Positions 1-64,000 of a stretch of 64,000 nucleotides of DNA are shown here, one piece after another. How positions within the stretch are numbered: the first letter of the stretch is position 1; the number at the start of each line of letters is the position of its first letter. A model generated the notes under the pieces. The model did no database searches, was not told where the DNA came from, and worked only from the letters and a program-made list of their open reading frames with translations. The DNA is taken from assembly GCA_043827405.1 (NCBI GenBank), contig JBDRPD010000083.1, positions 1 to 64,000 of the forward strand. The letters run 5' to 3'. Made by a program: the position numbers and the translations under genes. Source of the DNA: Elusimicrobiota bacterium. Its GTDB lineage: Bacteria; Elusimicrobiota; Elusimicrobia; UBA1565.

Positions 1-995
1 TGGTCGCCGCAGGCGAACAGGAGCGCGCGTTCAATGCCCTTTTCCTCATATGGATATACGACGGTCCGTGCGCGCGTGTGCCGGAGCATCCGTGCAAAAG
101 CGATATATACACTCATCTCCTCAATAGGCGCGCGGTGGATAATCATGTCCCGAAAAAACCTCAAGGAGAAGGCCCGGCTCTTGAAGCGTCCGATTTCCAG
201 CGGCGGCAGATCCCGCTTTAGGGGCGCTAGATCGTGCAGGACCCGGAAGGATCGCGCGCGAATATCCACGATATCTGCTAATGAAAGGAAGTCGAAATAG
301 AAGGCGTGGCGCCGCCCGCGCCGCGCAAGCGCGGCGGCGGCGCGCTTGCCGTCACGCAGGTGGTCAAGGTGATAACTCCAAAAGGCGCGGTCCTTGCTGA
401 GGCCCGGCAGCTCATCGAGGGCCTTTCCGAAATAGTGATCGTCCTGCTGCTCGAAGATTTCGCCCCGCAGAACGTAGGAAAACGCGATCACATCGGCGTC
501 GGCGGCGTCCGGCTCCGGCCGCAGATAGCGGGACAGCACGCGCACGGCAAGCGATGCGGTCAGGCGCAGCGGCGATACCGCGCGCACCGGCTGCGGAGAA
601 TACGCCAAGCGCCGCGGACAGCGTCCCGTACGGAGCTCTGTCAGGTACTCCGCCACCTCCGGGGGGCAGCCGACGGCGTACAGCGGCTGTCCGGGGTTTT
701 TCTCATATTCCTCAGCGAGCGCCAGGGCGAAGAACAGGGGCTTGAGGTCAAAGGGATACCATGCGGTCAGGCGCGAGCCGTCCGTCAGCCACCAATAACG
801 GGTGAGCGATGCGGCGCGTCGCGAGAGCTCCGCATGCCAGGCTTCCAGGCTTTGCCGCCATTCCTGCCGGCGCTGGGTCATGGCCGCTCGGATATCGAGG
901 CGACGCCAGCCGTCCCGACCCAGGTCGCGGTGCTCGAAGTGAGCGTAACGGCCGCGCGAGGTTCCGGGCGGCAGCTCGGAGCATATGATGTTCAC
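1..995 (-). CDS. Partial CDS running off the window start; surface-carbohydrate biosynthesis protein, glycosyltransferase-like (resembles LIC13510/TIGR04326-type proteins)
   Basis: Missing from the ORF track, consistent with having no stop inside the window. GTG at 995 overlaps the upstream stop (GTGA). Hand translation: MNIICSELPPGTSRGRYAHF...RTVVYPYEEKGIERALLFACGD, with no in-frame stop in the stretches I checked. The family call is from recalled motif similarity. Confidence 0.7.
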   Translation of the reverse strand, partial: MNIICSELPPGTSRGRYAHFEHRDLGRDGWRRLDIRAAMTQRRQEWRQSLEAWHAELSRRAASLTRYWWLTDGSRLTAWYPFDLKPLFFALALAEEYEKNPGQPLYAVGCPPEVAEYLTELRTGRCPRRLAYSPQPVRAVSPLRLTASLAVRVLSRYLRPEPDAADADVIAFSYVLRGEIFEQQDDHYFGKALDELPGLSKDRAFWSYHLDHLRDGKRAAAALARRGRRHAFYFDFLSLADIVDIRARSFRVLHDLAPLKRDLPPLEIGRFKSRAFSLRFFRDMIIHRAPIEEMSVYIAFARMLRHTRARTVVYPYEEKGIERALLFACGD

Positions 996-2764
996 GTAAG
1001 TCCCCGTCCGCGCAGGAAGTATTCCACATTGGCCAGCTTCCAGAACGCGTCGCGGCCGAGCGGCTGGGCGCCGGCTCCTTTCATGATCCCGAGGATCCGG
1101 TGGGCGAGGTAATCCGCGGGGGCCCCCAGGTAGTCGGCGGATTCGTTGGGGAATCCCGCGAATCCTTGCTTGGTCATCAGCAGGTCGCGCCCGAAATGCC
1201 GGACGAACAGTTTTTTGAGCAGAACCTTGGTGCGCAGCAGCTCGTCGCCGCCGGCATGGTCAATCTTGGCGCGAAAAGGCAGGTTGAGCGCAAAATCCAG
1301 CACCGGCCGGCGGATATACACGGAGCGCGCTTCGACGCTCCACATCATGGACATGAGGTCCGCTCCGCGCAGGCCCACCGCCGGGACTTGATACGCAGCA
1401 TCGCAGTACATCATCGCGAGGGCGGCGCGCGCGCCGGGATCGGCGACGTGCCCGTAGGCGCCCAGCGATTCCTTCCAGGCCGCGGCGAGCTCATCGCGAA
1501 AGCGCGCGGGCTCGTCGCCGGCGAACTCGAGCTCCGGGGACACATACGAGGTGTAGGGGGAGGGGCAGTAGGCCGCGTCGGGGCGGTGCTCTCCCGCATA
1601 GACGGAATAGCCGCCGAATACCTCGTCGGCCGTATCGCCGCCGAAGAGGACGCGGCATCCTTTGGCCGCGACGCGCGCGGACTGCATCGCCTGCGCTACG
1701 AACGAATGGGATGGGAGGGGGCTGCCGCAGGCTTTCTGACAGCGGGGGATTTCCGCGCTGTAGGGAACTTTGTCGACCTCGAGAGTGTCGATCGGCGCGC
1801 CCAGAGCCCGCGCGAAGCCGGACAGGTCGGAGCTGATGCGGTCTTTCCCGACATGGTTGACGGCGATGAGGAGATCGGGAGCTCCGCCGTGCACGACATA
1901 ATGCGCGATCAGCGAGGAGTCGACGCCGCCGCTGACGACGGCGGCGAATTTCCGTCCAGCGGGGAGCATCTCCTTGACGCAGCCGGCGAGAAGGGCGTCG
2001 AGCTCGTCGGCCAGGTCGTCGAGCGAGCGGGCGGCATTGGCCTGCATGCGAGCGGGATCGATCCAATCGCGCAGCGAACGCCGGCGCAGCGTCTTCCAGC
2101 GGAGGCTCCGCAGGTCAAATTCAGCCACGGTGCCGGGTGGGAGCTGGCGAATATCGCGGAAGGCGGTGCGGTCGAACAGCAGCAGGTGGCGCGTCCGGAA
2201 GTAGTCCCGCAAGGCCTGCTCATCGATGGCCGCGCGGGGCACCAGCGTTAAAATCGCCTGAATTTCCGACGACACGATGAGGACCTCTTCGTCCTCGAAA
2301 ATGTACAGGGACTTCTCTCCCTGAACGTCGCGGCAGTAGGTCAGCGTTTCCGATTTTTCGTCGAGCAGCGCGTAGGCGTACATCCCGTCGAGATGTTCCG
2401 GGACCTCGGCACGCGGAAACTTGTCGTGCAGATTGGCCAAGACTTCGGAATCGGTGGTTTCCGGAGCGGTCAGCTTCGGCAGGTCCGCCAGCTTGTTCTT
2501 CGCCAGCTGCTGGAAATTGTACACCTCGCCGTTATAGGCAATCGTATAGCGGCCGGACTGAGAGCATAGGTGATTGGTGTCGGGCGCCGAGAGATCGCCG
2601 GTCAAGGAAAGGATGGTCTGACCAAGGAATACCCGGTCGTTGAACTTGGCCAGCGAGATCGCCTCATCCGGTCCGCGCCATGTCATTTCGCTGAGCGCGC
2701 GCCGGCACGCCGCGAGGTTCAGGGCGCGTCCTTTTTTGTCGACGATGGTTAGGATGCCGCACAT
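992..2764 (-). CDS. asnB: Asparagine synthase (glutamine-hydrolysing)-like amidotransferase, probably acting on sugars
   Basis: N-terminal MCGI (Ntn nucleophile Cys), NGEVYN, SGGVDSS PP-loop, C-terminal KQGF; glycan-locus context. Confidence 0.9.
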   Translation of the reverse strand: MCGILTIVDKKGRALNLAACRRALSEMTWRGPDEAISLAKFNDRVFLGQTILSLTGDLSAPDTNHLCSQSGRYTIAYNGEVYNFQQLAKNKLADLPKLTAPETTDSEVLANLHDKFPRAEVPEHLDGMYAYALLDEKSETLTYCRDVQGEKSLYIFEDEEVLIVSSEIQAILTLVPRAAIDEQALRDYFRTRHLLLFDRTAFRDIRQLPPGTVAEFDLRSLRWKTLRRRSLRDWIDPARMQANAARSLDDLADELDALLAGCVKEMLPAGRKFAAVVSGGVDSSLIAHYVVHGGAPDLLIAVNHVGKDRISSDLSGFARALGAPIDTLEVDKVPYSAEIPRCQKACGSPLPSHSFVAQAMQSARVAAKGCRVLFGGDTADEVFGGYSVYAGEHRPDAAYCPSPYTSYVSPELEFAGDEPARFRDELAAAWKESLGAYGHVADPGARAALAMMYCDAAYQVPAVGLRGADLMSMMWSVEARSVYIRRPVLDFALNLPFRAKIDHAGGDELLRTKVLLKKLFVRHFGRDLLMTKQGFAGFPNESADYLGAPADYLAHRILGIMKGAGAQPLGRDAFWKLANVEYFLRGRGLT

Positions 2765-2767
2765 GGT

Positions 2768-3718
2768 TCAGCTTTCGGCTGGCGGGGCGGTCGCGCGCTG
2801 GCGCAGCAGCCGGTCGATCCCCTCCTGAATGGATGTCTTGGCGGTGAAGCCGAGTATCTCATGCGCCAGGGCCGCGCTCGCGACGCTGTACATGGGATCG
2901 CCGAACTCGCGCGGCTCTTCAACGAGCTCGATCTTGGCGGGGTCCTTGCCGATGGCCGCGGCGATCATCGCGATGATCGCGCGCACGGTGACGGCCCGTC
3001 CGGTTCCCACGTTGATGATGCGGCCCCGCGCCTGCGGAGAGAATACTGCACGCACGACCGCGTCGGCCGTATCGTCCGCGTAGATCATGTCGCGCTCACG
3101 CTCGAGCTCGCCGCGGACTACGACGCGGTCGCCCGCCTGCAGCTGGGTCAGCATGACATTGAGGATGCCCTGAAACGTGCTCGGCCGGTGGCCGGCGCCG
3201 TAGGTTGCGAAGACCCGGAGCACGGTCCAGGAAAGTCCGCAGCCTTTGCCTAAAGTCGCCAGGAAGTTTTCGCAGGCAACTTTGCTGATGGCATATATCT
3301 TGCCGGGCCGGATCGGGGCGTCTTCCGAGATCGGTCCGCGCGGCTGCTCACCGTAGACGCCCGAGGTGCTGAGGAAGATGACGGGCTTCTTGGCCCGGGC
3401 GCACCAGTCGAATATTCGCATGCTGCCCAGGGCGTTGACCCGCACGTCAAGCACCGGCTCTTTGAGAGATTTGCCGCCCGGATGCGCCGCGCAATGGACG
3501 ACGACGTCCGGCGCATGCTGGTCAAGCGCCGCCGCCGCCTGCGGCTCGGAAATATCCGTCTGGACCCAGGTGATCCCGGAGTTTTTCTCCCGCCATGCGC
3601 CGATTGTGAAGTCGTCGAGGGCGATGACTCGGACCCCGCGTTCGAGCAGGAGCCGGACGATGGCTGAGCCGATAAGCCCCGCAGCTCCGGTGACGGCGAC
3701 GGTCTTGATATGGTTCAT
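2768..3718 (-). CDS. NAD-dependent epimerase/dehydratase (extended SDR)
   Basis: TGAAGLIG Rossmann motif, STSGVYG, YAISK catalytic YxxxK. Confidence 0.9.
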   Translation of the reverse strand: MNHIKTVAVTGAAGLIGSAIVRLLLERGVRVIALDDFTIGAWREKNSGITWVQTDISEPQAAAALDQHAPDVVVHCAAHPGGKSLKEPVLDVRVNALGSMRIFDWCARAKKPVIFLSTSGVYGEQPRGPISEDAPIRPGKIYAISKVACENFLATLGKGCGLSWTVLRVFATYGAGHRPSTFQGILNVMLTQLQAGDRVVVRGELERERDMIYADDTADAVVRAVFSPQARGRIINVGTGRAVTVRAIIAMIAAAIGKDPAKIELVEEPREFGDPMYSVASAALAHEILGFTAKTSIQEGIDRLLRQRATAPPAES

Positions 3719-3719
3719 A

Positions 3720-4853
3720 TTAGTTTCGCGCGGAGTATATTCCGCGGCGCAGGAATGGAAACAGGTTGAAGAGCCGGTCCTTCCACTGCAGCGTCATGGA
3801 GTAGCGGACATTGGTGGTATAGCCGCAGGAGCAGCCGGGGCAGAGCTTGTAGAACATGGCATGGTGGGCCTTGCGGAACTTCTTGGACTCCAGGATTTCC
3901 CGCAGCGGCGTCTGCCGTACGTTGCCGTACGTCCCCATGGACCAGCAGCCGCCGTAGACCTCGCCCCGGCCGTTGACCATAATGCGGAGCTGCGATACCG
4001 TGCAGGGGATTTCCCGCTGCAGAGGGTTATCGAAGTATGAGGTCATATAATCGATATCCGCATAGGTATTGATGGTGCTGTAGTGATTTTCTCGCTTCAT
4101 GTCCACGAGCTGGCGCTGGAGCTCGCGCAGCTGCGGGCGAGCCTCCTCGGTGATCCAGTTGGAGTCCTCATCGCGGCGCTGGTTTTCGTCGATCTTGAAA
4201 AAGAAGGGCGTGCAATCCACCAAAGAGAACATTAGGGGCAGTCCCAGTTCCCGGCAAAACGCGCGGATCGCCGGCAGATGACCCAGTGTTTTCTTCATTA
4301 CGACAAAGCCGATATTCGCGTCGATGCGTCCTTTTCGGTAGGCCGCAGCGACGCGGCGCGCGGCGCCCTCCGGGCGGGCCCACTCACGCCGCCGGATTTT
4401 CTCGTAATCCTTGCCGACACCGTCGATCGAGACCGTGATATGCTTAAGCCCCGCGCCGATGAGCGCCTCAAGCTTCGCCTCGTCGAGCAGAAAGCCGCTG
4501 GTGATGATGGCGGCATCCATGCCCTGTTCGGAGATGAAGGCGACCAGCTCAACGATGTCTTTTCGCAGCAGCGGTTCACCGCCGTTTAGGCCTATTTTGC
4601 TGATCCCGCAGTTTTTTAGTTGCCGGATTAGGTCTTTCCATTCGTCCAGAGTCAGCTCATTCGTCTTTGTTTCGCGCCATTGGCTGCACATGACGCAGCG
4701 CATATTGCAGTTGTCCGTGGGATTGAGCCAGGCCGATTCCGAAATGAGGCATATTTTTCCAAAAAGGGATGGAAAGCGCCGCAGCAGCTCCCCTTTAATA
4801 AGGATAGGAAGATGTACGGCGAGAATATTTTTTAGACGAATAATAGTGCGCAT
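3720..4853 (-). CDS. Radical SAM protein with SPASM/twitch domain
   Basis: CNMRCVMC, GGEPLLR, C-terminal C...GC...CPGCSC. Start moved to ATG 4853 because the longer ORF overlaps the promoter. Confidence 0.88.
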   Translation of the reverse strand: MRTIIRLKNILAVHLPILIKGELLRRFPSLFGKICLISESAWLNPTDNCNMRCVMCSQWRETKTNELTLDEWKDLIRQLKNCGISKIGLNGGEPLLRKDIVELVAFISEQGMDAAIITSGFLLDEAKLEALIGAGLKHITVSIDGVGKDYEKIRRREWARPEGAARRVAAAYRKGRIDANIGFVVMKKTLGHLPAIRAFCRELGLPLMFSLVDCTPFFFKIDENQRRDEDSNWITEEARPQLRELQRQLVDMKRENHYSTINTYADIDYMTSYFDNPLQREIPCTVSQLRIMVNGRGEVYGGCWSMGTYGNVRQTPLREILESKKFRKAHHAMFYKLCPGCSCGYTTNVRYSMTLQWKDRLFNLFPFLRRGIYSARN

Positions 4854-4864
4854 GGTGGTTTGTC

Positions 4865-4879
4865 GTTCAAACAATGAAC
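4865..4879. promoter_or_regulatory. Palindromic operator, copy 1 (GTTCA-AACAA-TGAAC)
   Basis: Inverted repeat directly downstream of the leftward -10 element; the same motif recurs at 4966, 13969 and 56728. Confidence 0.75.
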
Positions 4880-4908
4880 ATTTTAACAATCAAGCTTTAA
4901 TAAGTCAA
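4880..4908 (-). promoter_or_regulatory. Sigma70-type promoter for the leftward operon
   Basis: Minus strand reads TTGACT-17 bp-TAAAAT with an extended TG. Confidence 0.7.
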
Positions 4909-4925
4909 GTTTATGTATAAAAATA

Positions 4926-4955
4926 TTGACAATATGAAAAAATGTCTGCTACAAT
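4926..4955 (+). promoter_or_regulatory. Sigma70-type promoter for the regulator-pseB-pseC operon
   Basis: TTGACA-18 bp-TACAAT with an extended TG. Confidence 0.7.
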
Positions 4956-4965
4956 TTATTAGCCT

Positions 4966-4980
4966 GTTCAATTATTGAAC
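4966..4980. promoter_or_regulatory. Palindromic operator, copy 2 (GTTCAAT-T-ATTGAAC)
   Basis: Perfect 7-1-7 inverted repeat just downstream of the rightward -10 element. Confidence 0.75.
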
Positions 4981-5011
4981 GAATATACGGAATCAGCATG
5001 ATGCCAATAAT

Positions 5012-5599
5012 ATGATGCCCGATCAGGGAGTTCCCAGCCCTGAAGATAATGGACAGATGGGGGAACGCGAATTTTCTCTTATCCAGGAGATATCGCGTGA
5101 ACCCTCCCGCACCCAGCGGGAATTGTCGCAAAGTACGGGGTTGTCCTTGGGCATGACGAATATTCTGCTCAAGCGCCTGGTCCATAAGGGCTACATCAAG
5201 GTTAAGCATCTCGATTGGAAGCGGACGCAGTATCTGCTCACCATGAAGGGCGTGATGGAAAAGACGCGCAAGTCTTTTTCCTACGCGCTGCATACCATCC
5301 GTCAGTTCCGGATTATCAGCAAGCGCATCCACGATTTGGTGCAGCGGGAATATGAACGGGGGGAACGCGCGGCGATCGTGGTCGCGTGGCCGGAGACGGC
5401 CGACGCCGTCCGCGAGGCGCTGGCGGATATGGAGGCGACCGATTTTAAGATGTACTACGTCGAGACCTTTAAGGAACTGGGCGAGCGGCCGGGGCTCATA
5501 TTTACCGCGACGGTGGAGGATATCCCGCCGCCCAAAGCCGGGCAAAGATTTGTGCCGCTGCTGGATAACGACGCGCTGAAGTTCAAGTTCGACTCATAA
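5012..5599 (+). CDS. Winged-helix (MarR-like, EPS-associated type) transcriptional regulator
   Basis: TQRELSQSTGLSLGMTNILLKRLVHKGYIKV...YLLTMKG wHTH; first gene of a glycan operon. Confidence 0.88.
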   Translation: MMPDQGVPSPEDNGQMGEREFSLIQEISREPSRTQRELSQSTGLSLGMTNILLKRLVHKGYIKVKHLDWKRTQYLLTMKGVMEKTRKSFSYALHTIRQFRIISKRIHDLVQREYERGERAAIVVAWPETADAVREALADMEATDFKMYYVETFKELGERPGLIFTATVEDIPPPKAGQRFVPLLDNDALKFKFDS

Positions 5600-5624
5600 G
5601 GACGGAAAGGAGGCGGAGCGAGCC

Positions 5625-6608
5625 ATGGCTAAGAGCATATTTGACGGTAAGGAGATTTTAGTAACGGGCGGTACCGGTTCGTTCGGGAAGCGTTTTATCC
5701 GCCGTGTTCTCAAAGATCACAAGCCGAAGAGGGTTACGGTGTTCAGCCGCGATGAGCTCAAGCAATCGGAGATGGCGGAGCAGTTCCGCGGCAAGAGGGT
5801 CCGCTTTTTGCTCGGCGATATCCGGGAGCTTCCCCGCCTGCAGCGCGCCTTCCACGGCATCGACATCATTATTCACGCCGCGGCGCTCAAGCAGGTCCCG
5901 ACTTTGGAATACAACCCTTTCGAAGCCGTCAAGACCAATATCATCGGAGCGGAGCATGTCATCACCGCCGCGATTGATCAGGGCGTTAAGCTCGTGGTCG
6001 CGCTTTCCACCGACAAGGCCGTGAACCCCGTAAACCTATACGGGGCAACCAAGCTCTGCATGGAGAAGCTGTTTATCGCCGGCAATGCCTACGCCGCCGG
6101 TAAAGGCACACGGTTCTCGGCCGTGCGCTACGGCAATGTTCTCGGAAGCCGGGGCAGCGTCTACCATGTGTTCAAGAATCACCGCAAGAGCGGACGACTG
6201 CCGGTGACCGACAAGCGCATGGCCCGTTTTTGGATTACGCTCGACCAAGGCATCGACTGCGTCTACTTCGCGGCGGAGCATATGACCGGCGGCGAGGTCT
6301 TCGTGCCGAAGATCCCCAGCATGAAGGTCACTGATTTCGCCAAAGTCGTCGCACCGGGGTGCAAGCTGGAGTATATGGGGATTCGTCCAGGCGAGAAGCT
6401 TAATGAGGTGCTGCTGACTGAGATCGAGTCGACGCGCACCGTCGATACCGGCCAGAACTATGTCATCCTGCCGCAGGCGCCCGGGGGCGAAGTCCTTAAA
6501 TGGAGGGGCGGCGGGCGCATGGTTCCCGAGGGTTTTCGCTACGCGAGCGATTCCAACGATGACTGGCTGACGGCCGATAAAATGAAGGGGCTGCTGCAGA
6601 AAATCTGA
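5625..6608 (+). CDS. pseB: UDP-N-acetylglucosamine 4,6-dehydratase (inverting)
   Basis: TGGTGSFG, SRDELKQ, HAAALKQVP, LSTDKAVNPVNLYGATK, RYGNVLGSRGSV, GIRPGEKL. Confidence 0.92.
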   Translation: MAKSIFDGKEILVTGGTGSFGKRFIRRVLKDHKPKRVTVFSRDELKQSEMAEQFRGKRVRFLLGDIRELPRLQRAFHGIDIIIHAAALKQVPTLEYNPFEAVKTNIIGAEHVITAAIDQGVKLVVALSTDKAVNPVNLYGATKLCMEKLFIAGNAYAAGKGTRFSAVRYGNVLGSRGSVYHVFKNHRKSGRLPVTDKRMARFWITLDQGIDCVYFAAEHMTGGEVFVPKIPSMKVTDFAKVVAPGCKLEYMGIRPGEKLNEVLLTEIESTRTVDTGQNYVILPQAPGGEVLKWRGGGRMVPEGFRYASDSNDDWLTADKMKGLLQKI

Positions 6609-7726
6609 TGATCCCGTACGGCAGGCAGACGATTGAAGAGGACGATATCCGGGCCGTCACCGAGGTGCTGCGGTCTGACTGGCTGACGCAGGGCCCCCGG
6701 GTGACGGAGTTCGAACAGGCGCTGGCCGAATACTGCGGGGCCAAGCATGCGGTAGCGATGGTCAACGGGACGGCCGCCTTGCAGGCGGCCTATTTCGCGG
6801 CGGGATTTGAAGAAGGCGATGAGTTCGTCACCACGCCGCTTACCTTCGCCGCGACCGCCAGCATGGGGCTGTGGTTCGGCGCCCGCCCGGTGTTCGCGGA
6901 CATCGATCCTGATACGGGGAATCTGGATCCCAAGCAGGTCGAACGCCTTATTACGGAAAAAACGAAGGCGATTGTTCCGGTGGACTATTCGGGACTTCCC
7001 GTCGACCTGGACGCTTTCCGGCAGTTGGCGCAGAGGCATCGCCTGTTCCTGATCGAAGACGGCTGCCATGCGCTGGGTGCTTCGTACCAAGGGCGCAAGA
7101 TCGGCTCGATTTCGGATATGACGGTGTTTAGTTTCCATCCGGTGAAGTCCATCACGACTGGGGAGGGCGGTGCGGTTCTGACCAACGACGACGAGCTGGC
7201 GGCCAAGCTTTCGCGGTTTCGCATGCACGGCATAACGCATCGCAGTCCGGATTGGCGCTACGATATCTGCTGCCTCGCTCTCAACTACCGGATTACGGAC
7301 ATCCAATGCGCACTCGGCATCTCGCAGCTGCGCAAGCTCGACGGCTTCATCCGCCGCCGGGAGGAGATTGCGGCCGCCTATCTGGAGGATCTGGTCGGCG
7401 TCGAAGAGCTGCGCCTACCGCCGGCCGCCGCCGCCGGGGCGTGCGCCTGGCACTTGTTTCCCGTCCGGCTAAAGTCTGATCGGGAGGCTGTTTTCCATGA
7501 TCTGCGAGGGCGCGGTATCGGCGTGCAGGTGCACTACATTCCGGTCTATCAACACTCGCTGTACCGCAAGCTGGGCTACGCGTCCGGCGCTTGTCCGCTG
7601 GCCGAGCGGTTTTACGAAGAAGAGCTCAGCCTGCCGATCTTCCCCACACTCGCGGAGCGCGAACGCCGCCGTGTGGTGCAGGAACTATTGGAAGCCTTGG
7701 CGTCCGGGGCCGGGAAGGCGCGGTGA
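6608..7726 (+). CDS. pseC: UDP-4-amino-4,6-dideoxy-N-acetyl-beta-L-altrosamine transaminase
   Basis: MIPYGRQ...LTQGP, FSFHPVKSITTGEGG, GVQVHYIP; directly follows pseB. Confidence 0.88.
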   Translation: MIPYGRQTIEEDDIRAVTEVLRSDWLTQGPRVTEFEQALAEYCGAKHAVAMVNGTAALQAAYFAAGFEEGDEFVTTPLTFAATASMGLWFGARPVFADIDPDTGNLDPKQVERLITEKTKAIVPVDYSGLPVDLDAFRQLAQRHRLFLIEDGCHALGASYQGRKIGSISDMTVFSFHPVKSITTGEGGAVLTNDDELAAKLSRFRMHGITHRSPDWRYDICCLALNYRITDIQCALGISQLRKLDGFIRRREEIAAAYLEDLVGVEELRLPPAAAAGACAWHLFPVRLKSDREAVFHDLRGRGIGVQVHYIPVYQHSLYRKLGYASGACPLAERFYEEELSLPIFPTLAERERRRVVQELLEALASGAGKAR

Positions 7727-8667
7727 TGGAGCGCGGCGAGCGGTCGGTAGAAGGACTCGGACTTTCCCGTCTCGGCGTAGGGACAGTGCAGTTCGGCGTC
7801 GACTACGGCTTCACCAAGGCACTGGCGCAGGGACAGGTCGATGAGATCCTGGACGGCTGCGGCGAACTCGGCGTACGCTTCATCGATACGGCGCGCAGCT
7901 ACGGCGACAGTGAAAAAAAGATCGGCAGCTTTCTGCGCCGGCATCCCGGGGGGGATTTTACGCTATGCTCCAAGCTGCGGAAAATTACAGTGGAGGAGAG
8001 CGATAGCGGCGGCCGGCTGCGCCACGCCATCGAGGATTCTGTTTGCGCTTCGCTGGAGGCGCTCGGCATCGACCGGCTTCCCATAGTGATGCTGCACCAG
8101 ACCGACGGATATCTGCTTGCGAGCGAACGTTTTTGGGAGGCCATGGAGACGGTGCGGGATAAGGGTCTGTTCGGCTCGTTCGGGCTGTCCGTGTACGAAG
8201 TGGCGGAGCTCGAGGCCGCGTGCGCCGCCGGCCGTCCCGCCGCTTTTTTCCAGGTCCCCTTCAATGTGTTCGACCGACGTTTCGCCGCCGCCGCTGAGGA
8301 GGCGCGTCGTCAAGGCCGCGGTGTCATCGCACGTTCGGTATTTCTCAAGGGGCTGTTGACCGCCGCGGACGATAAGGTGGCGGACTACTTCGCGCAGCTG
8401 CGGCCCGCGCTCAGGCGGTTTCATGTCGCCGCGGAGCGGGCCGGTCTGACGCCCGCCGAGTTGGCTCTGCTGTTTGTTCTAGGGAGCGGCTGCGTTGACA
8501 CCGTCGTTTTGGGGGTGGCTTCCGCTGATGAACTGAGAAGGAACGCGGCGGCGCTTGCCAGGTCGCGGGACGCTGCCGCCGCGATCGCGGCGCTCGCGCA
8601 GGCGGTGCCGCCGGAACGCGGGTTGGTGGACCCACGTGTCTGGCCAGAAAACGTGTTCAGCGCGTGA
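7726..8667 (+). CDS. Aldo/keto reductase
   Basis: LGVGTVQFGVDYG, IDTARSYGDSE, FGLSVY, ARSVFLKGLL; ATG at 7726 overlaps the pseC stop. Confidence 0.88.
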   Translation: MERGERSVEGLGLSRLGVGTVQFGVDYGFTKALAQGQVDEILDGCGELGVRFIDTARSYGDSEKKIGSFLRRHPGGDFTLCSKLRKITVEESDSGGRLRHAIEDSVCASLEALGIDRLPIVMLHQTDGYLLASERFWEAMETVRDKGLFGSFGLSVYEVAELEAACAAGRPAAFFQVPFNVFDRRFAAAAEEARRQGRGVIARSVFLKGLLTAADDKVADYFAQLRPALRRFHVAAERAGLTPAELALLFVLGSGCVDTVVLGVASADELRRNAAALARSRDAAAAIAALAQAVPPERGLVDPRVWPENVFSA

Positions 8668-8689
8668 ATCCGCGGATGAGGCTAGGAAG

Positions 8690-9709
8690 ATGACGAAACC
8701 GCAAAGTCCGGACAGCCCGTCCGGCTATGCCTGTGAGCCGTCGGTTCCGTGGACATCTTACATCGGAAGCCTTCCTTCCTGGCGCGATCTCGACGGCGAG
8801 GTTGAGCGCCTGCTGGGCTGCCGGGCGGTCGCCGTGCCGTCGGTGCGAGTCGGGATGCTGTGGGCTCTCGAGCATCTGGGCCTATCGCGCCATGAAGACG
8901 AAGTGCTGATCCCCCGTTTTATGGGCCGTTGCATCCTTGATGCGCTCAACCGTGCCGCCCGGCCGGTACACGAACTGGGCCCTCGCACTCGCGCGGCGGT
9001 CGTTGTTCACTCATATGGTTCAGCGCCCGATTGGGAGCGTCTGGCGCCGGCGCTTAAGGCCAAGGGTATTCCTTTTATGGAAGACGCGCCGTGTGCGCTG
9101 CTGCGCCGCGAAAAGCCGGCGCCGGGGTCGCTGGGCAAGTTTATCGCACTGTCGAAGATGCTGCCGATTCTAAAGGGCGGCTGCCTGCTGACGGAGGACG
9201 CGTCGCTGCGGAGCGCTGTTTTGGAACGCCGGGAGCAGCGCGGTCCGTTCTGGGTTCCCTGGTGTATTCTTGGCGGTACGGCGCCGCTCCGGAGCGGCCG
9301 TTTCATGGAAGGCGTCGTGAGTGCCGAAGTGGCCTACGCGCTCTATCCGCACTCGCCGGCCGACAATGTCGCCTTGCGCTCCTGCTTTGTTCGCGGCCTG
9401 CGCCAGCTTGAAGAATACTCTTTGCTGGAAACGCGGCGCATGCGCGAACTGGCGCAAGCCGCTGGTTCGCGGTTGTTGCGGCCGGAAGATCCTCTCGTCG
9501 TGCACGCCGCGGCGGTCCTCGCTGAGCGGACCGATATGGGTGAACAACTGGCGGCGTGCGGCTTTTATCCCGAGTTGCGTCACGTGGACACGGCGCGCAA
9601 TCTGCTGGCTCCCAAATTCGAGCGGGCGCATCTGCTGCCGCTGCACCCCGGCGTACCCGAGCAGGCGTTTGCACGGCTGCTCGAAATCATCAGGAAGGCG
9701 CGAAAATGA
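8690..9709 (+). CDS. Divergent DegT-like putative PLP-dependent protein
   Basis: DEVLIPRFMG, VVHSYG, MEDAP, ALSKML (candidate PLP Lys), LLPLHP. Confidence 0.65.
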   Translation: MTKPQSPDSPSGYACEPSVPWTSYIGSLPSWRDLDGEVERLLGCRAVAVPSVRVGMLWALEHLGLSRHEDEVLIPRFMGRCILDALNRAARPVHELGPRTRAAVVVHSYGSAPDWERLAPALKAKGIPFMEDAPCALLRREKPAPGSLGKFIALSKMLPILKGGCLLTEDASLRSAVLERREQRGPFWVPWCILGGTAPLRSGRFMEGVVSAEVAYALYPHSPADNVALRSCFVRGLRQLEEYSLLETRRMRELAQAAGSRLLRPEDPLVVHAAAVLAERTDMGEQLAACGFYPELRHVDTARNLLAPKFERAHLLPLHPGVPEQAFARLLEIIRKARK

Positions 9710-10836
9710 ATGTCAAAGAGGTCGCTTTTGCGGATACGCTCCCGGAGCGATGGGATGAGTGGTCGCGGGGCCTTGATGACGCGACCTACTTTCACTGCCG
9801 GCATTGGCTGGCGTTTAGCGCCGGTTTCTCCCGCGTGCTCGAGCATCTGTCCTTTGCCCTTCTCGGCGATCGGGATGAGCCGCTGGCGCTGTGTCCGCTG
9901 GCGGTAAGCGAGGGCGTCGACGGCGAGCGCGAGATCTCGTTTAGCGGCATGCCCGTGGCGGTGCCGGCGGCGGCGCGGGTGGCGCCCAGCGCAAGGCGCA
10001 AGCTGCTCGACGCCGCGTACTCGAGAATCGCGGCGGCGGCGGATAAATACGGCGCCCAAACGCTGCTGTTCGGGGGGGATCCGCTTACTGTCGCCCGCTG
10101 CCGAGGCGACGCGCTCAGCGATGCGGCTTCGTTTGAGCCGCTGCGCTACGGGCTGCACTATCACGTTCTGCCGACGCAGGTGATTGATCTGGCGCCCAGT
10201 GAGGAAGAGTTGGTGGCGGCCATGAGCAAGTACCAGCGCCGGCACGTGCGCAAGGCGCGAGCGGCGGGTTTGCGCTTCATGGTCTTCAGCGCGGAGCATA
10301 ACCGCGAGGGTTTCGGCGAGCATTTTCGCCTGCTCCAGGAGGCGCATCGGAAGGCTGCCGGGGGAGCGACCCGGCCGCAATGCACCTGGGATGCGATGCG
10401 GCGGATGGGGGAGGACGGGCAAGCGAGCCTGTTTGTCGTGTCGGCCGACGGCGTGCCGGCCAGCTTTTTGTTCTGCGGCGAGTTCTCCGCCATGGCTTTC
10501 GGCTGGTCGCAGGTCAACGATAAGGAGCGGGAGTCCAGGGGCGCGCTGCGGCACCTGCTGGAGTGGGAGGCGATTGTGCACTATAAGCGCCGGGGCTTCC
10601 GCTTCTATGAGCTCGGTGCGCGCTTTTACGGTCCGCAGCTGTTCTACGCGCCGAGCCCCAAGGAAATTACGATCAGCGAGTTCAAGGAGCGCTACGGCGC
10701 TCTGCAGTTGCCGAAGGTTTCCTGGTTCGGCTACCGGGATCAGGCGGTGATGGAAAAGACACTGACCGAAAAAACGCGCACTTTGCTCAAGGCGCGCCCG
10801 CTGTTCCGGCTGCCGGGCGAAGAAGAAAACGGCTAG
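9706..10836 (+). CDS. FemAB-like double-GNAT acyl/aminoacyltransferase
   Basis: IDLAPSEEELVAAMSKYQRRHVRKA, HLLEWEAIVHYKRRGFRFYELG, ISEFKERYG. Confidence 0.8.
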   Translation: MNVKEVAFADTLPERWDEWSRGLDDATYFHCRHWLAFSAGFSRVLEHLSFALLGDRDEPLALCPLAVSEGVDGEREISFSGMPVAVPAAARVAPSARRKLLDAAYSRIAAAADKYGAQTLLFGGDPLTVARCRGDALSDAASFEPLRYGLHYHVLPTQVIDLAPSEEELVAAMSKYQRRHVRKARAAGLRFMVFSAEHNREGFGEHFRLLQEAHRKAAGGATRPQCTWDAMRRMGEDGQASLFVVSADGVPASFLFCGEFSAMAFGWSQVNDKERESRGALRHLLEWEAIVHYKRRGFRFYELGARFYGPQLFYAPSPKEITISEFKERYGALQLPKVSWFGYRDQAVMEKTLTEKTRTLLKARPLFRLPGEEENG

Positions 10837-12743
10837 TCCCGCTTCGTCAGCAATTCCCGGAAGCGCTCGACGGCCCGTCCATCCCTGAAGGGGTCCATTA
10901 GCGGAGACTCTGCCGGAAACGGGTTGACGGCGGCGTCTTTGCCGTTCTTGGCGCGCGCTGCGGCGGCCAGTAGCTCGGCGAAGCTGTGCGATACCGCGCC
11001 GGGAATGACGCGGTAGGCGCTGTCCCGGTACAGTCCGAGGACGTCGTGCCACAGCGCCGGCTTGTTGATGCAGAACGCCTCATATGTCGTTGAGGTGAAA
11101 GGAAACGAAACCACAATATCCGCAGCGGCGATGACGTCGGAGGTGTCGGCCTCGTGCGGCAGCGTCCTGAATCGCGGGTGGTCGTCCATCTGCTGGTAGA
11201 GCTCGACCAGCTCCGGACCCAGGACAGGTTCGTACTGGGCATGGGTCGATCGCGGTTTTTTCTCCTTGAAGTCGATGACCGTGTCCGGCATCTCTTCGGC
11301 TAGGCGTAGAATATCGCGCGCGAAGGCGATGCCTTCGCTGTAGGTGCCGTTCCCTTTGCGCGCGTAGGAGGTGTCGAAGACTGCAATGCGCAGAGGGCGG
11401 CCGGCGGCCGGAGGTTTCTTCTGCGGCCCCGCCCAGAGGCAGCCCACGACATGCGCTTCCATCGCGGTGCCGGGGTGGGTGTTGAAGTAAGCGGCGCACG
11501 CGGCGCACCATGTCACAAAGTGGTCGTATAGCAGATAGGTCCAGAACGGCACGCGCGTCGACTCTCCTTCCGCCTGTCCGACGTAGCCATGGCTCATCGA
11601 GTCGGAAAAGTACCAAGTCTGCACGCCGGCCTGCTTGAGCGCGATGTTGCGGCCGACGTGATGCAGCCCGAAATCACAGTGCGTGATGAAGTGGCGCAAC
11701 GAGACGTGCTTTAGCAGCGCCGTCCAGGAGGTGAAGTGGAACAGGGTGACGCAGGCGGCGCGGATCTCGGCCGCTTCCCGCGTCCAGCGTCCGCGCCGGG
11801 CGGCAATAAGCAACTTAAGCCATTTGGCAAAGTCGGAAAAAAAGCGGCCGCTGCGCGGCGGGTAGACTACCGGACCGCCTAGGCGCTCGAGCTCTCGCCG
11901 CTGTGCGGCGCTGAGGTTGAACGCCGGGATTACCGCCACGTCCCGGCTTTTTATCCTTTTGCCGTCGATGAAGAAGGCCGGGCCGCGCCGGGGATTAGCG
12001 AGCTGGCGTGCGCTGGCGAGGGTGGCGCCGTAGGGGAACTCGCGGCGTTCTCGTCGGCAAGGGGTGAGCCACCCCAACAGGCCGCTGGCGGCGGTTTGGG
12101 CGCATAGCGCCAGCAGCATCTTGAGCGCCGCCAAGTCCTCGCGTCGGCGGTCGCGCTTTTCCAACTCGGGAGGGAATAGGATATCCGGATGCGCGAAGCG
12201 GCGACAGCCGCTGCGGTCTACGATCTCTTCCAGATCATGGTAGCATGCGGTACTCATGTCCGGATAAAAGAGGATGGGGCCGGCGCCGAGATGTTCGTGC
12301 AGCCGCTCCAGTATGAGGTTCTGTGAGAAGAATACGGCCAAGCGTTCGCACAGCAGCTTCTTAAACGCGTGCTCCGCCTCCGGCGCGACCAGAGCGTCGC
12401 GGACGCTGTCGATGAGCGCCGCGTGTTCCCTGCGGTATTCCGGATAGACCTCATCGATGGAGGCGACCGCCCGCTCCGCCGTTCGGGCATACAGCGTTCG
12501 TTCGCCCAAAGCGCTGATCGGGATCAGTTGCAGCTGTTTGTCGGCGATCATCTTCTCGGCCCAGTCGGGATGCGTCGCCGAGAGCCAGGGGTGTCGTTCG
12601 CCGGTCTTGTGGTGGGCGAGGAACGGTTCGATGACGCAGACTCGGCGGGAGGAGGCAGCCCAGCGTTCGACCATCGCGCGGTCGAGGCCGGCGAAGGATT
12701 CGATGACGATAACGGGCTTAGATGCCCTCACAGGGGATGACAT
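10833..12743 (-). CDS. Polysaccharide biosynthesis PFTS-motif protein (GT-B-like)
   Basis: IAVFDTS, VVSFPFTSTTYEA, MDPFRDGRAVERFRELL; start taken as ATG 12743. Confidence 0.8.
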   Translation of the reverse strand: MSSPVRASKPVIVIESFAGLDRAMVERWAASSRRVCVIEPFLAHHKTGERHPWLSATHPDWAEKMIADKQLQLIPISALGERTLYARTAERAVASIDEVYPEYRREHAALIDSVRDALVAPEAEHAFKKLLCERLAVFFSQNLILERLHEHLGAGPILFYPDMSTACYHDLEEIVDRSGCRRFAHPDILFPPELEKRDRRREDLAALKMLLALCAQTAASGLLGWLTPCRRERREFPYGATLASARQLANPRRGPAFFIDGKRIKSRDVAVIPAFNLSAAQRRELERLGGPVVYPPRSGRFFSDFAKWLKLLIAARRGRWTREAAEIRAACVTLFHFTSWTALLKHVSLRHFITHCDFGLHHVGRNIALKQAGVQTWYFSDSMSHGYVGQAEGESTRVPFWTYLLYDHFVTWCAACAAYFNTHPGTAMEAHVVGCLWAGPQKKPPAAGRPLRIAVFDTSYARKGNGTYSEGIAFARDILRLAEEMPDTVIDFKEKKPRSTHAQYEPVLGPELVELYQQMDDHPRFRTLPHEADTSDVIAAADIVVSFPFTSTTYEAFCINKPALWHDVLGLYRDSAYRVIPGAVSHSFAELLAAAARAKNGKDAAVNPFPAESPLMDPFRDGRAVERFRELLTKRD

Positions 12744-13854
12744 AAAGAGGTAGGGGGAATACCGCGTTAAGAAGCCGATCACCGGCGGGGATGAACGGCA
12801 GCTCAGATGGTCTTTCCGGCCCGAACAGCAGGCGGGTGAGCTCCGGGCGCGAATAGCTCCCCGCGATCGTTCGGGGTTGCGCCGGGGTGCGCCATTCCTG
12901 CGCTGTTCCATCCATGGCCAGGCGCAGGGAGAGCCCGAGCTCGCGCAGGTTGGGAAGCAGCAGCGGTTCGAGCTTTTCCATAAGCCGCGGCAAATTATTG
13001 ATGCGCACGTTCGCGAGATGCTCGTCGTGCTTCCATTCATGGAAGTGGAAGAGGTTGCGGTCGAGTTCCGCGGCAAGGGGGTCGTTGTGGATCGCGCACT
13101 CCATGCAGCCTGTATCGCGCATTAGGTGGTTGAGCACTGCCAATACGGACGCCCAGGGGCCGGCGGCATGATAGATTTCAAGGAGTTTGGTGCCGGCTTC
13201 GGGGGGATGTGCGGTGGTGACCATCGCAGCAGCATCTTTGTCGTCGTATATGTAGGTTTTGTGCCGGGCGCGCTGTAAGGCGCGGAGCACGCTGTCTTGC
13301 GCCAGATTAGGCAGTCGCAGATTCCCTTGGCCCGCCAGGCCGCGAACTAGCTTCGTGTCGCGCACGGGGTCGAGCTCTCTTATGCGGCACACTTGCTCTG
13401 AGGAGGGCTCGCTGAACTTGCGCGCCGGGATGTAGTATTTGCTCTTCCGACCGCACAGCTCGTAGCCGAAGCGATGGTATAGGTCTCGATGCCCCCACAG
13501 CAGGCCCAGCGGCTGGTCGGCGTCGCTCATGCTGCGGTGGGCGGCGTCCATCAGGGCGCGCATATGCCCCCGGCCGCGCGCTTCGGGAAGGGTGGCGACG
13601 CCGGTAATGACGGCAGCATCGACATCGATGCCGCCGATTCGAAGCGTCATTGGCAGCGCCGCCACGGCGGCCATGATCTTTCCCGCATCTTTACTGATGA
13701 GGCAGTGGGGGTATGGGTCGAAACTCTCGCAGGCGAAAATATGGCTTTGCAGCTCATTCCAGCCCTTGTCGAAGCGATTGCGGAGGATGCAGTCCTCCCA
13801 GAGCCTAAGGAGTTCTTGGCTGTCGCGGCGGCGGGCTCGCTCGATGCTGCTCAT
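12718..13854 (-). CDS. GNAT N-acetyltransferase, Eis-like
   Basis: ITGVATLPEARGRGHMRALM acetyl-CoA motif, LYHRFGYE. Confidence 0.82.
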   Translation of the reverse strand: MSSIERARRRDSQELLRLWEDCILRNRFDKGWNELQSHIFACESFDPYPHCLISKDAGKIMAAVAALPMTLRIGGIDVDAAVITGVATLPEARGRGHMRALMDAAHRSMSDADQPLGLLWGHRDLYHRFGYELCGRKSKYYIPARKFSEPSSEQVCRIRELDPVRDTKLVRGLAGQGNLRLPNLAQDSVLRALQRARHKTYIYDDKDAAAMVTTAHPPEAGTKLLEIYHAAGPWASVLAVLNHLMRDTGCMECAIHNDPLAAELDRNLFHFHEWKHDEHLANVRINNLPRLMEKLEPLLLPNLRELGLSLRLAMDGTAQEWRTPAQPRTIAGSYSRPELTRLLFGPERPSELPFIPAGDRLLNAVFPLPLYVIPCEGI

Positions 13855-13968
13855 GGCGGGATGTTACCCGTTATGCGGGCGGATTGGCAAGTTGCGGAGC
13901 ATCACTTTTGTTTATATTCATAATTTATAACAGACTAATTTAACAATTGAAACGGGCCATTAGATATT

Positions 13969-13983
13969 GTTCAATATATGAAC
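13969..13983. promoter_or_regulatory. Palindromic operator, copy 3 (GTTCA-ATATA-TGAAC; the dyad extends to TTGTTCA/TGAACAA)
   Basis: In the AT-rich intergenic region, overlapping a candidate -10 (TTGAAA 13947-17 bp-TTCAAT) ahead of the ~20 kb operon. Confidence 0.75.
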
Positions 13984-14009
13984 AAGCAAGGAGGCTGACG
14001 ATAATTATT

Positions 14010-15038
14010 ATGGCTAAGAGACAATTTGCTCGGGTACTGGTGACCGGAGGGGCTGGTTATGTCGGCTGCGTGCTGGTCCGCAAACTGCTTGCGGCGGGCT
14101 ATGAGGTCGTAGTCTACGATATCTTATATTACGGCAAGGATGGGCTGCCGGAACATGACAAGCTGCGTCTGATTGAGGGCGATATCCGGGATGCCGGCGC
14201 GATGCGTGAAGCGCTTGTCGGCGTCGATGCCGTCATTCATTTGGCCTGCATCTCCAATGACCCGAGCTACGACCTCGATCCCGAGCTCGGCAAGTCCATC
14301 AACTTCGACAGCTTTGAGCCGATGGTTCAGGCCAGTAAGGCGGCTGGCGTCAAGCGATTCATCAACGTCTCTTCGAGTTCGGTTTACGGCATCAGCGATG
14401 CCCCCGAAGTTACCGAAGAACATCCGCTTAACCCATTGACCGACTACAGCAAGTACAAATTGATGTGCGAAGAGGTCCTGCAGCGGTATCGCGAGCCGGG
14501 CTTCTGCTGCGCCACGATACGACCGGCAACCGTTTGCGGTTATTCGCCGCGGCTGCGTCTGGACTTGTCGATCAATATCCTTACCAACTTGGCATACCGC
14601 AACCGTAAGATTACGGTCTTCGGCGGCACCCAGAAACGCCCGAACATCCATATCGACGACATCGTTGATCTCTACCTGCTGCTGCTTGAGCTCGCTGATG
14701 TGAAAATCGACGGCAAGGTCTACAATGCGGGATATGAGAACTTCACCATCGCCGAGCTCGCCGAAATGATCCGCAAGGTGGTGGAGGAAGAGTTCCCGGA
14801 TAAGGCGCCGATCGAGATCGCCACCACACCGACCGACGATCTGCGCTCCTACCATGTCTGCTCGCGGAAGATCGAGCGCGAATTGGGTTTTACCCCTCAA
14901 CGCGGGCTGGATGACGCGGTGCGGGGACTGTGCGCCGCGTTTAAAGCCGGCCGGATTCCCGATAGCCTTGAGGATAACAGGTATTTTAATGTGCGGACCA
15001 TGAAGGTGCTGGCGGCGGGTAAGGCGGCCGGGGCGTGA
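14010..15038 (+). CDS. NAD-dependent epimerase/dehydratase
   Basis: [40 protein letters not shown]; start moved to ATG 14010. Confidence 0.9.
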
Positions 15039-16072
15039 GCGACGGGGCCGACGGCAAGACGGCGGTTGTCACCGGGGGCGCCGGCTTTATCGGCAGCCAT
15101 CTGGTCGACCGTCTGCTGGCTGAAGGCTGCCTGGTGCGCGTTATCGATAATTTTTCAACGGGTCGGCCGGAAAACCTGGAACATGTTCGCGGTCATGAAG
15201 GGCTGGCGGTCCATGAAGCGGACATCTGCGATGCGGCGGCCATTAGGCCGCTGTTTACCGGCGCCGACTGGGTTTTTCATATTGCGGCGCTGGCTGATAT
15301 CGTGCCGTCCATCGAAAATCCGCAGAAGTATTTCAACTCCAACGTCGTCGGGACGCAGAACGTGCTGGAGGCGGCGCGCGGCGCCGGGATCCAGCGCTTC
15401 GTTTATGCGGCATCCTCCTCCTGCTACGGTATTCCCGATGCCTATCCGACACGGGAGGACGCGGCGATCCGGCCGCAGTACCCGTACGCGCTGACGAAGT
15501 ATCTGGGCGAGGAGCTGGTCCGGCACTGGGGGCAGGTCTATAAGCTGCCGATCGCTTCGCTGAGGTTCTTTAATGTCTACGGTCCGCGCTCGCGTACGTC
15601 GGGGACCTACGGCGCGGTCTTCGGCGTGTTTCTGGCGCAGAAGCTCAAGGGTCGGCCGTACACCGTGGTGGGCGACGGCGAGCAGACCCGCGACTTTACC
15701 TATGTTACGGATGTCGTCGACGCGGTTTATACCGCGGCGCGGCATGAGCAAGCGGCGGGGCAGGTGTTTAATGTCGGTTCCGGCAGTACCTACAGCGTGA
15801 ACCGTCTGGTGGAGCTGTTGGACGGCGAGGTCGTCCATATCCCCAAGCGGCCGGGTGAGCCGGACTGTACGTTTGCGGATATCGCAAAGATCCGCGATCG
15901 GCTGGGCTGGCGGGCAACGGTGAGCTTTGAGGACGGAGTCGCGAAGATGCTGGAAAATATCGATTACTGGCGGGAAGCGCCGGTGTGGACCGAAAATTCC
16001 ATAGAGAAGGCGACGGAAAAATGGTTTCAGTACCTGTCGCCTGAGAGTGGGGCCGTGGAGGGAAAAAAGTGA
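15035..16072 (+). CDS. NAD-dependent epimerase/dehydratase
   Basis: [37 protein letters not shown]. Confidence 0.92.
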
Positions 16073-17634
16073 AGAAGACCAGCGCGGCCAAGAAGAAGCG
16101 CGTCGTCGATGCGCGGCGCTCGCCGAAAATCAAAACACTCAAAGAACTGCGGCGCATTATCCGCGCGTCGCGCCGCCGCGGCCGTCGTGTTGCGCTCTGC
16201 CATGGCGTGTTCGACCTGCTGCATCCTGGGCATATCGTGCATTTTCAGGAAGCGCGGAGCCATGGAGACCTCCTCGTCGTATCGCTTACGCCGGACCGCT
16301 ACGTCAATAAGGGGCCGGGACGGCCGTTTTTCCCGGAAGCCCTGCGCATGGAGTCCCTCGCGGCGATCGAATCCGTCGACTACGTCGTGCTCAACGAATG
16401 GCCGACCGCGACTAAGATGCTGAAGCTTCTGCAGCCCAACTTCTACGTCAAGGGCGGCGACTATGCGGATGCGCGCAAGGACCTCACGGGCAAGATCGTC
16501 GAGGAGGCGGAGGCGATGCGGTCGTTCGGCGGTCGTCTGGTCTTTACCGAAGGATTCACCTCGAGCTCCAGCCGCTTGCTCAACCGCTTCTTCAGCGTAT
16601 ATCCCAAGGCGACACAGGAGTACCTGCATGCTTTTCGCCGAGAGTACACCGCCGACGAGGTCGTGGGGCACCTAAAGGGCCTGCGCGATCTGCGCGTTCT
16701 CGTCGTGGGCGAGGCCATCCTTGACCAATACACCTACTGCCTGCCTCTTGGGAAATCCCCCAAGGAGACGATCGTGTCCACCAAATTCCTTTCCGACGAA
16801 CTGTTCGCCGGCGGGGCGGTGGCGACCGCCAATCATATCGCGGGTCTGTGCAAGGAGGTTGTGCTGCTGACCGCTCTGGGAGAGGACCAGGCGCAGGAGA
16901 AGTTCGTCCGCCGCAAACTTAAGGGCAATGTGCGCCTGGAGCTGATGCGTACGATGGACCGCCCCAGCGTCCGCAAGCGGCGCTTTATCAGTTCGCCGGA
17001 GATGCGCAAGATGTTCGAGATCCAGTTTCTTAATGACGAGCCGCTGCAGACCCGCGACGAAAAGGTCTTTGCGCGCATGCTGCAGCAGCAGCTGCGCAGC
17101 TGCGATCTGGTGGTCGTCAACGATTTTGGCCACGGCCTGCTGACGGAGGGCCTGCGCCGGGACCTGAGCCGCTGCCGCAGGTTCCTGGCGCTTAATACCC
17201 AGTCCAACTCGGCCAATCTCGGCTTCAATGAAATTACAAAGTACTCGCGTGCCGACTACGTCTCTATCGATGAGCTGGAGCTGCGTCTGGCCTGGGGCGA
17301 GAAGCACTTCGAGATCGACGCCATGACGAAAGCGCTGCGCCGTCGCATCGGCGCCCAGAAGTTCCTCGTCAGCCGGGGAGCCAAGGGTTCGGTGATCCAT
17401 GATCGCGCGGGCTTCCATGTGTCGCCGGCGCTGGCGACGCGGATTGTGGACCGCATCGGCGCCGGCGACGCCCTGTTCGCGGTGACGTCGCCGCTGGCCT
17501 ATAAGAAGACGCCGTCGGATATTCTCGGCTTTATCGGCAACTGCGTCGGTGCGCTGGCGGTCGAGATCGTGTGCAACCGCGAATCGATCGAGCCGGTGCC
17601 GCTGTTTAAATTTGTGGAGACGCTGCTGAAATAG
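16069..17634 (+). CDS. Bifunctional nucleotidyltransferase / PfkB-family sugar kinase (RfaE/HldE-like, reversed domain order)
   Basis: N-terminal GVFDLLHPGH (HIGH-like); C-terminal DFGHG and VDRIGAGDA ribokinase motif. Confidence 0.9.
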   Translation: MKKTSAAKKKRVVDARRSPKIKTLKELRRIIRASRRRGRRVALCHGVFDLLHPGHIVHFQEARSHGDLLVVSLTPDRYVNKGPGRPFFPEALRMESLAAIESVDYVVLNEWPTATKMLKLLQPNFYVKGGDYADARKDLTGKIVEEAEAMRSFGGRLVFTEGFTSSSSRLLNRFFSVYPKATQEYLHAFRREYTADEVVGHLKGLRDLRVLVVGEAILDQYTYCLPLGKSPKETIVSTKFLSDELFAGGAVATANHIAGLCKEVVLLTALGEDQAQEKFVRRKLKGNVRLELMRTMDRPSVRKRRFISSPEMRKMFEIQFLNDEPLQTRDEKVFARMLQQQLRSCDLVVVNDFGHGLLTEGLRRDLSRCRRFLALNTQSNSANLGFNEITKYSRADYVSIDELELRLAWGEKHFEIDAMTKALRRRIGAQKFLVSRGAKGSVIHDRAGFHVSPALATRIVDRIGAGDALFAVTSPLAYKKTPSDILGFIGNCVGALAVEIVCNRESIEPVPLFKFVETLLK

Positions 17635-17642
17635 GAGCGCTT

Positions 17643-18305
17643 ATGGCATATGTGGATTTTGTCCTGAAGAATCACCGCAAAACCAAACGCGACTACGTCG
17701 GGCGAGTCGTTCAGGAAGATAAGGCCGCCTGCGCCGAGGTGGCGGTTCAATACGGCAGGGAGTATTGGGACGGAGATCGCAAGTACGGTTACGGCGGGTA
17801 TGTCTATGACGGGCGGTGGCGGGCCGTCGCTGAGGAAATGGCGCGCCACTACGGCATTCGCGCGGGCGACCGCATTCTCGACGTCGGCTGCGGCAAGGGC
17901 TACCTGCTCTACGAGTTCACCCGGGCTATTCCCGGCGTTAAAGTGGCAGGAATCGACATATCCTCTTACGCGATCGACAATGCGAAGGAAGAGGTGAAGG
18001 AGCAGTTGACCGTCGGCAACGCGACGAAGCTGCCGTACCCGGATGACAGCTTCGACTACGTGTACTCCCTGATCACCCTGCACAATCTTTACGTAAATGA
18101 GCTTAAGGATGCGGTTCAGGAGATCGAGCGGGTCGGATGCAAGCATAAGCATATCAGTATCGAAACCTACCGTAATGAGCGTGAAAAGGCGAACCTTCTC
18201 TATTGGCAGCTGACGTGCCGCTCCTTCTATACGCCGCAGGAGTGGGAATGGCTGTTCGCGGAGTGGGGCTATACCGGAGACTATTCCTATATCGTGTTTG
18301 AGTGA
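17643..18305 (+). CDS. Class I SAM-dependent methyltransferase
   Basis: ILDVGCGKG, LPYPDDSFD. Confidence 0.9.
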   Translation: MAYVDFVLKNHRKTKRDYVGRVVQEDKAACAEVAVQYGREYWDGDRKYGYGGYVYDGRWRAVAEEMARHYGIRAGDRILDVGCGKGYLLYEFTRAIPGVKVAGIDISSYAIDNAKEEVKEQLTVGNATKLPYPDDSFDYVYSLITLHNLYVNELKDAVQEIERVGCKHKHISIETYRNEREKANLLYWQLTCRSFYTPQEWEWLFAEWGYTGDYSYIVFE

Positions 18306-18308
18306 ATT

Positions 18309-19436
18309 ATGACAGCAGTCAATAAGAACCCGCAGCAGGTCCGTTACTCCTATCTCGCGCGCCAGTTCGCGGATATCGACAAAATACTCGACGACGTGCG
18401 CGCGCTGGTGCGTTCCGGGGATTTTACGTTGGGCGCGGCGGTAAGCGAGTTTGAAGAGAGGTTTGCCCGCGTCATCGGCACCAAGCACGCGGTCGGGGTC
18501 GGTTCCGGGACCGACGCGCTTTTTCTGTCATTAAAGGCGGTGGGCGTGGGCCCCGGCGACGAGGTGATTACCTCCGCGAACACCTTCGTCGCGACCGCCG
18601 GCGCCATCGCCACCGCGGGCGCGAAGGTCGTTTTCGTCGACTGCGACGACCGCTTCGTGATTGATCCCGGCAAGATCGAGGCGGCGATTACCGAAAAAAC
18701 GAAGGCTATTATGCCGGTGCATTGGGGCGGGCAGCCAGCGAATATGCCGCAGATTCTGCAGCTCGCACAATCCCGCGGCCTGCCCGTTATTGAAGACGCC
18801 TGCCAGTCCATCGGCGCCGCTGTCGGCGGAAAGCGCTGCGGTACCTTCGGCGATGCCGCGGGCTTCAGCCTGCATCCGCTCAAGAACCTGAACGTCTGGG
18901 GGGACGGCGGAGTTATAACGACCAACTCCGCGGAGCTGCGCGATAAGCTGCGGCTGCTGCGCAACCACGGCATGACGACCAGGGATGAGTACGCGTTCTA
19001 TGCCTACAACAGCCGTCTGGATTCGCTGCAGGCCGTTGTGGGCAATCACCTTATTGGGGACACCGAGTGGATCACGGAGGCCCGGATTAAGAATGCCCGC
19101 CGTCTCGATGCGGCTCTGGCGCTCCTTGATAAGCATTTGACGCTCCCGCGGCGTGAGCCCTCCGAGACGCATGTATATCATCTGTATCAGTTTCTCACGC
19201 CGCGGCGGGACGAACTGCACGGGTTTTTGCGCGACAAAGGCATCGGCGCGAAAATCCACTACCCCCGGCCGCTGCACCTGCAGCCGGCGAGCGCGGCGTA
19301 CGGCTACCAGGAGGGGGATTTTCCGGTCGCGGAGGCGCAGGCGAAGCAGACGATCACTTTGTCGGTCCATCAGCATCTCACCGATGATGAGGTGCGTTAT
19401 ATGATCGATTCTATTCGCGAGTTCTTTGGAGCTTGA
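18309..19436 (+). CDS. DegT/DnrJ/EryC1/StrS sugar aminotransferase
   Basis: SGTDAL, IEDACQ, SLHPLKNLNVWGDGG, NSRLD, HYPRPLHLQ. Confidence 0.92.
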   Translation: MTAVNKNPQQVRYSYLARQFADIDKILDDVRALVRSGDFTLGAAVSEFEERFARVIGTKHAVGVGSGTDALFLSLKAVGVGPGDEVITSANTFVATAGAIATAGAKVVFVDCDDRFVIDPGKIEAAITEKTKAIMPVHWGGQPANMPQILQLAQSRGLPVIEDACQSIGAAVGGKRCGTFGDAAGFSLHPLKNLNVWGDGGVITTNSAELRDKLRLLRNHGMTTRDEYAFYAYNSRLDSLQAVVGNHLIGDTEWITEARIKNARRLDAALALLDKHLTLPRREPSETHVYHLYQFLTPRRDELHGFLRDKGIGAKIHYPRPLHLQPASAAYGYQEGDFPVAEAQAKQTITLSVHQHLTDDEVRYMIDSIREFFGA

Positions 19437-19441
19437 GTTTT

Positions 19442-20539
19442 ATGCGAGTGCCCTACGTCGATTTTAAGGCGCAGTACGCGGCGCATGCGCCGCAGCTGAT
19501 CGGCGCGGCGCGGCGCATCCTGTCCGGCGGCGAGTATATCCTCGGCCGCGAGGTGGAGGTATTTGAGGAGCGGTTCGCGCGCTTGTGCGGTGTCCGGCAT
19601 GCGGTCGGCGTTTCTAACGGCACAGATGCCCTCGTTCTGGTATTGAAAGCGGGTGGCGTGGGTCCGGGTGACGAAGTGCTGACGGTTCCGAACTCGTTTG
19701 TGGCGACGGCTTCTTCTATCGAGCTGGCCGGCGCCCGGCCGGTGTTCATCGATGTCGGAGATGATCAGCTGATGGATCCGGAACGCCTGGCCCGGGCGGT
19801 TACGCGCCGGACGCGGGCGATCGTCCCCGTGCACCTGACGGGCCGCTGCTGTGATATGCGCGCGATCCTGACGGTCGCCCGCAAGCACCGGCTGCTGGTG
19901 GTGGAGGATGCGGCACAGGCCGTCGGAGCGAAATTCCGCGGCCGTCCCGCCGGTTCGCTTGGGCGGGCGGCCTGTTTCAGCTTCCATCCGTTGAAAAATC
20001 TGAATGCCGCAGGCGATGCCGGCGCCGTCGTCACCGACAGCGGCCCTCTGGCTCGCCGCCTGCGCTTGCTGCGCAACCACGGCATGCAGTCGCGCAACAA
20101 GATCGTCGCCGTAGGATACAATGCGCGGCTGGACGCCCTCCAGGCGGGGTTTCTGAACGCGCGACTGCGGATACTGAGCGAGGTTATCGGCCGCCGTCGC
20201 CGCAATGCGCAGCAGTACCGGGAGGGTCTGCGCGGCGTGGTGGGACTGCCGCCGGAGACCGCGGACCGCTGGGACACCTATCATCTTTTCGTCATCCAGT
20301 GCGATCGCCGCGACGCTCTTAAGTCCTTCCTCAAAACTAGGGGTATTTCATCGGCGGTGCATTACCCGAAGCCGCTGCACCTGCAGCCGGCTTTTCGACA
20401 TCTTGGCTACCACCGGGGCAGCTTTCCGCGGGTCGAGCGGCAGGCGGCCCGGGTGCTTTCACTCCCGGTTCACCAGTGTTTGAGCCGGCGGCAGATCGCG
20501 CATGTCGTCTCCGCAGTGCGGGAATTTTATGGCGCTTGA
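19442..20539 (+). CDS. DegT/DnrJ/EryC1/StrS sugar aminotransferase (tandem paralogue)
   Basis: SNGTDAL, VEDAAQ, SFHPLKNLNAAGDAG; alternative TTG start at 19433. Confidence 0.92.
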   Translation: MRVPYVDFKAQYAAHAPQLIGAARRILSGGEYILGREVEVFEERFARLCGVRHAVGVSNGTDALVLVLKAGGVGPGDEVLTVPNSFVATASSIELAGARPVFIDVGDDQLMDPERLARAVTRRTRAIVPVHLTGRCCDMRAILTVARKHRLLVVEDAAQAVGAKFRGRPAGSLGRAACFSFHPLKNLNAAGDAGAVVTDSGPLARRLRLLRNHGMQSRNKIVAVGYNARLDALQAGFLNARLRILSEVIGRRRRNAQQYREGLRGVVGLPPETADRWDTYHLFVIQCDRRDALKSFLKTRGISSAVHYPKPLHLQPAFRHLGYHRGSFPRVERQAARVLSLPVHQCLSRRQIAHVVSAVREFYGA

Positions 20540-22232
20540 GACCCGGCTGCGCATTGGCCTGGATTTCGACAATACCGTGATCCGTTATGACGACGTCTTC
20601 TGTGGGCTGGCGCGTGAGCGCGGCTGGCTGGCCGCCGGAGACGACTGCTCGAAGACGGAGCTGCGTGAGCGCCTGGTGCGCGAAGACGGCGACGATCTGC
20701 GCTGGCAGAGGCTGCAGGCGGATGCCTATGGAGAACATATGCGCCGGGCGCGGGTGTTCCCCGGCTGCCGCGAATTCCTGCGGTGGGCGGCGGACCACGG
20801 GCACCGCGTCTTCATCGTCAGTCATAAAACGGAAACTTCAAATTTCGCTCCCGGCGTCCGGCTGCGTGAGCGTGCGTTGGCATGGCTGCAAACCAATGAG
20901 TTCGTGAGCAACGGCGTTCCAGCCGAGGGCGGCGTCGCGAACAAAGATGTCTTCTTCTTGGCGACGCGTGAGGAAAAGGTCGCCAAGATCGTTGAGCTGC
21001 GGCTCGACCTTTTTGTCGACGATCTGCTTCCCGTGCTGCGGCATGCGGAGTTCCCGCGCGCTACCTGCGGCGTGCATTTCGCCCCCGCAGGCTCCCGGCG
21101 GGAAGCCGGAGCCGTCACCGCCGGCTCGTGGAGTGGAGTGACGGCGGCCGCGGCCTGTCTGTCTCTTTCCGGCCGTGAGCCGTTTGACGCTTTCACCGCC
21201 GCCTTCGGCCTGCCTACGGCGGCGCGCCCCGCGGACCGCAGCGGCAATAACCGGATAATTCAGGTCGACGCGGAGGACCGGGTACCCCGCGTAATCAAAA
21301 GGTATCTTGTCGATAAGCGCGACCCGCGTCCGCGCGCAGCCGCCGAGTACCAGGCTCTTTCCCTGTTGTGGGAGAACGGCTTTAGGAATGTCCCGCGTCC
21401 GTATATTTTGGACGAATATGGATCTTTCGCCGTATTCTCACGGATAGAGGGCTCGCGGCCCGCGGCGGCGGCGATCACGGAAGACCATGTCCTGCAAGCG
21501 GCGGACTTCCTGCTGGCTCTTGATAAGCTGCACCTCCGGCGCCGGGGCGAAACTTATCCCGAAGCCGCCGATTCGCGGCGCTGTTTGCGGGATTACGTGC
21601 GTCATATCGAACGTCGGCTCAACGGTATTCGGAGCGGACTTGCAGGCGGGGATTTTTGCGCCGCCGCGGACTTTGTTGAAAACAAGCTGGTGCCGCTTAA
21701 GGATTGTCTCGTCGATAAGTTTATCCGCGAGGCGGAGGCGAGCGGAGAGGATCTCGACGCGGAGACGCCGGACGAAGGGCGCTGTCTCAGCCCCTCCGAT
21801 TTCGGTTTCCATAATGCCCTGGTTGATGGTAAGGGTAAAGTCCACTTCGTTGATTTTGAATACTTCGGCAAGGATGATCCGGCCAAGCTGGTGGCGGATT
21901 TTCTGCATCATGCCGGGCAGGAGCTCAGCTGGGAACATAAGGCGCTGTTTCTTGAGCGGGTGGTGAGCGGCTTCGCGCACGGGAAGGCGCTGCGGACGCG
22001 GCTGAAGCTTGTCGTAGACCTGATCGGTTTGGAGTGGCTGCTGATTATCCTGAATGTTTTGTCGCCGGAAGCTCTGGCGCGCAAGGAGTTCTCGAATCCT
22101 GGTTCCGATATGCACGGCCGGGTGGCGGCGAGACTGCGGACGGCTGAGATGCGGTACGCTGAGATAATTGAATTTGAATCGTCGGCATCGCGGCATGCCA
22201 CGGTGCCGGACTTTTCCGCTGTGTTGGGGTGA
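20529..22232 (+). CDS. Fusion of a HAD-superfamily phosphatase and an APH/choline-kinase-like phosphotransferase
   Basis: N-terminal IGLDFDNT, SHKT, FVDDL; C-terminal SPSDFGFHNAL and VDFEYFGKDD. Confidence 0.82.
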   Translation: MALETRLRIGLDFDNTVIRYDDVFCGLARERGWLAAGDDCSKTELRERLVREDGDDLRWQRLQADAYGEHMRRARVFPGCREFLRWAADHGHRVFIVSHKTETSNFAPGVRLRERALAWLQTNEFVSNGVPAEGGVANKDVFFLATREEKVAKIVELRLDLFVDDLLPVLRHAEFPRATCGVHFAPAGSRREAGAVTAGSWSGVTAAAACLSLSGREPFDAFTAAFGLPTAARPADRSGNNRIIQVDAEDRVPRVIKRYLVDKRDPRPRAAAEYQALSLLWENGFRNVPRPYILDEYGSFAVFSRIEGSRPAAAAITEDHVLQAADFLLALDKLHLRRRGETYPEAADSRRCLRDYVRHIERRLNGIRSGLAGGDFCAAADFVENKLVPLKDCLVDKFIREAEASGEDLDAETPDEGRCLSPSDFGFHNALVDGKGKVHFVDFEYFGKDDPAKLVADFLHHAGQELSWEHKALFLERVVSGFAHGKALRTRLKLVVDLIGLEWLLIILNVLSPEALARKEFSNPGSDMHGRVAARLRTAEMRYAEIIEFESSASRHATVPDFSAVLG

Positions 22233-23056
22233 ATATGAACAAGATCGACTATCGGTCCAAGGGCCTCCAAGTGCGAAAAGATATCATCGATATTCTTGCC
22301 AAGGCGGGGCGCGGTCATATCGGAGCCGCCTTTTCTTTGGTGGAGGTTCTGCTGGTTTTGTACTACGGGGTGCTGCGGGTAGATTCCCGAAAGCCGGATT
22401 GGAAGGATCGGGACAGGCTTATTTTCAGTAAAGGACACGGCTGCCTGGCGTTGTATCCGATACTCGCGGACTTGGGCTTCTTCCCTCGCGAGGAGTTGTG
22501 GAAGTTTTGCTCCCCGCATGGGATATTGGGCGGGCACCCCGAGCACTACAAAGTGCCCGGAGTTGAAGCGTCCACGGGAGCGCTCGGCCATGGGCTGTCT
22601 ATCGGCATTGGAATGGCACTAGCGTCTAAGATGAACGAACAAGACTACCGCGTCTACGTAATCGTCGGCGACGGGGAGTGTGACGAAGGCTCAATATGGG
22701 AGGGGGCGCTCGCGGCCAGCAAGCACCGGCTTGACCGCTTGACAGTGATCGTGGACTACAATAAGCAGCAGTCCTACTCAGATACCGCGGAGGTGCTGCC
22801 CCTTGAGCCGTTCGCCGACAAGTGGCGGAGCTTCGGTTTCGAGGTTCAGGAAGCAGACATGGAGCACCCCGAGCAGCTGCGTGACGCGCTGGACAAGGCG
22901 CCGCGCGGGGACGGCGCGCCGAGAGTGGTCATTTGCCATACCATAAAAGGCAAGGGCGTCTCTTTCATCGAACGGAATTTACAATGGCACCACAAGTCGC
23001 GGCCGTCGGAAAGCGAGCTTGCGGATATTCGCCGGGAGCTCGAGGCCGCGTCATGA
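22229..23056 (+). CDS. Transketolase, N-terminal (TPP-binding) subunit
   Basis: RDRLIFSKGH, STGALGHGL, GDGECDEG...YN, HTIKGKG. Confidence 0.92.
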   Translation: MNMNKIDYRSKGLQVRKDIIDILAKAGRGHIGAAFSLVEVLLVLYYGVLRVDSRKPDWKDRDRLIFSKGHGCLALYPILADLGFFPREELWKFCSPHGILGGHPEHYKVPGVEASTGALGHGLSIGIGMALASKMNEQDYRVYVIVGDGECDEGSIWEGALAASKHRLDRLTVIVDYNKQQSYSDTAEVLPLEPFADKWRSFGFEVQEADMEHPEQLRDALDKAPRGDGAPRVVICHTIKGKGVSFIERNLQWHHKSRPSESELADIRRELEAAS

Positions 23057-23991
23057 GAAAGCGCTGCCTAAATACAATCCATGAGCTCGCCCGCCGCAAT
23101 AAAGATGTTGTTTTTGTCGGCTCCGATCTCGGCGCCGGTGTGCTGGAAGATATGAAGCAGGAGCTACCGGGACAGTTTATGATGGAAGGCGTTTCGGAGC
23201 AGCATATCGTCGGCATGGCCGCGGGGCTAGCGATGAGCGGCAAAATAGTTTACATCAACACGATCGCGCCGTTTATTACGCGGCGCTGCTTTGAGCAGAA
23301 CGTGATCGACCTGGGTTTGGCGAAGGCAAACGTTCGCTTGACGGGCAGCGGCGGGGGGCTCGTGTACGCGCCCTTGGGCCCGACGCATCTGGCGACCGAC
23401 GACATCGCGATCATGCGTGCGATCCCAAACATGACCGTCATCGCTCCCGCGGATGCCGAAGAGATGGAGCGGGTCGTGCGGGCGTCAGAAACCTATGCCG
23501 GGCCGATTTATATCCGCATCGCCAAGGGCGGCGATCCGGTGGTGTCGTCTCCGGATCATCCCTTCGCTATCGGCGAGGCGGTCGTGCACCGCGATGCGGG
23601 CGAGGTTTTGTTCGTGACCACGGGCATTATGCTGGCGCGCTCTCTTGCCGCAACGGAGTCCCTGCGGAAGTCCGGTATCGAAGCGGGAGTCGTGCATTTG
23701 CATACCATTAAGCCGTTTGACGGTGAGACCGTGCTGCGTGCGCTGGGCGGAGCCCGCGTCGTTATTACACTGGAAGAGCATACGATCGTCGGCGGCCTGG
23801 GCAGCGCGGTCGCCGAGCTTATCGCAGAAAATATTTTTATTCGGACGCCGCTGCTGCAGCGCCTGGGCATTCCCGATGTATTCCCCGATCAGTACGGCTC
23901 GCAGGACTCGCTGCTGAAGCGCTTCGGGCTCGATGTGGAGAGCATTGTTCGGCGGACGGAAGAGAGCCTCGCCCGGACGGCAAAGCGATGA
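23053..23991 (+). CDS. Transketolase, C-terminal subunit
   Basis: EGVSEQHIVGMAAGLA, LGPTHLATDD, EEHTIVGGLGS; ATG 23053 overlaps the upstream stop. Confidence 0.92.
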   Translation: MRKRCLNTIHELARRNKDVVFVGSDLGAGVLEDMKQELPGQFMMEGVSEQHIVGMAAGLAMSGKIVYINTIAPFITRRCFEQNVIDLGLAKANVRLTGSGGGLVYAPLGPTHLATDDIAIMRAIPNMTVIAPADAEEMERVVRASETYAGPIYIRIAKGGDPVVSSPDHPFAIGEAVVHRDAGEVLFVTTGIMLARSLAATESLRKSGIEAGVVHLHTIKPFDGETVLRALGGARVVITLEEHTIVGGLGSAVAELIAENIFIRTPLLQRLGIPDVFPDQYGSQDSLLKRFGLDVESIVRRTEESLARTAKR

Positions 23992-24479
23992 ACGCGGACG
24001 AGCCCGATATCCCTCCCGGGCTGGACCTTATTGTTGACCGGAGCGGCCGGACCGAGGCCTATTATTCGCGGTCGTCGCTGCCGGTAATCGATGCCGCCGC
24101 CGTCGAGTGGCTCAAGAATAAGGCTGCCGCGGCCGGTACCGCCCGCATCTGCCTGCATCTGGGGAAGGAAGATCCTATTCACAGTATGATTATCGCCCAC
24201 GCACCGTCCGGGGCGTTCGTCGTCCATAAGCATCTGACCCGGGATGAGGTCTATCATATGATCGAGGGCCGGCTGCGGGTGACGATCTATGGAGAGGACG
24301 GCAAGCCGTGTGAAACGAAGACCTTGGGGGCGCTCGGCTCCGGGCTTCCCTTCTTGTGCCGCGTACGTGCCGGCGCCTGGCACTCCAACGTGCCGGAAGA
24401 CGGCACGGCGGTTTTTCACGAATCGCGGCCGGGACCGTTTAAGCCAGCCGACACCTTGACGGCGGACCGGACGTCGTGA
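23988..24479 (+). CDS. WbuC-family cupin-fold metalloprotein
   Basis: RICLH, HKH..DE.YHMIEG, WHS, ESRPGPF. Confidence 0.82.
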   Translation: MNADEPDIPPGLDLIVDRSGRTEAYYSRSSLPVIDAAAVEWLKNKAAAAGTARICLHLGKEDPIHSMIIAHAPSGAFVVHKHLTRDEVYHMIEGRLRVTIYGEDGKPCETKTLGALGSGLPFLCRVRAGAWHSNVPEDGTAVFHESRPGPFKPADTLTADRTS

Positions 24480-25696
24480 TCCGTGTCCTGCGCCGCGGCG
24501 CACGGTATCTGGTGCAGCTGTGCGGCGCTGTCGTGATCCTGCTGCTGTACGCGGTAAAGCCGGTATTGTGGTTGCGGCTGGGGCGCCTGCACAGCGATCG
24601 GATTGGAATTCTGGCGGCGGGCACCGACCTGTTCCTGCGGCGGCGGCAGCTTGGCGACGTCGATCCTCGTATTCGGCATTTGTTCGTCGCCCGGCCAACG
24701 TGCAACCGGCAGCTGCTCGAAATGTACCAGCGCCTTTTGCCGATTTATGAGAGCGCCGCGTTGTCCAAGATTTACGATATTTGTGTGCCGCTGCTGAAGC
24801 ATACGCCGTTTTATGAGCCGCTCGCCTTCCGTTGCGATGAATTCCGCGAGTTCGCCGAGGGTCGTAGGTCTTTGTCGTTTACTCCAGAGGAAGAGTTCCG
24901 CGGCAGAAAGCTGTTGGCGGAGATGGGGATCAAGGACGGTGATTGGTTCGTGTGCTTCCATAATCGGGATGGGGCCTATCTGACGCAGGAGTTCCCTGAC
25001 CGGGATTGGAGTTATCATGATGAGCGCGACAACAGCATTGAAAACCTCTGCGCAGCGGTGCGCTATGTCGTGGACAGCGGCGGCGCGGCCGTTCGCATGG
25101 GCGCGGTGGTTCAGCATCCTCTTCCGGCGAGCTTCCAGCATCCTCGAATTATCGATTATGCGCGCAAGCACCGGAGTGATTTTCTGGATATTTACCTGCT
25201 GGCCAAGTGCAAGTTTATGATCGGTTCGGATACCGGACTGGCTCAGGTCGCCACGGTGTTTGATGTCCCCGTCGCGAATACCAACTCCGTGTACAGCGAC
25301 TGGGCGGCCTTCCGGCCGGACGATATCTTCATCACCAAGAAAGTGTATGACGTGAATGCGGAGAGGTATCTTGGTTACAGGGAGGCACTTTGCCGCGGCG
25401 TGTCCCTCACCGGGTTGGCGCTCCGCGACTACGAGAAGTCGGGATTGTCCTTGCACGAGAACACCGCGGCCGAGATCAAGGACCTAGTGCTGGAGATGAA
25501 TGAGCGCCTGGATGGCGTCTGGAAAGTTGAGCCGGCGGATGAGGATTTGCAGCGCCGCTATTGTGAGATGTTCTCGGAGCGGGATTTCTGTTACGGTTTC
25601 CGTTCCCGCGTCGGCACCCGGTTTCTATGGGAAAACAAGAGTCGCATATTTGGGGACGGAGAAGGCGTAATGCCGTCCCTTCAGCAAGGAGCTTGA
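24476..25696 (+). CDS. Glycosyltransferase-like protein (resembles the TIGR04372 type)
   Basis: VCFHNRDGAY, VRMG, DIYLLAKCKFMIGSDTG, ENTAAEI. Confidence 0.78.
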   Translation: MIRVLRRGARYLVQLCGAVVILLLYAVKPVLWLRLGRLHSDRIGILAAGTDLFLRRRQLGDVDPRIRHLFVARPTCNRQLLEMYQRLLPIYESAALSKIYDICVPLLKHTPFYEPLAFRCDEFREFAEGRRSLSFTPEEEFRGRKLLAEMGIKDGDWFVCFHNRDGAYLTQEFPDRDWSYHDERDNSIENLCAAVRYVVDSGGAAVRMGAVVQHPLPASFQHPRIIDYARKHRSDFLDIYLLAKCKFMIGSDTGLAQVATVFDVPVANTNSVYSDWAAFRPDDIFITKKVYDVNAERYLGYREALCRGVSLTGLALRDYEKSGLSLHENTAAEIKDLVLEMNERLDGVWKVEPADEDLQRRYCEMFSERDFCYGFRSRVGTRFLWENKSRIFGDGEGVMPSLQQGA

Positions 25697-26955
25697 ACGT
25701 GTCCGGTACTACCAACAAGCGTGCCGTATTTCGTCGTAATACCTGCCGACTATGTGCCCGGGGCGGGCTGGAGCTTGTGCTGCGGCTGCCGCCGACGCCG
25801 CCGGGAGACCACTACATCAAGGCCGACCGCCTGAATGAGGCGCAGGCCTGCTATCCCATCGACCTGGCGCTCTGCCGCGACTGCGGCTTCGTGCAGCTCT
25901 TGGATGTGGTCGATCCGGATATTTTGTACGGAAACTACATTTACAGCACGCAGTCTTCGCCAGGGCTGGATGAGCATTTCCAGAAATACGCGGACTCGAC
26001 GATCGCGCGGCTTTCCATCCCGGCTGGTGCATTCCTCGTGGAGTTCGGCAGCAACGACGGTACGCTGCTGCGGCGCTTTAAAGAGCGCGGCGTCAAGACC
26101 CTTGGGGTGGACCCGGCGGCGGCGGTGGCTCGTGCCGCAACTGAGGCGGGCGTCGAAACGATTAACGCGTACTTTACGGCGGAAGTCGCCGAGCGGATCG
26201 TCGCCGAGAAGGGGCGCGCCGACGTGATCATCGCCAATAATGTTGTCGCCAACATTGACGACCTGGATGCGGTCGGCGAGGCGGTGCGGCACCTGCTCGC
26301 TCCCGGCGGCGCGTTCGTCTTCGAGAGCGGCTACCTGCTCGATCTGGTGCGCAACAACGTCTTCGACAATATTTATCACGAGCATTTAAGCTACCTGTCG
26401 GCTAAGCCGCTGGTTTCCTTTTTCCGCGGCAAGGGCATGGAGGTCGTGGATGTGGAGCATGTCCCGACAAAAGGCGGGTCGATCCGGGTGACGACGCAGC
26501 TGGCGGGCGGGGGGCGGCAGCCCGCCGCCTCGGTGGCTCAGGCCGTCGCCGAAGAGGAGTCGGCGGGCATTTATGCGCCGCAAACCTATACCGTCTACGG
26601 CCAGCGCCTGGCCAAAATGAAAGCGGACCTGCTGACGCTTCTCGACGCGCTGCGGGAGGAAGGTAAAAAAATAGCGGGCTACGGCGCTTCCACCAGCGTC
26701 ACCACGTTGGGCTACTACTTCGACGTCTGGGACAAGCTGGACTTTATCGTCGACGACAATCCTATCAAGCAGAATCGCTACACTCCCGGCGCGCATGTCC
26801 CGGTGCTGCCGTCCGACGCTCTGTATGAGAAGAAGCCGGACTATGTTGTGGTTCTTCCATGGCGCTTCGCCGAGCAGATCCGCGCCCGGCACAAAGTTTT
26901 CAGCGAGAAGGGCGGCCGCTTCATCGTCCCGGTGCCGGCGCTGGCCGTTTACTAG
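25693..26955 (+). CDS. NDP-hexose C-methyltransferase (Zn-binding N-terminus)
   Basis: CRLC...CRDC Zn site, EFGSNDG, YHEHLSY, GGSIR, GYGAS, WRFAEQI. Confidence 0.88.
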   Translation: MNVSGTTNKRAVFRRNTCRLCARGGLELVLRLPPTPPGDHYIKADRLNEAQACYPIDLALCRDCGFVQLLDVVDPDILYGNYIYSTQSSPGLDEHFQKYADSTIARLSIPAGAFLVEFGSNDGTLLRRFKERGVKTLGVDPAAAVARAATEAGVETINAYFTAEVAERIVAEKGRADVIIANNVVANIDDLDAVGEAVRHLLAPGGAFVFESGYLLDLVRNNVFDNIYHEHLSYLSAKPLVSFFRGKGMEVVDVEHVPTKGGSIRVTTQLAGGGRQPAASVAQAVAEEESAGIYAPQTYTVYGQRLAKMKADLLTLLDALREEGKKIAGYGASTSVTTLGYYFDVWDKLDFIVDDNPIKQNRYTPGAHVPVLPSDALYEKKPDYVVVLPWRFAEQIRARHKVFSEKGGRFIVPVPALAVY

Positions 26956-26961
26956 ATAAAT

Positions 26962-28050
26962 ATGACGAAGATCTCGTGGTGGCGGACATCTTTTGGGGAG
27001 GCTGAAGTCGAGCGCATGCAAATGGCGGTACGCAATGAGCATATCAGCGCGGGCCCGGTCACTGAGGCGCTCGAAGCCGAGATCGCGCGCGCGCTGGACG
27101 TCCCGTACGCGGTTGTGACAACAAGCGGCAGCGCCGCGCTGTTCCTGGCGCTGCAGGCGGTCGGAGTCCGGCGCGGCGACGAAGTCATCGTGCCGGACCG
27201 CACCTGGATCGCCACGGCCCACGCGGTGTTGCTGGCTGGCGCCAAGGTCGTGCTGGCGGACGTTCGTTCAGATATCCCGACGCTGGATGTCGAGCGGCTG
27301 AAAGAGAAGATAACTCCGCGGACCAAGGCGATACTGCCGGTCCACTTGAACGGGCGCGCGGTCGAGATGGATAAGGTCCACGCACTCGCGGCCGAGCATG
27401 GGCTGAGGGTTGTGGAGGACGCCTGCCAGGCTTTATTTTCGCGCGACAGCGGCTGCTGTTTGGGCACGCAGTCGGATGCGGGTTGCTTTTCCATGAGCGT
27501 CACCAAGCTGATCTCAACGGGTCAGGGCGGTTTCGCGGTGACGAAGGATAAGGCGGTGTACGAGCAGATGACGGCTCTGCGTAATCATGGGGTGGCTGAC
27601 TACTTCGCCGACCGTTGGAACCAGTTCGGTTTCAATTTAAAGTTTACGGATCTGCTCGCGTCTTTCGGTTTGGTGCAACTGGCCAAGGCGGCGGAACGCG
27701 TTGCGGTGCTGCAGGCGATCTACGAGAAATACCGAAACGGCCTCGTGGGTCTGCGGTCGGTCAAGCTGCTGCCGTCCCGGGTGGCCGCGGGCGAGCTCCC
27801 GCTGTATGCGGAAGTCCTGTGCACGGAACGGGAGCGGCTCGTCGAGTTCCTGGCTGCCCGGGACATCCAGACGCGTCCCGTACCGCCGAACCTGGATATC
27901 TCCGACTACATCGAGAACGACGGCAACTATCCGAACTCCCGGCGCTTTGCGGAGCAGGGGATGTACCTGCCCTGCGGCCCCGGGCAGCCGCTGGAGAACA
28001 TAGACCGCGTCATCGAGGCGGTCGCGCAGTTCGCGCCCAGAGAGGTTTAG
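26962..28050 (+). CDS. DegT/DnrJ/EryC1/StrS sugar aminotransferase
   Basis: SGSAAL, VEDACQ, SMSVTKLISTGQGG, LRNHG. Confidence 0.9.
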   Translation: MTKISWWRTSFGEAEVERMQMAVRNEHISAGPVTEALEAEIARALDVPYAVVTTSGSAALFLALQAVGVRRGDEVIVPDRTWIATAHAVLLAGAKVVLADVRSDIPTLDVERLKEKITPRTKAILPVHLNGRAVEMDKVHALAAEHGLRVVEDACQALFSRDSGCCLGTQSDAGCFSMSVTKLISTGQGGFAVTKDKAVYEQMTALRNHGVADYFADRWNQFGFNLKFTDLLASFGLVQLAKAAERVAVLQAIYEKYRNGLVGLRSVKLLPSRVAAGELPLYAEVLCTERERLVEFLAARDIQTRPVPPNLDISDYIENDGNYPNSRRFAEQGMYLPCGPGQPLENIDRVIEAVAQFAPREV

Positions 28051-29145
28051 ATGAGTTTCAAGACCATCACCGCGCCCCATATCAACGCCAACGACGTCGA
28101 AATGGTACTTGTCGAATGGCATGTCCGCCCATGGCAGAAGATCGTAAAAGGCGAGCCGATATGCGACGTCGAGAGCACTAAGGCGCTGCTTACCGTTGAG
28201 GCCGATCGGGCGGGCTACGTCTATCCCTTGGTCGAAGAGAAAGCGACGGTGCGGGTCGGCGAGCCGCTGGCGCATGTTTTCGTCAAGAGCGATCCCGAGC
28301 AGCTGGCTGCCGTCGAGAAGAAGGCCGCCCGCGGCGGCACAATTGTTACAAAGAAAGCGAGGATTCTTATGCAGGAATTCGGGCTCACGGCTTCCGATTT
28401 TCCGGAGTTCACAAATATTAGTTCGGAGACGGTGGTGGCGAAGATTCGGGAGCGCAAGCTCGCTCCGGCGACCGAGGGCGGTGCCGAGGCGCGTGAGGTG
28501 CGCTTGGACGATACGTCTGTGGTGCTGTACGGAGATGACCCGAACTTCGCGCTGCTGGCGTTGGATGCGTTTGCCGCCGGCGGGCGGTACTCGCCGGCGG
28601 CCTATGTCGGCGCGGCGCGAGGCGGAGAGTTCTATGGGATCCCCGCGCTACCTTCCGGCGCGCTGAGCGGGCTTATGGCGCGCGGCGCGCGGCGCGTGTT
28701 TATTTGCGGTTCGGATTGCGCGGCGCAGGTGCGGGAGTGTGAGGCTTTGGGATGGGAGATCGTTTCGGCGGTCCATTCTTCCGCAGTCGTCGCTGTTACC
28801 GCGCGTCTGGGCCGGGGCGTGTTCGTTGGCGCCCAGGCTGCGATCGGGCCGGACGCGGAAATCGGAGACTTCTGCCGGATACTGTGCGGGGCTTCGGTCG
28901 CCCACCACGGCCGGTTGGGCAAGTTCGTCAGCGTTTCCGACGGCGCCCGGCTGGGAGGGCACGTCTCGGTGGGGGACGGAAGCCTCATCGGCATCGGAGT
29001 GAATGTGAACAAGCGCGTGGCGATGGGGAAAGGGGTGGTCGTCGTCTCGGGCGTTACCGTGACCGACCATGTGCCGGATAAGCAGGTCGTGCGCGCCGCC
29101 GGACAAGGGAAGACGGATTATCAGCAGAGAGCGAAAGAGGAGTGA
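28051..29145 (+). CDS. Fusion of a lipoyl domain, an E3/E1-binding-like segment and a NeuD/PglD-type hexapeptide-repeat acyltransferase
   Basis: VEWHV...GEPICDVESTKALLTVEA..AGYV (lipoyl Lys44); IVTKKARILMQEFGL; SAVHSSAVV, hexapeptide repeats and ASVAHH. Confidence 0.82.
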   Translation: MSFKTITAPHINANDVEMVLVEWHVRPWQKIVKGEPICDVESTKALLTVEADRAGYVYPLVEEKATVRVGEPLAHVFVKSDPEQLAAVEKKAARGGTIVTKKARILMQEFGLTASDFPEFTNISSETVVAKIRERKLAPATEGGAEAREVRLDDTSVVLYGDDPNFALLALDAFAAGGRYSPAAYVGAARGGEFYGIPALPSGALSGLMARGARRVFICGSDCAAQVRECEALGWEIVSAVHSSAVVAVTARLGRGVFVGAQAAIGPDAEIGDFCRILCGASVAHHGRLGKFVSVSDGARLGGHVSVGDGSLIGIGVNVNKRVAMGKGVVVVSGVTVTDHVPDKQVVRAAGQGKTDYQQRAKEE

Positions 29146-29147
29146 CT

Positions 29148-30182
29148 ATGTATCTGCGACATAACGATATGCCGGACATCGTCCGGCTTGAATTGACGAA
29201 CACCTGCAATATGTCGTGCCCTCACTGCCGGCATCATAGCCCGGAAAAGAGGAGGCCGGAGAACTACGCCGAGTACTACAAAAACCAAACGAACATGACG
29301 GAGGAACAGGTGGGGGCGATCTTCGATGAGATCGGGCCGCACAAGCCTTCGATGACGCTCAATGTGGCCAATGAGCCGCTTATCGCGCCGGCCTTCCCGT
29401 TCGCGGTGCGCAAGGTTCGGGAGCACGGGATCGCGGGAACCTTCAACACCAACGGGATCGCGCTGACGGAGAAGATCGCCCGTCTTCTCGTGGATGTCGA
29501 ATTCGACTCGATCAATATTAGCGTCGACGCCCTGACTCCGGAGACTCTAAAAAAGGCGCGCGGCATCACGGCGCTGGATAAGCTGGTGCGGAACGTCGAA
29601 ATGCTGGTAGAAATCCGCGGCGGCAAGCGCTTTCCCCGCATCGGAGTGACCTTCGTGGAGATGGACTACAACGTCCATGAAATACCGGAGTTTCTGGAGT
29701 TCTGGAAGAAGCGCGTCGATGTGATCCGAATCACTGGCTACATCTCCGACAATAAGCCGGATGTCAAGAAGTTCCCGACAGGACGCAAGGAGGGGTTGCC
29801 GGATCGAGTGCCGTGCAAGCAGCTGTTTCGCGATATCGTCATCCGCGCCAACGGCGACGTGACTCCGTGCGTGATTACTTCAGAAAACCCTGATCCGGTG
29901 CTCAGTGTCGGCAATATATTCAAGGATGGCGGCATCCGCGCGGTGTGGAACGGCCGCGCCATGCAGAAGCTGCGTGACATGCACAACAGCGGGAAATGGG
30001 AAGATATTTCATACTGTGCGCCGTGCGACTACTGGGTGGAGACCTTTGAGATGAAGGAGGAGCGGCGGGACGGCTTCTTTATCCGAACGCCCTCGCCCTA
30101 CACCGCGTTCTATAACGTCGAGGAGAGAATGGCGAACTGGAACAAGAAGCTTCTCGACCGGCAAGGGATGGGCGAACTTTGA
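29148..30182 (+). CDS. Radical SAM protein with SPASM/twitch domain
   Basis: CNMSCPHC, TNG, PC...GDVTPC...GNI...CAPC; SD GAGGAG before ATG 29148. Confidence 0.88.
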   Translation: MYLRHNDMPDIVRLELTNTCNMSCPHCRHHSPEKRRPENYAEYYKNQTNMTEEQVGAIFDEIGPHKPSMTLNVANEPLIAPAFPFAVRKVREHGIAGTFNTNGIALTEKIARLLVDVEFDSINISVDALTPETLKKARGITALDKLVRNVEMLVEIRGGKRFPRIGVTFVEMDYNVHEIPEFLEFWKKRVDVIRITGYISDNKPDVKKFPTGRKEGLPDRVPCKQLFRDIVIRANGDVTPCVITSENPDPVLSVGNIFKDGGIRAVWNGRAMQKLRDMHNSGKWEDISYCAPCDYWVETFEMKEERRDGFFIRTPSPYTAFYNVEERMANWNKKLLDRQGMGEL

Positions 30183-31084
30183 GCTTCCAGCTGAGCCGGG
30201 TCCTGCTGCTGGGGCATAGCGGCTTTATCGGTTCCGCGCTGGCGCGGCGGCTTCATGAAAGCCGGCCGGGGATTGAGGTCGTCGGTCTGTCCTACCCGCC
30301 CTTCGACCTGACAGCACAGGAGCGGATAGCGGAGCTGCGGGAGGAACTGCGGCCGGGAACTGCCGTGGTCATGTTGTCGGCGGTCAAGCGGCAGAGCGGC
30401 GACACGCTGGAGAACTACCTGCAGAACCAGATGATGGTGGTTAATTTGTGCCGGGCGCTGGAGGGACGCAGCTCCGTGCGCGTCGTATTCTTCAGCTCGA
30501 CCGCGGTTTACGGCGAGGATGTGCACAATACCGAAATCACCGAGGCGACGCCGGTCCGTCCGCGCTCCTATTATGGGATGGCGAAGTACTCCGGGGAGCG
30601 GATTCTCGCCAAGGCGTTCCAATCCGACAACGGGCGCGGGCTCGTCCTGCTGCGGCCCGCCACCGTCTATGGCGCCGGTGAACCCGGCACGGGTTATACG
30701 CCCACGGGCTTTCTGCGCAAGATGCGCGGTGGAGAGCGTCTGACACTGTGGGGCGACGGCAGCGAGTTGCGCGAGTTTATATATATCGATGATCTGACCG
30801 CGCTGACCGAGCGCCTGATCTTCAGCGACTTCTCCGGGGTGGTCAATATCGTTAGCGGCCGGAGCCGCACCTTCCAGGAGATCGCCGCGGCCGCTGTGCA
30901 GCTCGTCGGGGGAGGAGAAGCTCCCGACCGCAAGCCGAGGAGCAAGGATAAAGTTGACAACTGCTTCGTTCCCACTTATGTGCCGCGGCTTTTCCCTGAA
31001 TTCACGTTCACTAGTATCGAGGACGGGATGCGGCGGATCAACGAGCTGGAAGCGGCTGCAGCTTCCGCCGGTGGCGTGAAATGA
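30179..31084 (+). CDS. NAD-dependent epimerase/dehydratase/ketoreductase
   Basis: GHSGFIG, SSTAVYG, YGMAK, GDGSELREFIYIDD. Confidence 0.88.
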   Translation: MSFQLSRVLLLGHSGFIGSALARRLHESRPGIEVVGLSYPPFDLTAQERIAELREELRPGTAVVMLSAVKRQSGDTLENYLQNQMMVVNLCRALEGRSSVRVVFFSSTAVYGEDVHNTEITEATPVRPRSYYGMAKYSGERILAKAFQSDNGRGLVLLRPATVYGAGEPGTGYTPTGFLRKMRGGERLTLWGDGSELREFIYIDDLTALTERLIFSDFSGVVNIVSGRSRTFQEIAAAAVQLVGGGEAPDRKPRSKDKVDNCFVPTYVPRLFPEFTFTSIEDGMRRINELEAAAASAGGVK

Positions 31085-32286
31085 GCTGTCGGCAATGCGG
31101 TAAGACTGAGTTGGAGGAGCTCATTCAATGCGGCCCCCAGCCTATAGGCAATAGGTTCCTGGAATCGCGCGAACTAGAGGAATATCTTCATCCGCTTACG
31201 CTCGGCCAGTGCTCCGGTTGTGGAATTGTTCAGCTGACTGAGTCGCCCCCCGCCGAGGAGCTGCGCCCCCGGCTGGATTGGATTACCTACAGCGAGCCCG
31301 AGGCGCATCTGGACGCGCTGGCTGACAGGATCGCGGCGTTGGAGGGGCTGCCCGACGGCGCCGTTATCTGCGGTGTCAGCTTCAAGGATGATTCCATGCT
31401 GCGGCGCATGCGCGAGAGGGGATGCGGCGCTACCTGGCGCGTCGACATCGAGCGGGATCTGGGAGTCGCGGGCGCGGGTGCCGGGGTAGAGACCGTCCAG
31501 GCTCGCTTGACGCGGGGCAGGGCTGCAGCGCTGGCGCGGGAGCACGGCCCGGCGGATGTGGTCATCGCGCGGCATATTCTTGAGCACGCCTTCGATCCGC
31601 GAGAGTTCCTGGCGGCGGTTCGGTGTCTCGGCAAGCCTGGCGCGTATGTGGTATTCGAGGTTCCGGATTGCTCAGCGTCGATCGAGCGGCTGGATTACTG
31701 CGTTATCTGGGAGGAGCACGTGGTGTATTTCTCGCCGGAAACCTTTCGCGACTGCCTGCGTCGCGCCGGCTTAGTACCGGTGTATTTCGACATGGTGCCG
31801 TACCCGATGGAGAATTCGCTTATCGGCATCGGCCGCGCCGGCGCCGGCGGCAGCGGCTCCGGGGAGGATATGTCCGCGAAGGTTTTGGAAGCCGAGCTGC
31901 GTCGGGGCCGGGCTTTCGCCGACGGCTTCCCCCGTCGTCGGGACGCGCTGCGCGGTCGGCTCGCCGCGCACGCGGAGAAAAACGAGAAGATCGCGCTTTT
32001 CGGCGCCGGACATCTGGCCTGCACCTTCGTCAGCCTGCTGGGTCTGGGTAAATACATCGAGTTTGTGGCCGACGATCATCCGTACAAGAAGGGGATGTTC
32101 ATGCCGGGCTCGAAGCTGCCGATTATGGGCTCCATGGCGCTGCTGGACCGCGGCGTCCGTCTTTGCCTGCTTAGTCTTAACCCGAATAATGAGGAGGCGG
32201 TGATAAGCAACAACCGCGAATTTGTTGACCGGGGGGGAGAGTTCTTTTCGATCTTTCCGGCCAGCAAGCGCGCGCTGAAACCCTGA
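31081..32286 (+). CDS. C-methyltransferase-family protein with a degenerate SAM motif
   Basis: CRQC...CSGC, RHILEH, EEHVVYF, FGAGH; motif I reads GVSFKDDS. Confidence 0.8.
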   Translation: MSCRQCGKTELEELIQCGPQPIGNRFLESRELEEYLHPLTLGQCSGCGIVQLTESPPAEELRPRLDWITYSEPEAHLDALADRIAALEGLPDGAVICGVSFKDDSMLRRMRERGCGATWRVDIERDLGVAGAGAGVETVQARLTRGRAAALAREHGPADVVIARHILEHAFDPREFLAAVRCLGKPGAYVVFEVPDCSASIERLDYCVIWEEHVVYFSPETFRDCLRRAGLVPVYFDMVPYPMENSLIGIGRAGAGGSGSGEDMSAKVLEAELRRGRAFADGFPRRRDALRGRLAAHAEKNEKIALFGAGHLACTFVSLLGLGKYIEFVADDHPYKKGMFMPGSKLPIMGSMALLDRGVRLCLLSLNPNNEEAVISNNREFVDRGGEFFSIFPASKRALKP

Positions 32287-32291
32287 CCCGT

Positions 32292-34070
32292 ATGCGAGCC
32301 TTTAGATTTATCCGCGAGATCTATAATAAATTTCCCGTCCTGCTTGTCGCCTGTATATCCCTCTGGGTTATGGTCGGCGTTTTCGAGGCGGCCGCCATCT
32401 TTTCGGTCGCTCCGGTAGTCGATTTGCTTATTCATCCGGAGTTGGAAGGCGCGAGTCCCCTAACTGTGAGTCTGGTCGGTATTCTTGAGCGAGTCGGGCT
32501 GTCCGCTACGCTGGCGACGGTGCTGGGTGTTTTCGTCGTCTTTAGCTTGTTTAAGAGCCTTTTTCAGCTCTTCGCCCGGCATCTTATCCTGCGCGCGAAA
32601 TACGCGGTCCAGCAGGATTTGATAGTCGGGACGTTTCACGATTTTTTCCATGCCCGCTGGCACTTCTTCGCCAGTGATCGGCAGGGCAAGCTGCTCAACA
32701 CCTTCATCCGTGAGATGGGCGTCGTCGGTAACGCTTTCGGTGCGATGGCATTGTTCTTCGCGGCGCTGCTGCAGCTCGTTATGTATATGGCCGTTCCGCT
32801 GTACTTATCGTGGAGGATCACCGCGGTCAGCACCGCCGCGACGCTGATCTTCGGGGCGCCTTTTTTGCTTTTGGGCGGCATCAGCTACCGCCTGGGTAAG
32901 CGCAATACATCCACCGCCAATGATCTGTCTTCGGTCATTAGCGAGAGTTTAAGCGCGGTGAAGATCATCCTCGGCTTCGGCAATCCCGACAAGAACGTCG
33001 AAATGGTCGACCGGACCTACGACGCGCACCGCCGAGTGACTCTCATTTCCCAGACCCTGGACGTGGGGATTCCGATCCTGTACCTTCCCATCGGGCTGTC
33101 CATTATGGCGGTCGCCCTCATCGCCGGCAGGCGCTGGGGGGTGCCGCTGGCCGAATCGGCCGCCGTTTTGTATTCCTTGCTGCGGATGGTCCCTGTTATT
33201 GGCCAGGTTCTGCAGCAGAAGACCTCCCTTGATAATTTTTTTCCCAGCTACGAGCAGGTCTTAAGCTTGCGCCGGCGAGCCACAGAACTGCGCCAGGAAT
33301 CAGGCGCGCGGCTCTTCATCGGGATGAACAGCGAGATTCGACTGCATGGCGTGAGCTTCGCCCACCCCGGGAATGAGCCCATCCTGCGCGGCATCGATCT
33401 CGTGGTTCCTAAAGAAAAAATGATCGCCATCGTCGGTGAATCCGGCGCCGGCAAATCATCCCTGATCGATCTGATCATGGGCTTCCACCCCCCGACCGCG
33501 GGAAAAATAACGGTAGACGGGACGCCGCTGCCCGCGTTCGATATCTACTCGTACCGGCGGCGGATCGGTTATGTGCCGCAGGAAAGCGTCCTGTTTAATA
33601 TGAGCATCCGCGACAATCTGCAGTGGGCCAAGGAAGACGCGTCGCAGGAGGAGATCGAGAAGGCCTGCCAGCAGGCGAACGCCGCCGGCTTCATTAAGGA
33701 TCTGCCGGAAGGCTATGCTACCATCGTCGGCGACCGCGGTGTCCGGCTCTCGGGCGGGCAGGTCCAGCGCGTGGCGTTGGCCCGGGCGATACTGCGCAAG
33801 CCGGATCTGCTGATCCTCGATGAGGCGACAAGCGCTCTGGATACGAAGTCCGAGCGCATGATTCAGCAGTCGATCGAGGAGTTGGCCAAGAAAACCACTC
33901 TTATTGTGGTGGCGCACCGGCTGTCGACCATTGTCCAGGCGGATTATATTTACGTCCTGGGCAAGAGCGGCTTGGTTGAGGAAGGGAGCTACGCCGAGCT
34001 GATGGCCAAGAAGGGGCTTTTCGCGCGCATGGCGGAATACCAGGAGCTCAGCGATCCGCAGGCCGCTTAG
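32292..34070 (+). CDS. ABC transporter, fused permease/ATPase (MsbA/PglK-like flippase)
   Basis: N-terminal TM domain, Walker A GESGAGKS, LSGGQ, ILDEATSALD, AHRLST. Confidence 0.92.
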   Translation: MRAFRFIREIYNKFPVLLVACISLWVMVGVFEAAAIFSVAPVVDLLIHPELEGASPLTVSLVGILERVGLSATLATVLGVFVVFSLFKSLFQLFARHLILRAKYAVQQDLIVGTFHDFFHARWHFFASDRQGKLLNTFIREMGVVGNAFGAMALFFAALLQLVMYMAVPLYLSWRITAVSTAATLIFGAPFLLLGGISYRLGKRNTSTANDLSSVISESLSAVKIILGFGNPDKNVEMVDRTYDAHRRVTLISQTLDVGIPILYLPIGLSIMAVALIAGRRWGVPLAESAAVLYSLLRMVPVIGQVLQQKTSLDNFFPSYEQVLSLRRRATELRQESGARLFIGMNSEIRLHGVSFAHPGNEPILRGIDLVVPKEKMIAIVGESGAGKSSLIDLIMGFHPPTAGKITVDGTPLPAFDIYSYRRRIGYVPQESVLFNMSIRDNLQWAKEDASQEEIEKACQQANAAGFIKDLPEGYATIVGDRGVRLSGGQVQRVALARAILRKPDLLILDEATSALDTKSERMIQQSIEELAKKTTLIVVAHRLSTIVQADYIYVLGKSGLVEEGSYAELMAKKGLFARMAEYQELSDPQAA

Positions 34071-35739
34071 CGGCGGCGGGTTTTAAGCGCACAACTCGTC
34101 CGTAGTTCGGTAGCATCGTCACTTCGGCTCCGAGTTCGATTAGGTGGTCTATGTATGGCCGGATGTGGCCGTCGTAACGTAGGCGCAGATTCGTCGCGCT
34201 GCCGATGATTTCCACCATGGCCTGTGATTCGAATACGCAGTCAATGCGCTCGGGGCGCAGCCCGGCATAGCCGGGATCGCCCAAATGTCCGAACGGCGGG
34301 ATTTCCCAGGGATCGTACAGGCGCTCGATCGGCACGTCGAGGAAGGCGCCGAAGAAGAGGATTTCCTGCGATAGGATTCCCCCGCATCCGTGCGCCAGGC
34401 GCCGCAGTTCCTGGTACGGGATGTTCCTGGAGCTCGGCTTCTTCCGAATGACGGTGAGGCTGCCGGGGTCGCGCACGGCCTCCTGCGCGATGGCGGGCCA
34501 GCGCAGTCCGCCGTCAGACAGCAGCAGCAGGCTGAGCGGCATTGCGGCCGCCGCGCCCAAGCGGCTTCCTTTCGCGTGCAGCTTGTCCCGCAGTCGCGCA
34601 CCCAGCGAGGCCGCGATGGCGATCAGCACCGGGATCCAGGGGATGAAGTAGCGCGTTTTGGCCAGCACGAGCGCGGTCGTCGAGATCACCGCCACGCAGC
34701 CGGTGTAGAATAGGAATTCGTCCGGTGACCAGGTGCGCCAGGCAAAAAGGGTGAAGGTGAAAAGGACGAGAAAGGCGGCGGCGTGGGCATGCGGAACAAA
34801 GCCGAGCAGCTTGGGGAGCATCGTGATGAGTACGGAGTGGTAGGGCAGCTCCAATAGATTGCGCCATATCTGGCGGATAACGAATTTAGGATTGGCCTGT
34901 ACGGCGGCCGGCAGAGTCTCAGCTCCGGCAAACAGCTCCTGGTTGGTGAAGTAGAAGTCATGTCCTTCGAACGTGCCGTAGCGCGATTCGATATATTTCC
35001 AGTTTTGTCCTTGAATAAATGCCGCGTTCGTCAGGCCGTGCGCGGCTCCCGGCATCCATCTGGCTGTCGCGAACTGCGCGTTGTTCCAGCGATGAGTGGA
35101 GGGGGAAGCGCTAAGCGCGACGGCCAGGAGCAGCGCCAGTCCAAGCGGCAAGTCTTCGCGCCGGGGGAGTAGGTTTTTCAGCCGGTGCTGACGCCAAAGG
35201 CGGTAGAGGTCGAGCATTATGAACAGTAGTATGAGCAGAATGAATGTGGTGCGCAGGAGGGCGGCGCCAACAAGCAAAGCGTAGGACCAGGACCCCGGTC
35301 CGCGTGTGTCCTTGCCGCGCAGCACCAGCGCGAGGCAGCAGAGCGCAAGGCACAGCGGCTGCGTCGGCGGAGGCGACGCAGCGATAAACGGGAGCCAGAG
35401 TACCGCGGCGAATACCGCCATTTTCCCGCCGACGAACCGGCGGGCAAAAAGCGCTATTGCGCCGCCGGCCAGCGTCAGGGTGACGATGCGCTCGAGCAGG
35501 TATCCGAAGGGAAAGCCGAGTCCCCAAAACGGCAGTAGATAGAGAACGTACAGCGGGCTGCGTCCCGGGTTAACCATGCCGCCCGTTTCCCACAGCACGC
35601 GCGCGAAAAACCAGTAGCCTCGCGCCTCATTCCCCGGGTCCCGAATGAGCGGTATGGCCAGCATCGCGAGCAGGGCGATGGCACCCAAAGCCGGCAGGCC
35701 GTGCCGCCGGTTCAATCGTCGCGGCAAAAGCGCCTCCAT
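34048..35739 (-). CDS. Polytopic membrane protein, probable GT-C-fold glycosyltransferase
   Basis: Many hydrophobic helices, RSPLY early loop, KTRYFIPWIP late motif; start taken as ATG 35739. Confidence 0.6.
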   Translation of the reverse strand: MEALLPRRLNRRHGLPALGAIALLAMLAIPLIRDPGNEARGYWFFARVLWETGGMVNPGRSPLYVLYLLPFWGLGFPFGYLLERIVTLTLAGGAIALFARRFVGGKMAVFAAVLWLPFIAASPPPTQPLCLALCCLALVLRGKDTRGPGSWSYALLVGAALLRTTFILLILLFIMLDLYRLWRQHRLKNLLPRREDLPLGLALLLAVALSASPSTHRWNNAQFATARWMPGAAHGLTNAAFIQGQNWKYIESRYGTFEGHDFYFTNQELFAGAETLPAAVQANPKFVIRQIWRNLLELPYHSVLITMLPKLLGFVPHAHAAAFLVLFTFTLFAWRTWSPDEFLFYTGCVAVISTTALVLAKTRYFIPWIPVLIAIAASLGARLRDKLHAKGSRLGAAAAMPLSLLLLSDGGLRWPAIAQEAVRDPGSLTVIRKKPSSRNIPYQELRRLAHGCGGILSQEILFFGAFLDVPIERLYDPWEIPPFGHLGDPGYAGLRPERIDCVFESQAMVEIIGSATNLRLRYDGHIRPYIDHLIELGAEVTMLPNYGRVVRLKPAAAKRPADR

Positions 35740-36578
35740 TTTATCTTCGATTCCGGCATCTCCGGGGGCCGGTGTGCGCTCTTTTCTCCGATCAAGCGGT
35801 CGATCTGATCTGGAAATATCGGCGCAGCGCCGCAAGCGGCCGCGAGGCGCACGAATGCGGCCAATAACGGCAGCCAAATGGGGATCGGGACGGCCCCCCA
35901 GCGCTGGGAAATCCGTCGAGCCAAGGCGGCGCCGTCGAACTCCTCGGGGCCGCAGATTTCATGGATATGCTCGCCATCCTCAGGGTGAGTCATTATACGG
36001 GTGCAGATCTCCGCGAAATCATCCGCATGGACCGGAGCAAAACGGATATTCCGGTGCCCGAGCAGCATCGGCACGATTCGCCACTTGCGCGCCAATGCCA
36101 CCAAGCGGTCCACACCCTCCGTGCCGTCCGCCGCGTAAACTTCAGCCGGTCGCAGGATGGTCAGGCTCCTCCAGGAAAGTCGTCTGAGCGAGTCCTCGGC
36201 TTGCCGCTTCGAATCGCCGTACGCTCCTGAGCCGCGGCCGATGCAGCGCGTACTGAGGTAAAGCATACGCTCACAGCCGGCGCCTTGGACGGCGGCGGCC
36301 AGCCGTTCGGTTCCCCGCAGGTTCACCTCGGTGTAGGCGGTAAAGTCCGCGGCATGTGTTATCCCCGCGAAGTGAACGCAGCGTTGCGGACGCAGACCGC
36401 GAGGAAGGAGGGGGCGGCGGCGTAGATCGAGAGGAAAGGACTTTACTTGCGGATGGCTCAGCGGCGGAGGATGGCGATGCACGCCGCACCAAATGCGAAC
36501 ATCCGGCACGCGCTCAAGGTAGCGGCTCAGCACCTGCGCCCCGAGCTTTGAAGAGGCTCCTGTCCAAACTATATCCAT
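35712..36578 (-). CDS. Atypical SDR / NAD(P)-dependent epimerase
   Basis: TGASSKLG, VNLRGT, YGDSK, LRPAEVY, PVHADD. Confidence 0.82.
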   Translation of the reverse strand: MDIVWTGASSKLGAQVLSRYLERVPDVRIWCGVHRHPPPLSHPQVKSFPLDLRRRPLLPRGLRPQRCVHFAGITHAADFTAYTEVNLRGTERLAAAVQGAGCERMLYLSTRCIGRGSGAYGDSKRQAEDSLRRLSWRSLTILRPAEVYAADGTEGVDRLVALARKWRIVPMLLGHRNIRFAPVHADDFAEICTRIMTHPEDGEHIHEICGPEEFDGAALARRISQRWGAVPIPIWLPLLAAFVRLAAACGAAPIFPDQIDRLIGEKSAHRPPEMPESKIKWRRFCRDD

Positions 36579-36633
36579 AATCCGAACATGCTCCCTGACG
36601 GGCGCTGCGGCAGGATATAGTACGATATCTGCT

Positions 36634-37404
36634 GTGAATAAAGATGTCGATGGGCCGGTGCCGTTTCTCTCGTTAGTCGTCCTTTGTTACCGCAGCGAGG
36701 AGTCCGTTGTCCCATTTGTTGAGCGCATCGTAAAGATGCTCTCGTTCTGCAATTTTACCTACGAATTGATCTTGGTCGGGAATTACCTTGAGGGCAGCGA
36801 CGATCGCACCCCCGAGGTCGTTCGTGATCTCGCCAACCATTTCGCGCAGGTGCGCGCGATCACGCTACCGAAATCGGGCATGATGGGCTGGGACATGCGT
36901 TCCGGTATGGATGCCGCGCGCGGGAAGTATGTGTGTATTATCGACGGGGACGGGCAGTTCCCCCTTGAATCCGTCCTCACCTGCCTGATTAAGATCGACA
37001 CAGAAAACTACGACCTAGTAAAAACATACCGCGTGCGCCGCGAAGACGGGCTGTATCGCAGGATCATCTCAACCGTATACAACGCGATCTTTCGGCTGCT
37101 GTTTAAGACTAACTACTACGACGTTAACTCGAAGCCTAAAATTATTCGCCGGGAGCAATACGTGGATCTCGCGCTGCAGTCGGATGATTGGTTTACCGAC
37201 GCTGAAATTATGATCCGTGCGACGGAGATCGGCTTGCGCGTCGCTGAAATTCCGATCCATTTCTACCGTATTGAAGAGCGCTCCTCGTTCGTCAGGCCAA
37301 GCGCCATATTTGAGTTCCTGAAGAATTTGTGGGATTATCGTTTTCGTCGGCCGCCGGCGCGCTCAGGCGCGCGCGGCGACAAAATATTGGGCGCCAAGCG
37401 GTAG
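36634..37404 (+). CDS. GT2 glycosyltransferase (polyprenol-phosphate glycosyltransferase-like)
   Basis: LSLVVLCY, SDDRT, IDGDGQF DxD motif, RREDGLYR, DAEIM. Confidence 0.88.
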   Translation: MNKDVDGPVPFLSLVVLCYRSEESVVPFVERIVKMLSFCNFTYELILVGNYLEGSDDRTPEVVRDLANHFAQVRAITLPKSGMMGWDMRSGMDAARGKYVCIIDGDGQFPLESVLTCLIKIDTENYDLVKTYRVRREDGLYRRIISTVYNAIFRLLFKTNYYDVNSKPKIIRREQYVDLALQSDDWFTDAEIMIRATEIGLRVAEIPIHFYRIEERSSFVRPSAIFEFLKNLWDYRFRRPPARSGARGDKILGAKR

Positions 37405-38049
37405 CCTGCGCAGGCCGTGTTCGATAATTTCAAAGAGCCTGCCGCGCCAGGGGAAGAACAGGAAGTACGCGCGGTCGATCAGCGACAGGCCCGCCGCACG
37501 GAACAGGTCCCGCACCTCCGTCATCCTGAGCAGGATCGCATCCTCATCGAATGGGCAGGCTTGCACGACCTTGGCGGTTATGGGGTTGAGCGGGTTGTGC
37601 TCAAAAATCAAAATCAGCCCGCCAGGACGAACCGCCCGGCGCATTTCCCGTATAGCGGCCAGCCGCGCCTTCGGCGCGATGTGGTGCAGCACGTTGATCG
37701 CGAATATTAGATCGAATGTCGCGTCGGGAAACGGGATGGAACTCCCGTCGTAGCACCGGTAATCCACGGACGGGTTCGTTGCGGCCGCCACCTCGATGAC
37801 GCCGGGGGCGACGTCTACTCCATGCAGCATTTTTATGCTTGCCGCGACGTACGTGTCGGTAGCGCCGATTCCACAACCGAGGTCGAGCGCGCGGAGGTCC
37901 TTGACTGAGCCGAAGAATTTACGCGCTTCGTTGATGAGAATCCGCGCCTTCATTTCGGTAAAAAAGGAGGAGTCTTGACCGCTGAAGGCGATTTGCTCGT
38001 CGAGCGTCCGGCGATAATTGTCTTTGAAGTGGTCGAAATCGGTGGACAT
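37363..38049 (-). CDS. Class I SAM-dependent methyltransferase
   Basis: LDLGCGIG, NVLHH, FEHNPLNP. Confidence 0.9.
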   Translation of the reverse strand: MSTDFDHFKDNYRRTLDEQIAFSGQDSSFFTEMKARILINEARKFFGSVKDLRALDLGCGIGATDTYVAASIKMLHGVDVAPGVIEVAAATNPSVDYRCYDGSSIPFPDATFDLIFAINVLHHIAPKARLAAIREMRRAVRPGGLILIFEHNPLNPITAKVVQACPFDEDAILLRMTEVRDLFRAAGLSLIDRAYFLFFPWRGRLFEIIEHGLRRLPLGAQYFVAARA

Positions 38050-38053
38050 CGGG

Positions 38054-39739
38054 CTATCGGGACCGCCGCGGCGCGGGAGCGCCGATGAGTGGTATGGGCG
38101 CGGTCCTTCGGTGCAGGGTGGCTGAGATCGTATCGGTCAGCTGGAAAGTGGGTCCAGGGATGAACGGCAGGCGGCGGTCTCGCAGCAGTTCTCGAATCTG
38201 CGTCTCCAGGCGGCGAACGTCTTCCTTCAATATGCCGTCCGGCAGGCCGTCCACCAGCAGTAGATGGTCGACGTCCTTGTCCCGCAGGCGGGCGAGGGTC
38301 CGCTCGACACGCGTTTCGTTGTATCCATAGCTGACGAACCTGAGCGGATAGTTCCGGCGCGCGCTGAAATAGTTGAGATTGTTGGAGTTTAGGTATCCGA
38401 TTTCTGTGCCGAGGGCCACTTTTGTTTCTTGTTTTCCCGTCTCGCGCCAGATCCAATCAACAAGTTCCTGCTGGCGCCAAAGTCCTTCCCGCTGAGGTGG
38501 TCCGCTGTAGGTGCTGCCCGGCTTCAGGAAGGACGCCGGCCCGATCTGGACGGCAGGAAAAAGCTTCACGCCAAAAGTCTGCAGTGCGTAGCCAGCCGCG
38601 GGGATCGCAAAAAACAGGCTTAGGAGCGCGGCGCGCAGGCGCGAGTTTCGCGTTAGCAGATCGAGGCCGCCGGCTAGCAGCAGGGAGAAGGCCGGCAGCG
38701 CCGGAGTCATGAAGCGGATGGCCTTGTTGACGCCGACGGTGCCGAAAAACAACGGAACGAGCAGCCAGGACAGGAGCAGGCTCAGGGAGGAGTTGGAAAT
38801 CAATAGGGGGAGCGGCCGCAGGCCGCGGCGATGCCGGTAGAGGAGCGCGGCGGCGACTGCGGCCGACGCAAGGAAATAGTAATAGGACAGGCCGTTTTCG
38901 ATCAGCTTGTGCCAGTAGCCGAAAAGGACGGCGGGGTTGAATACCCGCGTGTCACCGTAGTGCGCCGCGACCTTGCCGAAGCTGGCCATATAGATGTAGC
39001 CGGCCGTGTAGATCAAATTGTGGGCGTACCAGGTCAGGGCGATCAACCCGCTTATTGCGACGATGGTCTTTAGCGGCGGCTCAACCGCGCGGAGGAAGCC
39101 GCCGCGCGACTCACGCCAGCGGCGCCACAGAACGTCGGCAAGGGCGCCGATGACGAACATGGGGAAAAGCACTTTGAGCAGCAGCCCCGCGCCGGCCAGC
39201 GCGCCGACGGCTCGGACATGGGTCCGTCGCCGCAGCCCGTCGGAGGCGGCGAGATGGTAGGTGACTGCGGACACCACCGCCGTTAGTGCGATTTCAACGA
39301 AGAAGCGGTGGGTGAGCCCGGCGATGAGCGGCAGCGTCAGGGTTATTAGCACCGCCAGCAGTCCGGCGGTCTGGGAAAATAGGCGCCGGCCGAGGAGAAA
39401 CACATAGCCGCCGAGCATGATGGTCGCGGCGAGGTTGACTAGAAGCGCCGTATCGTGCGATGGCCCGAAGAGAAAGAAGGGCGGCAGCGCCAGAACCGAG
39501 ATCAGGGGAGCCTTGAAGAGGAAGGCGGAGGCGTAAGCGCGGTAGAACGCGGCTGGCCCGTTATCGCGCAGGGCGTAATAGAGCTTGCAGGCGATTTCAA
39601 GATACCAGGCGTCGTCGAAGGTCGGGGGGTGCGTTTCGGCGTGAAAATACCACAGATTGATAGCGCAGCAGATTATGACGGCCGCGGCGGCCCCGGCGGC
39701 GGGGGAAATGCGTCCAATGCGATGGCGGACTGAAGTCAT
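38054..39739 (-). CDS. ArnT/GT39-like (PMT_2) membrane glycosyltransferase
   Basis: PPTFDDAWY first loop, KAPL, GAGLLLK, NKAIRFMTPALP, many TM helices. Confidence 0.8.
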   Translation of the reverse strand: MTSVRHRIGRISPAAGAAAAVIICCAINLWYFHAETHPPTFDDAWYLEIACKLYYALRDNGPAAFYRAYASAFLFKAPLISVLALPPFFLFGPSHDTALLVNLAATIMLGGYVFLLGRRLFSQTAGLLAVLITLTLPLIAGLTHRFFVEIALTAVVSAVTYHLAASDGLRRRTHVRAVGALAGAGLLLKVLFPMFVIGALADVLWRRWRESRGGFLRAVEPPLKTIVAISGLIALTWYAHNLIYTAGYIYMASFGKVAAHYGDTRVFNPAVLFGYWHKLIENGLSYYYFLASAAVAAALLYRHRRGLRPLPLLISNSSLSLLLSWLLVPLFFGTVGVNKAIRFMTPALPAFSLLLAGGLDLLTRNSRLRAALLSLFFAIPAAGYALQTFGVKLFPAVQIGPASFLKPGSTYSGPPQREGLWRQQELVDWIWRETGKQETKVALGTEIGYLNSNNLNYFSARRNYPLRFVSYGYNETRVERTLARLRDKDVDHLLLVDGLPDGILKEDVRRLETQIRELLRDRRLPFIPGPTFQLTDTISATLHRRTAPIPLIGAPAPRRSR

Positions 39740-39754
39740 GTAGAATATGAAGGC

Positions 39755-40705
39755 GTGAGCATGATAGCAAAAGAGGGTTTACCGGTCGGTGAGCTGTGGC
39801 GACGAATGCTGTTGATCCGGCGCTTTGAAGAGAACCTGCTGCGGATGTTTGGGCAGGGCGAGATCTTCGGCACCACACACTGCTGTATCGGCCAAGAAGC
39901 CAACGCCGTTGGCATAGCCTCCTGCCTGCGGCCGGGTGATTTCGTGGTCAGCAACCACCGTTGCCATGGACACTATCTGGCGCGCACCGGTGATGTGGAG
40001 GGGCTGCTCGCGGAGATGATGGGACGGTCGGCGGGGGTCGTCGGCGGCAGAGGGGGGTCTCAGCATCTGCACGCAGAGAACTTTATTTCGAATGGAATCC
40101 TCGGCGGCGGCACGCCTATCGCGGTCGGAACCGCGCTCGCGCATAAACTGGAAAAATCCGATGCGGCAACAGTTTGCTTTATTGGTGATGGGACTTTCGG
40201 CGAAGGGGTTCTCTACGAAGCGCTTAACATGGCATCCTTGTGGGGGGTACCGGTCCTTTTTGTGGTTGAGAATAACCATTATTCACAATCGACGCCGATC
40301 ATGAAAAACCTGGCGGGGAGTCTGCGCGGGCGTTTCGACGCTTTCGGGATTGCGGCGCAGGAGATCGAGAGCTTCGATGTGGCGGAGATTCGCAGCGCCG
40401 CTGATAAGCTTCTGGAAGATATGCGGCGGCGTGTCCGACCGGCGGCTTTACTCATAAGTACCTACCGTTTTTGTCACCATTCCAAGAACGATGACGCGCG
40501 CGATCCGGCGGAGGTCGCGCGGTGGAAAAAACGTGATCCCGTCGACGCCTTGCGGGAAACTGTCGACGCCGGCGAGCTCGAGCGGGCCGAACAGGAGATC
40601 GAGCAGCGCCTGAAACAGGCGGAGCGCGCGGCCAGCGAGAGCCCGGAGCCGGCGCTCACCGCGCGGCATCTTGATCCCTATTTTACCAGCGATGAGATAC
40701 GTTAA
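39755..40705 (+). CDS. TPP-dependent 2-oxoacid dehydrogenase E1 alpha-like subunit
   Basis: LIRRFEE, THCCIGQEA, NHRCHGH, GDG...ENN TPP motif, TYRFCHHS, RDPV. Confidence 0.9.
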   Translation: MSMIAKEGLPVGELWRRMLLIRRFEENLLRMFGQGEIFGTTHCCIGQEANAVGIASCLRPGDFVVSNHRCHGHYLARTGDVEGLLAEMMGRSAGVVGGRGGSQHLHAENFISNGILGGGTPIAVGTALAHKLEKSDAATVCFIGDGTFGEGVLYEALNMASLWGVPVLFVVENNHYSQSTPIMKNLAGSLRGRFDAFGIAAQEIESFDVAEIRSAADKLLEDMRRRVRPAALLISTYRFCHHSKNDDARDPAEVARWKKRDPVDALRETVDAGELERAEQEIEQRLKQAERAASESPEPALTARHLDPYFTSDEIR

Positions 40706-41705
40706 GCGGCTCAACGAGGCCTTGGCCGGCCTGCTCGCCGATGACCCCAAGATCGTGCTGCTGGGCGAAGATATCGCCGATCCTTACGGCGGCGCCTTCA
40801 AGGTTACCCGCGGCCTGTCTACGCGCTTCCCCGAGCGGGTATTCTCAACCCCGGTAAGCGAGGCCGGCTTTACCGGCGTCGCGGTCGGCCTGGCGCTTAA
40901 GGGCTTCAAGCCCGTCGTCGAGATTATGTTCGGCGACTTCATCACTCACTGCGCCGATCAGATAGTCAACCACGCGGCCAAGCTCGGCTGGTACCGCGAT
41001 CCCGAGCGCGGGGTGCCGCTGGTTTTTCGCACGCCGATGGGCGGCGGCCGCGGCTACGGCGCGACGCATTCGCAGTCCCTTGAGAAAATGTTTCTTGGCG
41101 TGCCGTTTGTGCATGTCGTCGCCGGCAATCTGCTGACCGATCCCGGCGATCTTCTCACGCAGGCGCTCCGGCTGGACCGGACCGTTCTCTTCATCGAACA
41201 TAAGCTGCATTACGGCAGGGAGTTGCTGGACGAAACCGCCGATGAGTTGGGCGCGTTTCGCATCACGATGACTACTGGAGACTTTCCGACAGCGACGATT
41301 GCGATCGCCGACGGCGCCGCGCCGCAGGCGACCTTGGTCGCCTATGGCGCGATGGCCGACCTTTGCCTTGAGGCTTCGCGCCGTCTGTTTGTTGAAGATG
41401 AGGTCGAAGCGGAAGTCGTGGTCCCGTCGCGGATTAAGCCTTTCCCGCTCGATCCGATCATGGCGTCCGTGCGGCGGACCGGCCGGCTCGTCGTCGTCGA
41501 GGAGGGGACGGAGGGCTTCGGCTGGGGCGCGCAGGTCGTCTGCACTTTGCTGGAGCGCGGCGCCGCGTTCGCCGCGCCGCCCAAGGCCATCGCCGCGGCG
41601 GCCTGCCCGCTGGCGGGCTCTCCGTATCTCGAGAAGATGCTCCTGCCGCGGACGGATGATATCGTCGCCGCGGTGCGGTCGATTATGGCAGGGAGGAAAT
41701 TATGA
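40692..41705 (+). CDS. 2-oxoacid dehydrogenase E1 beta-like subunit
   Basis: LGEDI..YGGAFKVTRGL, TPVSEAG, EIMFGDF, ATHSQS, VVEEG. Confidence 0.9.
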   Translation: MRYVKRLNEALAGLLADDPKIVLLGEDIADPYGGAFKVTRGLSTRFPERVFSTPVSEAGFTGVAVGLALKGFKPVVEIMFGDFITHCADQIVNHAAKLGWYRDPERGVPLVFRTPMGGGRGYGATHSQSLEKMFLGVPFVHVVAGNLLTDPGDLLTQALRLDRTVLFIEHKLHYGRELLDETADELGAFRITMTTGDFPTATIAIADGAAPQATLVAYGAMADLCLEASRRLFVEDEVEAEVVVPSRIKPFPLDPIMASVRRTGRLVVVEEGTEGFGWGAQVVCTLLERGAAFAAPPKAIAAAACPLAGSPYLEKMLLPRTDDIVAAVRSIMAGRKL

Positions 41706-41917
41706 GAAGCATGCGGATGGCCGGGCTTGCCGTGTCCATCTTCCTGGCCGGGGCGCTTCCCGCGCATGCCTATCTCGATCCCGGCTCCGGCAGCATGTAT
41801 CTGCAGCTGCTGCTGGGCGGGCTCGCCGGCATTGGCCTGGTTCTTAAGATATTCTGGGGAAATATCCTGGAGATGTTCGGCCTTGGCAGGAAGGACGACG
41901 ACGGCAAGGCCGAGTAG
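41702..41917 (+). CDS. Small membrane protein with signal peptide (YLDPGSGS motif)
   Basis: Signal peptide ending AHA, then YLDPGSGS and one TM helix; overlaps the upstream stop and ends 3 bp before the next gene. Confidence 0.8.
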   Translation: MRSMRMAGLAVSIFLAGALPAHAYLDPGSGSMYLQLLLGGLAGIGLVLKIFWGNILEMFGLGRKDDDGKAE

Positions 41918-41920
41918 CGC

Positions 41921-43312
41921 ATGGGATACGATACGGCCTCCTTCCGGGATCGCAGCGGCCGCGTTCTGCTCGCGGACGGCGCCGTCTATCGCTGCCTGAG
42001 CGCCGGAGCCCTCGCGGATTGGAACCGCCTGAAAGATACCGCCTTCTTTCGCCGCATGACGGATGACGGACGGCTGGTGGGTACCCGCGAAGCCGACGCC
42101 GACAAAAGCAGCCGGCTGATGCCGCCGGGGGATTGGATCGGCCTGCTGGAGCATGACGTCATCCCGTTTGTTTCCTACCCGTATGAGTGGAGCTTCGGCA
42201 TGCTGCGCGACGCCGCTCTGCTGCAGCTCGATATCCTCCTCGCCGCCCTGCGGGAAGGCCTGACGCTTAAAGACGCTTCCGCATTCAATATCCAATGGCG
42301 CGGCGCGCGTCCGGTGTTTATCGATATGCTGTCGTTTGCGCCGTACCGGAAAGGCGCGCCCTGGGCGGGATACCGCCAATTCTGCCAGATGTTTCTCTAC
42401 CCGCTGTTCCTGCAGGCGTACCGCGATGTGCCGTTTCATCCCTGGACGCGCGGCGCGATAGAGGGGATCACCCCCGAACAATGCCGCCGCCTGCTGTCGC
42501 TGCGCGACCTGCTGCGCCCCGGAGTGTTTACCCACGTCTACCTGCAGGCGAAGCTGCAGGAGCGCTGCGGCGGCGCCGGCCGCGACGCGCGGAGTGATCT
42601 TGAGCGAGTGGGATTCGATGAGAAGCTTATTCGCGCGAACCTGAGGTCTCTGCGCGGCCTGGTGGAGTCGCTGCATTGGCGGCCCGCGCGCTCCGAGTGG
42701 TCGGAGTACGGAGATGATCATAGCTATGCCGCGGAAGATCATGCGGCGAAAAAGGCGTTTGTTGAGGAGGCCGCGGCGGAGAAGCGGCGGACGCTGGTTT
42801 GGGATCTCGGCGCCAACCGCGGGGATTTCTCACGTCTCGCCGCCGAGCATGCCGACTGTGTCTTGGCCATGGACGCCGATCACCTCGTCGTAGAGCGTCT
42901 GTACCAGGAACTAAAGAAGGACGGCCGCGATAATATCCTGCCGCTGGTGATGAACGTCGCAGACGCCTCGCCGGGGCTCGGTTGGCGCGGCGCGGAGCGC
43001 CGGAGTCTGCCGGAGCGGGGGCGGCCCGGACTGGTCCTTTGTCTCGCCCTGCTGCACCATATGGTCATCACCCATAATATTCCGCTCGCAGAGTTCGTCG
43101 CCTGGCTGGCTGAGCTGGGCGGGGACTTGGTTATTGAATTTATCGACAAGCAGGACCCGATGGTGCGCCGGCTGCTGCTTAATAAGGCGGATCAGTACGC
43201 GGATTATGAACGTTCTTGTTTCGAGTCCTGCCTGTCTCGTTATTTTACGATCGTGCGGCAGCAGGCGCTGTCCGGCGAGCGGCGGGTTCTGTACTATGGG
43301 CGGCGTAAATGA
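41921..43312 (+). CDS. NoeA-like protein: kinase-like N-terminal domain plus class I methyltransferase
   Basis: SFRD, SYPYEWSF, LKDASAFN, FIDMLSF; C-terminal WDLGANRG, LALLHH. Confidence 0.8.
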   Translation: MGYDTASFRDRSGRVLLADGAVYRCLSAGALADWNRLKDTAFFRRMTDDGRLVGTREADADKSSRLMPPGDWIGLLEHDVIPFVSYPYEWSFGMLRDAALLQLDILLAALREGLTLKDASAFNIQWRGARPVFIDMLSFAPYRKGAPWAGYRQFCQMFLYPLFLQAYRDVPFHPWTRGAIEGITPEQCRRLLSLRDLLRPGVFTHVYLQAKLQERCGGAGRDARSDLERVGFDEKLIRANLRSLRGLVESLHWRPARSEWSEYGDDHSYAAEDHAAKKAFVEEAAAEKRRTLVWDLGANRGDFSRLAAEHADCVLAMDADHLVVERLYQELKKDGRDNILPLVMNVADASPGLGWRGAERRSLPERGRPGLVLCLALLHHMVITHNIPLAEFVAWLAELGGDLVIEFIDKQDPMVRRLLLNKADQYADYERSCFESCLSRYFTIVRQQALSGERRVLYYGRRK

Positions 43313-44166
43313 TTCTCATCACCGGGGCCGACGGCGCGGTCGGCTCCTACGCCGAGGAGGTCTTTGCGGGCGAGCGTCTGCATCTCGGGACGCTGGAGAC
43401 GCTGGACGTTACCGACCCGGATAAGGTTTTGACGCTATGCCGCGAATTGCGGCCGGCGGCGGTGGTGCATCTCGCTTCCGAAACGGACGTGGATCGCTGC
43501 GAGAAGGAGCGCGCGCATGCCTTCCGCGTCAACGCGGATGGCGCCGCGAACGTCGCGGCGGCCTGCCGGGAAACCGGGGCGGTTATGGCGTATGTCAGCA
43601 CGGGCATGGTGTTCGACGGGAGCAAGGACGAGCCCTATGTCGAGTCTGACCCCGTCGCGCCGGGCAACGTTTACGCAGAATCCAAGCTGGCGGGTGAAGA
43701 GGCGGTGCGCAGGGAGCTGGAGCGCTTCTTTATCGTTCGCACCAGCTGGCTGATCGGCGGCGGCAAGCGCGATAAGAAATTCGTAGCCAAGATCCTGCGT
43801 CTGCTGGGGGAGCGGGATCGCATCGAGGTCGTCAGTGATCTCTACGGCACGCTCACCTATGGAAGGCAGCTGCTGCTGCAGATCAAGGCGCTGTTGGCCA
43901 CCGAGCATTACGGCGTTTTCCATGCAGCCAATCCGGGTAAAGTCTCGCGTTTTGACATCGCGCAGGAGATCGTGCGCCTGATTGGGAGCTCGGCCGAAGT
44001 CGTGCCGGTCGGCGCCGAGCGCTTCCCGCTGCCGGCGCCCCGCGGAAAGTCAGAGGTGCTGTCGGTCGCCAAGCTGGAGGCGCTGGGGCTGTGCCGCATG
44101 ACCGATTGGCGGCGGGCCTTGGCCGAGTATCTGGAAGAGCTGAAGCGGATAGGGAGGTGGGAATAG
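43309..44166 (+). CDS. rfbD: dTDP-4-dehydrorhamnose reductase family protein
   Basis: ITGADGAVG, TDVDRCE, STGMVFDG, YAESKLAGE, RTSW, PAPR. Confidence 0.82.
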   Translation: MILITGADGAVGSYAEEVFAGERLHLGTLETLDVTDPDKVLTLCRELRPAAVVHLASETDVDRCEKERAHAFRVNADGAANVAAACRETGAVMAYVSTGMVFDGSKDEPYVESDPVAPGNVYAESKLAGEEAVRRELERFFIVRTSWLIGGGKRDKKFVAKILRLLGERDRIEVVSDLYGTLTYGRQLLLQIKALLATEHYGVFHAANPGKVSRFDIAQEIVRLIGSSAEVVPVGAERFPLPAPRGKSEVLSVAKLEALGLCRMTDWRRALAEYLEELKRIGRWE

Positions 44167-44168
44167 GG

Positions 44169-45008
44169 ATGGGGATATTGCCCGAATGGCTGCGCCGCGT
44201 ACTTCCTGAAAAGGTCCTGGTGGGGCTGCGCAAGACTCATGACGCCGCGCGCGCGGTTCCGTTCGCTTTCGGCAGCCGTTTCGAGCGGTGCGCGGTGCGA
44301 GGCTTGGCGATTGAGTTGCTGGTGACCAGCGGCATCGAGCATTATCGCGCCGAGACCTATGCCTCCAAGGAGCCGGGTACCTTGGACTGGCTGGACGCCG
44401 AGCTGCGGGAAGGCGACGTGCTCTACGACGTCGGAGCGAATATCGGCCTATATTCGCTCTACGCCGCCCAGAGGGCGCCGGGCTGCGCGGTTTTTGCGTT
44501 CGAGCCGGAGGCGCAGAACTTCGCGCACCTATGCCGCAATATCCATCGCAATGGGCTGACACAGATCGTTCCTGTCTGTGTGCCGCTGTCCGATAGGGAA
44601 GAGTTCGCCCGGCTGCACGTGACCGATATGGCGGCGGGCACCGCTTTCCATTCGCTGCACGCTCCCTCGACCCAACGATCGGATGGTGTGCGCTCCGTGC
44701 TCGAGCAAGGCGCGCTGGCGACGTCGCTTGACCACATGACGGAGAAGCTGGGCCTGCCGGCGCCGAGCCTGCTCAAGCTCGATGTCGACGGACATGAGCT
44801 GCAGATCGTTAAGGGCATGCGATCGCTGTTGGGGTCGGGAAAGATCCGCAGCCTGATGGTTGAGATCAACGGCGAGATCGAGGGCGAGAGCGCGAGCCCC
44901 ATTCCCAAGCTATTAACGGAATGCGGCTACGTTTTGGCGGCGACTTCCGACGGCGAAGCCATTCGCCGGGGCGATACCTCGCGCAATTGCGTGTTCAAGA
45001 GGAAGTAG
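44169..45008 (+). CDS. FkbM-family methyltransferase
   Basis: YDVGANIG, AFEP, LKLDVDGHE. Confidence 0.88.
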   Translation: MGILPEWLRRVLPEKVLVGLRKTHDAARAVPFAFGSRFERCAVRGLAIELLVTSGIEHYRAETYASKEPGTLDWLDAELREGDVLYDVGANIGLYSLYAAQRAPGCAVFAFEPEAQNFAHLCRNIHRNGLTQIVPVCVPLSDREEFARLHVTDMAAGTAFHSLHAPSTQRSDGVRSVLEQGALATSLDHMTEKLGLPAPSLLKLDVDGHELQIVKGMRSLLGSGKIRSLMVEINGEIEGESASPIPKLLTECGYVLAATSDGEAIRRGDTSRNCVFKRK

Positions 45009-45741
45009 ACGCGAGGTAGAGCAGGAACTCGACATTGCCTTTCGGGCCCTTCACGGGGCTCTCCATGAGGCCGCGCTCTTTCAGCCCCAGGCCCCGCGCC
45101 GCCGCGCGCACTTTCTCCACCGCTTCGCGGCGATAGCTCTCCTGGCGCACCACGCCCTTGGGCGCCTTTTTGGGTTCGAGCTCGAACTGCGGCTTGATCA
45201 GGGCGACCACCTCGCAAGGAGCCTGCAGGCAGGCCAACGCCGGCGGCAGAACGAGGGTGAGGGATATGAAGGAAACGTCGATCACCGCCAGATCGATCCG
45301 CTCGCTCGCGCCGCCCAGGAGCTCCGGCGTCAGATTTTTGGCATGGGTTTTTTCCCGGCATATCACACGGGGATCTTCGCGCAGCCGGCTGTCGAGCTGG
45401 CCGTGCCCCACATCCACGGCATAGACCTTGGCGGCTCCGCGCTGGAGCAGGCAATCGGTAAAGCCGCCGGTTGAGGCGCCGAGGTCCAGGGCGGTCCGGC
45501 CGCGGACATCGAGCCGGAAGGCGTCAAGGCCGGCGGCCAATTTGAGACCGCCGCGGGAAACGTAGGGGACGGCGTCCTTGAGCACTTCGATGCGGACGTC
45601 GGCCTTGACCGGGGTCCCCGCTTTGGTTGCAGGCCGGTCATTAAGCAGGACCTTGCCCGCCATGAGCGCGGCCTGCGCTTTGGTCCTGCTGGCAAAGAGG
45701 CCGCGTTCGACCAGGAGGGCGTCCAGGCGGAGCTTCTTCAT
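44995..45741 (-). CDS. tlyA: TlyA-family rRNA 2'-O-methyltransferase
   Basis: S4 domain KLRLDALLVERG, YVSRGGLKL, DLGASTGGFTD, DVSFISL, IKPQFE, GNVEF; start ATG 45741. Confidence 0.95.
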   Translation of the reverse strand: MKKLRLDALLVERGLFASRTKAQAALMAGKVLLNDRPATKAGTPVKADVRIEVLKDAVPYVSRGGLKLAAGLDAFRLDVRGRTALDLGASTGGFTDCLLQRGAAKVYAVDVGHGQLDSRLREDPRVICREKTHAKNLTPELLGGASERIDLAVIDVSFISLTLVLPPALACLQAPCEVVALIKPQFELEPKKAPKGVVRQESYRREAVEKVRAAARGLGLKERGLMESPVKGPKGNVEFLLYLASTSS

Positions 45742-45769
45742 CCCGCAATTATAGCGTTTGCGAAGACCC

Positions 45770-45798
45770 TTGACAGTACGGGAGTGCCGCCCTACAAT
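45770..45798 (+). promoter_or_regulatory. Sigma70-type promoter for the kinase gene
   Basis: TTGACA-17 bp-TACAAT. Confidence 0.7.
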
Positions 45799-45867
45799 TA
45801 GGTAAGGGACAGGGCAGACGTAATTCGCAAAAATCATTAATTAATAACGCAATTTAAGCGAGTCCGC

Positions 45868-48459
45868 ATGATCCTGCTTAGGTATCTTATTCTCAGTTTA
45901 ATTGTTTTTGGGCTCCCGCTCCAGGCGCAGGCGGCCAGAGGCGAGCGTGGGAGTTCGGATAAGCAGAAACAGGAAGCCGAATCGCCCGGTCTCTGGAGCC
46001 GCGCCTGGAATTCCTTTAAATCGGTTTTTGTCCCGCCCGATCCTCCTCCCAGCTATCCCCCGGAAGTCGCGGAAGCGAAGTTTCAGCAATCGGTGTCCAA
46101 AACCAAGCAGTTTCTCGAATCCAAGCAAGGGCAGGAGGTCGGAAAGGGCGGGAATAAAACAGTAATAGATGAGAAGTCCATTCAGCAGTTCGAAGCCGAG
46201 GCAAACAAGCTGGCCAATGAGCCGGATCCCGAAAAGAGGGTCGCGGCGCAAAACGCTTTTCTCGCCCTGCAGGAAACCCGTAATAAGATGCGGCAGATGT
46301 ACCAGCAGGAAACCGGTAACGGCCTTCTCGACCGCGCCGCACGCAAGCAGGTGCGCAATTACTATCGCGACCAGATGAAGCACTATTCGAGCCAGCTCGA
46401 TGAGATGGGCTATGGTGGGTTGGCGGGCAAATACTTCAAGTCGCAGGGCGACAAGGAAGGTCCGGCGGCGATCGCGGAGGCGGGCGCCAAGATCGCGCCC
46501 AACTATGCGCCGGCGCAGCGGGACTGGATGAACGCCGAGCTCGATGCGGGCAACTATGAGGATGCGAAAGACGCGGGGATGCAGGCCATGCAGCTTAATC
46601 CCGAGCATCCGGAGCCCTATGTCGGAGTATCCAAGGCCAGCTATGAGCTGCGGGACTATGAGGACGCCTACCAGTTCTCCAAGCGGGCCCTCGACATCAA
46701 CCCCCGGGACTATCGCGCGCGGACGATCAACCGCCTGTCGGTGCAGCGGCTGGGCGATCGAAGCGATACCGCGCGGGCCGACGCCGGCGCCGTTCCGGTG
46801 GTCGCGGCGAAGGCGGCCTCCGCCATGCGGACGGCTCCGGCTTATCGTCAGTTTGCGCAGCCGTCCGCCGCGGCCGACGGGCGGGCCTCCGAGCAGCTTT
46901 TGGCCTCGAAGCTCTACGCCAACAAGGCGATGACCTTGCTGCAGCAGGGCGATGCCAAGGCCGCCGCCCAGGCCGCCGTCGCCGCGCTGCGCGCCAATCC
47001 GACCAACCTCAGGGCGCGTGTCGCTTACATAAAGGCGCTGGAAAAGACCGGTCGGCATCAGTTGATGCTCTATGCAGTTAATGAGGCGCTCAGGTATCAC
47101 CCCAACAACTCGATGCTGCTGGCGATGCGGGCCGGCGCCTTCAATCATATGAAGCAGTATAAGGACGCGCTCGCTTCCGCCACTGGGGCGATCGTCGCCG
47201 ACAGCAAGAACCCCGAGGCCTATCTGCAGAAGGCGTGGGCGCTCGACGGCATGGGCCGCAAGCTCGAGCGCAACCAGGCGCTGGAGCTCGCTCGTCAGTA
47301 CGGCGGCGCCGGCACGAAGTACGAGCAGGTATGGGAGAAGGTAAACGAGCTCGACGAGGGGGAGCTGGCGGCCTGGCTGGCGGGTGAGAATTTGCCGCCC
47401 AAGGAGCAGGCCGCCAAGGGCGTTTGGGGCAAGGGTTTTGAGAACCGCCGCCTGCTGACTTTGGGGCTGACCAGCATCGTCGGCGGCTTTCTTATCGCCC
47501 TCGGCTTGCTGCGGTCGTTCTCCAGCCGCTGGAAGGCGCTCATGCATCGGATTGCCCTGGCCTTCGGACGCGAATCGCCGCGGCTCGAAACGCATGCCGC
47601 GGCGGCCGGACTGCCCGGCGGCAACGGGGCTTCGCGCGATGTCGGCGAAATTTTGTCGCGCGGCTACGACGTGCGGCGGGAGCTGGGCGTGGGCGGCATG
47701 GGCATCGTTTATGAAGCCGTCGACCGTGCTCTGCAGCGCCGGGTGGCGGTCAAGAAAATGCGCGACGAAATCCGCTCCGATCCGCGTGAGCGCGAGCGCT
47801 TTTTGGTCGAGGCGCGCACCGTCGCCACTTTGCATCATCCCAATATCGTCGAGATATTCTCCATCGTCGAGGACGGCCGCGACGCCTTCCTGATCTTTGA
47901 ATTCGTCGACGGCAAGGACGTTAACGAGGTCCTGCACAAAAAGAAGCGGTTGACCTTTACCGAAGCCGTCAGCGTCCTGCGCGGGGTGACCGCGGCTCTC
48001 GACTACGCGCACAGCCGCCGTGTCGTGCACCGCGACCTTAAGCCATCCAATATCATGGTGAGTAAAGAGGGACGGGTGAAGGTTATGGACTTCGGCGTCG
48101 CCCGTATGGCCAAGGACTCGCTTTCGCGCGTGTCGCGCACCAACACCGTCGTCGGAACGCCGCCCTATATGGCGCCGGAGCAGGAGCAGGGCCGGGTCTG
48201 CTCGGAATCCGATATCTATGCGCTCGCGGTCATGCTTTACGAGATGGTGACAGGGCGCCTGCCCTTTGAAGGGGTCGGCGCCGGCATGCTCATGGCCAAG
48301 CTCAATAAGACCTATGTGCCGGCCGGTCGCGTGGTTTCCGGTTTGCCCGCAGGCTTTGACGCGGCGCTGGATCGGGCGTTGGAGCCCGAGCCTGAAAAGC
48401 GTTGGAAGACGGCCGGTGAGTTCCTCAGCAGCCTCGACGCGCTGTCGATACCGCGCTGA
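45868..48459 (+). CDS. Receptor-like Hanks-type Ser/Thr kinase (signal peptide, TPR ectodomain, TM helix, C-terminal kinase)
   Basis: AQA signal cleavage site, TPR repeats, TM LLTLGLTSIVGGFLIALGLL, GVGGMG, VAVKK, HRDLKPSN, DFG, GTPPYMAPE. Confidence 0.92.
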   Translation: MILLRYLILSLIVFGLPLQAQAARGERGSSDKQKQEAESPGLWSRAWNSFKSVFVPPDPPPSYPPEVAEAKFQQSVSKTKQFLESKQGQEVGKGGNKTVIDEKSIQQFEAEANKLANEPDPEKRVAAQNAFLALQETRNKMRQMYQQETGNGLLDRAARKQVRNYYRDQMKHYSSQLDEMGYGGLAGKYFKSQGDKEGPAAIAEAGAKIAPNYAPAQRDWMNAELDAGNYEDAKDAGMQAMQLNPEHPEPYVGVSKASYELRDYEDAYQFSKRALDINPRDYRARTINRLSVQRLGDRSDTARADAGAVPVVAAKAASAMRTAPAYRQFAQPSAAADGRASEQLLASKLYANKAMTLLQQGDAKAAAQAAVAALRANPTNLRARVAYIKALEKTGRHQLMLYAVNEALRYHPNNSMLLAMRAGAFNHMKQYKDALASATGAIVADSKNPEAYLQKAWALDGMGRKLERNQALELARQYGGAGTKYEQVWEKVNELDEGELAAWLAGENLPPKEQAAKGVWGKGFENRRLLTLGLTSIVGGFLIALGLLRSFSSRWKALMHRIALAFGRESPRLETHAAAAGLPGGNGASRDVGEILSRGYDVRRELGVGGMGIVYEAVDRALQRRVAVKKMRDEIRSDPRERERFLVEARTVATLHHPNIVEIFSIVEDGRDAFLIFEFVDGKDVNEVLHKKKRLTFTEAVSVLRGVTAALDYAHSRRVVHRDLKPSNIMVSKEGRVKVMDFGVARMAKDSLSRVSRTNTVVGTPPYMAPEQEQGRVCSESDIYALAVMLYEMVTGRLPFEGVGAGMLMAKLNKTYVPAGRVVSGLPAGFDAALDRALEPEPEKRWKTAGEFLSSLDALSIPR

Positions 48460-48473
48460 GTGCGCCGCTCTTG

Positions 48474-48502
48474 TTGATTGGGCGGGATTTCTCTGATATA
48501 CT
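48474..48502 (+). promoter_or_regulatory. Sigma70-type promoter upstream of ssrA
   Basis: TTGATT-17 bp-TATACT with an extended TG; a second TGGTATGCT element lies at 48559-48567. Confidence 0.6.
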
Positions 48503-48583
48503 GCGGGGGGCCTGTCACTCGCGTTTATCGCGTCCGCAATCCTTCCTTAATAGTCCGGTGGTATGCTGAAGGGTGCGATAAAC

Positions 48584-48941
48584 GGGGGTGAATAGGTTCG
48601 ACATGGGTCGTTTCGTCTGACGGTCGCAGGCCCTGGTTGGTCGGAGCCAGGATAAAATCCGCCCAAACAACAACTGCCAACTCACCGTTGGCCTGGGCAA
48701 CTGCCTAAACCGCAGTAAGTCCACGTCGGTCCTCCAATGCCTGCTAGGGGGAGTCCGGCGCCAAGAAGCGGGCTGGGGAACGCGGCGCGAGCGTCGTCGC
48801 CGCGGTCCCGAGACAAAACGAGGCTAGTCCCGGGATACTCGTTCGGCGGTTTTTCCGGGGCGAAACTGAAGCCGAACTAAGCCTGTAGTGGTCTCAGACA
48901 GCGTTCCGTGGACGCGGGTGCGATTCCCGCCACCTCCACCA
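48584..48941 (+). ncRNA. ssrA: tmRNA (transfer-messenger RNA)
   Basis: 5' GGGGGTG pairs with 3' CACCTCC-ACCA, including the G3:U alanine determinant; 5' TTCGAC; T-arm GCGGG-TGCGATT-CCCGC; tag frame 48676-48708 reads ANSPLAWATA*; 358 nt. Confidence 0.95.
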
Positions 48942-48955
48942 TTTTATTGGCAGCA

Positions 48956-50281
48956 ATGCTGAACAGACGCAACGTCACTTTCATCGTCTGCTGTCTCATC
49001 TTTGCCGCGGTATCCGCAGCGCTCTACCGCCTGCAAGGCTGGGAGGCCGTGCTGTTTCCCGCCTATGGCCTGATCTACTTGTGGAACGACCTCCGCAACG
49101 AGGAAGAAACCCACATCATATTTTTGTTTTTGACCTTCATCGCCGGTTTTCTTGTATCGACTCGTCTCGCCGATGTCGTTGTGGTCGCCGCCTTGGTCGC
49201 CGAGGGGGTCGGTATTGTGCTGTTGTGTGCGGGGCTGAGCATCCACCGCGGCCGGCTCGGCGGTGAAAGCCACCGCATCCGTTCCGAGGTCGAGAAGCTG
49301 GATCTCCATATCCGGGATCATCAGCGCGAGCATAAGTTCTATCAGGCTTATGAATCCTCCGCGCTCACCCAGATCCGGCTGCGCCGCGATCTGACGCAGG
49401 CGGCGCGCAGCCTCGGCAACACCATGGACTCTCAGGAGGTCAAGCTCCGCCTGACCGGAATCCTTGAGGGGCGATTCAAGGGGAGCAAGGTGAGCATTCT
49501 GCCGGGCCGCGCGGATGACCCGGTGGCCCAGTACGTCCTCAAGAGCAGAACGCCGGTTTTGGTCAAGGATATGCGCAAGGAGGTCCGCTTCGGCCCGCGG
49601 ACGCCCGCCGCCGAGCTGCGCTCGTCGCTCGTCGTGCAGCTCAATGTCATGAAGAAGCCCTACGGTTTTGTGCGCGTTGAGACCGGCCAGCCCGATGCCT
49701 ATTCCAACGATGATCTCAAGACGGTGGATCTGTTCGCGACGCTGGCCGGGCTGACCCTGGAGAATATCCAGCTCTATGACAAGGTGGGGACCATGGCGGC
49801 GCACGACAGCCTGACCCGGCTGGTCACCCAGCGCACTTTTCTGCAGCGGCTGAAAGAAGAGCTCCTGCGCGCCGGGCGCGCCCAGATGCCGTTATCCCTG
49901 ATTATGCTCGATGTCGATCACTTCAAGCGCTACAACGACACCTATGGTCACCAGGCCGGCGACGAGGTGCTGCGCACGGTTTCCCGCATCCTCGTCAACC
50001 GTATCCGGCAGGTGGACTGCGCGGCGCGCTATGGGGGCGAGGAGTTTATGGTCATCCTTCCGAACGTCGACCCCCCCCGGGCGCGAGAGGTCGCCGAGGA
50101 TCTCCGGGCGGCGATTGAAGCGGAGCCGCTGATATTCCAGGGACAGCGCACCCGGGTCACGGCGAGCTTCGGCGTGTCCTCCTTTCCGCAGGATGCGACC
50201 TCGCAGAGCCAGCTGGTGCGCTCGGTCGACGAGCGGCTCTATCAAAGTAAAGCGCAAGGGCGCAACCGGGTGACCGGATGA
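48956..50281 (+). CDS. Membrane-bound GAF-GGDEF diguanylate cyclase
   Basis: N-terminal TM helices, GAF-like region, DVDHFKRYND, RQVD I-site, GGEEF; start ATG 48956. Confidence 0.92.
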   Translation: MLNRRNVTFIVCCLIFAAVSAALYRLQGWEAVLFPAYGLIYLWNDLRNEEETHIIFLFLTFIAGFLVSTRLADVVVVAALVAEGVGIVLLCAGLSIHRGRLGGESHRIRSEVEKLDLHIRDHQREHKFYQAYESSALTQIRLRRDLTQAARSLGNTMDSQEVKLRLTGILEGRFKGSKVSILPGRADDPVAQYVLKSRTPVLVKDMRKEVRFGPRTPAAELRSSLVVQLNVMKKPYGFVRVETGQPDAYSNDDLKTVDLFATLAGLTLENIQLYDKVGTMAAHDSLTRLVTQRTFLQRLKEELLRAGRAQMPLSLIMLDVDHFKRYNDTYGHQAGDEVLRTVSRILVNRIRQVDCAARYGGEEFMVILPNVDPPRAREVAEDLRAAIEAEPLIFQGQRTRVTASFGVSSFPQDATSQSQLVRSVDERLYQSKAQGRNRVTG

Positions 50282-51570
50282 GCCTCGTTGTGATGGTCGC
50301 ACTGCTGTCGATGTTTCAGGCGGCCGCGCTGTGGGGCGCTTATCCCCGGCGGCGGCGGGCATCCAGCATCGCCGCGGGCCTCGCCGTTGTCTTCTGGGTG
50401 CTGGGCTTCGCTTTTGTCGGCGGCGCCTATGCGGCGCCTTGGGTGCTGGCGGGACTGCTCAGCATCGGAACCTGCTATTATGCCTCCTATGTGGTCGGGC
50501 GCAACAGCGACGAATACGACCGCCTGGATGCCGCGCTCGAACAGCGGCAAAAGAGCCGTTTGGAGCTGCGCAGCAAAGTCAGCGCGGCGCGTGCCCGTAT
50601 TCAAAAAATCGAGACCGAGCAGCGCGAGGTCACGGCGCTTTACAGCATGATCAAGGGATTGTCGGAGGCGCTGTCGTGGGAGGAGATGCGCCCCAAGCTG
50701 GAGATCGCGATCCAGCAGTACCTCGGGGTCGAATCCTTCGCGCTCTATGTCGAAGAGGATGGAAAGATGCGGCTGATCGCCGCCCGCAAGATGAGCGCTT
50801 CCGTCGGCGCCGCCTGGGGAACCTTCGAGCGCTTTTTGCAGGAGCATAAGATTCCCGTGCGCGTGCCTCATGTCTTCGACTTTACGGAGCAGGCCGTCGG
50901 CGTGCCGATCTTTGAGAACGAGAAGCTCTCCGGCTATTTCTATGTCCGCGCGCCCGAGAAGACCGACGCGGTGGGGCTGCTGGCGAAGTGCGAGAACTTC
51001 GTCGAGGAGATATCTTTCGCTTTCCGGCGGGTGCGGCTGTTCCAAGAGGTCGAGCGCTATTCCGTGACCGACGGCCTCACCGGGCTTTACCGCCGGGGCG
51101 AGCTGGACCGCAAGCTGCAGGAAGAGGTCATCCGCGGCCGCACTTTCAAGACCACGTTCTGTCTAATGCTGCTCGACATCGACCACTTTAAATCATTGAA
51201 TGACAAGTACGGGCATCCTTTTGGGGACCAGGTGCTCGCCCGCATCGGGCAGGTGCTGCGCGACAGCTTCTATGAGACCGATTTCGTCGCGCGCTATGGG
51301 GGCGAGGAGTTCGCGGTGCTGATGCCGCGTGCCCAGATGGACGGGGTTTTGCGCAAGGCGGAGTCGGTGCGCCATGCCGTTGCCGCCGAGACCTTCGAGA
51401 TCGCGATGCAGAAGCTGCGGGTGACGATGTCTATCGGCATCGCGCACTTCCCGCGCGACGGGGAGTCCGCCGAGGCCGTGCTGCGGCAGGCGGACCAGGC
51501 GCTGTACTACGCTAAAGAGAATGGACGCAACCGGACGGTGGATATTTCGCAGACGCGGGGCGACAAATGA
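50278..51570 (+). CDS. Membrane-bound GGDEF diguanylate cyclase
   Basis: TM helices, coiled coil, TDGLTGL, DIDHFK, GGEEF. Confidence 0.92.
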   Translation: MSLVVMVALLSMFQAAALWGAYPRRRRASSIAAGLAVVFWVLGFAFVGGAYAAPWVLAGLLSIGTCYYASYVVGRNSDEYDRLDAALEQRQKSRLELRSKVSAARARIQKIETEQREVTALYSMIKGLSEALSWEEMRPKLEIAIQQYLGVESFALYVEEDGKMRLIAARKMSASVGAAWGTFERFLQEHKIPVRVPHVFDFTEQAVGVPIFENEKLSGYFYVRAPEKTDAVGLLAKCENFVEEISFAFRRVRLFQEVERYSVTDGLTGLYRRGELDRKLQEEVIRGRTFKTTFCLMLLDIDHFKSLNDKYGHPFGDQVLARIGQVLRDSFYETDFVARYGGEEFAVLMPRAQMDGVLRKAESVRHAVAAETFEIAMQKLRVTMSIGIAHFPRDGESAEAVLRQADQALYYAKENGRNRTVDISQTRGDK

Positions 51571-52727
51571 ACGAAGAAGAATTTCCCAAGGACGAAACTG
51601 AAAAAACTCCCGACGCGGCGGCGGACACCGCCGCCGCGGCCGCAAAAGAAAGCGGCCCCGATGAAGCCGGGGCGCGAGGGGAGAACGACCGGCGCGCCGA
51701 GCCTGAAAAGCCGCCGGAGCCCCGGCTGATGAATCGCCGCGCTTCGGACCTGCATCCCATCAAGCGCCGGCTGGTGATGTCTCTGGTGGGGCTCTACGCC
51801 GTCTCGGTGATCGCGGCGGCGGCGGTGCTGTGGCGCTCACAGAGCATGCGCTCCGGCGGCGACGGCAAGGGCATCGACCTTAAGCCGGTCGCCGGCATGC
51901 TCGCGAACAAGGATGCCGTCGGCATGCTGACGATCAGCGGTCCGATCTACCGCTCCGAGGGCGGGCGCATGTTCGAGCGCGGCGTTCAGCAGTGGGGGCG
52001 CCACATCGAGAAGCTGGCCAAGAAGAAGGAGGTCAAGGCGATCGTCATCAGCATCAACTCCCCGGGCGGCAGCGTGGGGGCGGTGCAGGAGCTCTACGAT
52101 ACGATCCTGCGGGTGAAGAAGGAGCATAAGAAGCCGGTGGTGGCCCATCTGGGCGACGTCGCGGCTTCCGGCGGCTACTACTTGGCCATTACCTGCGACC
52201 ATATCGTGGCGCATCCGGGGACTTTGCTCGGCTCGATCGGCGTCATCTTCAGCAACGTGAACGTCGAGGGCCTGCTCACGAAGGTCGGCATCAAGTCGCG
52301 GGTCATCAAGTCGGGCAAGATGAAGGATATCGGCTCGATGTCCCGGCCGATGACGGAAGAGGAGCGCGCGCTGATGCAGGAGCTTATCGACAACGCGTAC
52401 GCGCAGTTTCTCGGCGCCGTGGTCAAGGGGCGCAAGCAGCCGGCCAGCAAGATCCGGCCGCTGGCCGACGGCCGTATCTTCACCGGCCAGCAGGCGCTGG
52501 AGCTCGGCCTCATCGACAGCCTCGGGGACTCGCATGCGGCGGTTATGCTGGCGGCCAAGCTGGGCGGCATCAAGGACGCTGAACCCCGGATCATCCGCGG
52601 CTCCGACGGCCTCTCGAACTTTATGGAGCTGCTGGACTCGCGTTGGGGCGGCCTGTTCTCTGCCCGGAGCGCGGCGCTGCAGGAGTTCAAGCAGTGGGGC
52701 TACCATGGGCTGGAGTACCGCTGGTGA
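51567..52727 (+). CDS. sppA: Signal peptide peptidase SppA (S49)
   Basis: INSPGGS, AASGGYY, GSIGV, KSGKMKD, DGRIFTGQQA. Confidence 0.93.
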   Translation: MNEEEFPKDETEKTPDAAADTAAAAAKESGPDEAGARGENDRRAEPEKPPEPRLMNRRASDLHPIKRRLVMSLVGLYAVSVIAAAAVLWRSQSMRSGGDGKGIDLKPVAGMLANKDAVGMLTISGPIYRSEGGRMFERGVQQWGRHIEKLAKKKEVKAIVISINSPGGSVGAVQELYDTILRVKKEHKKPVVAHLGDVAASGGYYLAITCDHIVAHPGTLLGSIGVIFSNVNVEGLLTKVGIKSRVIKSGKMKDIGSMSRPMTEEERALMQELIDNAYAQFLGAVVKGRKQPASKIRPLADGRIFTGQQALELGLIDSLGDSHAAVMLAAKLGGIKDAEPRIIRGSDGLSNFMELLDSRWGGLFSARSAALQEFKQWGYHGLEYRW

Positions 52728-53314
52728 CTACCGTCAGCGAGAGCATCGGCGTCTTCTACGACTTTATCGAAGACCCGCCGCGCGCGGCGGAGGCCGCGCG
52801 CCGGGATGCGCCGCTGACTTTGGGTATCGGCGCCTACCTGCTGTCGGCGCTCAGCCTGTTTTTGGCGCAGGCGATCTCGGGCAAGACCGGCCTGTTCGGG
52901 CTGACCTGGATGTCGATCAGCTTCGTTACCGTATGGAGCGTCGGCATGGGCATCCTGCAGACCGGGCTGGTGCACGTGGTGGCGGAGGTTTGCGGCGGAA
53001 AGGGGCGGGCGGTGTCGCTGTTTGTGATGCTGGGTCTCAGCGAGCTCGCTTGGGCGCTGGTCCTGCCCGGCGTCCTGGTGGTCCAGGCCTTCTTCCCCGA
53101 TTCGAGATGGGGTTTGCCCGTGGTGTCCTTCTTCGTCAGCGTAATCTGCATTTTTCTCAAGGTTCGCTGCATTCGTCTCAACTACCGCTTCGGCTCGCTG
53201 CAGGCCTGGTTCTCGATTCTGTTCCCGTACCTGGCGGTCGCCGCCGCCTGCGCCTTCATATTCCTGGCGGCGATATGGGATCTGGTGCGCGGCCTTAAAG
53301 GCCTGATGCTGTGA
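52724..53314 (+). CDS. Yip1-like polytopic membrane protein
   Basis: About five hydrophobic helices; GTG 52724 overlaps the sppA stop. Confidence 0.65.
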   Translation: MTTVSESIGVFYDFIEDPPRAAEAARRDAPLTLGIGAYLLSALSLFLAQAISGKTGLFGLTWMSISFVTVWSVGMGILQTGLVHVVAEVCGGKGRAVSLFVMLGLSELAWALVLPGVLVVQAFFPDSRWGLPVVSFFVSVICIFLKVRCIRLNYRFGSLQAWFSILFPYLAVAAACAFIFLAAIWDLVRGLKGLML

Positions 53315-54054
53315 AGGAAGCGATTCCCGAGGAGTATCAGGGCTATCCAGTCGTCACTCCGAAGATGATGCAGGAGATCGACCGGCGGGCGATCGAGGAG
53401 TACGGCATCCCCTCGCTTGAGCTGATGGAAAGCGCCGGGCGGGCCATCGCCGATGAGACGATCAAGTATCTCAAGAAGCACTCGACCATGCCGGTCGAGG
53501 ATACCATGGTGACCGTCTGCTGCGGCCGCGGCAATAACGGCGGCGACGGACTGGTGGTCGCGCGCTATCTGAAAGAGGCGGGCTACGAGGTGCAGGTCTA
53601 TATCGCGCCTGCCAAGCGCGACCGGCCCTACCCGGACGAGGTGCATAAGAATCTGGGACGCGCCAACGAAGTCGGCGTTTCGGTGCACCAGGTCTCGGAA
53701 GAGCTGGTCGAGCTTGACGTCCGCCTGCGCTCCTCGGCGATCAATATCGACGCTTTGCTCGGCACCGGAGCCAGCGGCAAGCCCGCCGGCTATACGCACC
53801 GCATGGTTCAGCGCTTGATGAAGGCCGGCAAGCCCATTATCTCCGTGGATGTGCCCACCGGCCTTAATCCCGAGACCGGCTATCACAGCGGCGTGGTCGT
53901 AACCGCGGTGATGACCTGCGCCTTGGGCCTGCCCAAATGCGGCCTGCTGGCGACGGCGGCACGCCGCTTCGTCGGCGAGCTTAAAATTCTGGAGATCGGC
54001 TTTCCCGAGGACCTGATCCGTAAGGTCGTCGACGCCGCGGAGCGGATGCGTTGA
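53311..54054 (+). CDS. nnrE: NAD(P)H-hydrate epimerase (stand-alone YjeF N-terminal domain)
   Basis: LMESAG, CGRGNNGGDG, DALLGTG, SVDVPTG. Confidence 0.92.
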   Translation: MKEAIPEEYQGYPVVTPKMMQEIDRRAIEEYGIPSLELMESAGRAIADETIKYLKKHSTMPVEDTMVTVCCGRGNNGGDGLVVARYLKEAGYEVQVYIAPAKRDRPYPDEVHKNLGRANEVGVSVHQVSEELVELDVRLRSSAINIDALLGTGASGKPAGYTHRMVQRLMKAGKPIISVDVPTGLNPETGYHSGVVVTAVMTCALGLPKCGLLATAARRFVGELKILEIGFPEDLIRKVVDAAERMR

Positions 54055-54638
54055 TTCGGTTCGCCGCCGTTCTGCTGGCGGCGGGGCTGGCCGCCTGTGC
54101 GCAGACGCCCAAGAAGTCCGCGGCGCTTAAACCCCTGCCGCCTTCCACGTCCGCCGACAGCGGCCGTTTCGCCGTATTGACAACAAGCCGCGGCGAGATC
54201 AGGGTTAAGCTGCTGGCCGACGAAGCGCCGCTGGCGGTCAAGAACTTCACCAGCCTGGCGGCTGGGAAGTCCAAGCGCCCGTTCTATAACGGCACGCATT
54301 TTTTTAAAGTGATCCCCGGCTTCATTATTCAAGGAGGAGATCCGTTAAACACCGGCCAGGGCGGGGCGGGCTATACGTTCGCCGACGAGTTCTATCCGCG
54401 GCGGAAATTCGACCGGGCCGGCCTGGTGGCGCTGGCCAGTTCGGCGCCCGACAGCAATAGCTCGCAGTTTTTCATCACCTTGGCTCCGGCGCCCTGGCTC
54501 GACGGCAAGCACACCATCTTCGGAGAAGTGGTCGAGGGCATGGATGTCGTGGCGGCTATCGCCGCCGCACCGCTGCGCGGCGACCGTCCGGTCATGCCGC
54601 AGGTTCTGCGGACGGTCCGCATCGAGGGGGAAAAGTAG
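54051..54638 (+). CDS. Cyclophilin-type peptidyl-prolyl isomerase, predicted lipoprotein
   Basis: Lipobox LAAC, QGGDP, SQFFIT, WLDGKHTIFGEV. Confidence 0.9.
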   Translation: MIRFAAVLLAAGLAACAQTPKKSAALKPLPPSTSADSGRFAVLTTSRGEIRVKLLADEAPLAVKNFTSLAAGKSKRPFYNGTHFFKVIPGFIIQGGDPLNTGQGGAGYTFADEFYPRRKFDRAGLVALASSAPDSNSSQFFITLAPAPWLDGKHTIFGEVVEGMDVVAAIAAAPLRGDRPVMPQVLRTVRIEGEK

Positions 54639-54651
54639 AGTGCGGCGGATC

Positions 54652-55338
54652 ATGGACGGGCTTTACCGGCTGGAATCGGGAGGGTTCGTCAACTCCTATT
54701 TGATCGAAGGCGTCTCCGATCTGACTCTGGTCGACAGCGGGCATTCGCGCGCGGCGCGAGCGCTGCTGGGTGAGCTCAAAGACAACGGTTTCCAGGTCCG
54801 CGACATCGGCCGCGTTGTGCTGACCCACACCCACGCCGATCATGTCGGCGGGCTGGCGGCGCTTCTGGACCGGCATCCGGTTAAAATATTCGCCCACCCC
54901 AAAGAGATCCCCATTCTGCAGGGCAAGCAGCTGGCCAAGCCTCTCAAGGGTATCCGGGGATTTATCTCCGAATTTGTGCAGGAGCATTGGTTTCCCTGGC
55001 CTCCGGTAGAGGCGGTATTTCCGCTGGAGCCGGGCAGCCCGGTGCGCGGGCTGTCGCAGTGGCAGGTTCTGCTTACGCCCGGACATACCGCGGGCTCGGT
55101 GAGCCTGTTTAATCCCGCCAAGCAGGTGCTGATATGCGGCGATTCGATCAGTAATCTCCGGGGACGCCTGCAGCTGCCTGCCGCCTGCTACAATGCCAGC
55201 AACTCGGCCCTGCGCCGCACCATCGAGGAGCTCGCCAAGCTCGATACCGACATCCTATGTCCGGGCCATGGTCCGGTTCTGCGCGGGGGCGCCTTCCGCT
55301 ACATCGAGGCGCTGCAGGCCCGGCGGCGCAGCAGCTAG
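54652..55338 (+). CDS. MBL-fold metallo-hydrolase
   Basis: THTHADHVGG, TPGHTAG, GD, PGHG; start ATG 54652. Confidence 0.9.
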   Translation: MDGLYRLESGGFVNSYLIEGVSDLTLVDSGHSRAARALLGELKDNGFQVRDIGRVVLTHTHADHVGGLAALLDRHPVKIFAHPKEIPILQGKQLAKPLKGIRGFISEFVQEHWFPWPPVEAVFPLEPGSPVRGLSQWQVLLTPGHTAGSVSLFNPAKQVLICGDSISNLRGRLQLPAACYNASNSALRRTIEELAKLDTDILCPGHGPVLRGGAFRYIEALQARRRSS

Positions 55339-55342
55339 CCGG

Positions 55343-56644
55343 CTATTCGGCCAAGTAGTCGCGGATGTCGGCGGCGCGAAACCAAGCCCACACCCAGGCA
55401 GCATAACCCCACTCAAAAAGCTTGCCGCGGAGCTTGAGCCAGGCGGTGGGCTCATGCGGCCTGACGGGGAAGGTCAGCGCCTGGACGGCGGCGGGATCGG
55501 GCGAGACCACCTGGTAGCCTTCAAGGAAGCTCTCGCGCACCACTTCGGGAGAGGGGGTCAAGGTGAACTGGAAGGCCTCAATTACGTCGAGCTTGTTCTC
55601 AACCCAGGTGCGATCCAGGACTTCAGTGAACGGCATAATGGCGTCGAGGCTGCCGTCCTGGGTTACGAGCTGATAGTCGATATCGCTTTTGGGGGTGGAT
55701 TCGCCGATGGCGTAGCTGCCCAGCAGGATTAAAGCGACGATCTTTTTGCCCTGCGGCAGGCGCACATTCACTTCGAGGATGGATTTGTTGACCGCTTCTT
55801 TAAATGAGGCGACGACCGCCGCTTGTTTTTCGGCGCGATGGCGCTCGACTTTTTCCACCTCCGCGCGGCCGAGCTTGGCCTCGATGTAGGCTTTGACTTC
55901 CCGCGGCGTCTTGGTTACGGTCTCAAAGAAGATGCCGAAGGCATGCTTGCGGTAATTGCTCGGGCGCAGCGGCGAGACGTACGCGTCGACGCGATCGAGG
56001 TAGTTGTGGAAGGCCTTGCGCGTTTCGGGATCCTGGGGGAAATACTTATCGTAGACCTTTTCGGCTTCGCGGCGTACCGTCTTGCGGTCGGCGGTGGTAA
56101 AACCCGCGGTCTGTACGCCGCCGGTATAGCCCTTCACCCGCCAGGCGGTCCACATGCCCTCGAGATCGGCTACCGCGCGTTCCTTGCCCTTGGTTTCGAG
56201 CTCCTGTTCCTTGACCCACTGGCGCAGCAAAGCTACCCGCGAGCCGAAGAAGAACTTGAAGGTCTCCCACTGGGCGCGGCGGTACTGCGTCTTGGCCTGC
56301 GAGGAGGGAGCGGCGTTGGTCCAGAGTACGGGATGGCCGGCGACCTCTTCTTTGGCCGGGGCCGCGAAGGCGATGCTTTTGTCCGCATTCTGTATTTTCA
56401 TCGCGGGGAGAGCGCTGTTCAGCGTGGGCGACGGAGTAAGGACGGAAGGTAGAGCGAGGCCGGTTCCCGGCTGGAGCGCGGAGGCGGTTACCGAAATGCT
56501 GATATGTGTCGGTACGGCGCCGGCCACCGCGGCATTGGCCGCGCCGCCGGGATGGAGGACCGGGCGGACGGCGTTAACGGCGGCGGAAGAAAAGTTGGGA
56601 AACGCTACGGTGAGGGAGGCTAGGAGCGACAGCAGTCGTTTCAT
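55343..56644 (-). CDS. Signal-peptide-bearing protein with a C-terminal Pol-beta-type nucleotidyltransferase domain
   Basis: MKRLLSLLASL...SSA signal, Ala/Pro-rich linker, LILLGSYAIGESTPKSDIDY (hGS...DxD). Confidence 0.72.
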   Translation of the reverse strand: MKRLLSLLASLTVAFPNFSSAAVNAVRPVLHPGGAANAAVAGAVPTHISISVTASALQPGTGLALPSVLTPSPTLNSALPAMKIQNADKSIAFAAPAKEEVAGHPVLWTNAAPSSQAKTQYRRAQWETFKFFFGSRVALLRQWVKEQELETKGKERAVADLEGMWTAWRVKGYTGGVQTAGFTTADRKTVRREAEKVYDKYFPQDPETRKAFHNYLDRVDAYVSPLRPSNYRKHAFGIFFETVTKTPREVKAYIEAKLGRAEVEKVERHRAEKQAAVVASFKEAVNKSILEVNVRLPQGKKIVALILLGSYAIGESTPKSDIDYQLVTQDGSLDAIMPFTEVLDRTWVENKLDVIEAFQFTLTPSPEVVRESFLEGYQVVSPDPAAVQALTFPVRPHEPTAWLKLRGKLFEWGYAAWVWAWFRAADIRDYLAE

Positions 56645-56727
56645 AATCCTAATTCTAACAAGGACTCTGATTTTGACCTAGGAGCATAAGTCACAGCGCG
56701 CGCGTGCCATTGGTCCTAGACGCGTCT

Positions 56728-56742
56728 GTTCACATATTGATC
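56728..56742. promoter_or_regulatory. Palindromic operator, copy 4 with one mismatch (GTTCA-CATAT-TGATC)
   Basis: Intergenic, upstream of a TATAAT (56768-56773) and of the first rightward gene of the second glycan block. Confidence 0.5.
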
Positions 56743-56828
56743 CCTAGCATCCCTGGGGGATTGGGGCTATAATGGGACGGAAAAGCGGAGGCTAAAGCAG
56801 ATGTTTCGATCACGCAGGAGCGGGGTTA

Positions 56829-58019
56829 ATGGCAATTAAAGCTGTTTTCTGGACTTTGGTTGTCGGCGTAGAACTTTTGGGTTTTGTTTTTTGGGGCTGG
56901 TGGAGTATTTTAATTATTAATGGCGGAATCATCGTTTTGGAGTTTTTGCTAACAGACAACCTGGATAATTTTCTGCAAGAAAGCAATTTGAATGTCAAAA
57001 AGATTCCCAAGTTGTTGATTGAACGAAAGTATGAGTTTCAGAATTCGGAAGAGAAAATAAACTGGAAGCACGACGCCGAGCTTGGGTGGAGGCTGAAGCC
57101 TAATACGCGGCTCGCAATGAATATCGCAATTCCTGAACTTGGGTTGAGGCATTCCCTAGTCTATAACACGATTGAAAACGGTTCGCGCCGAACATCTTCG
57201 GCGTCTGCCGAGAGCAAAAAACATTGTCCGGTTATTTCCATTTTAGGATGTTCCAACACTTACGGGCACTCCTTAAATGACGAAGAGACCTATGCGTGGC
57301 TTCTGCAGGAGCAGTTTCCAGAGAAACGGGTTATTAATTATGGCGTTGCCGGGTACTCCCTGTATCAATGTCTTTTGGTTTTAGAAAAAACGATCAAAGA
57401 GGACGGCCCGGAAGTCGTAGTGATCGGATTCCATCCCGATTTAGGGTGGCGAAATACCAGCTCTTTTGCCTGGGCTCACCGGATCAATGATACGTGGCGG
57501 ATCCCTTCTTGCGTTTCCCGTAAGGGTAAACTGCATCGTTATCCCCCTCGGGGTTACGTGGGATTGCCTTACTCCGGGTTCCGGGTCGCGAAATCGTTGG
57601 AGCTCTACATGAATCGGCTGTTGTTTTGGAGGCGCGGTCAGAAGGCCGTGATTCAGAAAACGATGGAGCATTTGCTCCTACAGATGAGAGCCCTTTGTGA
57701 AAGGCATGGAGCGAAATTGATCGTGGCGTGTCTCGATGAATCAAGGATGTATTACGACTTTCTTAATAAAAATGGTTTTTCATGGTGCGTGACCGGGGTG
57801 GACACCAACGAGCTGACCAAGGATGGACGGTTCCGGTGGATTCTTTATCCTTTTGACAACCATCCGAATCAGGACGCCCATCGACGCTATGCCGAGGTGA
57901 TCGGAGAAGCCGCCGGAGATGTCTTGGCCGGAAGGCGTTGTTCTATCCGGCCCGAACTGCTGCGAGGCGGCGGTTTTGAAACAAAAGATGCGGGTGCGTA
58001 CATTTATCCAATTTTTTGA
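56829..58019 (+). CDS. Membrane-anchored SGNH/GDSL-family hydrolase or O-acyltransferase-like protein
   Basis: N-terminal TM, LGCSNTYG block I, NYGVAGYS block II, DNHPN block V. Confidence 0.78.
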   Translation: MAIKAVFWTLVVGVELLGFVFWGWWSILIINGGIIVLEFLLTDNLDNFLQESNLNVKKIPKLLIERKYEFQNSEEKINWKHDAELGWRLKPNTRLAMNIAIPELGLRHSLVYNTIENGSRRTSSASAESKKHCPVISILGCSNTYGHSLNDEETYAWLLQEQFPEKRVINYGVAGYSLYQCLLVLEKTIKEDGPEVVVIGFHPDLGWRNTSSFAWAHRINDTWRIPSCVSRKGKLHRYPPRGYVGLPYSGFRVAKSLELYMNRLLFWRRGQKAVIQKTMEHLLLQMRALCERHGAKLIVACLDESRMYYDFLNKNGFSWCVTGVDTNELTKDGRFRWILYPFDNHPNQDAHRRYAEVIGEAAGDVLAGRRCSIRPELLRGGGFETKDAGAYIYPIF

Positions 58020-58074
58020 GACAGAAATTCATAAGACAGCCAGGAGCCGTTAGCGAACGAAACAGGCGGAGATT

Positions 58075-58788
58075 ATGACAGGGAGCGAAGAGTCGGCGTA
58101 TTTGGAGCGCAATCAGGCGTATTGGCGACGAGGTTACAAGGGGTACGCCGACGAGCATATCGAAAGTTTTGTTTTTCGTCCTTACGGCAGAATCATCGAA
58201 AAGGAGCTCGGCGACCGCGGCGCTGGGCCGCGAAAGCTTTTGGATTTCGGCTGCGGGGCAGGCGCCCCCGCGCGATTTTTCCTATCTAAAGGGTTCGCTG
58301 TCTACGGGGTCGATATCTCGGAAGCGAATATTGAATGCTGCAAGCGGCGGATGCCCGAGATCGCCGACCATTTCGCGGTCATCGACGCCGCTCCCGATGC
58401 GGGCGGAAATTTTTGGGACGGCGATTATGATCTGGTGGTCGCTATCCAATCTCTATACTATTTCTCCAACAAAGATTTGAGAGTCGCGCTGAACTCGATG
58501 CATCGCCAAATGAAGCCGGGAGCGCTGATTTATGCCACGATGATCGGGACCAAATGTTGGTGTTTCGAGCATTCCGCGTCCATGAAAGACGGCTTAAGAA
58601 GGTTCGAAGTGAAGAATGAGCGAAGTCAGATTGACTATCATTACGTGAATTTCGTTGAGGATGAAAATGAGTTATGCGCGAAGTTCGATATGTTTAGGAA
58701 GCTGCATGTCGGATTTCATTCGGAGCGTTTCAGGGAAGACGAGGGAATAGATTTCCACTATACCTACGTGGGAAAAAAGGACGGTTAG
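58075..58788 (+). CDS. Class I SAM-dependent methyltransferase
   Basis: LLDFGCGAG, GVDIS, QSLYYF. Confidence 0.88.
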   Translation: MTGSEESAYLERNQAYWRRGYKGYADEHIESFVFRPYGRIIEKELGDRGAGPRKLLDFGCGAGAPARFFLSKGFAVYGVDISEANIECCKRRMPEIADHFAVIDAAPDAGGNFWDGDYDLVVAIQSLYYFSNKDLRVALNSMHRQMKPGALIYATMIGTKCWCFEHSASMKDGLRRFEVKNERSQIDYHYVNFVEDENELCAKFDMFRKLHVGFHSERFREDEGIDFHYTYVGKKDG

Positions 58789-58810
58789 GCCGCGACCTCG
58801 AAAATCCTCC

Positions 58811-59479
58811 CTACAGGCCGGACATCTGAGCGAAGGTGCCGCTGTCGATATCTAGCGGCTTTTTCTGTTCCTGAATGTAGACTTTTTCGTCCCTTGTCGA
58901 TTTTGCCACGAGAGCGCCGGCACCGATAAAATTCCTTTTGCCCACTTTGACGTCATGCGTGATGGTGGCGTTCATGCCGAGAAAACTCCCCCGCCCAATG
59001 ACGGCATCACCGCCGATAGCGATCTGGGATGATATCCATACGTGATCTTCGATGACGGTTCGGTCGCCGATGTGATTGCCCGACCACATCACGACGTTGT
59101 TGCCGATCTTGACGTCGAGATTTATCGTCTGCCGATCCAGAATAAAGCAGTTCTCACCCACGTCGATATCTTCGATGCGGAAGATATCGGAGGCGACGTA
59201 GCTGATAAGGGAATATCCCTTTGCTTTGGCTTCTTCGTATTTTCTTATGCGCAGCTCGTTGAATCCTTGAAATCCCAAAAGGATGAACATCCTGTATTGG
59301 TCGGGAGGGAATTTTTTATCGAGATCGGAAAAGTCCGCAACCGGCAGGCCGTGATATTCGCGGTTGCCTTCGGGCTTGTCGACGGCAAATGCGACGATTT
59401 CATGGTCCGTGTCCTTGGAGAGATAGCGAAAAGCGGTATCGGCGCCGCCGCCCGCCCCGAAAATGATCACTTTGCTCAT
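58811..59479 (-). CDS. NeuD/PglD-type hexapeptide-repeat sugar acetyltransferase
   Basis: IIFGAGG N-terminal Rossmann-like domain, IGNNV/IEDHV/IGRGS repeats. Confidence 0.88.
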   Translation of the reverse strand: MSKVIIFGAGGGADTAFRYLSKDTDHEIVAFAVDKPEGNREYHGLPVADFSDLDKKFPPDQYRMFILLGFQGFNELRIRKYEEAKAKGYSLISYVASDIFRIEDIDVGENCFILDRQTINLDVKIGNNVVMWSGNHIGDRTVIEDHVWISSQIAIGGDAVIGRGSFLGMNATITHDVKVGKRNFIGAGALVAKSTRDEKVYIQEQKKPLDIDSGTFAQMSGL

Positions 59480-61044
59480 TGTGCCGCCCTTTGCTGCTGG
59501 TTTTTTACGAATTCGCTGCGTAAAAACTTGCGGTCTGTTTTGCCGTTGGCGTTCTTGGGCATGTTCTTCAACAAGTAAACCCGGTTCGGGACCATGTACT
59601 TCGGAACCCAGTCGGCGACTCGACGCTTGATCTCCGCCCCCGTGAAATCCTTTCGCGAGGCGATAACCGCGATGATTCTGCTGATTTCTCCGTCGATCGA
59701 ATGCAGCGCCACGGCTTCGTCGATGCCTTCCAGGCTCATTAAGGCGTGTTCGATTTCCTCGAGCTCAATGCGATGCCCTTGATGCTTGATCTGAAAATCT
59801 TTCCGTCCCACAAACCATAGCTTTTGGTCGCTTGGGTCGAGGCGAAATAAATCCCCCGTGCGGTAAAGCAGTTCTCCCTCGTGCGGGGAACGGGGGTCCG
59901 GAACAAACGCCTTCTTCGTGAGCTCCGTCTGGCCCAGGTATCCCTGTCCGACGCAGGGGCCGCCCAGGCAAAGCTCCCCGGACTCGCCCGGAGGCACCTC
60001 TTCGCTGCCGGCGAGCAGCCGGTAGTGAAAATTTCTCGTCAGCGAACCGATCGGCGGATAACCCTCAAGGTTTTCGAAGTCCTCCGGTCCGATCTGATAG
60101 CTGGAGCATATGCAGGTGCATTCGGTGGGCCCGTAAACATTAACCAACTTTGTTTGCGGCGACAGTTGGTCATACAGCTCTTTTAGCCGGGTCTTTGGGT
60201 ATCCCTCGCCGCCGAATATCACCCATCTCAGGGAGCGCAGCGCCTGCGGCTCAATGACCTTCGTGGTTTGTAGAAACATCAGCATGGAGGGTACCGAGAA
60301 GAACGTCGTGCATCGGGTCTTTTCAATGTGATCGACGATTTTTTGCGGTTCCTGGAGCCAGGCGGTTTTAAATGGGACGAGCGTGCCGCCGGAAAACAAG
60401 GTCGAATAGATGTCAAAAACAGAGTTGTCAAAATATATGGGGTTTAAATGGGTATGCGTATCCTCGGGAGTGAAGCCGTACTCGCTGACGGCCCAATCAA
60501 TAAACAAATCCAGGTTGCCGTGGCTCATGACGGCGCCTTTCGGGACTCCAGTAGAGCCCGACGTGAACATGATATAGGCCGTATTCTCGGGGTGAACAAC
60601 GGCCTGTCTTTCAGGGGCGGCCGTGGGATAGTCGCTGCAAAACGCTAGGTTGTCGTGGCTGGCGGGGCAGACGATGGTCTTATCCTTCCACTGCGGCGAT
60701 GCGAGCTCGGTGTGGGAAAAAATCAGGGCGGGGGAGCACTGGGCGAAGATCTTTTCTGTCCGCTTGAGCGGGCTGGACGGATCGATCGCGAAGTACCCGA
60801 TGCCGAGCTTAAGGCAGGCCAGGATCACGCAGTACGGTGTGGCGTCTTTGTCGAGATTGATGCAGACCCGGTCGCTTTGTCCGATCCCGTGATCCAGCAG
60901 GAACCGCGCCGCCTGGTTGGAGCGGCGGTCCAGGTCTTGATAAGACATCGCGCCATCCTCTGTGAACTGCAGGGCCGTGCGCGCGGGATGTCGCTGCGCG
61001 ACTTGCGAAAAGCGCGATCCCAGGTCTTGAGCCTGGTCCGTCAT
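59476..61044 (-). CDS. Stand-alone amino acid adenylation enzyme (DltA-like)
   Basis: YIMFTSGSTGVPKG, FDNSV, NVYGPTE, GELC, YRTGD, RIELEEIE, NANGK. Confidence 0.92.
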   Translation of the reverse strand: MTDQAQDLGSRFSQVAQRHPARTALQFTEDGAMSYQDLDRRSNQAARFLLDHGIGQSDRVCINLDKDATPYCVILACLKLGIGYFAIDPSSPLKRTEKIFAQCSPALIFSHTELASPQWKDKTIVCPASHDNLAFCSDYPTAAPERQAVVHPENTAYIMFTSGSTGVPKGAVMSHGNLDLFIDWAVSEYGFTPEDTHTHLNPIYFDNSVFDIYSTLFSGGTLVPFKTAWLQEPQKIVDHIEKTRCTTFFSVPSMLMFLQTTKVIEPQALRSLRWVIFGGEGYPKTRLKELYDQLSPQTKLVNVYGPTECTCICSSYQIGPEDFENLEGYPPIGSLTRNFHYRLLAGSEEVPPGESGELCLGGPCVGQGYLGQTELTKKAFVPDPRSPHEGELLYRTGDLFRLDPSDQKLWFVGRKDFQIKHQGHRIELEEIEHALMSLEGIDEAVALHSIDGEISRIIAVIASRKDFTGAEIKRRVADWVPKYMVPNRVYLLKNMPKNANGKTDRKFLRSEFVKNQQQRAAQ

Positions 61045-61788
61045 TTAGATTCTCAGGCCGCCGTCCAGATTTAATACCGCTCCCGTATAGAATTCGTTGT
61101 CGAATACGAACTGAATGGCGTGGTTCAGGTCGTCAACCGTCCCCAACCGCTTGAGCGGCGTGCTCCTCCGGATGCGCATCAGGCGGTCCTCGCGGACCGC
61201 TTGCAAGGTCGAGGGGGTGTCAAGAAAGCCGGGCGCGATCGAGACCACGCGAATGCCTAGCGGTCCCAGTTCTTTGGCGAGGGCCATGGTCAGTCCGTTG
61301 AGTCCGGCCTTGGCGGCCGAATAGGCGGCTTGCCCGGGGTTCCCTTGGGCGCAGATCGAGCTGATGTTTATGATCGTCCCTTTGATCCCGTCCGGCACAA
61401 GGTGTTTTACGCAGGCCGCGGACACGTAAAAAGCTGAGCTTAATGATACCGACAATACCCGGTTCCATTCCTCGAATCCATGGCATGTGATCTGCCCGTC
61501 CTCAAATTTAACCAGCGGGCTGTTGAAGATTAGACCGACATTATTGATCACATGGGTGACCGGACCATCGTCTTTGATGTGCGCGTCGATCACCCCGGCC
61601 GCGGCTTCGCCGTCGCTCAAGTCGCATTGGGCGTATGTGAAGTGGTCGTTTTTCGCACAGGCTTCCGGAGCGCGGTCCGTGATATCCATTCCGAAAACCC
61701 GGCATTCCTTGGCCAGGAAGTACTCCGCGACCTTTGAGCCGATTGCACCGCTAACGCCGGTGATCAGTATTTGCCTGTCAGCGCTCAT
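61045..61788 (-). CDS. FabG-like short-chain dehydrogenase/reductase
   Basis: TGVSGAIG, NNVG, NISS, YSAAK, DGG. Confidence 0.9.
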   Translation of the reverse strand: MSADRQILITGVSGAIGSKVAEYFLAKECRVFGMDITDRAPEACAKNDHFTYAQCDLSDGEAAAGVIDAHIKDDGPVTHVINNVGLIFNSPLVKFEDGQITCHGFEEWNRVLSVSLSSAFYVSAACVKHLVPDGIKGTIINISSICAQGNPGQAAYSAAKAGLNGLTMALAKELGPLGIRVVSIAPGFLDTPSTLQAVREDRLMRIRRSTPLKRLGTVDDLNHAIQFVFDNEFYTGAVLNLDGGLRI

Positions 61789-62018
61789 CGTCCCACTCCA
61801 TGTTCCGCTAAAACTTTTACGATCCCCGAGAACGTCAGAAGCTGCGCGATTTGCTCTTTGCTGAATGTCAGACTGAACTCTGACTGCAGGGCTCCGACTA
61901 GCTTGACGTACATGATCGAATCCCAGAATTCCAGGCTCCTAAAATTGTCGGCTTCCCGGATGCTGTCTATGTTCTCGTCTAGTACGCGCTCTAGAATTTC
62001 TTTTAGTTTTTCGTTCAT
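61785..62018 (-). CDS. Acyl/aminoacyl carrier protein
   Basis: 77 aa, acidic, WDSI phosphopantetheine attachment motif. Confidence 0.88.
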   Translation of the reverse strand: MNEKLKEILERVLDENIDSIREADNFRSLEFWDSIMYVKLVGALQSEFSLTFSKEQIAQLLTFSGIVKVLAEHGVGR

Positions 62019-62067
62019 GTTCGCGATTCCTGTTAAAAGCTTTAGTGGTTTTTAAAAATTTATCAGT

Positions 62068-63069
62068 CTAAATCAAGTCCCAGGTGATGGGGGTGTCGGC
62101 CTTTATGTCGCCCTTAGTCTCACGGCCCAGGACCATCTCGTAATGCTCAGGCATAATTCCAAAGGCCTCTCTTTTAACGGTGATCAGGTCTTTGGTTAGT
62201 TCCGTTCCCTTCGGGATATCCTGTGCCGCAAACAAGCGCACAATGCGTTCGGTATCTTCCGCGCCTTTGACCGCTGTTTTTATCGGCGAGCCCAGGCATT
62301 TTTCCACCTCTCGAATACTCTTTACCATCTGCTTTAATTCATCCGGCTCGAGGGCGAAGGCATGGTCCAGCCCCTCTAAGGCATGTGACAGCGTAAAGTG
62401 CTTCTCGATGACGCAGGCGCCCCGGGCCGCGGCGGCTATCGGAATGGCGATCCCCAATGAGTGGTCCGAAAACCCAACCGGGACTTGGAAGGCGGTTCTC
62501 ATCGTTTCCATCATTCGCAGGTGCGTGTCCTCCGGCTTGGTGGGATAGGACGAGACGCAGTGAAGCAAAATGAGGTTCTCATTATTGGCGCTCTGGACGG
62601 CATCGACAGCCCTTTGCACATCGGCCAAATCGCAGACCCCCGTAGACATAATCATGGGGCGTTTTTTCGCAGCAGCATACTTAATGAGTGGGATATCGAA
62701 TATCTCTGATGACGCCCATTTGTACACCGGCGTATCATATCGCTCCAGCAGGTCTACGGCTTCTTTATCAAAGGGCGCTGCAAAAAGAATAATTTTCCGC
62801 TTTCTGGCATGTTCGAGAAGCTGGTCCATCCAGCCCCGATTTGTCTCTAAAGATTTTAGTATGGGGTAGGCTTTGCTGCTCTTCGGCCATAGGCCTGAAC
62901 CATAATATAGTTGAAGCTTAACCGCGTCCGCGCCGCTTTCGGCTGCGATATCGATTAGCTCCAGGGCTTGTGATAGCTTGCCGTCGTGGTTGGCTCCCAG
63001 TTCTGCGATAATAAATACGGGTTCGCCATCTCCCACGAGTCGATTGCCAATTTTGACTTTTCTGTTCAT
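62068..63069 (-). CDS. Nonulosonic acid synthase, NeuB/PseI/SpsE family, with SAF domain
   Basis: IIAELGANHDG, ADAVKLQ, LLHCVSSYP, GFSDH, IEKHFT. Confidence 0.92.
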   Translation of the reverse strand: MNRKVKIGNRLVGDGEPVFIIAELGANHDGKLSQALELIDIAAESGADAVKLQLYYGSGLWPKSSKAYPILKSLETNRGWMDQLLEHARKRKIILFAAPFDKEAVDLLERYDTPVYKWASSEIFDIPLIKYAAAKKRPMIMSTGVCDLADVQRAVDAVQSANNENLILLHCVSSYPTKPEDTHLRMMETMRTAFQVPVGFSDHSLGIAIPIAAAARGACVIEKHFTLSHALEGLDHAFALEPDELKQMVKSIREVEKCLGSPIKTAVKGAEDTERIVRLFAAQDIPKGTELTKDLITVKREAFGIMPEHYEMVLGRETKGDIKADTPITWDLI

Positions 63070-64000
63070 AGCAGGTTTGTTTTTTTTAGTTCGCTGATAA
63101 TCCGTTCAGCGCCCCGGCCGTCGATCAATCTCCTTCCAGTAGTAGACATATCTCTTCTTTGCGTGTAATCCCCCAGGATGTCATTGATTCCCTTTGCCAA
63201 GTAATCCTGATGAGTGTCGTCTGGGATGCTTAGGTGTTTCGAAGTGCCAGCCTGGATGAAAGGATCATTATTATATTTCTTTAAGTCATCACGCGTGAGG
63301 CATATGCTGGGTGTTCCGGCTAATGCGGCCTCGTAGCGCGTCAGGCCGATTGCCGTTATCGCCAGGTCCGCCCACAATAGCAAGTTAGGAACGTCGGCAG
63401 TTGCGCACAGCTCAACGGCCGGCGTCGAATCCTTCGCCATGCGTGCGAGCGTGCTTTTTAGATCGTTAGAAAAACACGCCCCAACCGCCACCTTGATCGT
63501 CGTGTCTGTAAGCGCGAGCGCTTCAAGTGCGTCGATTGCGTCGACCGTCAAGCCGGTCGGGTCGCTGCCTCCGAGTGAGATAAATATCTTTCTTACGGTT
63601 TCGGCGATCGGCCGCTCTCTGCTGCCGCGCGCGGCCTGCTCCGGTCCACAGATAAAGTAATCCGCGCCAAGCATGTATCGTGTGTCCGCGAACCGGCGGT
63701 AGTCGATCTTTTCCGCCCCGAAATAAGGCACGATCTGCGCGGCGACGGGAACGTCGACCTTGTCGAAGTCGTCGATGACGACTGTTTTTGGGCCGGCGTT
63801 CTGGAGTAGGGAAAAATATCTTTCGAACTGCGCTTTGCGCTTGATGTTGTCGACGGTGCCTAGGTCAGTCAGTACAAATTTTGCCGCACTGCGTTTCGCG
63901 GCCGCGGCGGTGAAGGCTGCATCATGGTCGAAATCCGCCGTCTTGTCGAGCGGGAAGACCGCAAACCCCCGCGTTTGGATAAGGTCCATGATGGCCTGGT
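63066..64000 (-). CDS. Partial PseG/SpsG-family NDP-sugar hydrolase; 5' end may lie outside the window
   Basis: IDD, LGADY, ISLGGSDP, ADLAITAIGLTRYE, IDGRGAERI; frame is open to the window edge. Confidence 0.82.
   Translation of the reverse strand, partial: QAIMDLIQTRGFAVFPLDKTADFDHDAAFTAAAAKRSAAKFVLTDLGTVDNIKRKAQFERYFSLLQNAGPKTVVIDDFDKVDVPVAAQIVPYFGAEKIDYRRFADTRYMLGADYFICGPEQAARGSRERPIAETVRKIFISLGGSDPTGLTVDAIDALEALALTDTTIKVAVGACFSNDLKSTLARMAKDSTPAVELCATADVPNLLLWADLAITAIGLTRYEAALAGTPSICLTRDDLKKYNNDPFIQAGTSKHLSIPDDTHQDYLAKGINDILGDYTQRRDMSTTGRRLIDGRGAERIISELKKTNLL

Follow-up and report, generated by a model that had tools for sequence, protein, structure and literature searches.

A 364-residue protein from a member of the Elusimicrobiota joins a lipoyl domain to a sugar N-acyltransferase, and probably attaches glycolyl to an amino sugar of the cell surface without the use of coenzyme A. 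Its lipoyl arm, together with an E1 enzyme related to the makers of glycolyl units in antibiotic synthesis, is what makes such a transfer probable. It is highly probable, judging from the genomic evidence below, that an acyl group of some kind passes from E1 through the lipoyl arm to an amino sugar by a CoA-free relay. The narrower proposal has slightly better than even prospects: the fusion would be the E2-equivalent of a QncN/L-type relay, with glycolyl as the donor group and with the CAT-fold core replaced by a sugar N-acyltransferase.

Arrangement of the locus

The window, that is, the whole 64,000-nucleotide stretch analysed, contains the following features.

26962..28050, + strand: DegT/DnrJ/EryC1/StrS sugar aminotransferase (PF01041, E 1e-83)
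28051..29145, + strand: fusion protein, 364 aa, with lipoyl domain, PSBD-like segment and PerB/PglD-type acyltransferase
28063..28275, + strand: lipoyl domain of the fusion, aa 5-75 (PF00364 Biotin_lipoyl, E 2e-8)
28345..28449, + strand: two-helix segment resembling a PSBD, about aa 99-133 (AlphaFold model: helices at 101-109 and 125-137)
28510..29115, + strand: type I sugar N-acyltransferase part (alpha/beta domain and left-handed beta helix)
29142..30182, + strand: radical SAM/SPASM protein, overlapping the stop of the fusion
39755..40705, + strand: E1 alpha of the RenH/QncN-type clade (PF00676)
40671..41705, + strand: E1 beta of the same RenH/QncN-type clade (PF02779 and PF02780)

The fusion reading frame begins one base past the DegT stop, at 28051 after 28050, as had been noted in the initial annotation, and the aminotransferase is likely to make the NDP-amino sugar that would serve as acceptor. 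Both flanking genes have counterparts at another fusion locus, L021: the DegT proteins are 46% identical, and the radical SAM/SPASM protein has 67% identity to a protein encoded 5 kb away from the fusion there. The E1 pair had been placed in the same locus; both reading frames are real (the junction sequence makes the ATG at 40692 the likelier start of E1 beta), but they lie 10.6 kb downstream of the fusion with oppositely oriented genes between, so the two do not form one operon. No E2 core or E3 was found within the window, in agreement with the earlier description, and E2 cores, E3, LipA and a lipoate-ligase-family gene are present on other contigs of the genome. The locus makes unusual sugars. 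It also holds a split transketolase pair (22229-23991), which was considered as a partner and set aside, since none of the seven other fusion loci has a strong match to it.

Domains of the fusion protein

The best PDB matches to residues 1-80 are the E2 lipoyl domains 1ghj and 1pmr (E 2e-4), which rank above biotin carriers. Lys44 (codon 28180-28182), within an ESTKA motif, is invariant in 155/155 full-length relatives at a mean column identity of about 26%, the family members having been ranked by a profile that favours the conserved residues. The surrounding motif is mostly E-[TS]-[TS]-K. Biotin carboxyl carrier domains bear an AMKM-type motif around the lysine, as does the BCCP of this genome; in the fusion family a Met precedes the Lys in only 1/155. 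The motif and the PDB ranking thus rule out a biotin carrier, and the original assignment of a lipoyl domain with a lipoyl rather than a biotin signature holds. The loop PxxNxND is common to the fusion and the RenI-type E2s and is absent from canonical E2s, and a tree separates the fusion and RenI-type lipoyl domains from five canonical ones with an SH-aLRT of 91 (not starred).

The identification of a peripheral subunit-binding domain in the segment at about residues 99-133 fared less well and is only suggestive. In its favour, the top match of the segment profile in the PDB is a real PSBD (2eq7_C), at an E of only 0.083, and related E2 proteins carry the same segment between lipoyl domain and CAT core; against it, Pfam E3_binding matches 0/22 family members at E<=0.1. 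A complex prediction with two E1 beta copies and the segment scored 0.00, which says nothing either way, and a single-sequence fold of residues 1-140 (pLDDT 39) was set aside.

In place of a CAT core the protein has a left-handed beta helix of the NeuD/PglD type, as first proposed. Pfam Hexapep (E 3e-10) and the NCBIfam NeuD/PglB/VioB model TIGR03570 (E 2e-30; 105.7 bits, under the 160.8 cut-off) match the fusion, and its C-terminal part matches PerB 4ea7 (E 6e-15). The AlphaFold model (mean pLDDT 92) resembles PerB, PglB, VioB and PglD, with a TMt of 0.88 and rmsd of 1.6 against PerB in Foldseek and a Z of 26.6 and rmsd of 2.0 over 200 aligned residues against PglB 4m98 in VIA, the N-terminal domains not being queried separately in either search. 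His285 (codon 28903-28905) aligns with PerB His141, the column mutated in the PerB H141N and H141A entries, and under the same family ranking is invariant in 155/155 full-length relatives; Gly303, the oxyanion Gly 18 residues further on, is invariant in 22/22.

The contacts to CoA present a different picture. VioB has a catalytic His (H135), an oxyanion Gly, a conserved Asn (N128) and two CoA-contacting turns, the pantothenate turn G182-x-G184 and the C-terminal turn G199-x-P201 (PMC9271549), and its residues 91-197 align with residues 241-347 of the fusion. In the pantothenate turn Val332 stands in place of the first Gly, Gly334 being retained; that first Gly is found in 26 of 31 stand-alone NeuD-like control genes as against 14/155 fusions, and in none of the 90 members of this protein's subgroup. 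The C-terminal GxP is missing here, and is kept by 28/31 controls as against 30/155 fusions (3/90 in this subgroup, 27/65 in the other). At the position of VioB N128, where type I enzymes are said to have a strictly conserved Asn, the fusion has Leu278; Asn occurs there in 58/155 fusions as against 29/31 controls. In place of the N-terminal GAGGH-like motif stands GDDPNF. By this alignment, the CoA-contact residues kept by the controls are mostly lost in the fusions. Ala284, directly before His285, was not kept as an indicator of CoA independence, since VioB has a Ser before its catalytic His and yet uses acetyl-CoA as donor (PMC9271549).

Linkage of the fusion to E1

In all seven fusion loci from other genomes (Elusimicrobia, two in Magnetospirillum, Kiloniella, Brevundimonas, a betaproteobacterium and Prochlorococcus), an E1 gene abuts the fusion, by overlap or within <=10 nt. 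Only 11 of the 802 sampled genomes contain the E1 clade, which accompanies 3/3 fusions among them, so that the expected co-occurrence was borne out: the fusion was never seen without the clade. Around the 31 stand-alone controls, the clade was found within the fetched flanks in 0/31. The seven loci contained no ACP-like gene or E2 core. Four genomes (G282, G401, G403 and G404) have no protein with the PSBD-like module of the clade other than the fusion, and all E2 cores found there score like ordinary ones.

These observations weigh on the simplest alternative, an ordinary acetyl-CoA-dependent PerB/PglD enzyme with a non-functional lipoyl-like appendage and an unrelated E1 as passenger. The fold is indeed that of acetyl-CoA enzymes and a minority of fusions keep the GxP, but the invariance of the lysine in so divergent a family, an E1 that abuts in all seven loci from other genomes against its low base rate, and the eroded CoA contacts make this very improbable. 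The CoA-free relay from E1 through the lipoyl arm to an amino sugar, as put forward in the initial annotation, passed every genomic test run, namely linkage, Lys44 and CoA-contact erosion.

The cassette has cultured carriers in Magnetospirillum moscoviense BB-1 and Kiloniella laminariae DSM 19542. No fusion was found in viral contigs, phages or plasmids; a metagenome scan with the fusion as the single query protein gave 20 weak beta-helix matches and no fusion; and a weak search for longer proteins found no single polypeptide joining E1 and fusion. Cluster look-ups gave no informative names.

Affiliation of E1 and nature of the acyl group

E1 alpha has the ThDP motif GDG...ENN and the clade motifs GTTH, SNHRxHGH, GSQH, QSTP and HSKxDD, and E1 beta has PYGGAFK and GxRGYGxTHSQ. 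The top plasmid match of E1 alpha is RenH, and in trees of the two subunits (100/100; SH-aLRT 100), which omit QncN/L and have RenH, itself assigned by homology, as their sole named anchor, each falls among RenH and actinobacterial cassettes and not among PDH, BCKDH and AcoA. In its active-site motifs the E1 is of the RenH/NRPS-cassette type, and none of those compared is the same in PDH, BCKDH or AcoA. On this evidence the E1 is not of the PDH, BCKDH or acetoin type and belongs with RenH and the NRPS glycolyl cassettes (QncN/L type). The earlier term 'PDH-like' was thus imprecise, and where the donor had been left open between a 2-oxoacid and a ketose, the trees favour the ketose-phosphate/glycolyl clade. 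RenH and RenI are presented as ketose-to-glycolyl enzymes by homology to Qcn7 and Qcn9 (PMC13249901). Elsewhere the same E1 clade is paired with lipoyl-PSBD-CAT E2 proteins, so that the fusion resembles a clade E2 with its catalytic domain exchanged.

The same CoA-free lipoyl relay might instead carry a group other than glycolyl: pyruvate could supply acetyl, and a 2-oxoacid or an unusual ketose some other acyl or hydroxyacyl group. Linkage and conservation fit this equally well; the window E1 is split and forms its own branch within the clade, outside the subclade of fused E1s found at the other fusion loci; and in a locus that makes unusual sugars the split transketolase pair could supply an odd ketose. 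The clade is also large, with 4476/8000 scored candidates at E<=1e-60, of which some were checked for clade membership, and could hold other specificities. The active-site motifs argue against a non-glycolyl group, and a dedicated acetyl E1 seems redundant, given the ordinary GxP-bearing NeuD directly beside the fusion in L021. A non-glycolyl relay is accordingly rated unlikely, and glycolyl remains the favoured group.

A second lipoyl acceptor

The genome (G000) has one clade E1 and two clade lipoyl proteins. The second, on contig C50, is a clade-type lipoyl E2 of CAT type. Its neighbour is ACP-like and no E1 lies alongside, while a genome of the same family contains a 51% identical E2 accompanied by its own E1. 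With a single clade E1 and an E1-less pair on C50, the window E1 may serve both the fusion and the C50 E2. These same facts, and the position of the E1 neither beside the fusion nor in the fusion-locus E1 subclade, could also mean that it mainly serves the C50 pair, the fusion being acylated from that ACP or a CoA ester, or idle after losing its own E1. Four other fusion genomes, however, are without any clade E2, the seven fusion loci have no ACP-like gene, and the fusion is intact, with Lys44 and His285 kept and 59% identity to its nearest relative; moreover, one E1 could load two lipoyl domains that share the loop motif. An E1 devoted mainly to C50 is therefore improbable.

Proposed mechanism

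In the glycolyl relay, the ThDP-dependent E1 would cleave a ketose phosphate, for example xylulose-5-phosphate, to give dihydroxyethyl-ThDP, as its clade suggests. By the usual chemistry of E1 and E2, it would then reductively acylate lipoyl-Lys44 to glycolyl-dihydrolipoamide, with possible tethering of E1 or E3 by the PSBD-like segment. In the beta-helix trimer the arm, instead of the pantetheine of CoA, would enter the channel for the acyl donor, where His285 would promote transfer to the DegT-made amino group, yielding an N-glycolyl NDP-sugar for a surface glycan. A housekeeping E3 would reoxidise the arm; the presence of LipA, the lipoate-ligase-family gene and E3 in the genome was counted in favour of the relay.

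Relation to known systems and implications

QncN/QncL/QncM (quinocarcin), NapB/D/C, SclQ1-4, DinS/T/U and RenH/RenI are described as converting a ketose phosphate to a glycolyl unit (PMC6335953, PMC7570522, PMC13249901). The present system resembles the QncN/L/M-type relay in its E1 alpha/beta clade (compared via RenH), lipoyl loop motif and PSBD-like segment, but has a beta-helix sugar acyltransferase rather than a CAT-type domain loading an ACP, and its loci are without ACP or NRPS and belong to surface-glycan synthesis. With sugar N-acetyltransferases of type I (PerB, PglD, PglB-AT, VioB and Pcryo_0637; TIGR03570) it shares the two-lobed fold, catalytic His, oxyanion Gly303 and DegT neighbour; unlike them, it has an N-terminal lipoyl and PSBD-like extension and a dedicated E1, lacks the CoA-contact Gly and GxP turn, and has the conserved Asn replaced. 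The alpha2beta2 E1 systems (PDH, BCKDH and acetoin dehydrogenase) are similar in the layout of lipoyl domain, PSBD or PSBD-like segment and catalytic part and, among relatives of the fusion, in the gene order E1 alpha, E1 beta, lipoyl protein. In contrast to these, the locus has no CAT core (PF00198) or E3, the E1 falls outside their clades, and the acceptor would be a sugar amine, not CoA.

No description of a lipoyl/sugar-acyltransferase fusion module was found in the literature searched, and characterised type I sugar N-acetyltransferases are described as using acetyl-CoA (for VioB, PMC9271549). If the relay is as proposed, sugar acylation would be wired in a new manner, directly from a lipoamide thioester. 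The chances are evenly balanced that the fusions form a widespread undescribed class of left-handed beta-helix transferases, supplied with acyl groups by a lipoyl arm instead of CoA or ACP and giving an oxygen-independent route from ketose phosphate to N-glycolyl amino sugars, possibly to N-glycolyl nonulosonates in other hosts, with one E1 hub loading two lipoyl acceptors in the present genome. A 2017 paper called N-glycolyl nonulosonic acids undescribed in bacteria and reported a candidate of unknown origin (PMC5378307). Strains bearing the cassette should, if the proposal is correct, carry N-glycolyl amino sugars. An E1 clade that pairs with either of two catalytic ends, a CAT core or a beta helix, would link antibiotic and glycan biosynthesis and would offer an enzymatic route to glycolylated sugars.

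The fusion protein and its family

The ORF at 28051-29145 (+) abuts the preceding DegT gene with zero gap and encodes a protein in which a lipoyl domain is followed by a short two-helix segment and then by a PerB/PglD-type transferase. The lipoyl-acyltransferase fusion directly after DegT that the initial annotation described is thus borne out, with the resemblance of its two-helix segment to a peripheral subunit-binding domain (PSBD), judged from sequence, being suggestive only. A word search gave 23 matches, 22 of them full-length fusions (query counted); when 1.84 billion representatives were searched with a profile, the best 150 matches were mostly full-length. The family set comprises 155 fusions of 330-400 aa from 169 proteins, the 14 of other lengths being left out. 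Lys44 and His285 are found in 155/155, a conservation that is not fully independent because the profile used for collection favours such residues; His285 occupies the alignment column changed in the PerB H141N/H141A entries. Few genomes carry the fusion: 2/401 in its own phylum and 1/401 in the class of genome G401 (centre genome counted in both). Our full-text literature search, which covered mostly titles and abstract openings and few subscription journals, found no description of a fusion/E1 module.

Linkage of the fusion to E1

Scanning genome contigs with the fusion gave seven loci, every one a fusion, though they are not all independent (two are from Magnetospirillum and one from genome G282, a relative in the window's own order). 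At all seven, the fusion either overlaps an E1 gene or has one <=10 nt away; in five this E1 is a fused alpha-beta protein of about 650-670 aa, and in two the contig end falls inside or just before E1 beta. As controls, all 31 stand-alone NeuD-like matches from the own-phylum and G401-class genome surveys were fetched with flanks. No RenH/QncN-type (clade) E1 was found in these flanks, the only E1 genes being one plain PDH E1 alpha and one non-clade E1 beta. The predicted co-occurrence of fusion and E1 across genomes is therefore upheld. DegT is present in 5/7 fetched fusion stretches versus 24/31 controls; being frequent beside controls too, it shows only that the acceptor is likely to be an amino sugar.

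In the window, the E1 pair assigned to the same locus as the fusion is real, but it lies 10.6 kb downstream, beyond opposite-strand genes. The start of E1 alpha is 16-22 nt from that of a divergent PMT_2-type membrane gene (39739-39761), leaving no spare space for promoters.

An ordinary stand-alone NeuD (Asp-His and GxP intact) lies immediately upstream of the fusion in another Elusimicrobia-type locus (L021:9683-10417), which suggests two different acyl groups within one locus. Entries P0045, P0068, P0113 and P0304 comprise proteins with two to four matched NeuD-like stretches and one 1152-aa protein that combines AMP-binding, carrier and hexapeptide domains.

The E1 belongs to a probable glycolyl-forming clade

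Among 72,556 plasmid records the window E1 is best matched by RenH from the renieramycin cluster; next come actinobacterial records, of which one is annotated NRPS, ACP, E1 alpha, E1 beta, E2. In trees of the alpha subunit (22 rows) and of the beta subunit (23 rows), the window and fusion-locus E1s, RenH and the actinobacterial cassettes stand apart from PDH, BCKDH and AcoA (100/100), and a joined tree (28 rows) gives the same split (SH-aLRT 100), with the window's split E1 as a separate branch outside both the fusion-locus and E2 subclades. Clade E1s have in common GT[TVI]H, SNHRxHGH, GSQH, QSTP, HSK[GN]DD, PYGGAFK and GxRGYG[PA]THSQ. According to the accessible portions of the reports, QncN/L, NapB/D, SclQ and RenH/I convert a ketose phosphate to a glycolyl unit, via a lipoyl domain and an acyltransferase, onto an ACP (PMC6335953, PMC7570522, PMC13249901).

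A Streptomyces fungicidicus plasmid carries acsA-E1alpha-E1beta-E2-ACP (L069:4001-7543), and its E1 falls outside the RenH clade; cassettes of this kind are thus not restricted to that clade.

The CoA site

In the available text on VioB, the Gly182/Gly184 turn touches the pantothenate of CoA, and Gly199-Pro201 is a turn that shifts upon CoA binding in some members (PMC9271549). Aligning VioB 91-197 to fusion 241-347 places these positions at Val332, Gly334 and Ala349-Gly351. Glycine occupies position 332 in 26/31 controls versus 14/155 fusions (0/90 in this protein's subgroup), and GxP is present in 28/31 versus 30/155 (3/90, and 27/65 in the other subgroup). By these contacts the fusion falls outside the type I acetyltransferases, and it is very improbable that it is an ordinary acetyl-CoA enzyme. 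Replacement of the conserved Asn of type I enzymes by Leu278 and divergence of the N-terminal glycine motif were counted against our reading.

Ala284 is uninformative as a marker, since VioB has Ser there yet uses acetyl-CoA (PMC9271549, in the part available).

The surrounding glycan locus

The window is the beginning of its contig. A large glycan locus spans 5.6-45 kb; it has four DegT genes together with epimerases, C-methyltransferases, glycosyltransferases and an ABC transporter. Other features are:

20502-22232: 576-aa ORF; no match in Pfam or NCBIfam
22229-24479: split transketolase N/C pair and WbuC-type cupin, within the glycan locus
29142-30182: radical SAM/SPASM gene, 67% identical to its counterpart in the other Elusimicrobia-type fusion locus (L021:16428-17543)
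58814-63989 (-): second locus, which holds a NeuB synthase, an ACP-like ORF around 61790-62050, an SDR, an AMP-binding enzyme and a hexapeptide transferase

From motifs seen by eye, we take the 576-aa ORF to be HAD-like in its N-terminal part and phosphotransferase-like in its C-terminal part. The transketolase pair is a second thiamine enzyme of the locus, perhaps with a role in a branched or long-chain sugar. The radical SAM/SPASM protein may work on the same sugar as the fusion. The hexapeptide transferase of the second locus likewise lacks the GxP tail, and this locus appears to provide an acylation route via a carrier protein in the same window as the fusion.

A proposed relay

As general background, E1 enzymes read the first loop of a lipoyl domain, and E3 serves in reoxidation of the arm. 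In the proposed relay, E1 would cleave a ketose phosphate and reductively glycolylate lipoyl-Lys44, His285 would assist glycolyl transfer to the DegT product, and housekeeping E3 would reoxidise the arm. Anatomy, conservation, linkage, clade and eroded CoA contacts are observed, and the chemistry of the relay is inferred; we lean towards the glycolyl version, and a fusion relay with another acyl group is possible, if rather unlikely. The system would work like the Qnc relay, but stands apart from it in catalytic domain and ACP. PMC5378307 reports what may be an N-glycolyl legionaminic acid from Tannerella forsythia UB4 and calls it undescribed in bacteria; the accessible portions of PMC5378307, PMC6120980 and PMC9000132 gave no link between it and the fusion cassette.

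This genome (G000) contains LipA, E3 and a gene of the lipoate-ligase family. Its housekeeping E2 is apparently split (contig C39:152156-153087; L031), with the lipoyl part in a 79-aa ORF and the catalytic part in a second ORF in a different frame. A further contig, C50, carries:

C50:210554-211891 (L032:4558-5928) (-): clade-type E2 with lipoyl domain, PSBD-like segment and CAT core, near a polysaccharide deacetylase
L032:4350-4568: 73-aa ORF behind this E2, similar to the small ORF that follows the E2 in genome G180

The 73-aa ORF is ACP-like by context; no Pfam match at E<=1e-9 was found for it. The C50 E2 has no adjoining E1 and is 51% identical to the G180 E2, which has its own fused E1. 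G000 thus has one clade E1 for two clade lipoyl proteins, which favours the C50 pair as an intermediate for the acyl group or as a competitor for E1, whereas four other fusion genomes have the clade's PSBD-like module in no protein but the fusion; we consider such a role of the C50 pair improbable. The simplest reading is that one E1 feeds both fusion and C50 E2. This situation makes the case for this copy weaker than for loci with overlapping genes.

Partners of the E1 clade

The E1 clade profile (E<=1e-95) matched 9/401 own-phylum genomes and 2/401 of the class of G401. The fusion is present in three of these 11; in the remaining eight, E1 is followed directly by an E2 that shares the lipoyl loop and the PSBD-like segment with the fusion but has a CAT core, with a PPTase next in 4/8.

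In genome G574, a clade E1 and E2 are flanked by small ORFs of ACP-like type, an acyltransferase of the AAC(3) family, an AMP-binding enzyme and WbqC (L085:8639-14888), possibly a further glycan acylation route from the same clade.

Judging from the distribution of fusion and CAT-core E2 among these genomes, E1s of this clade appear to be general donors whose partners can exchange their catalytic end, the fusion being the partner with a beta helix.
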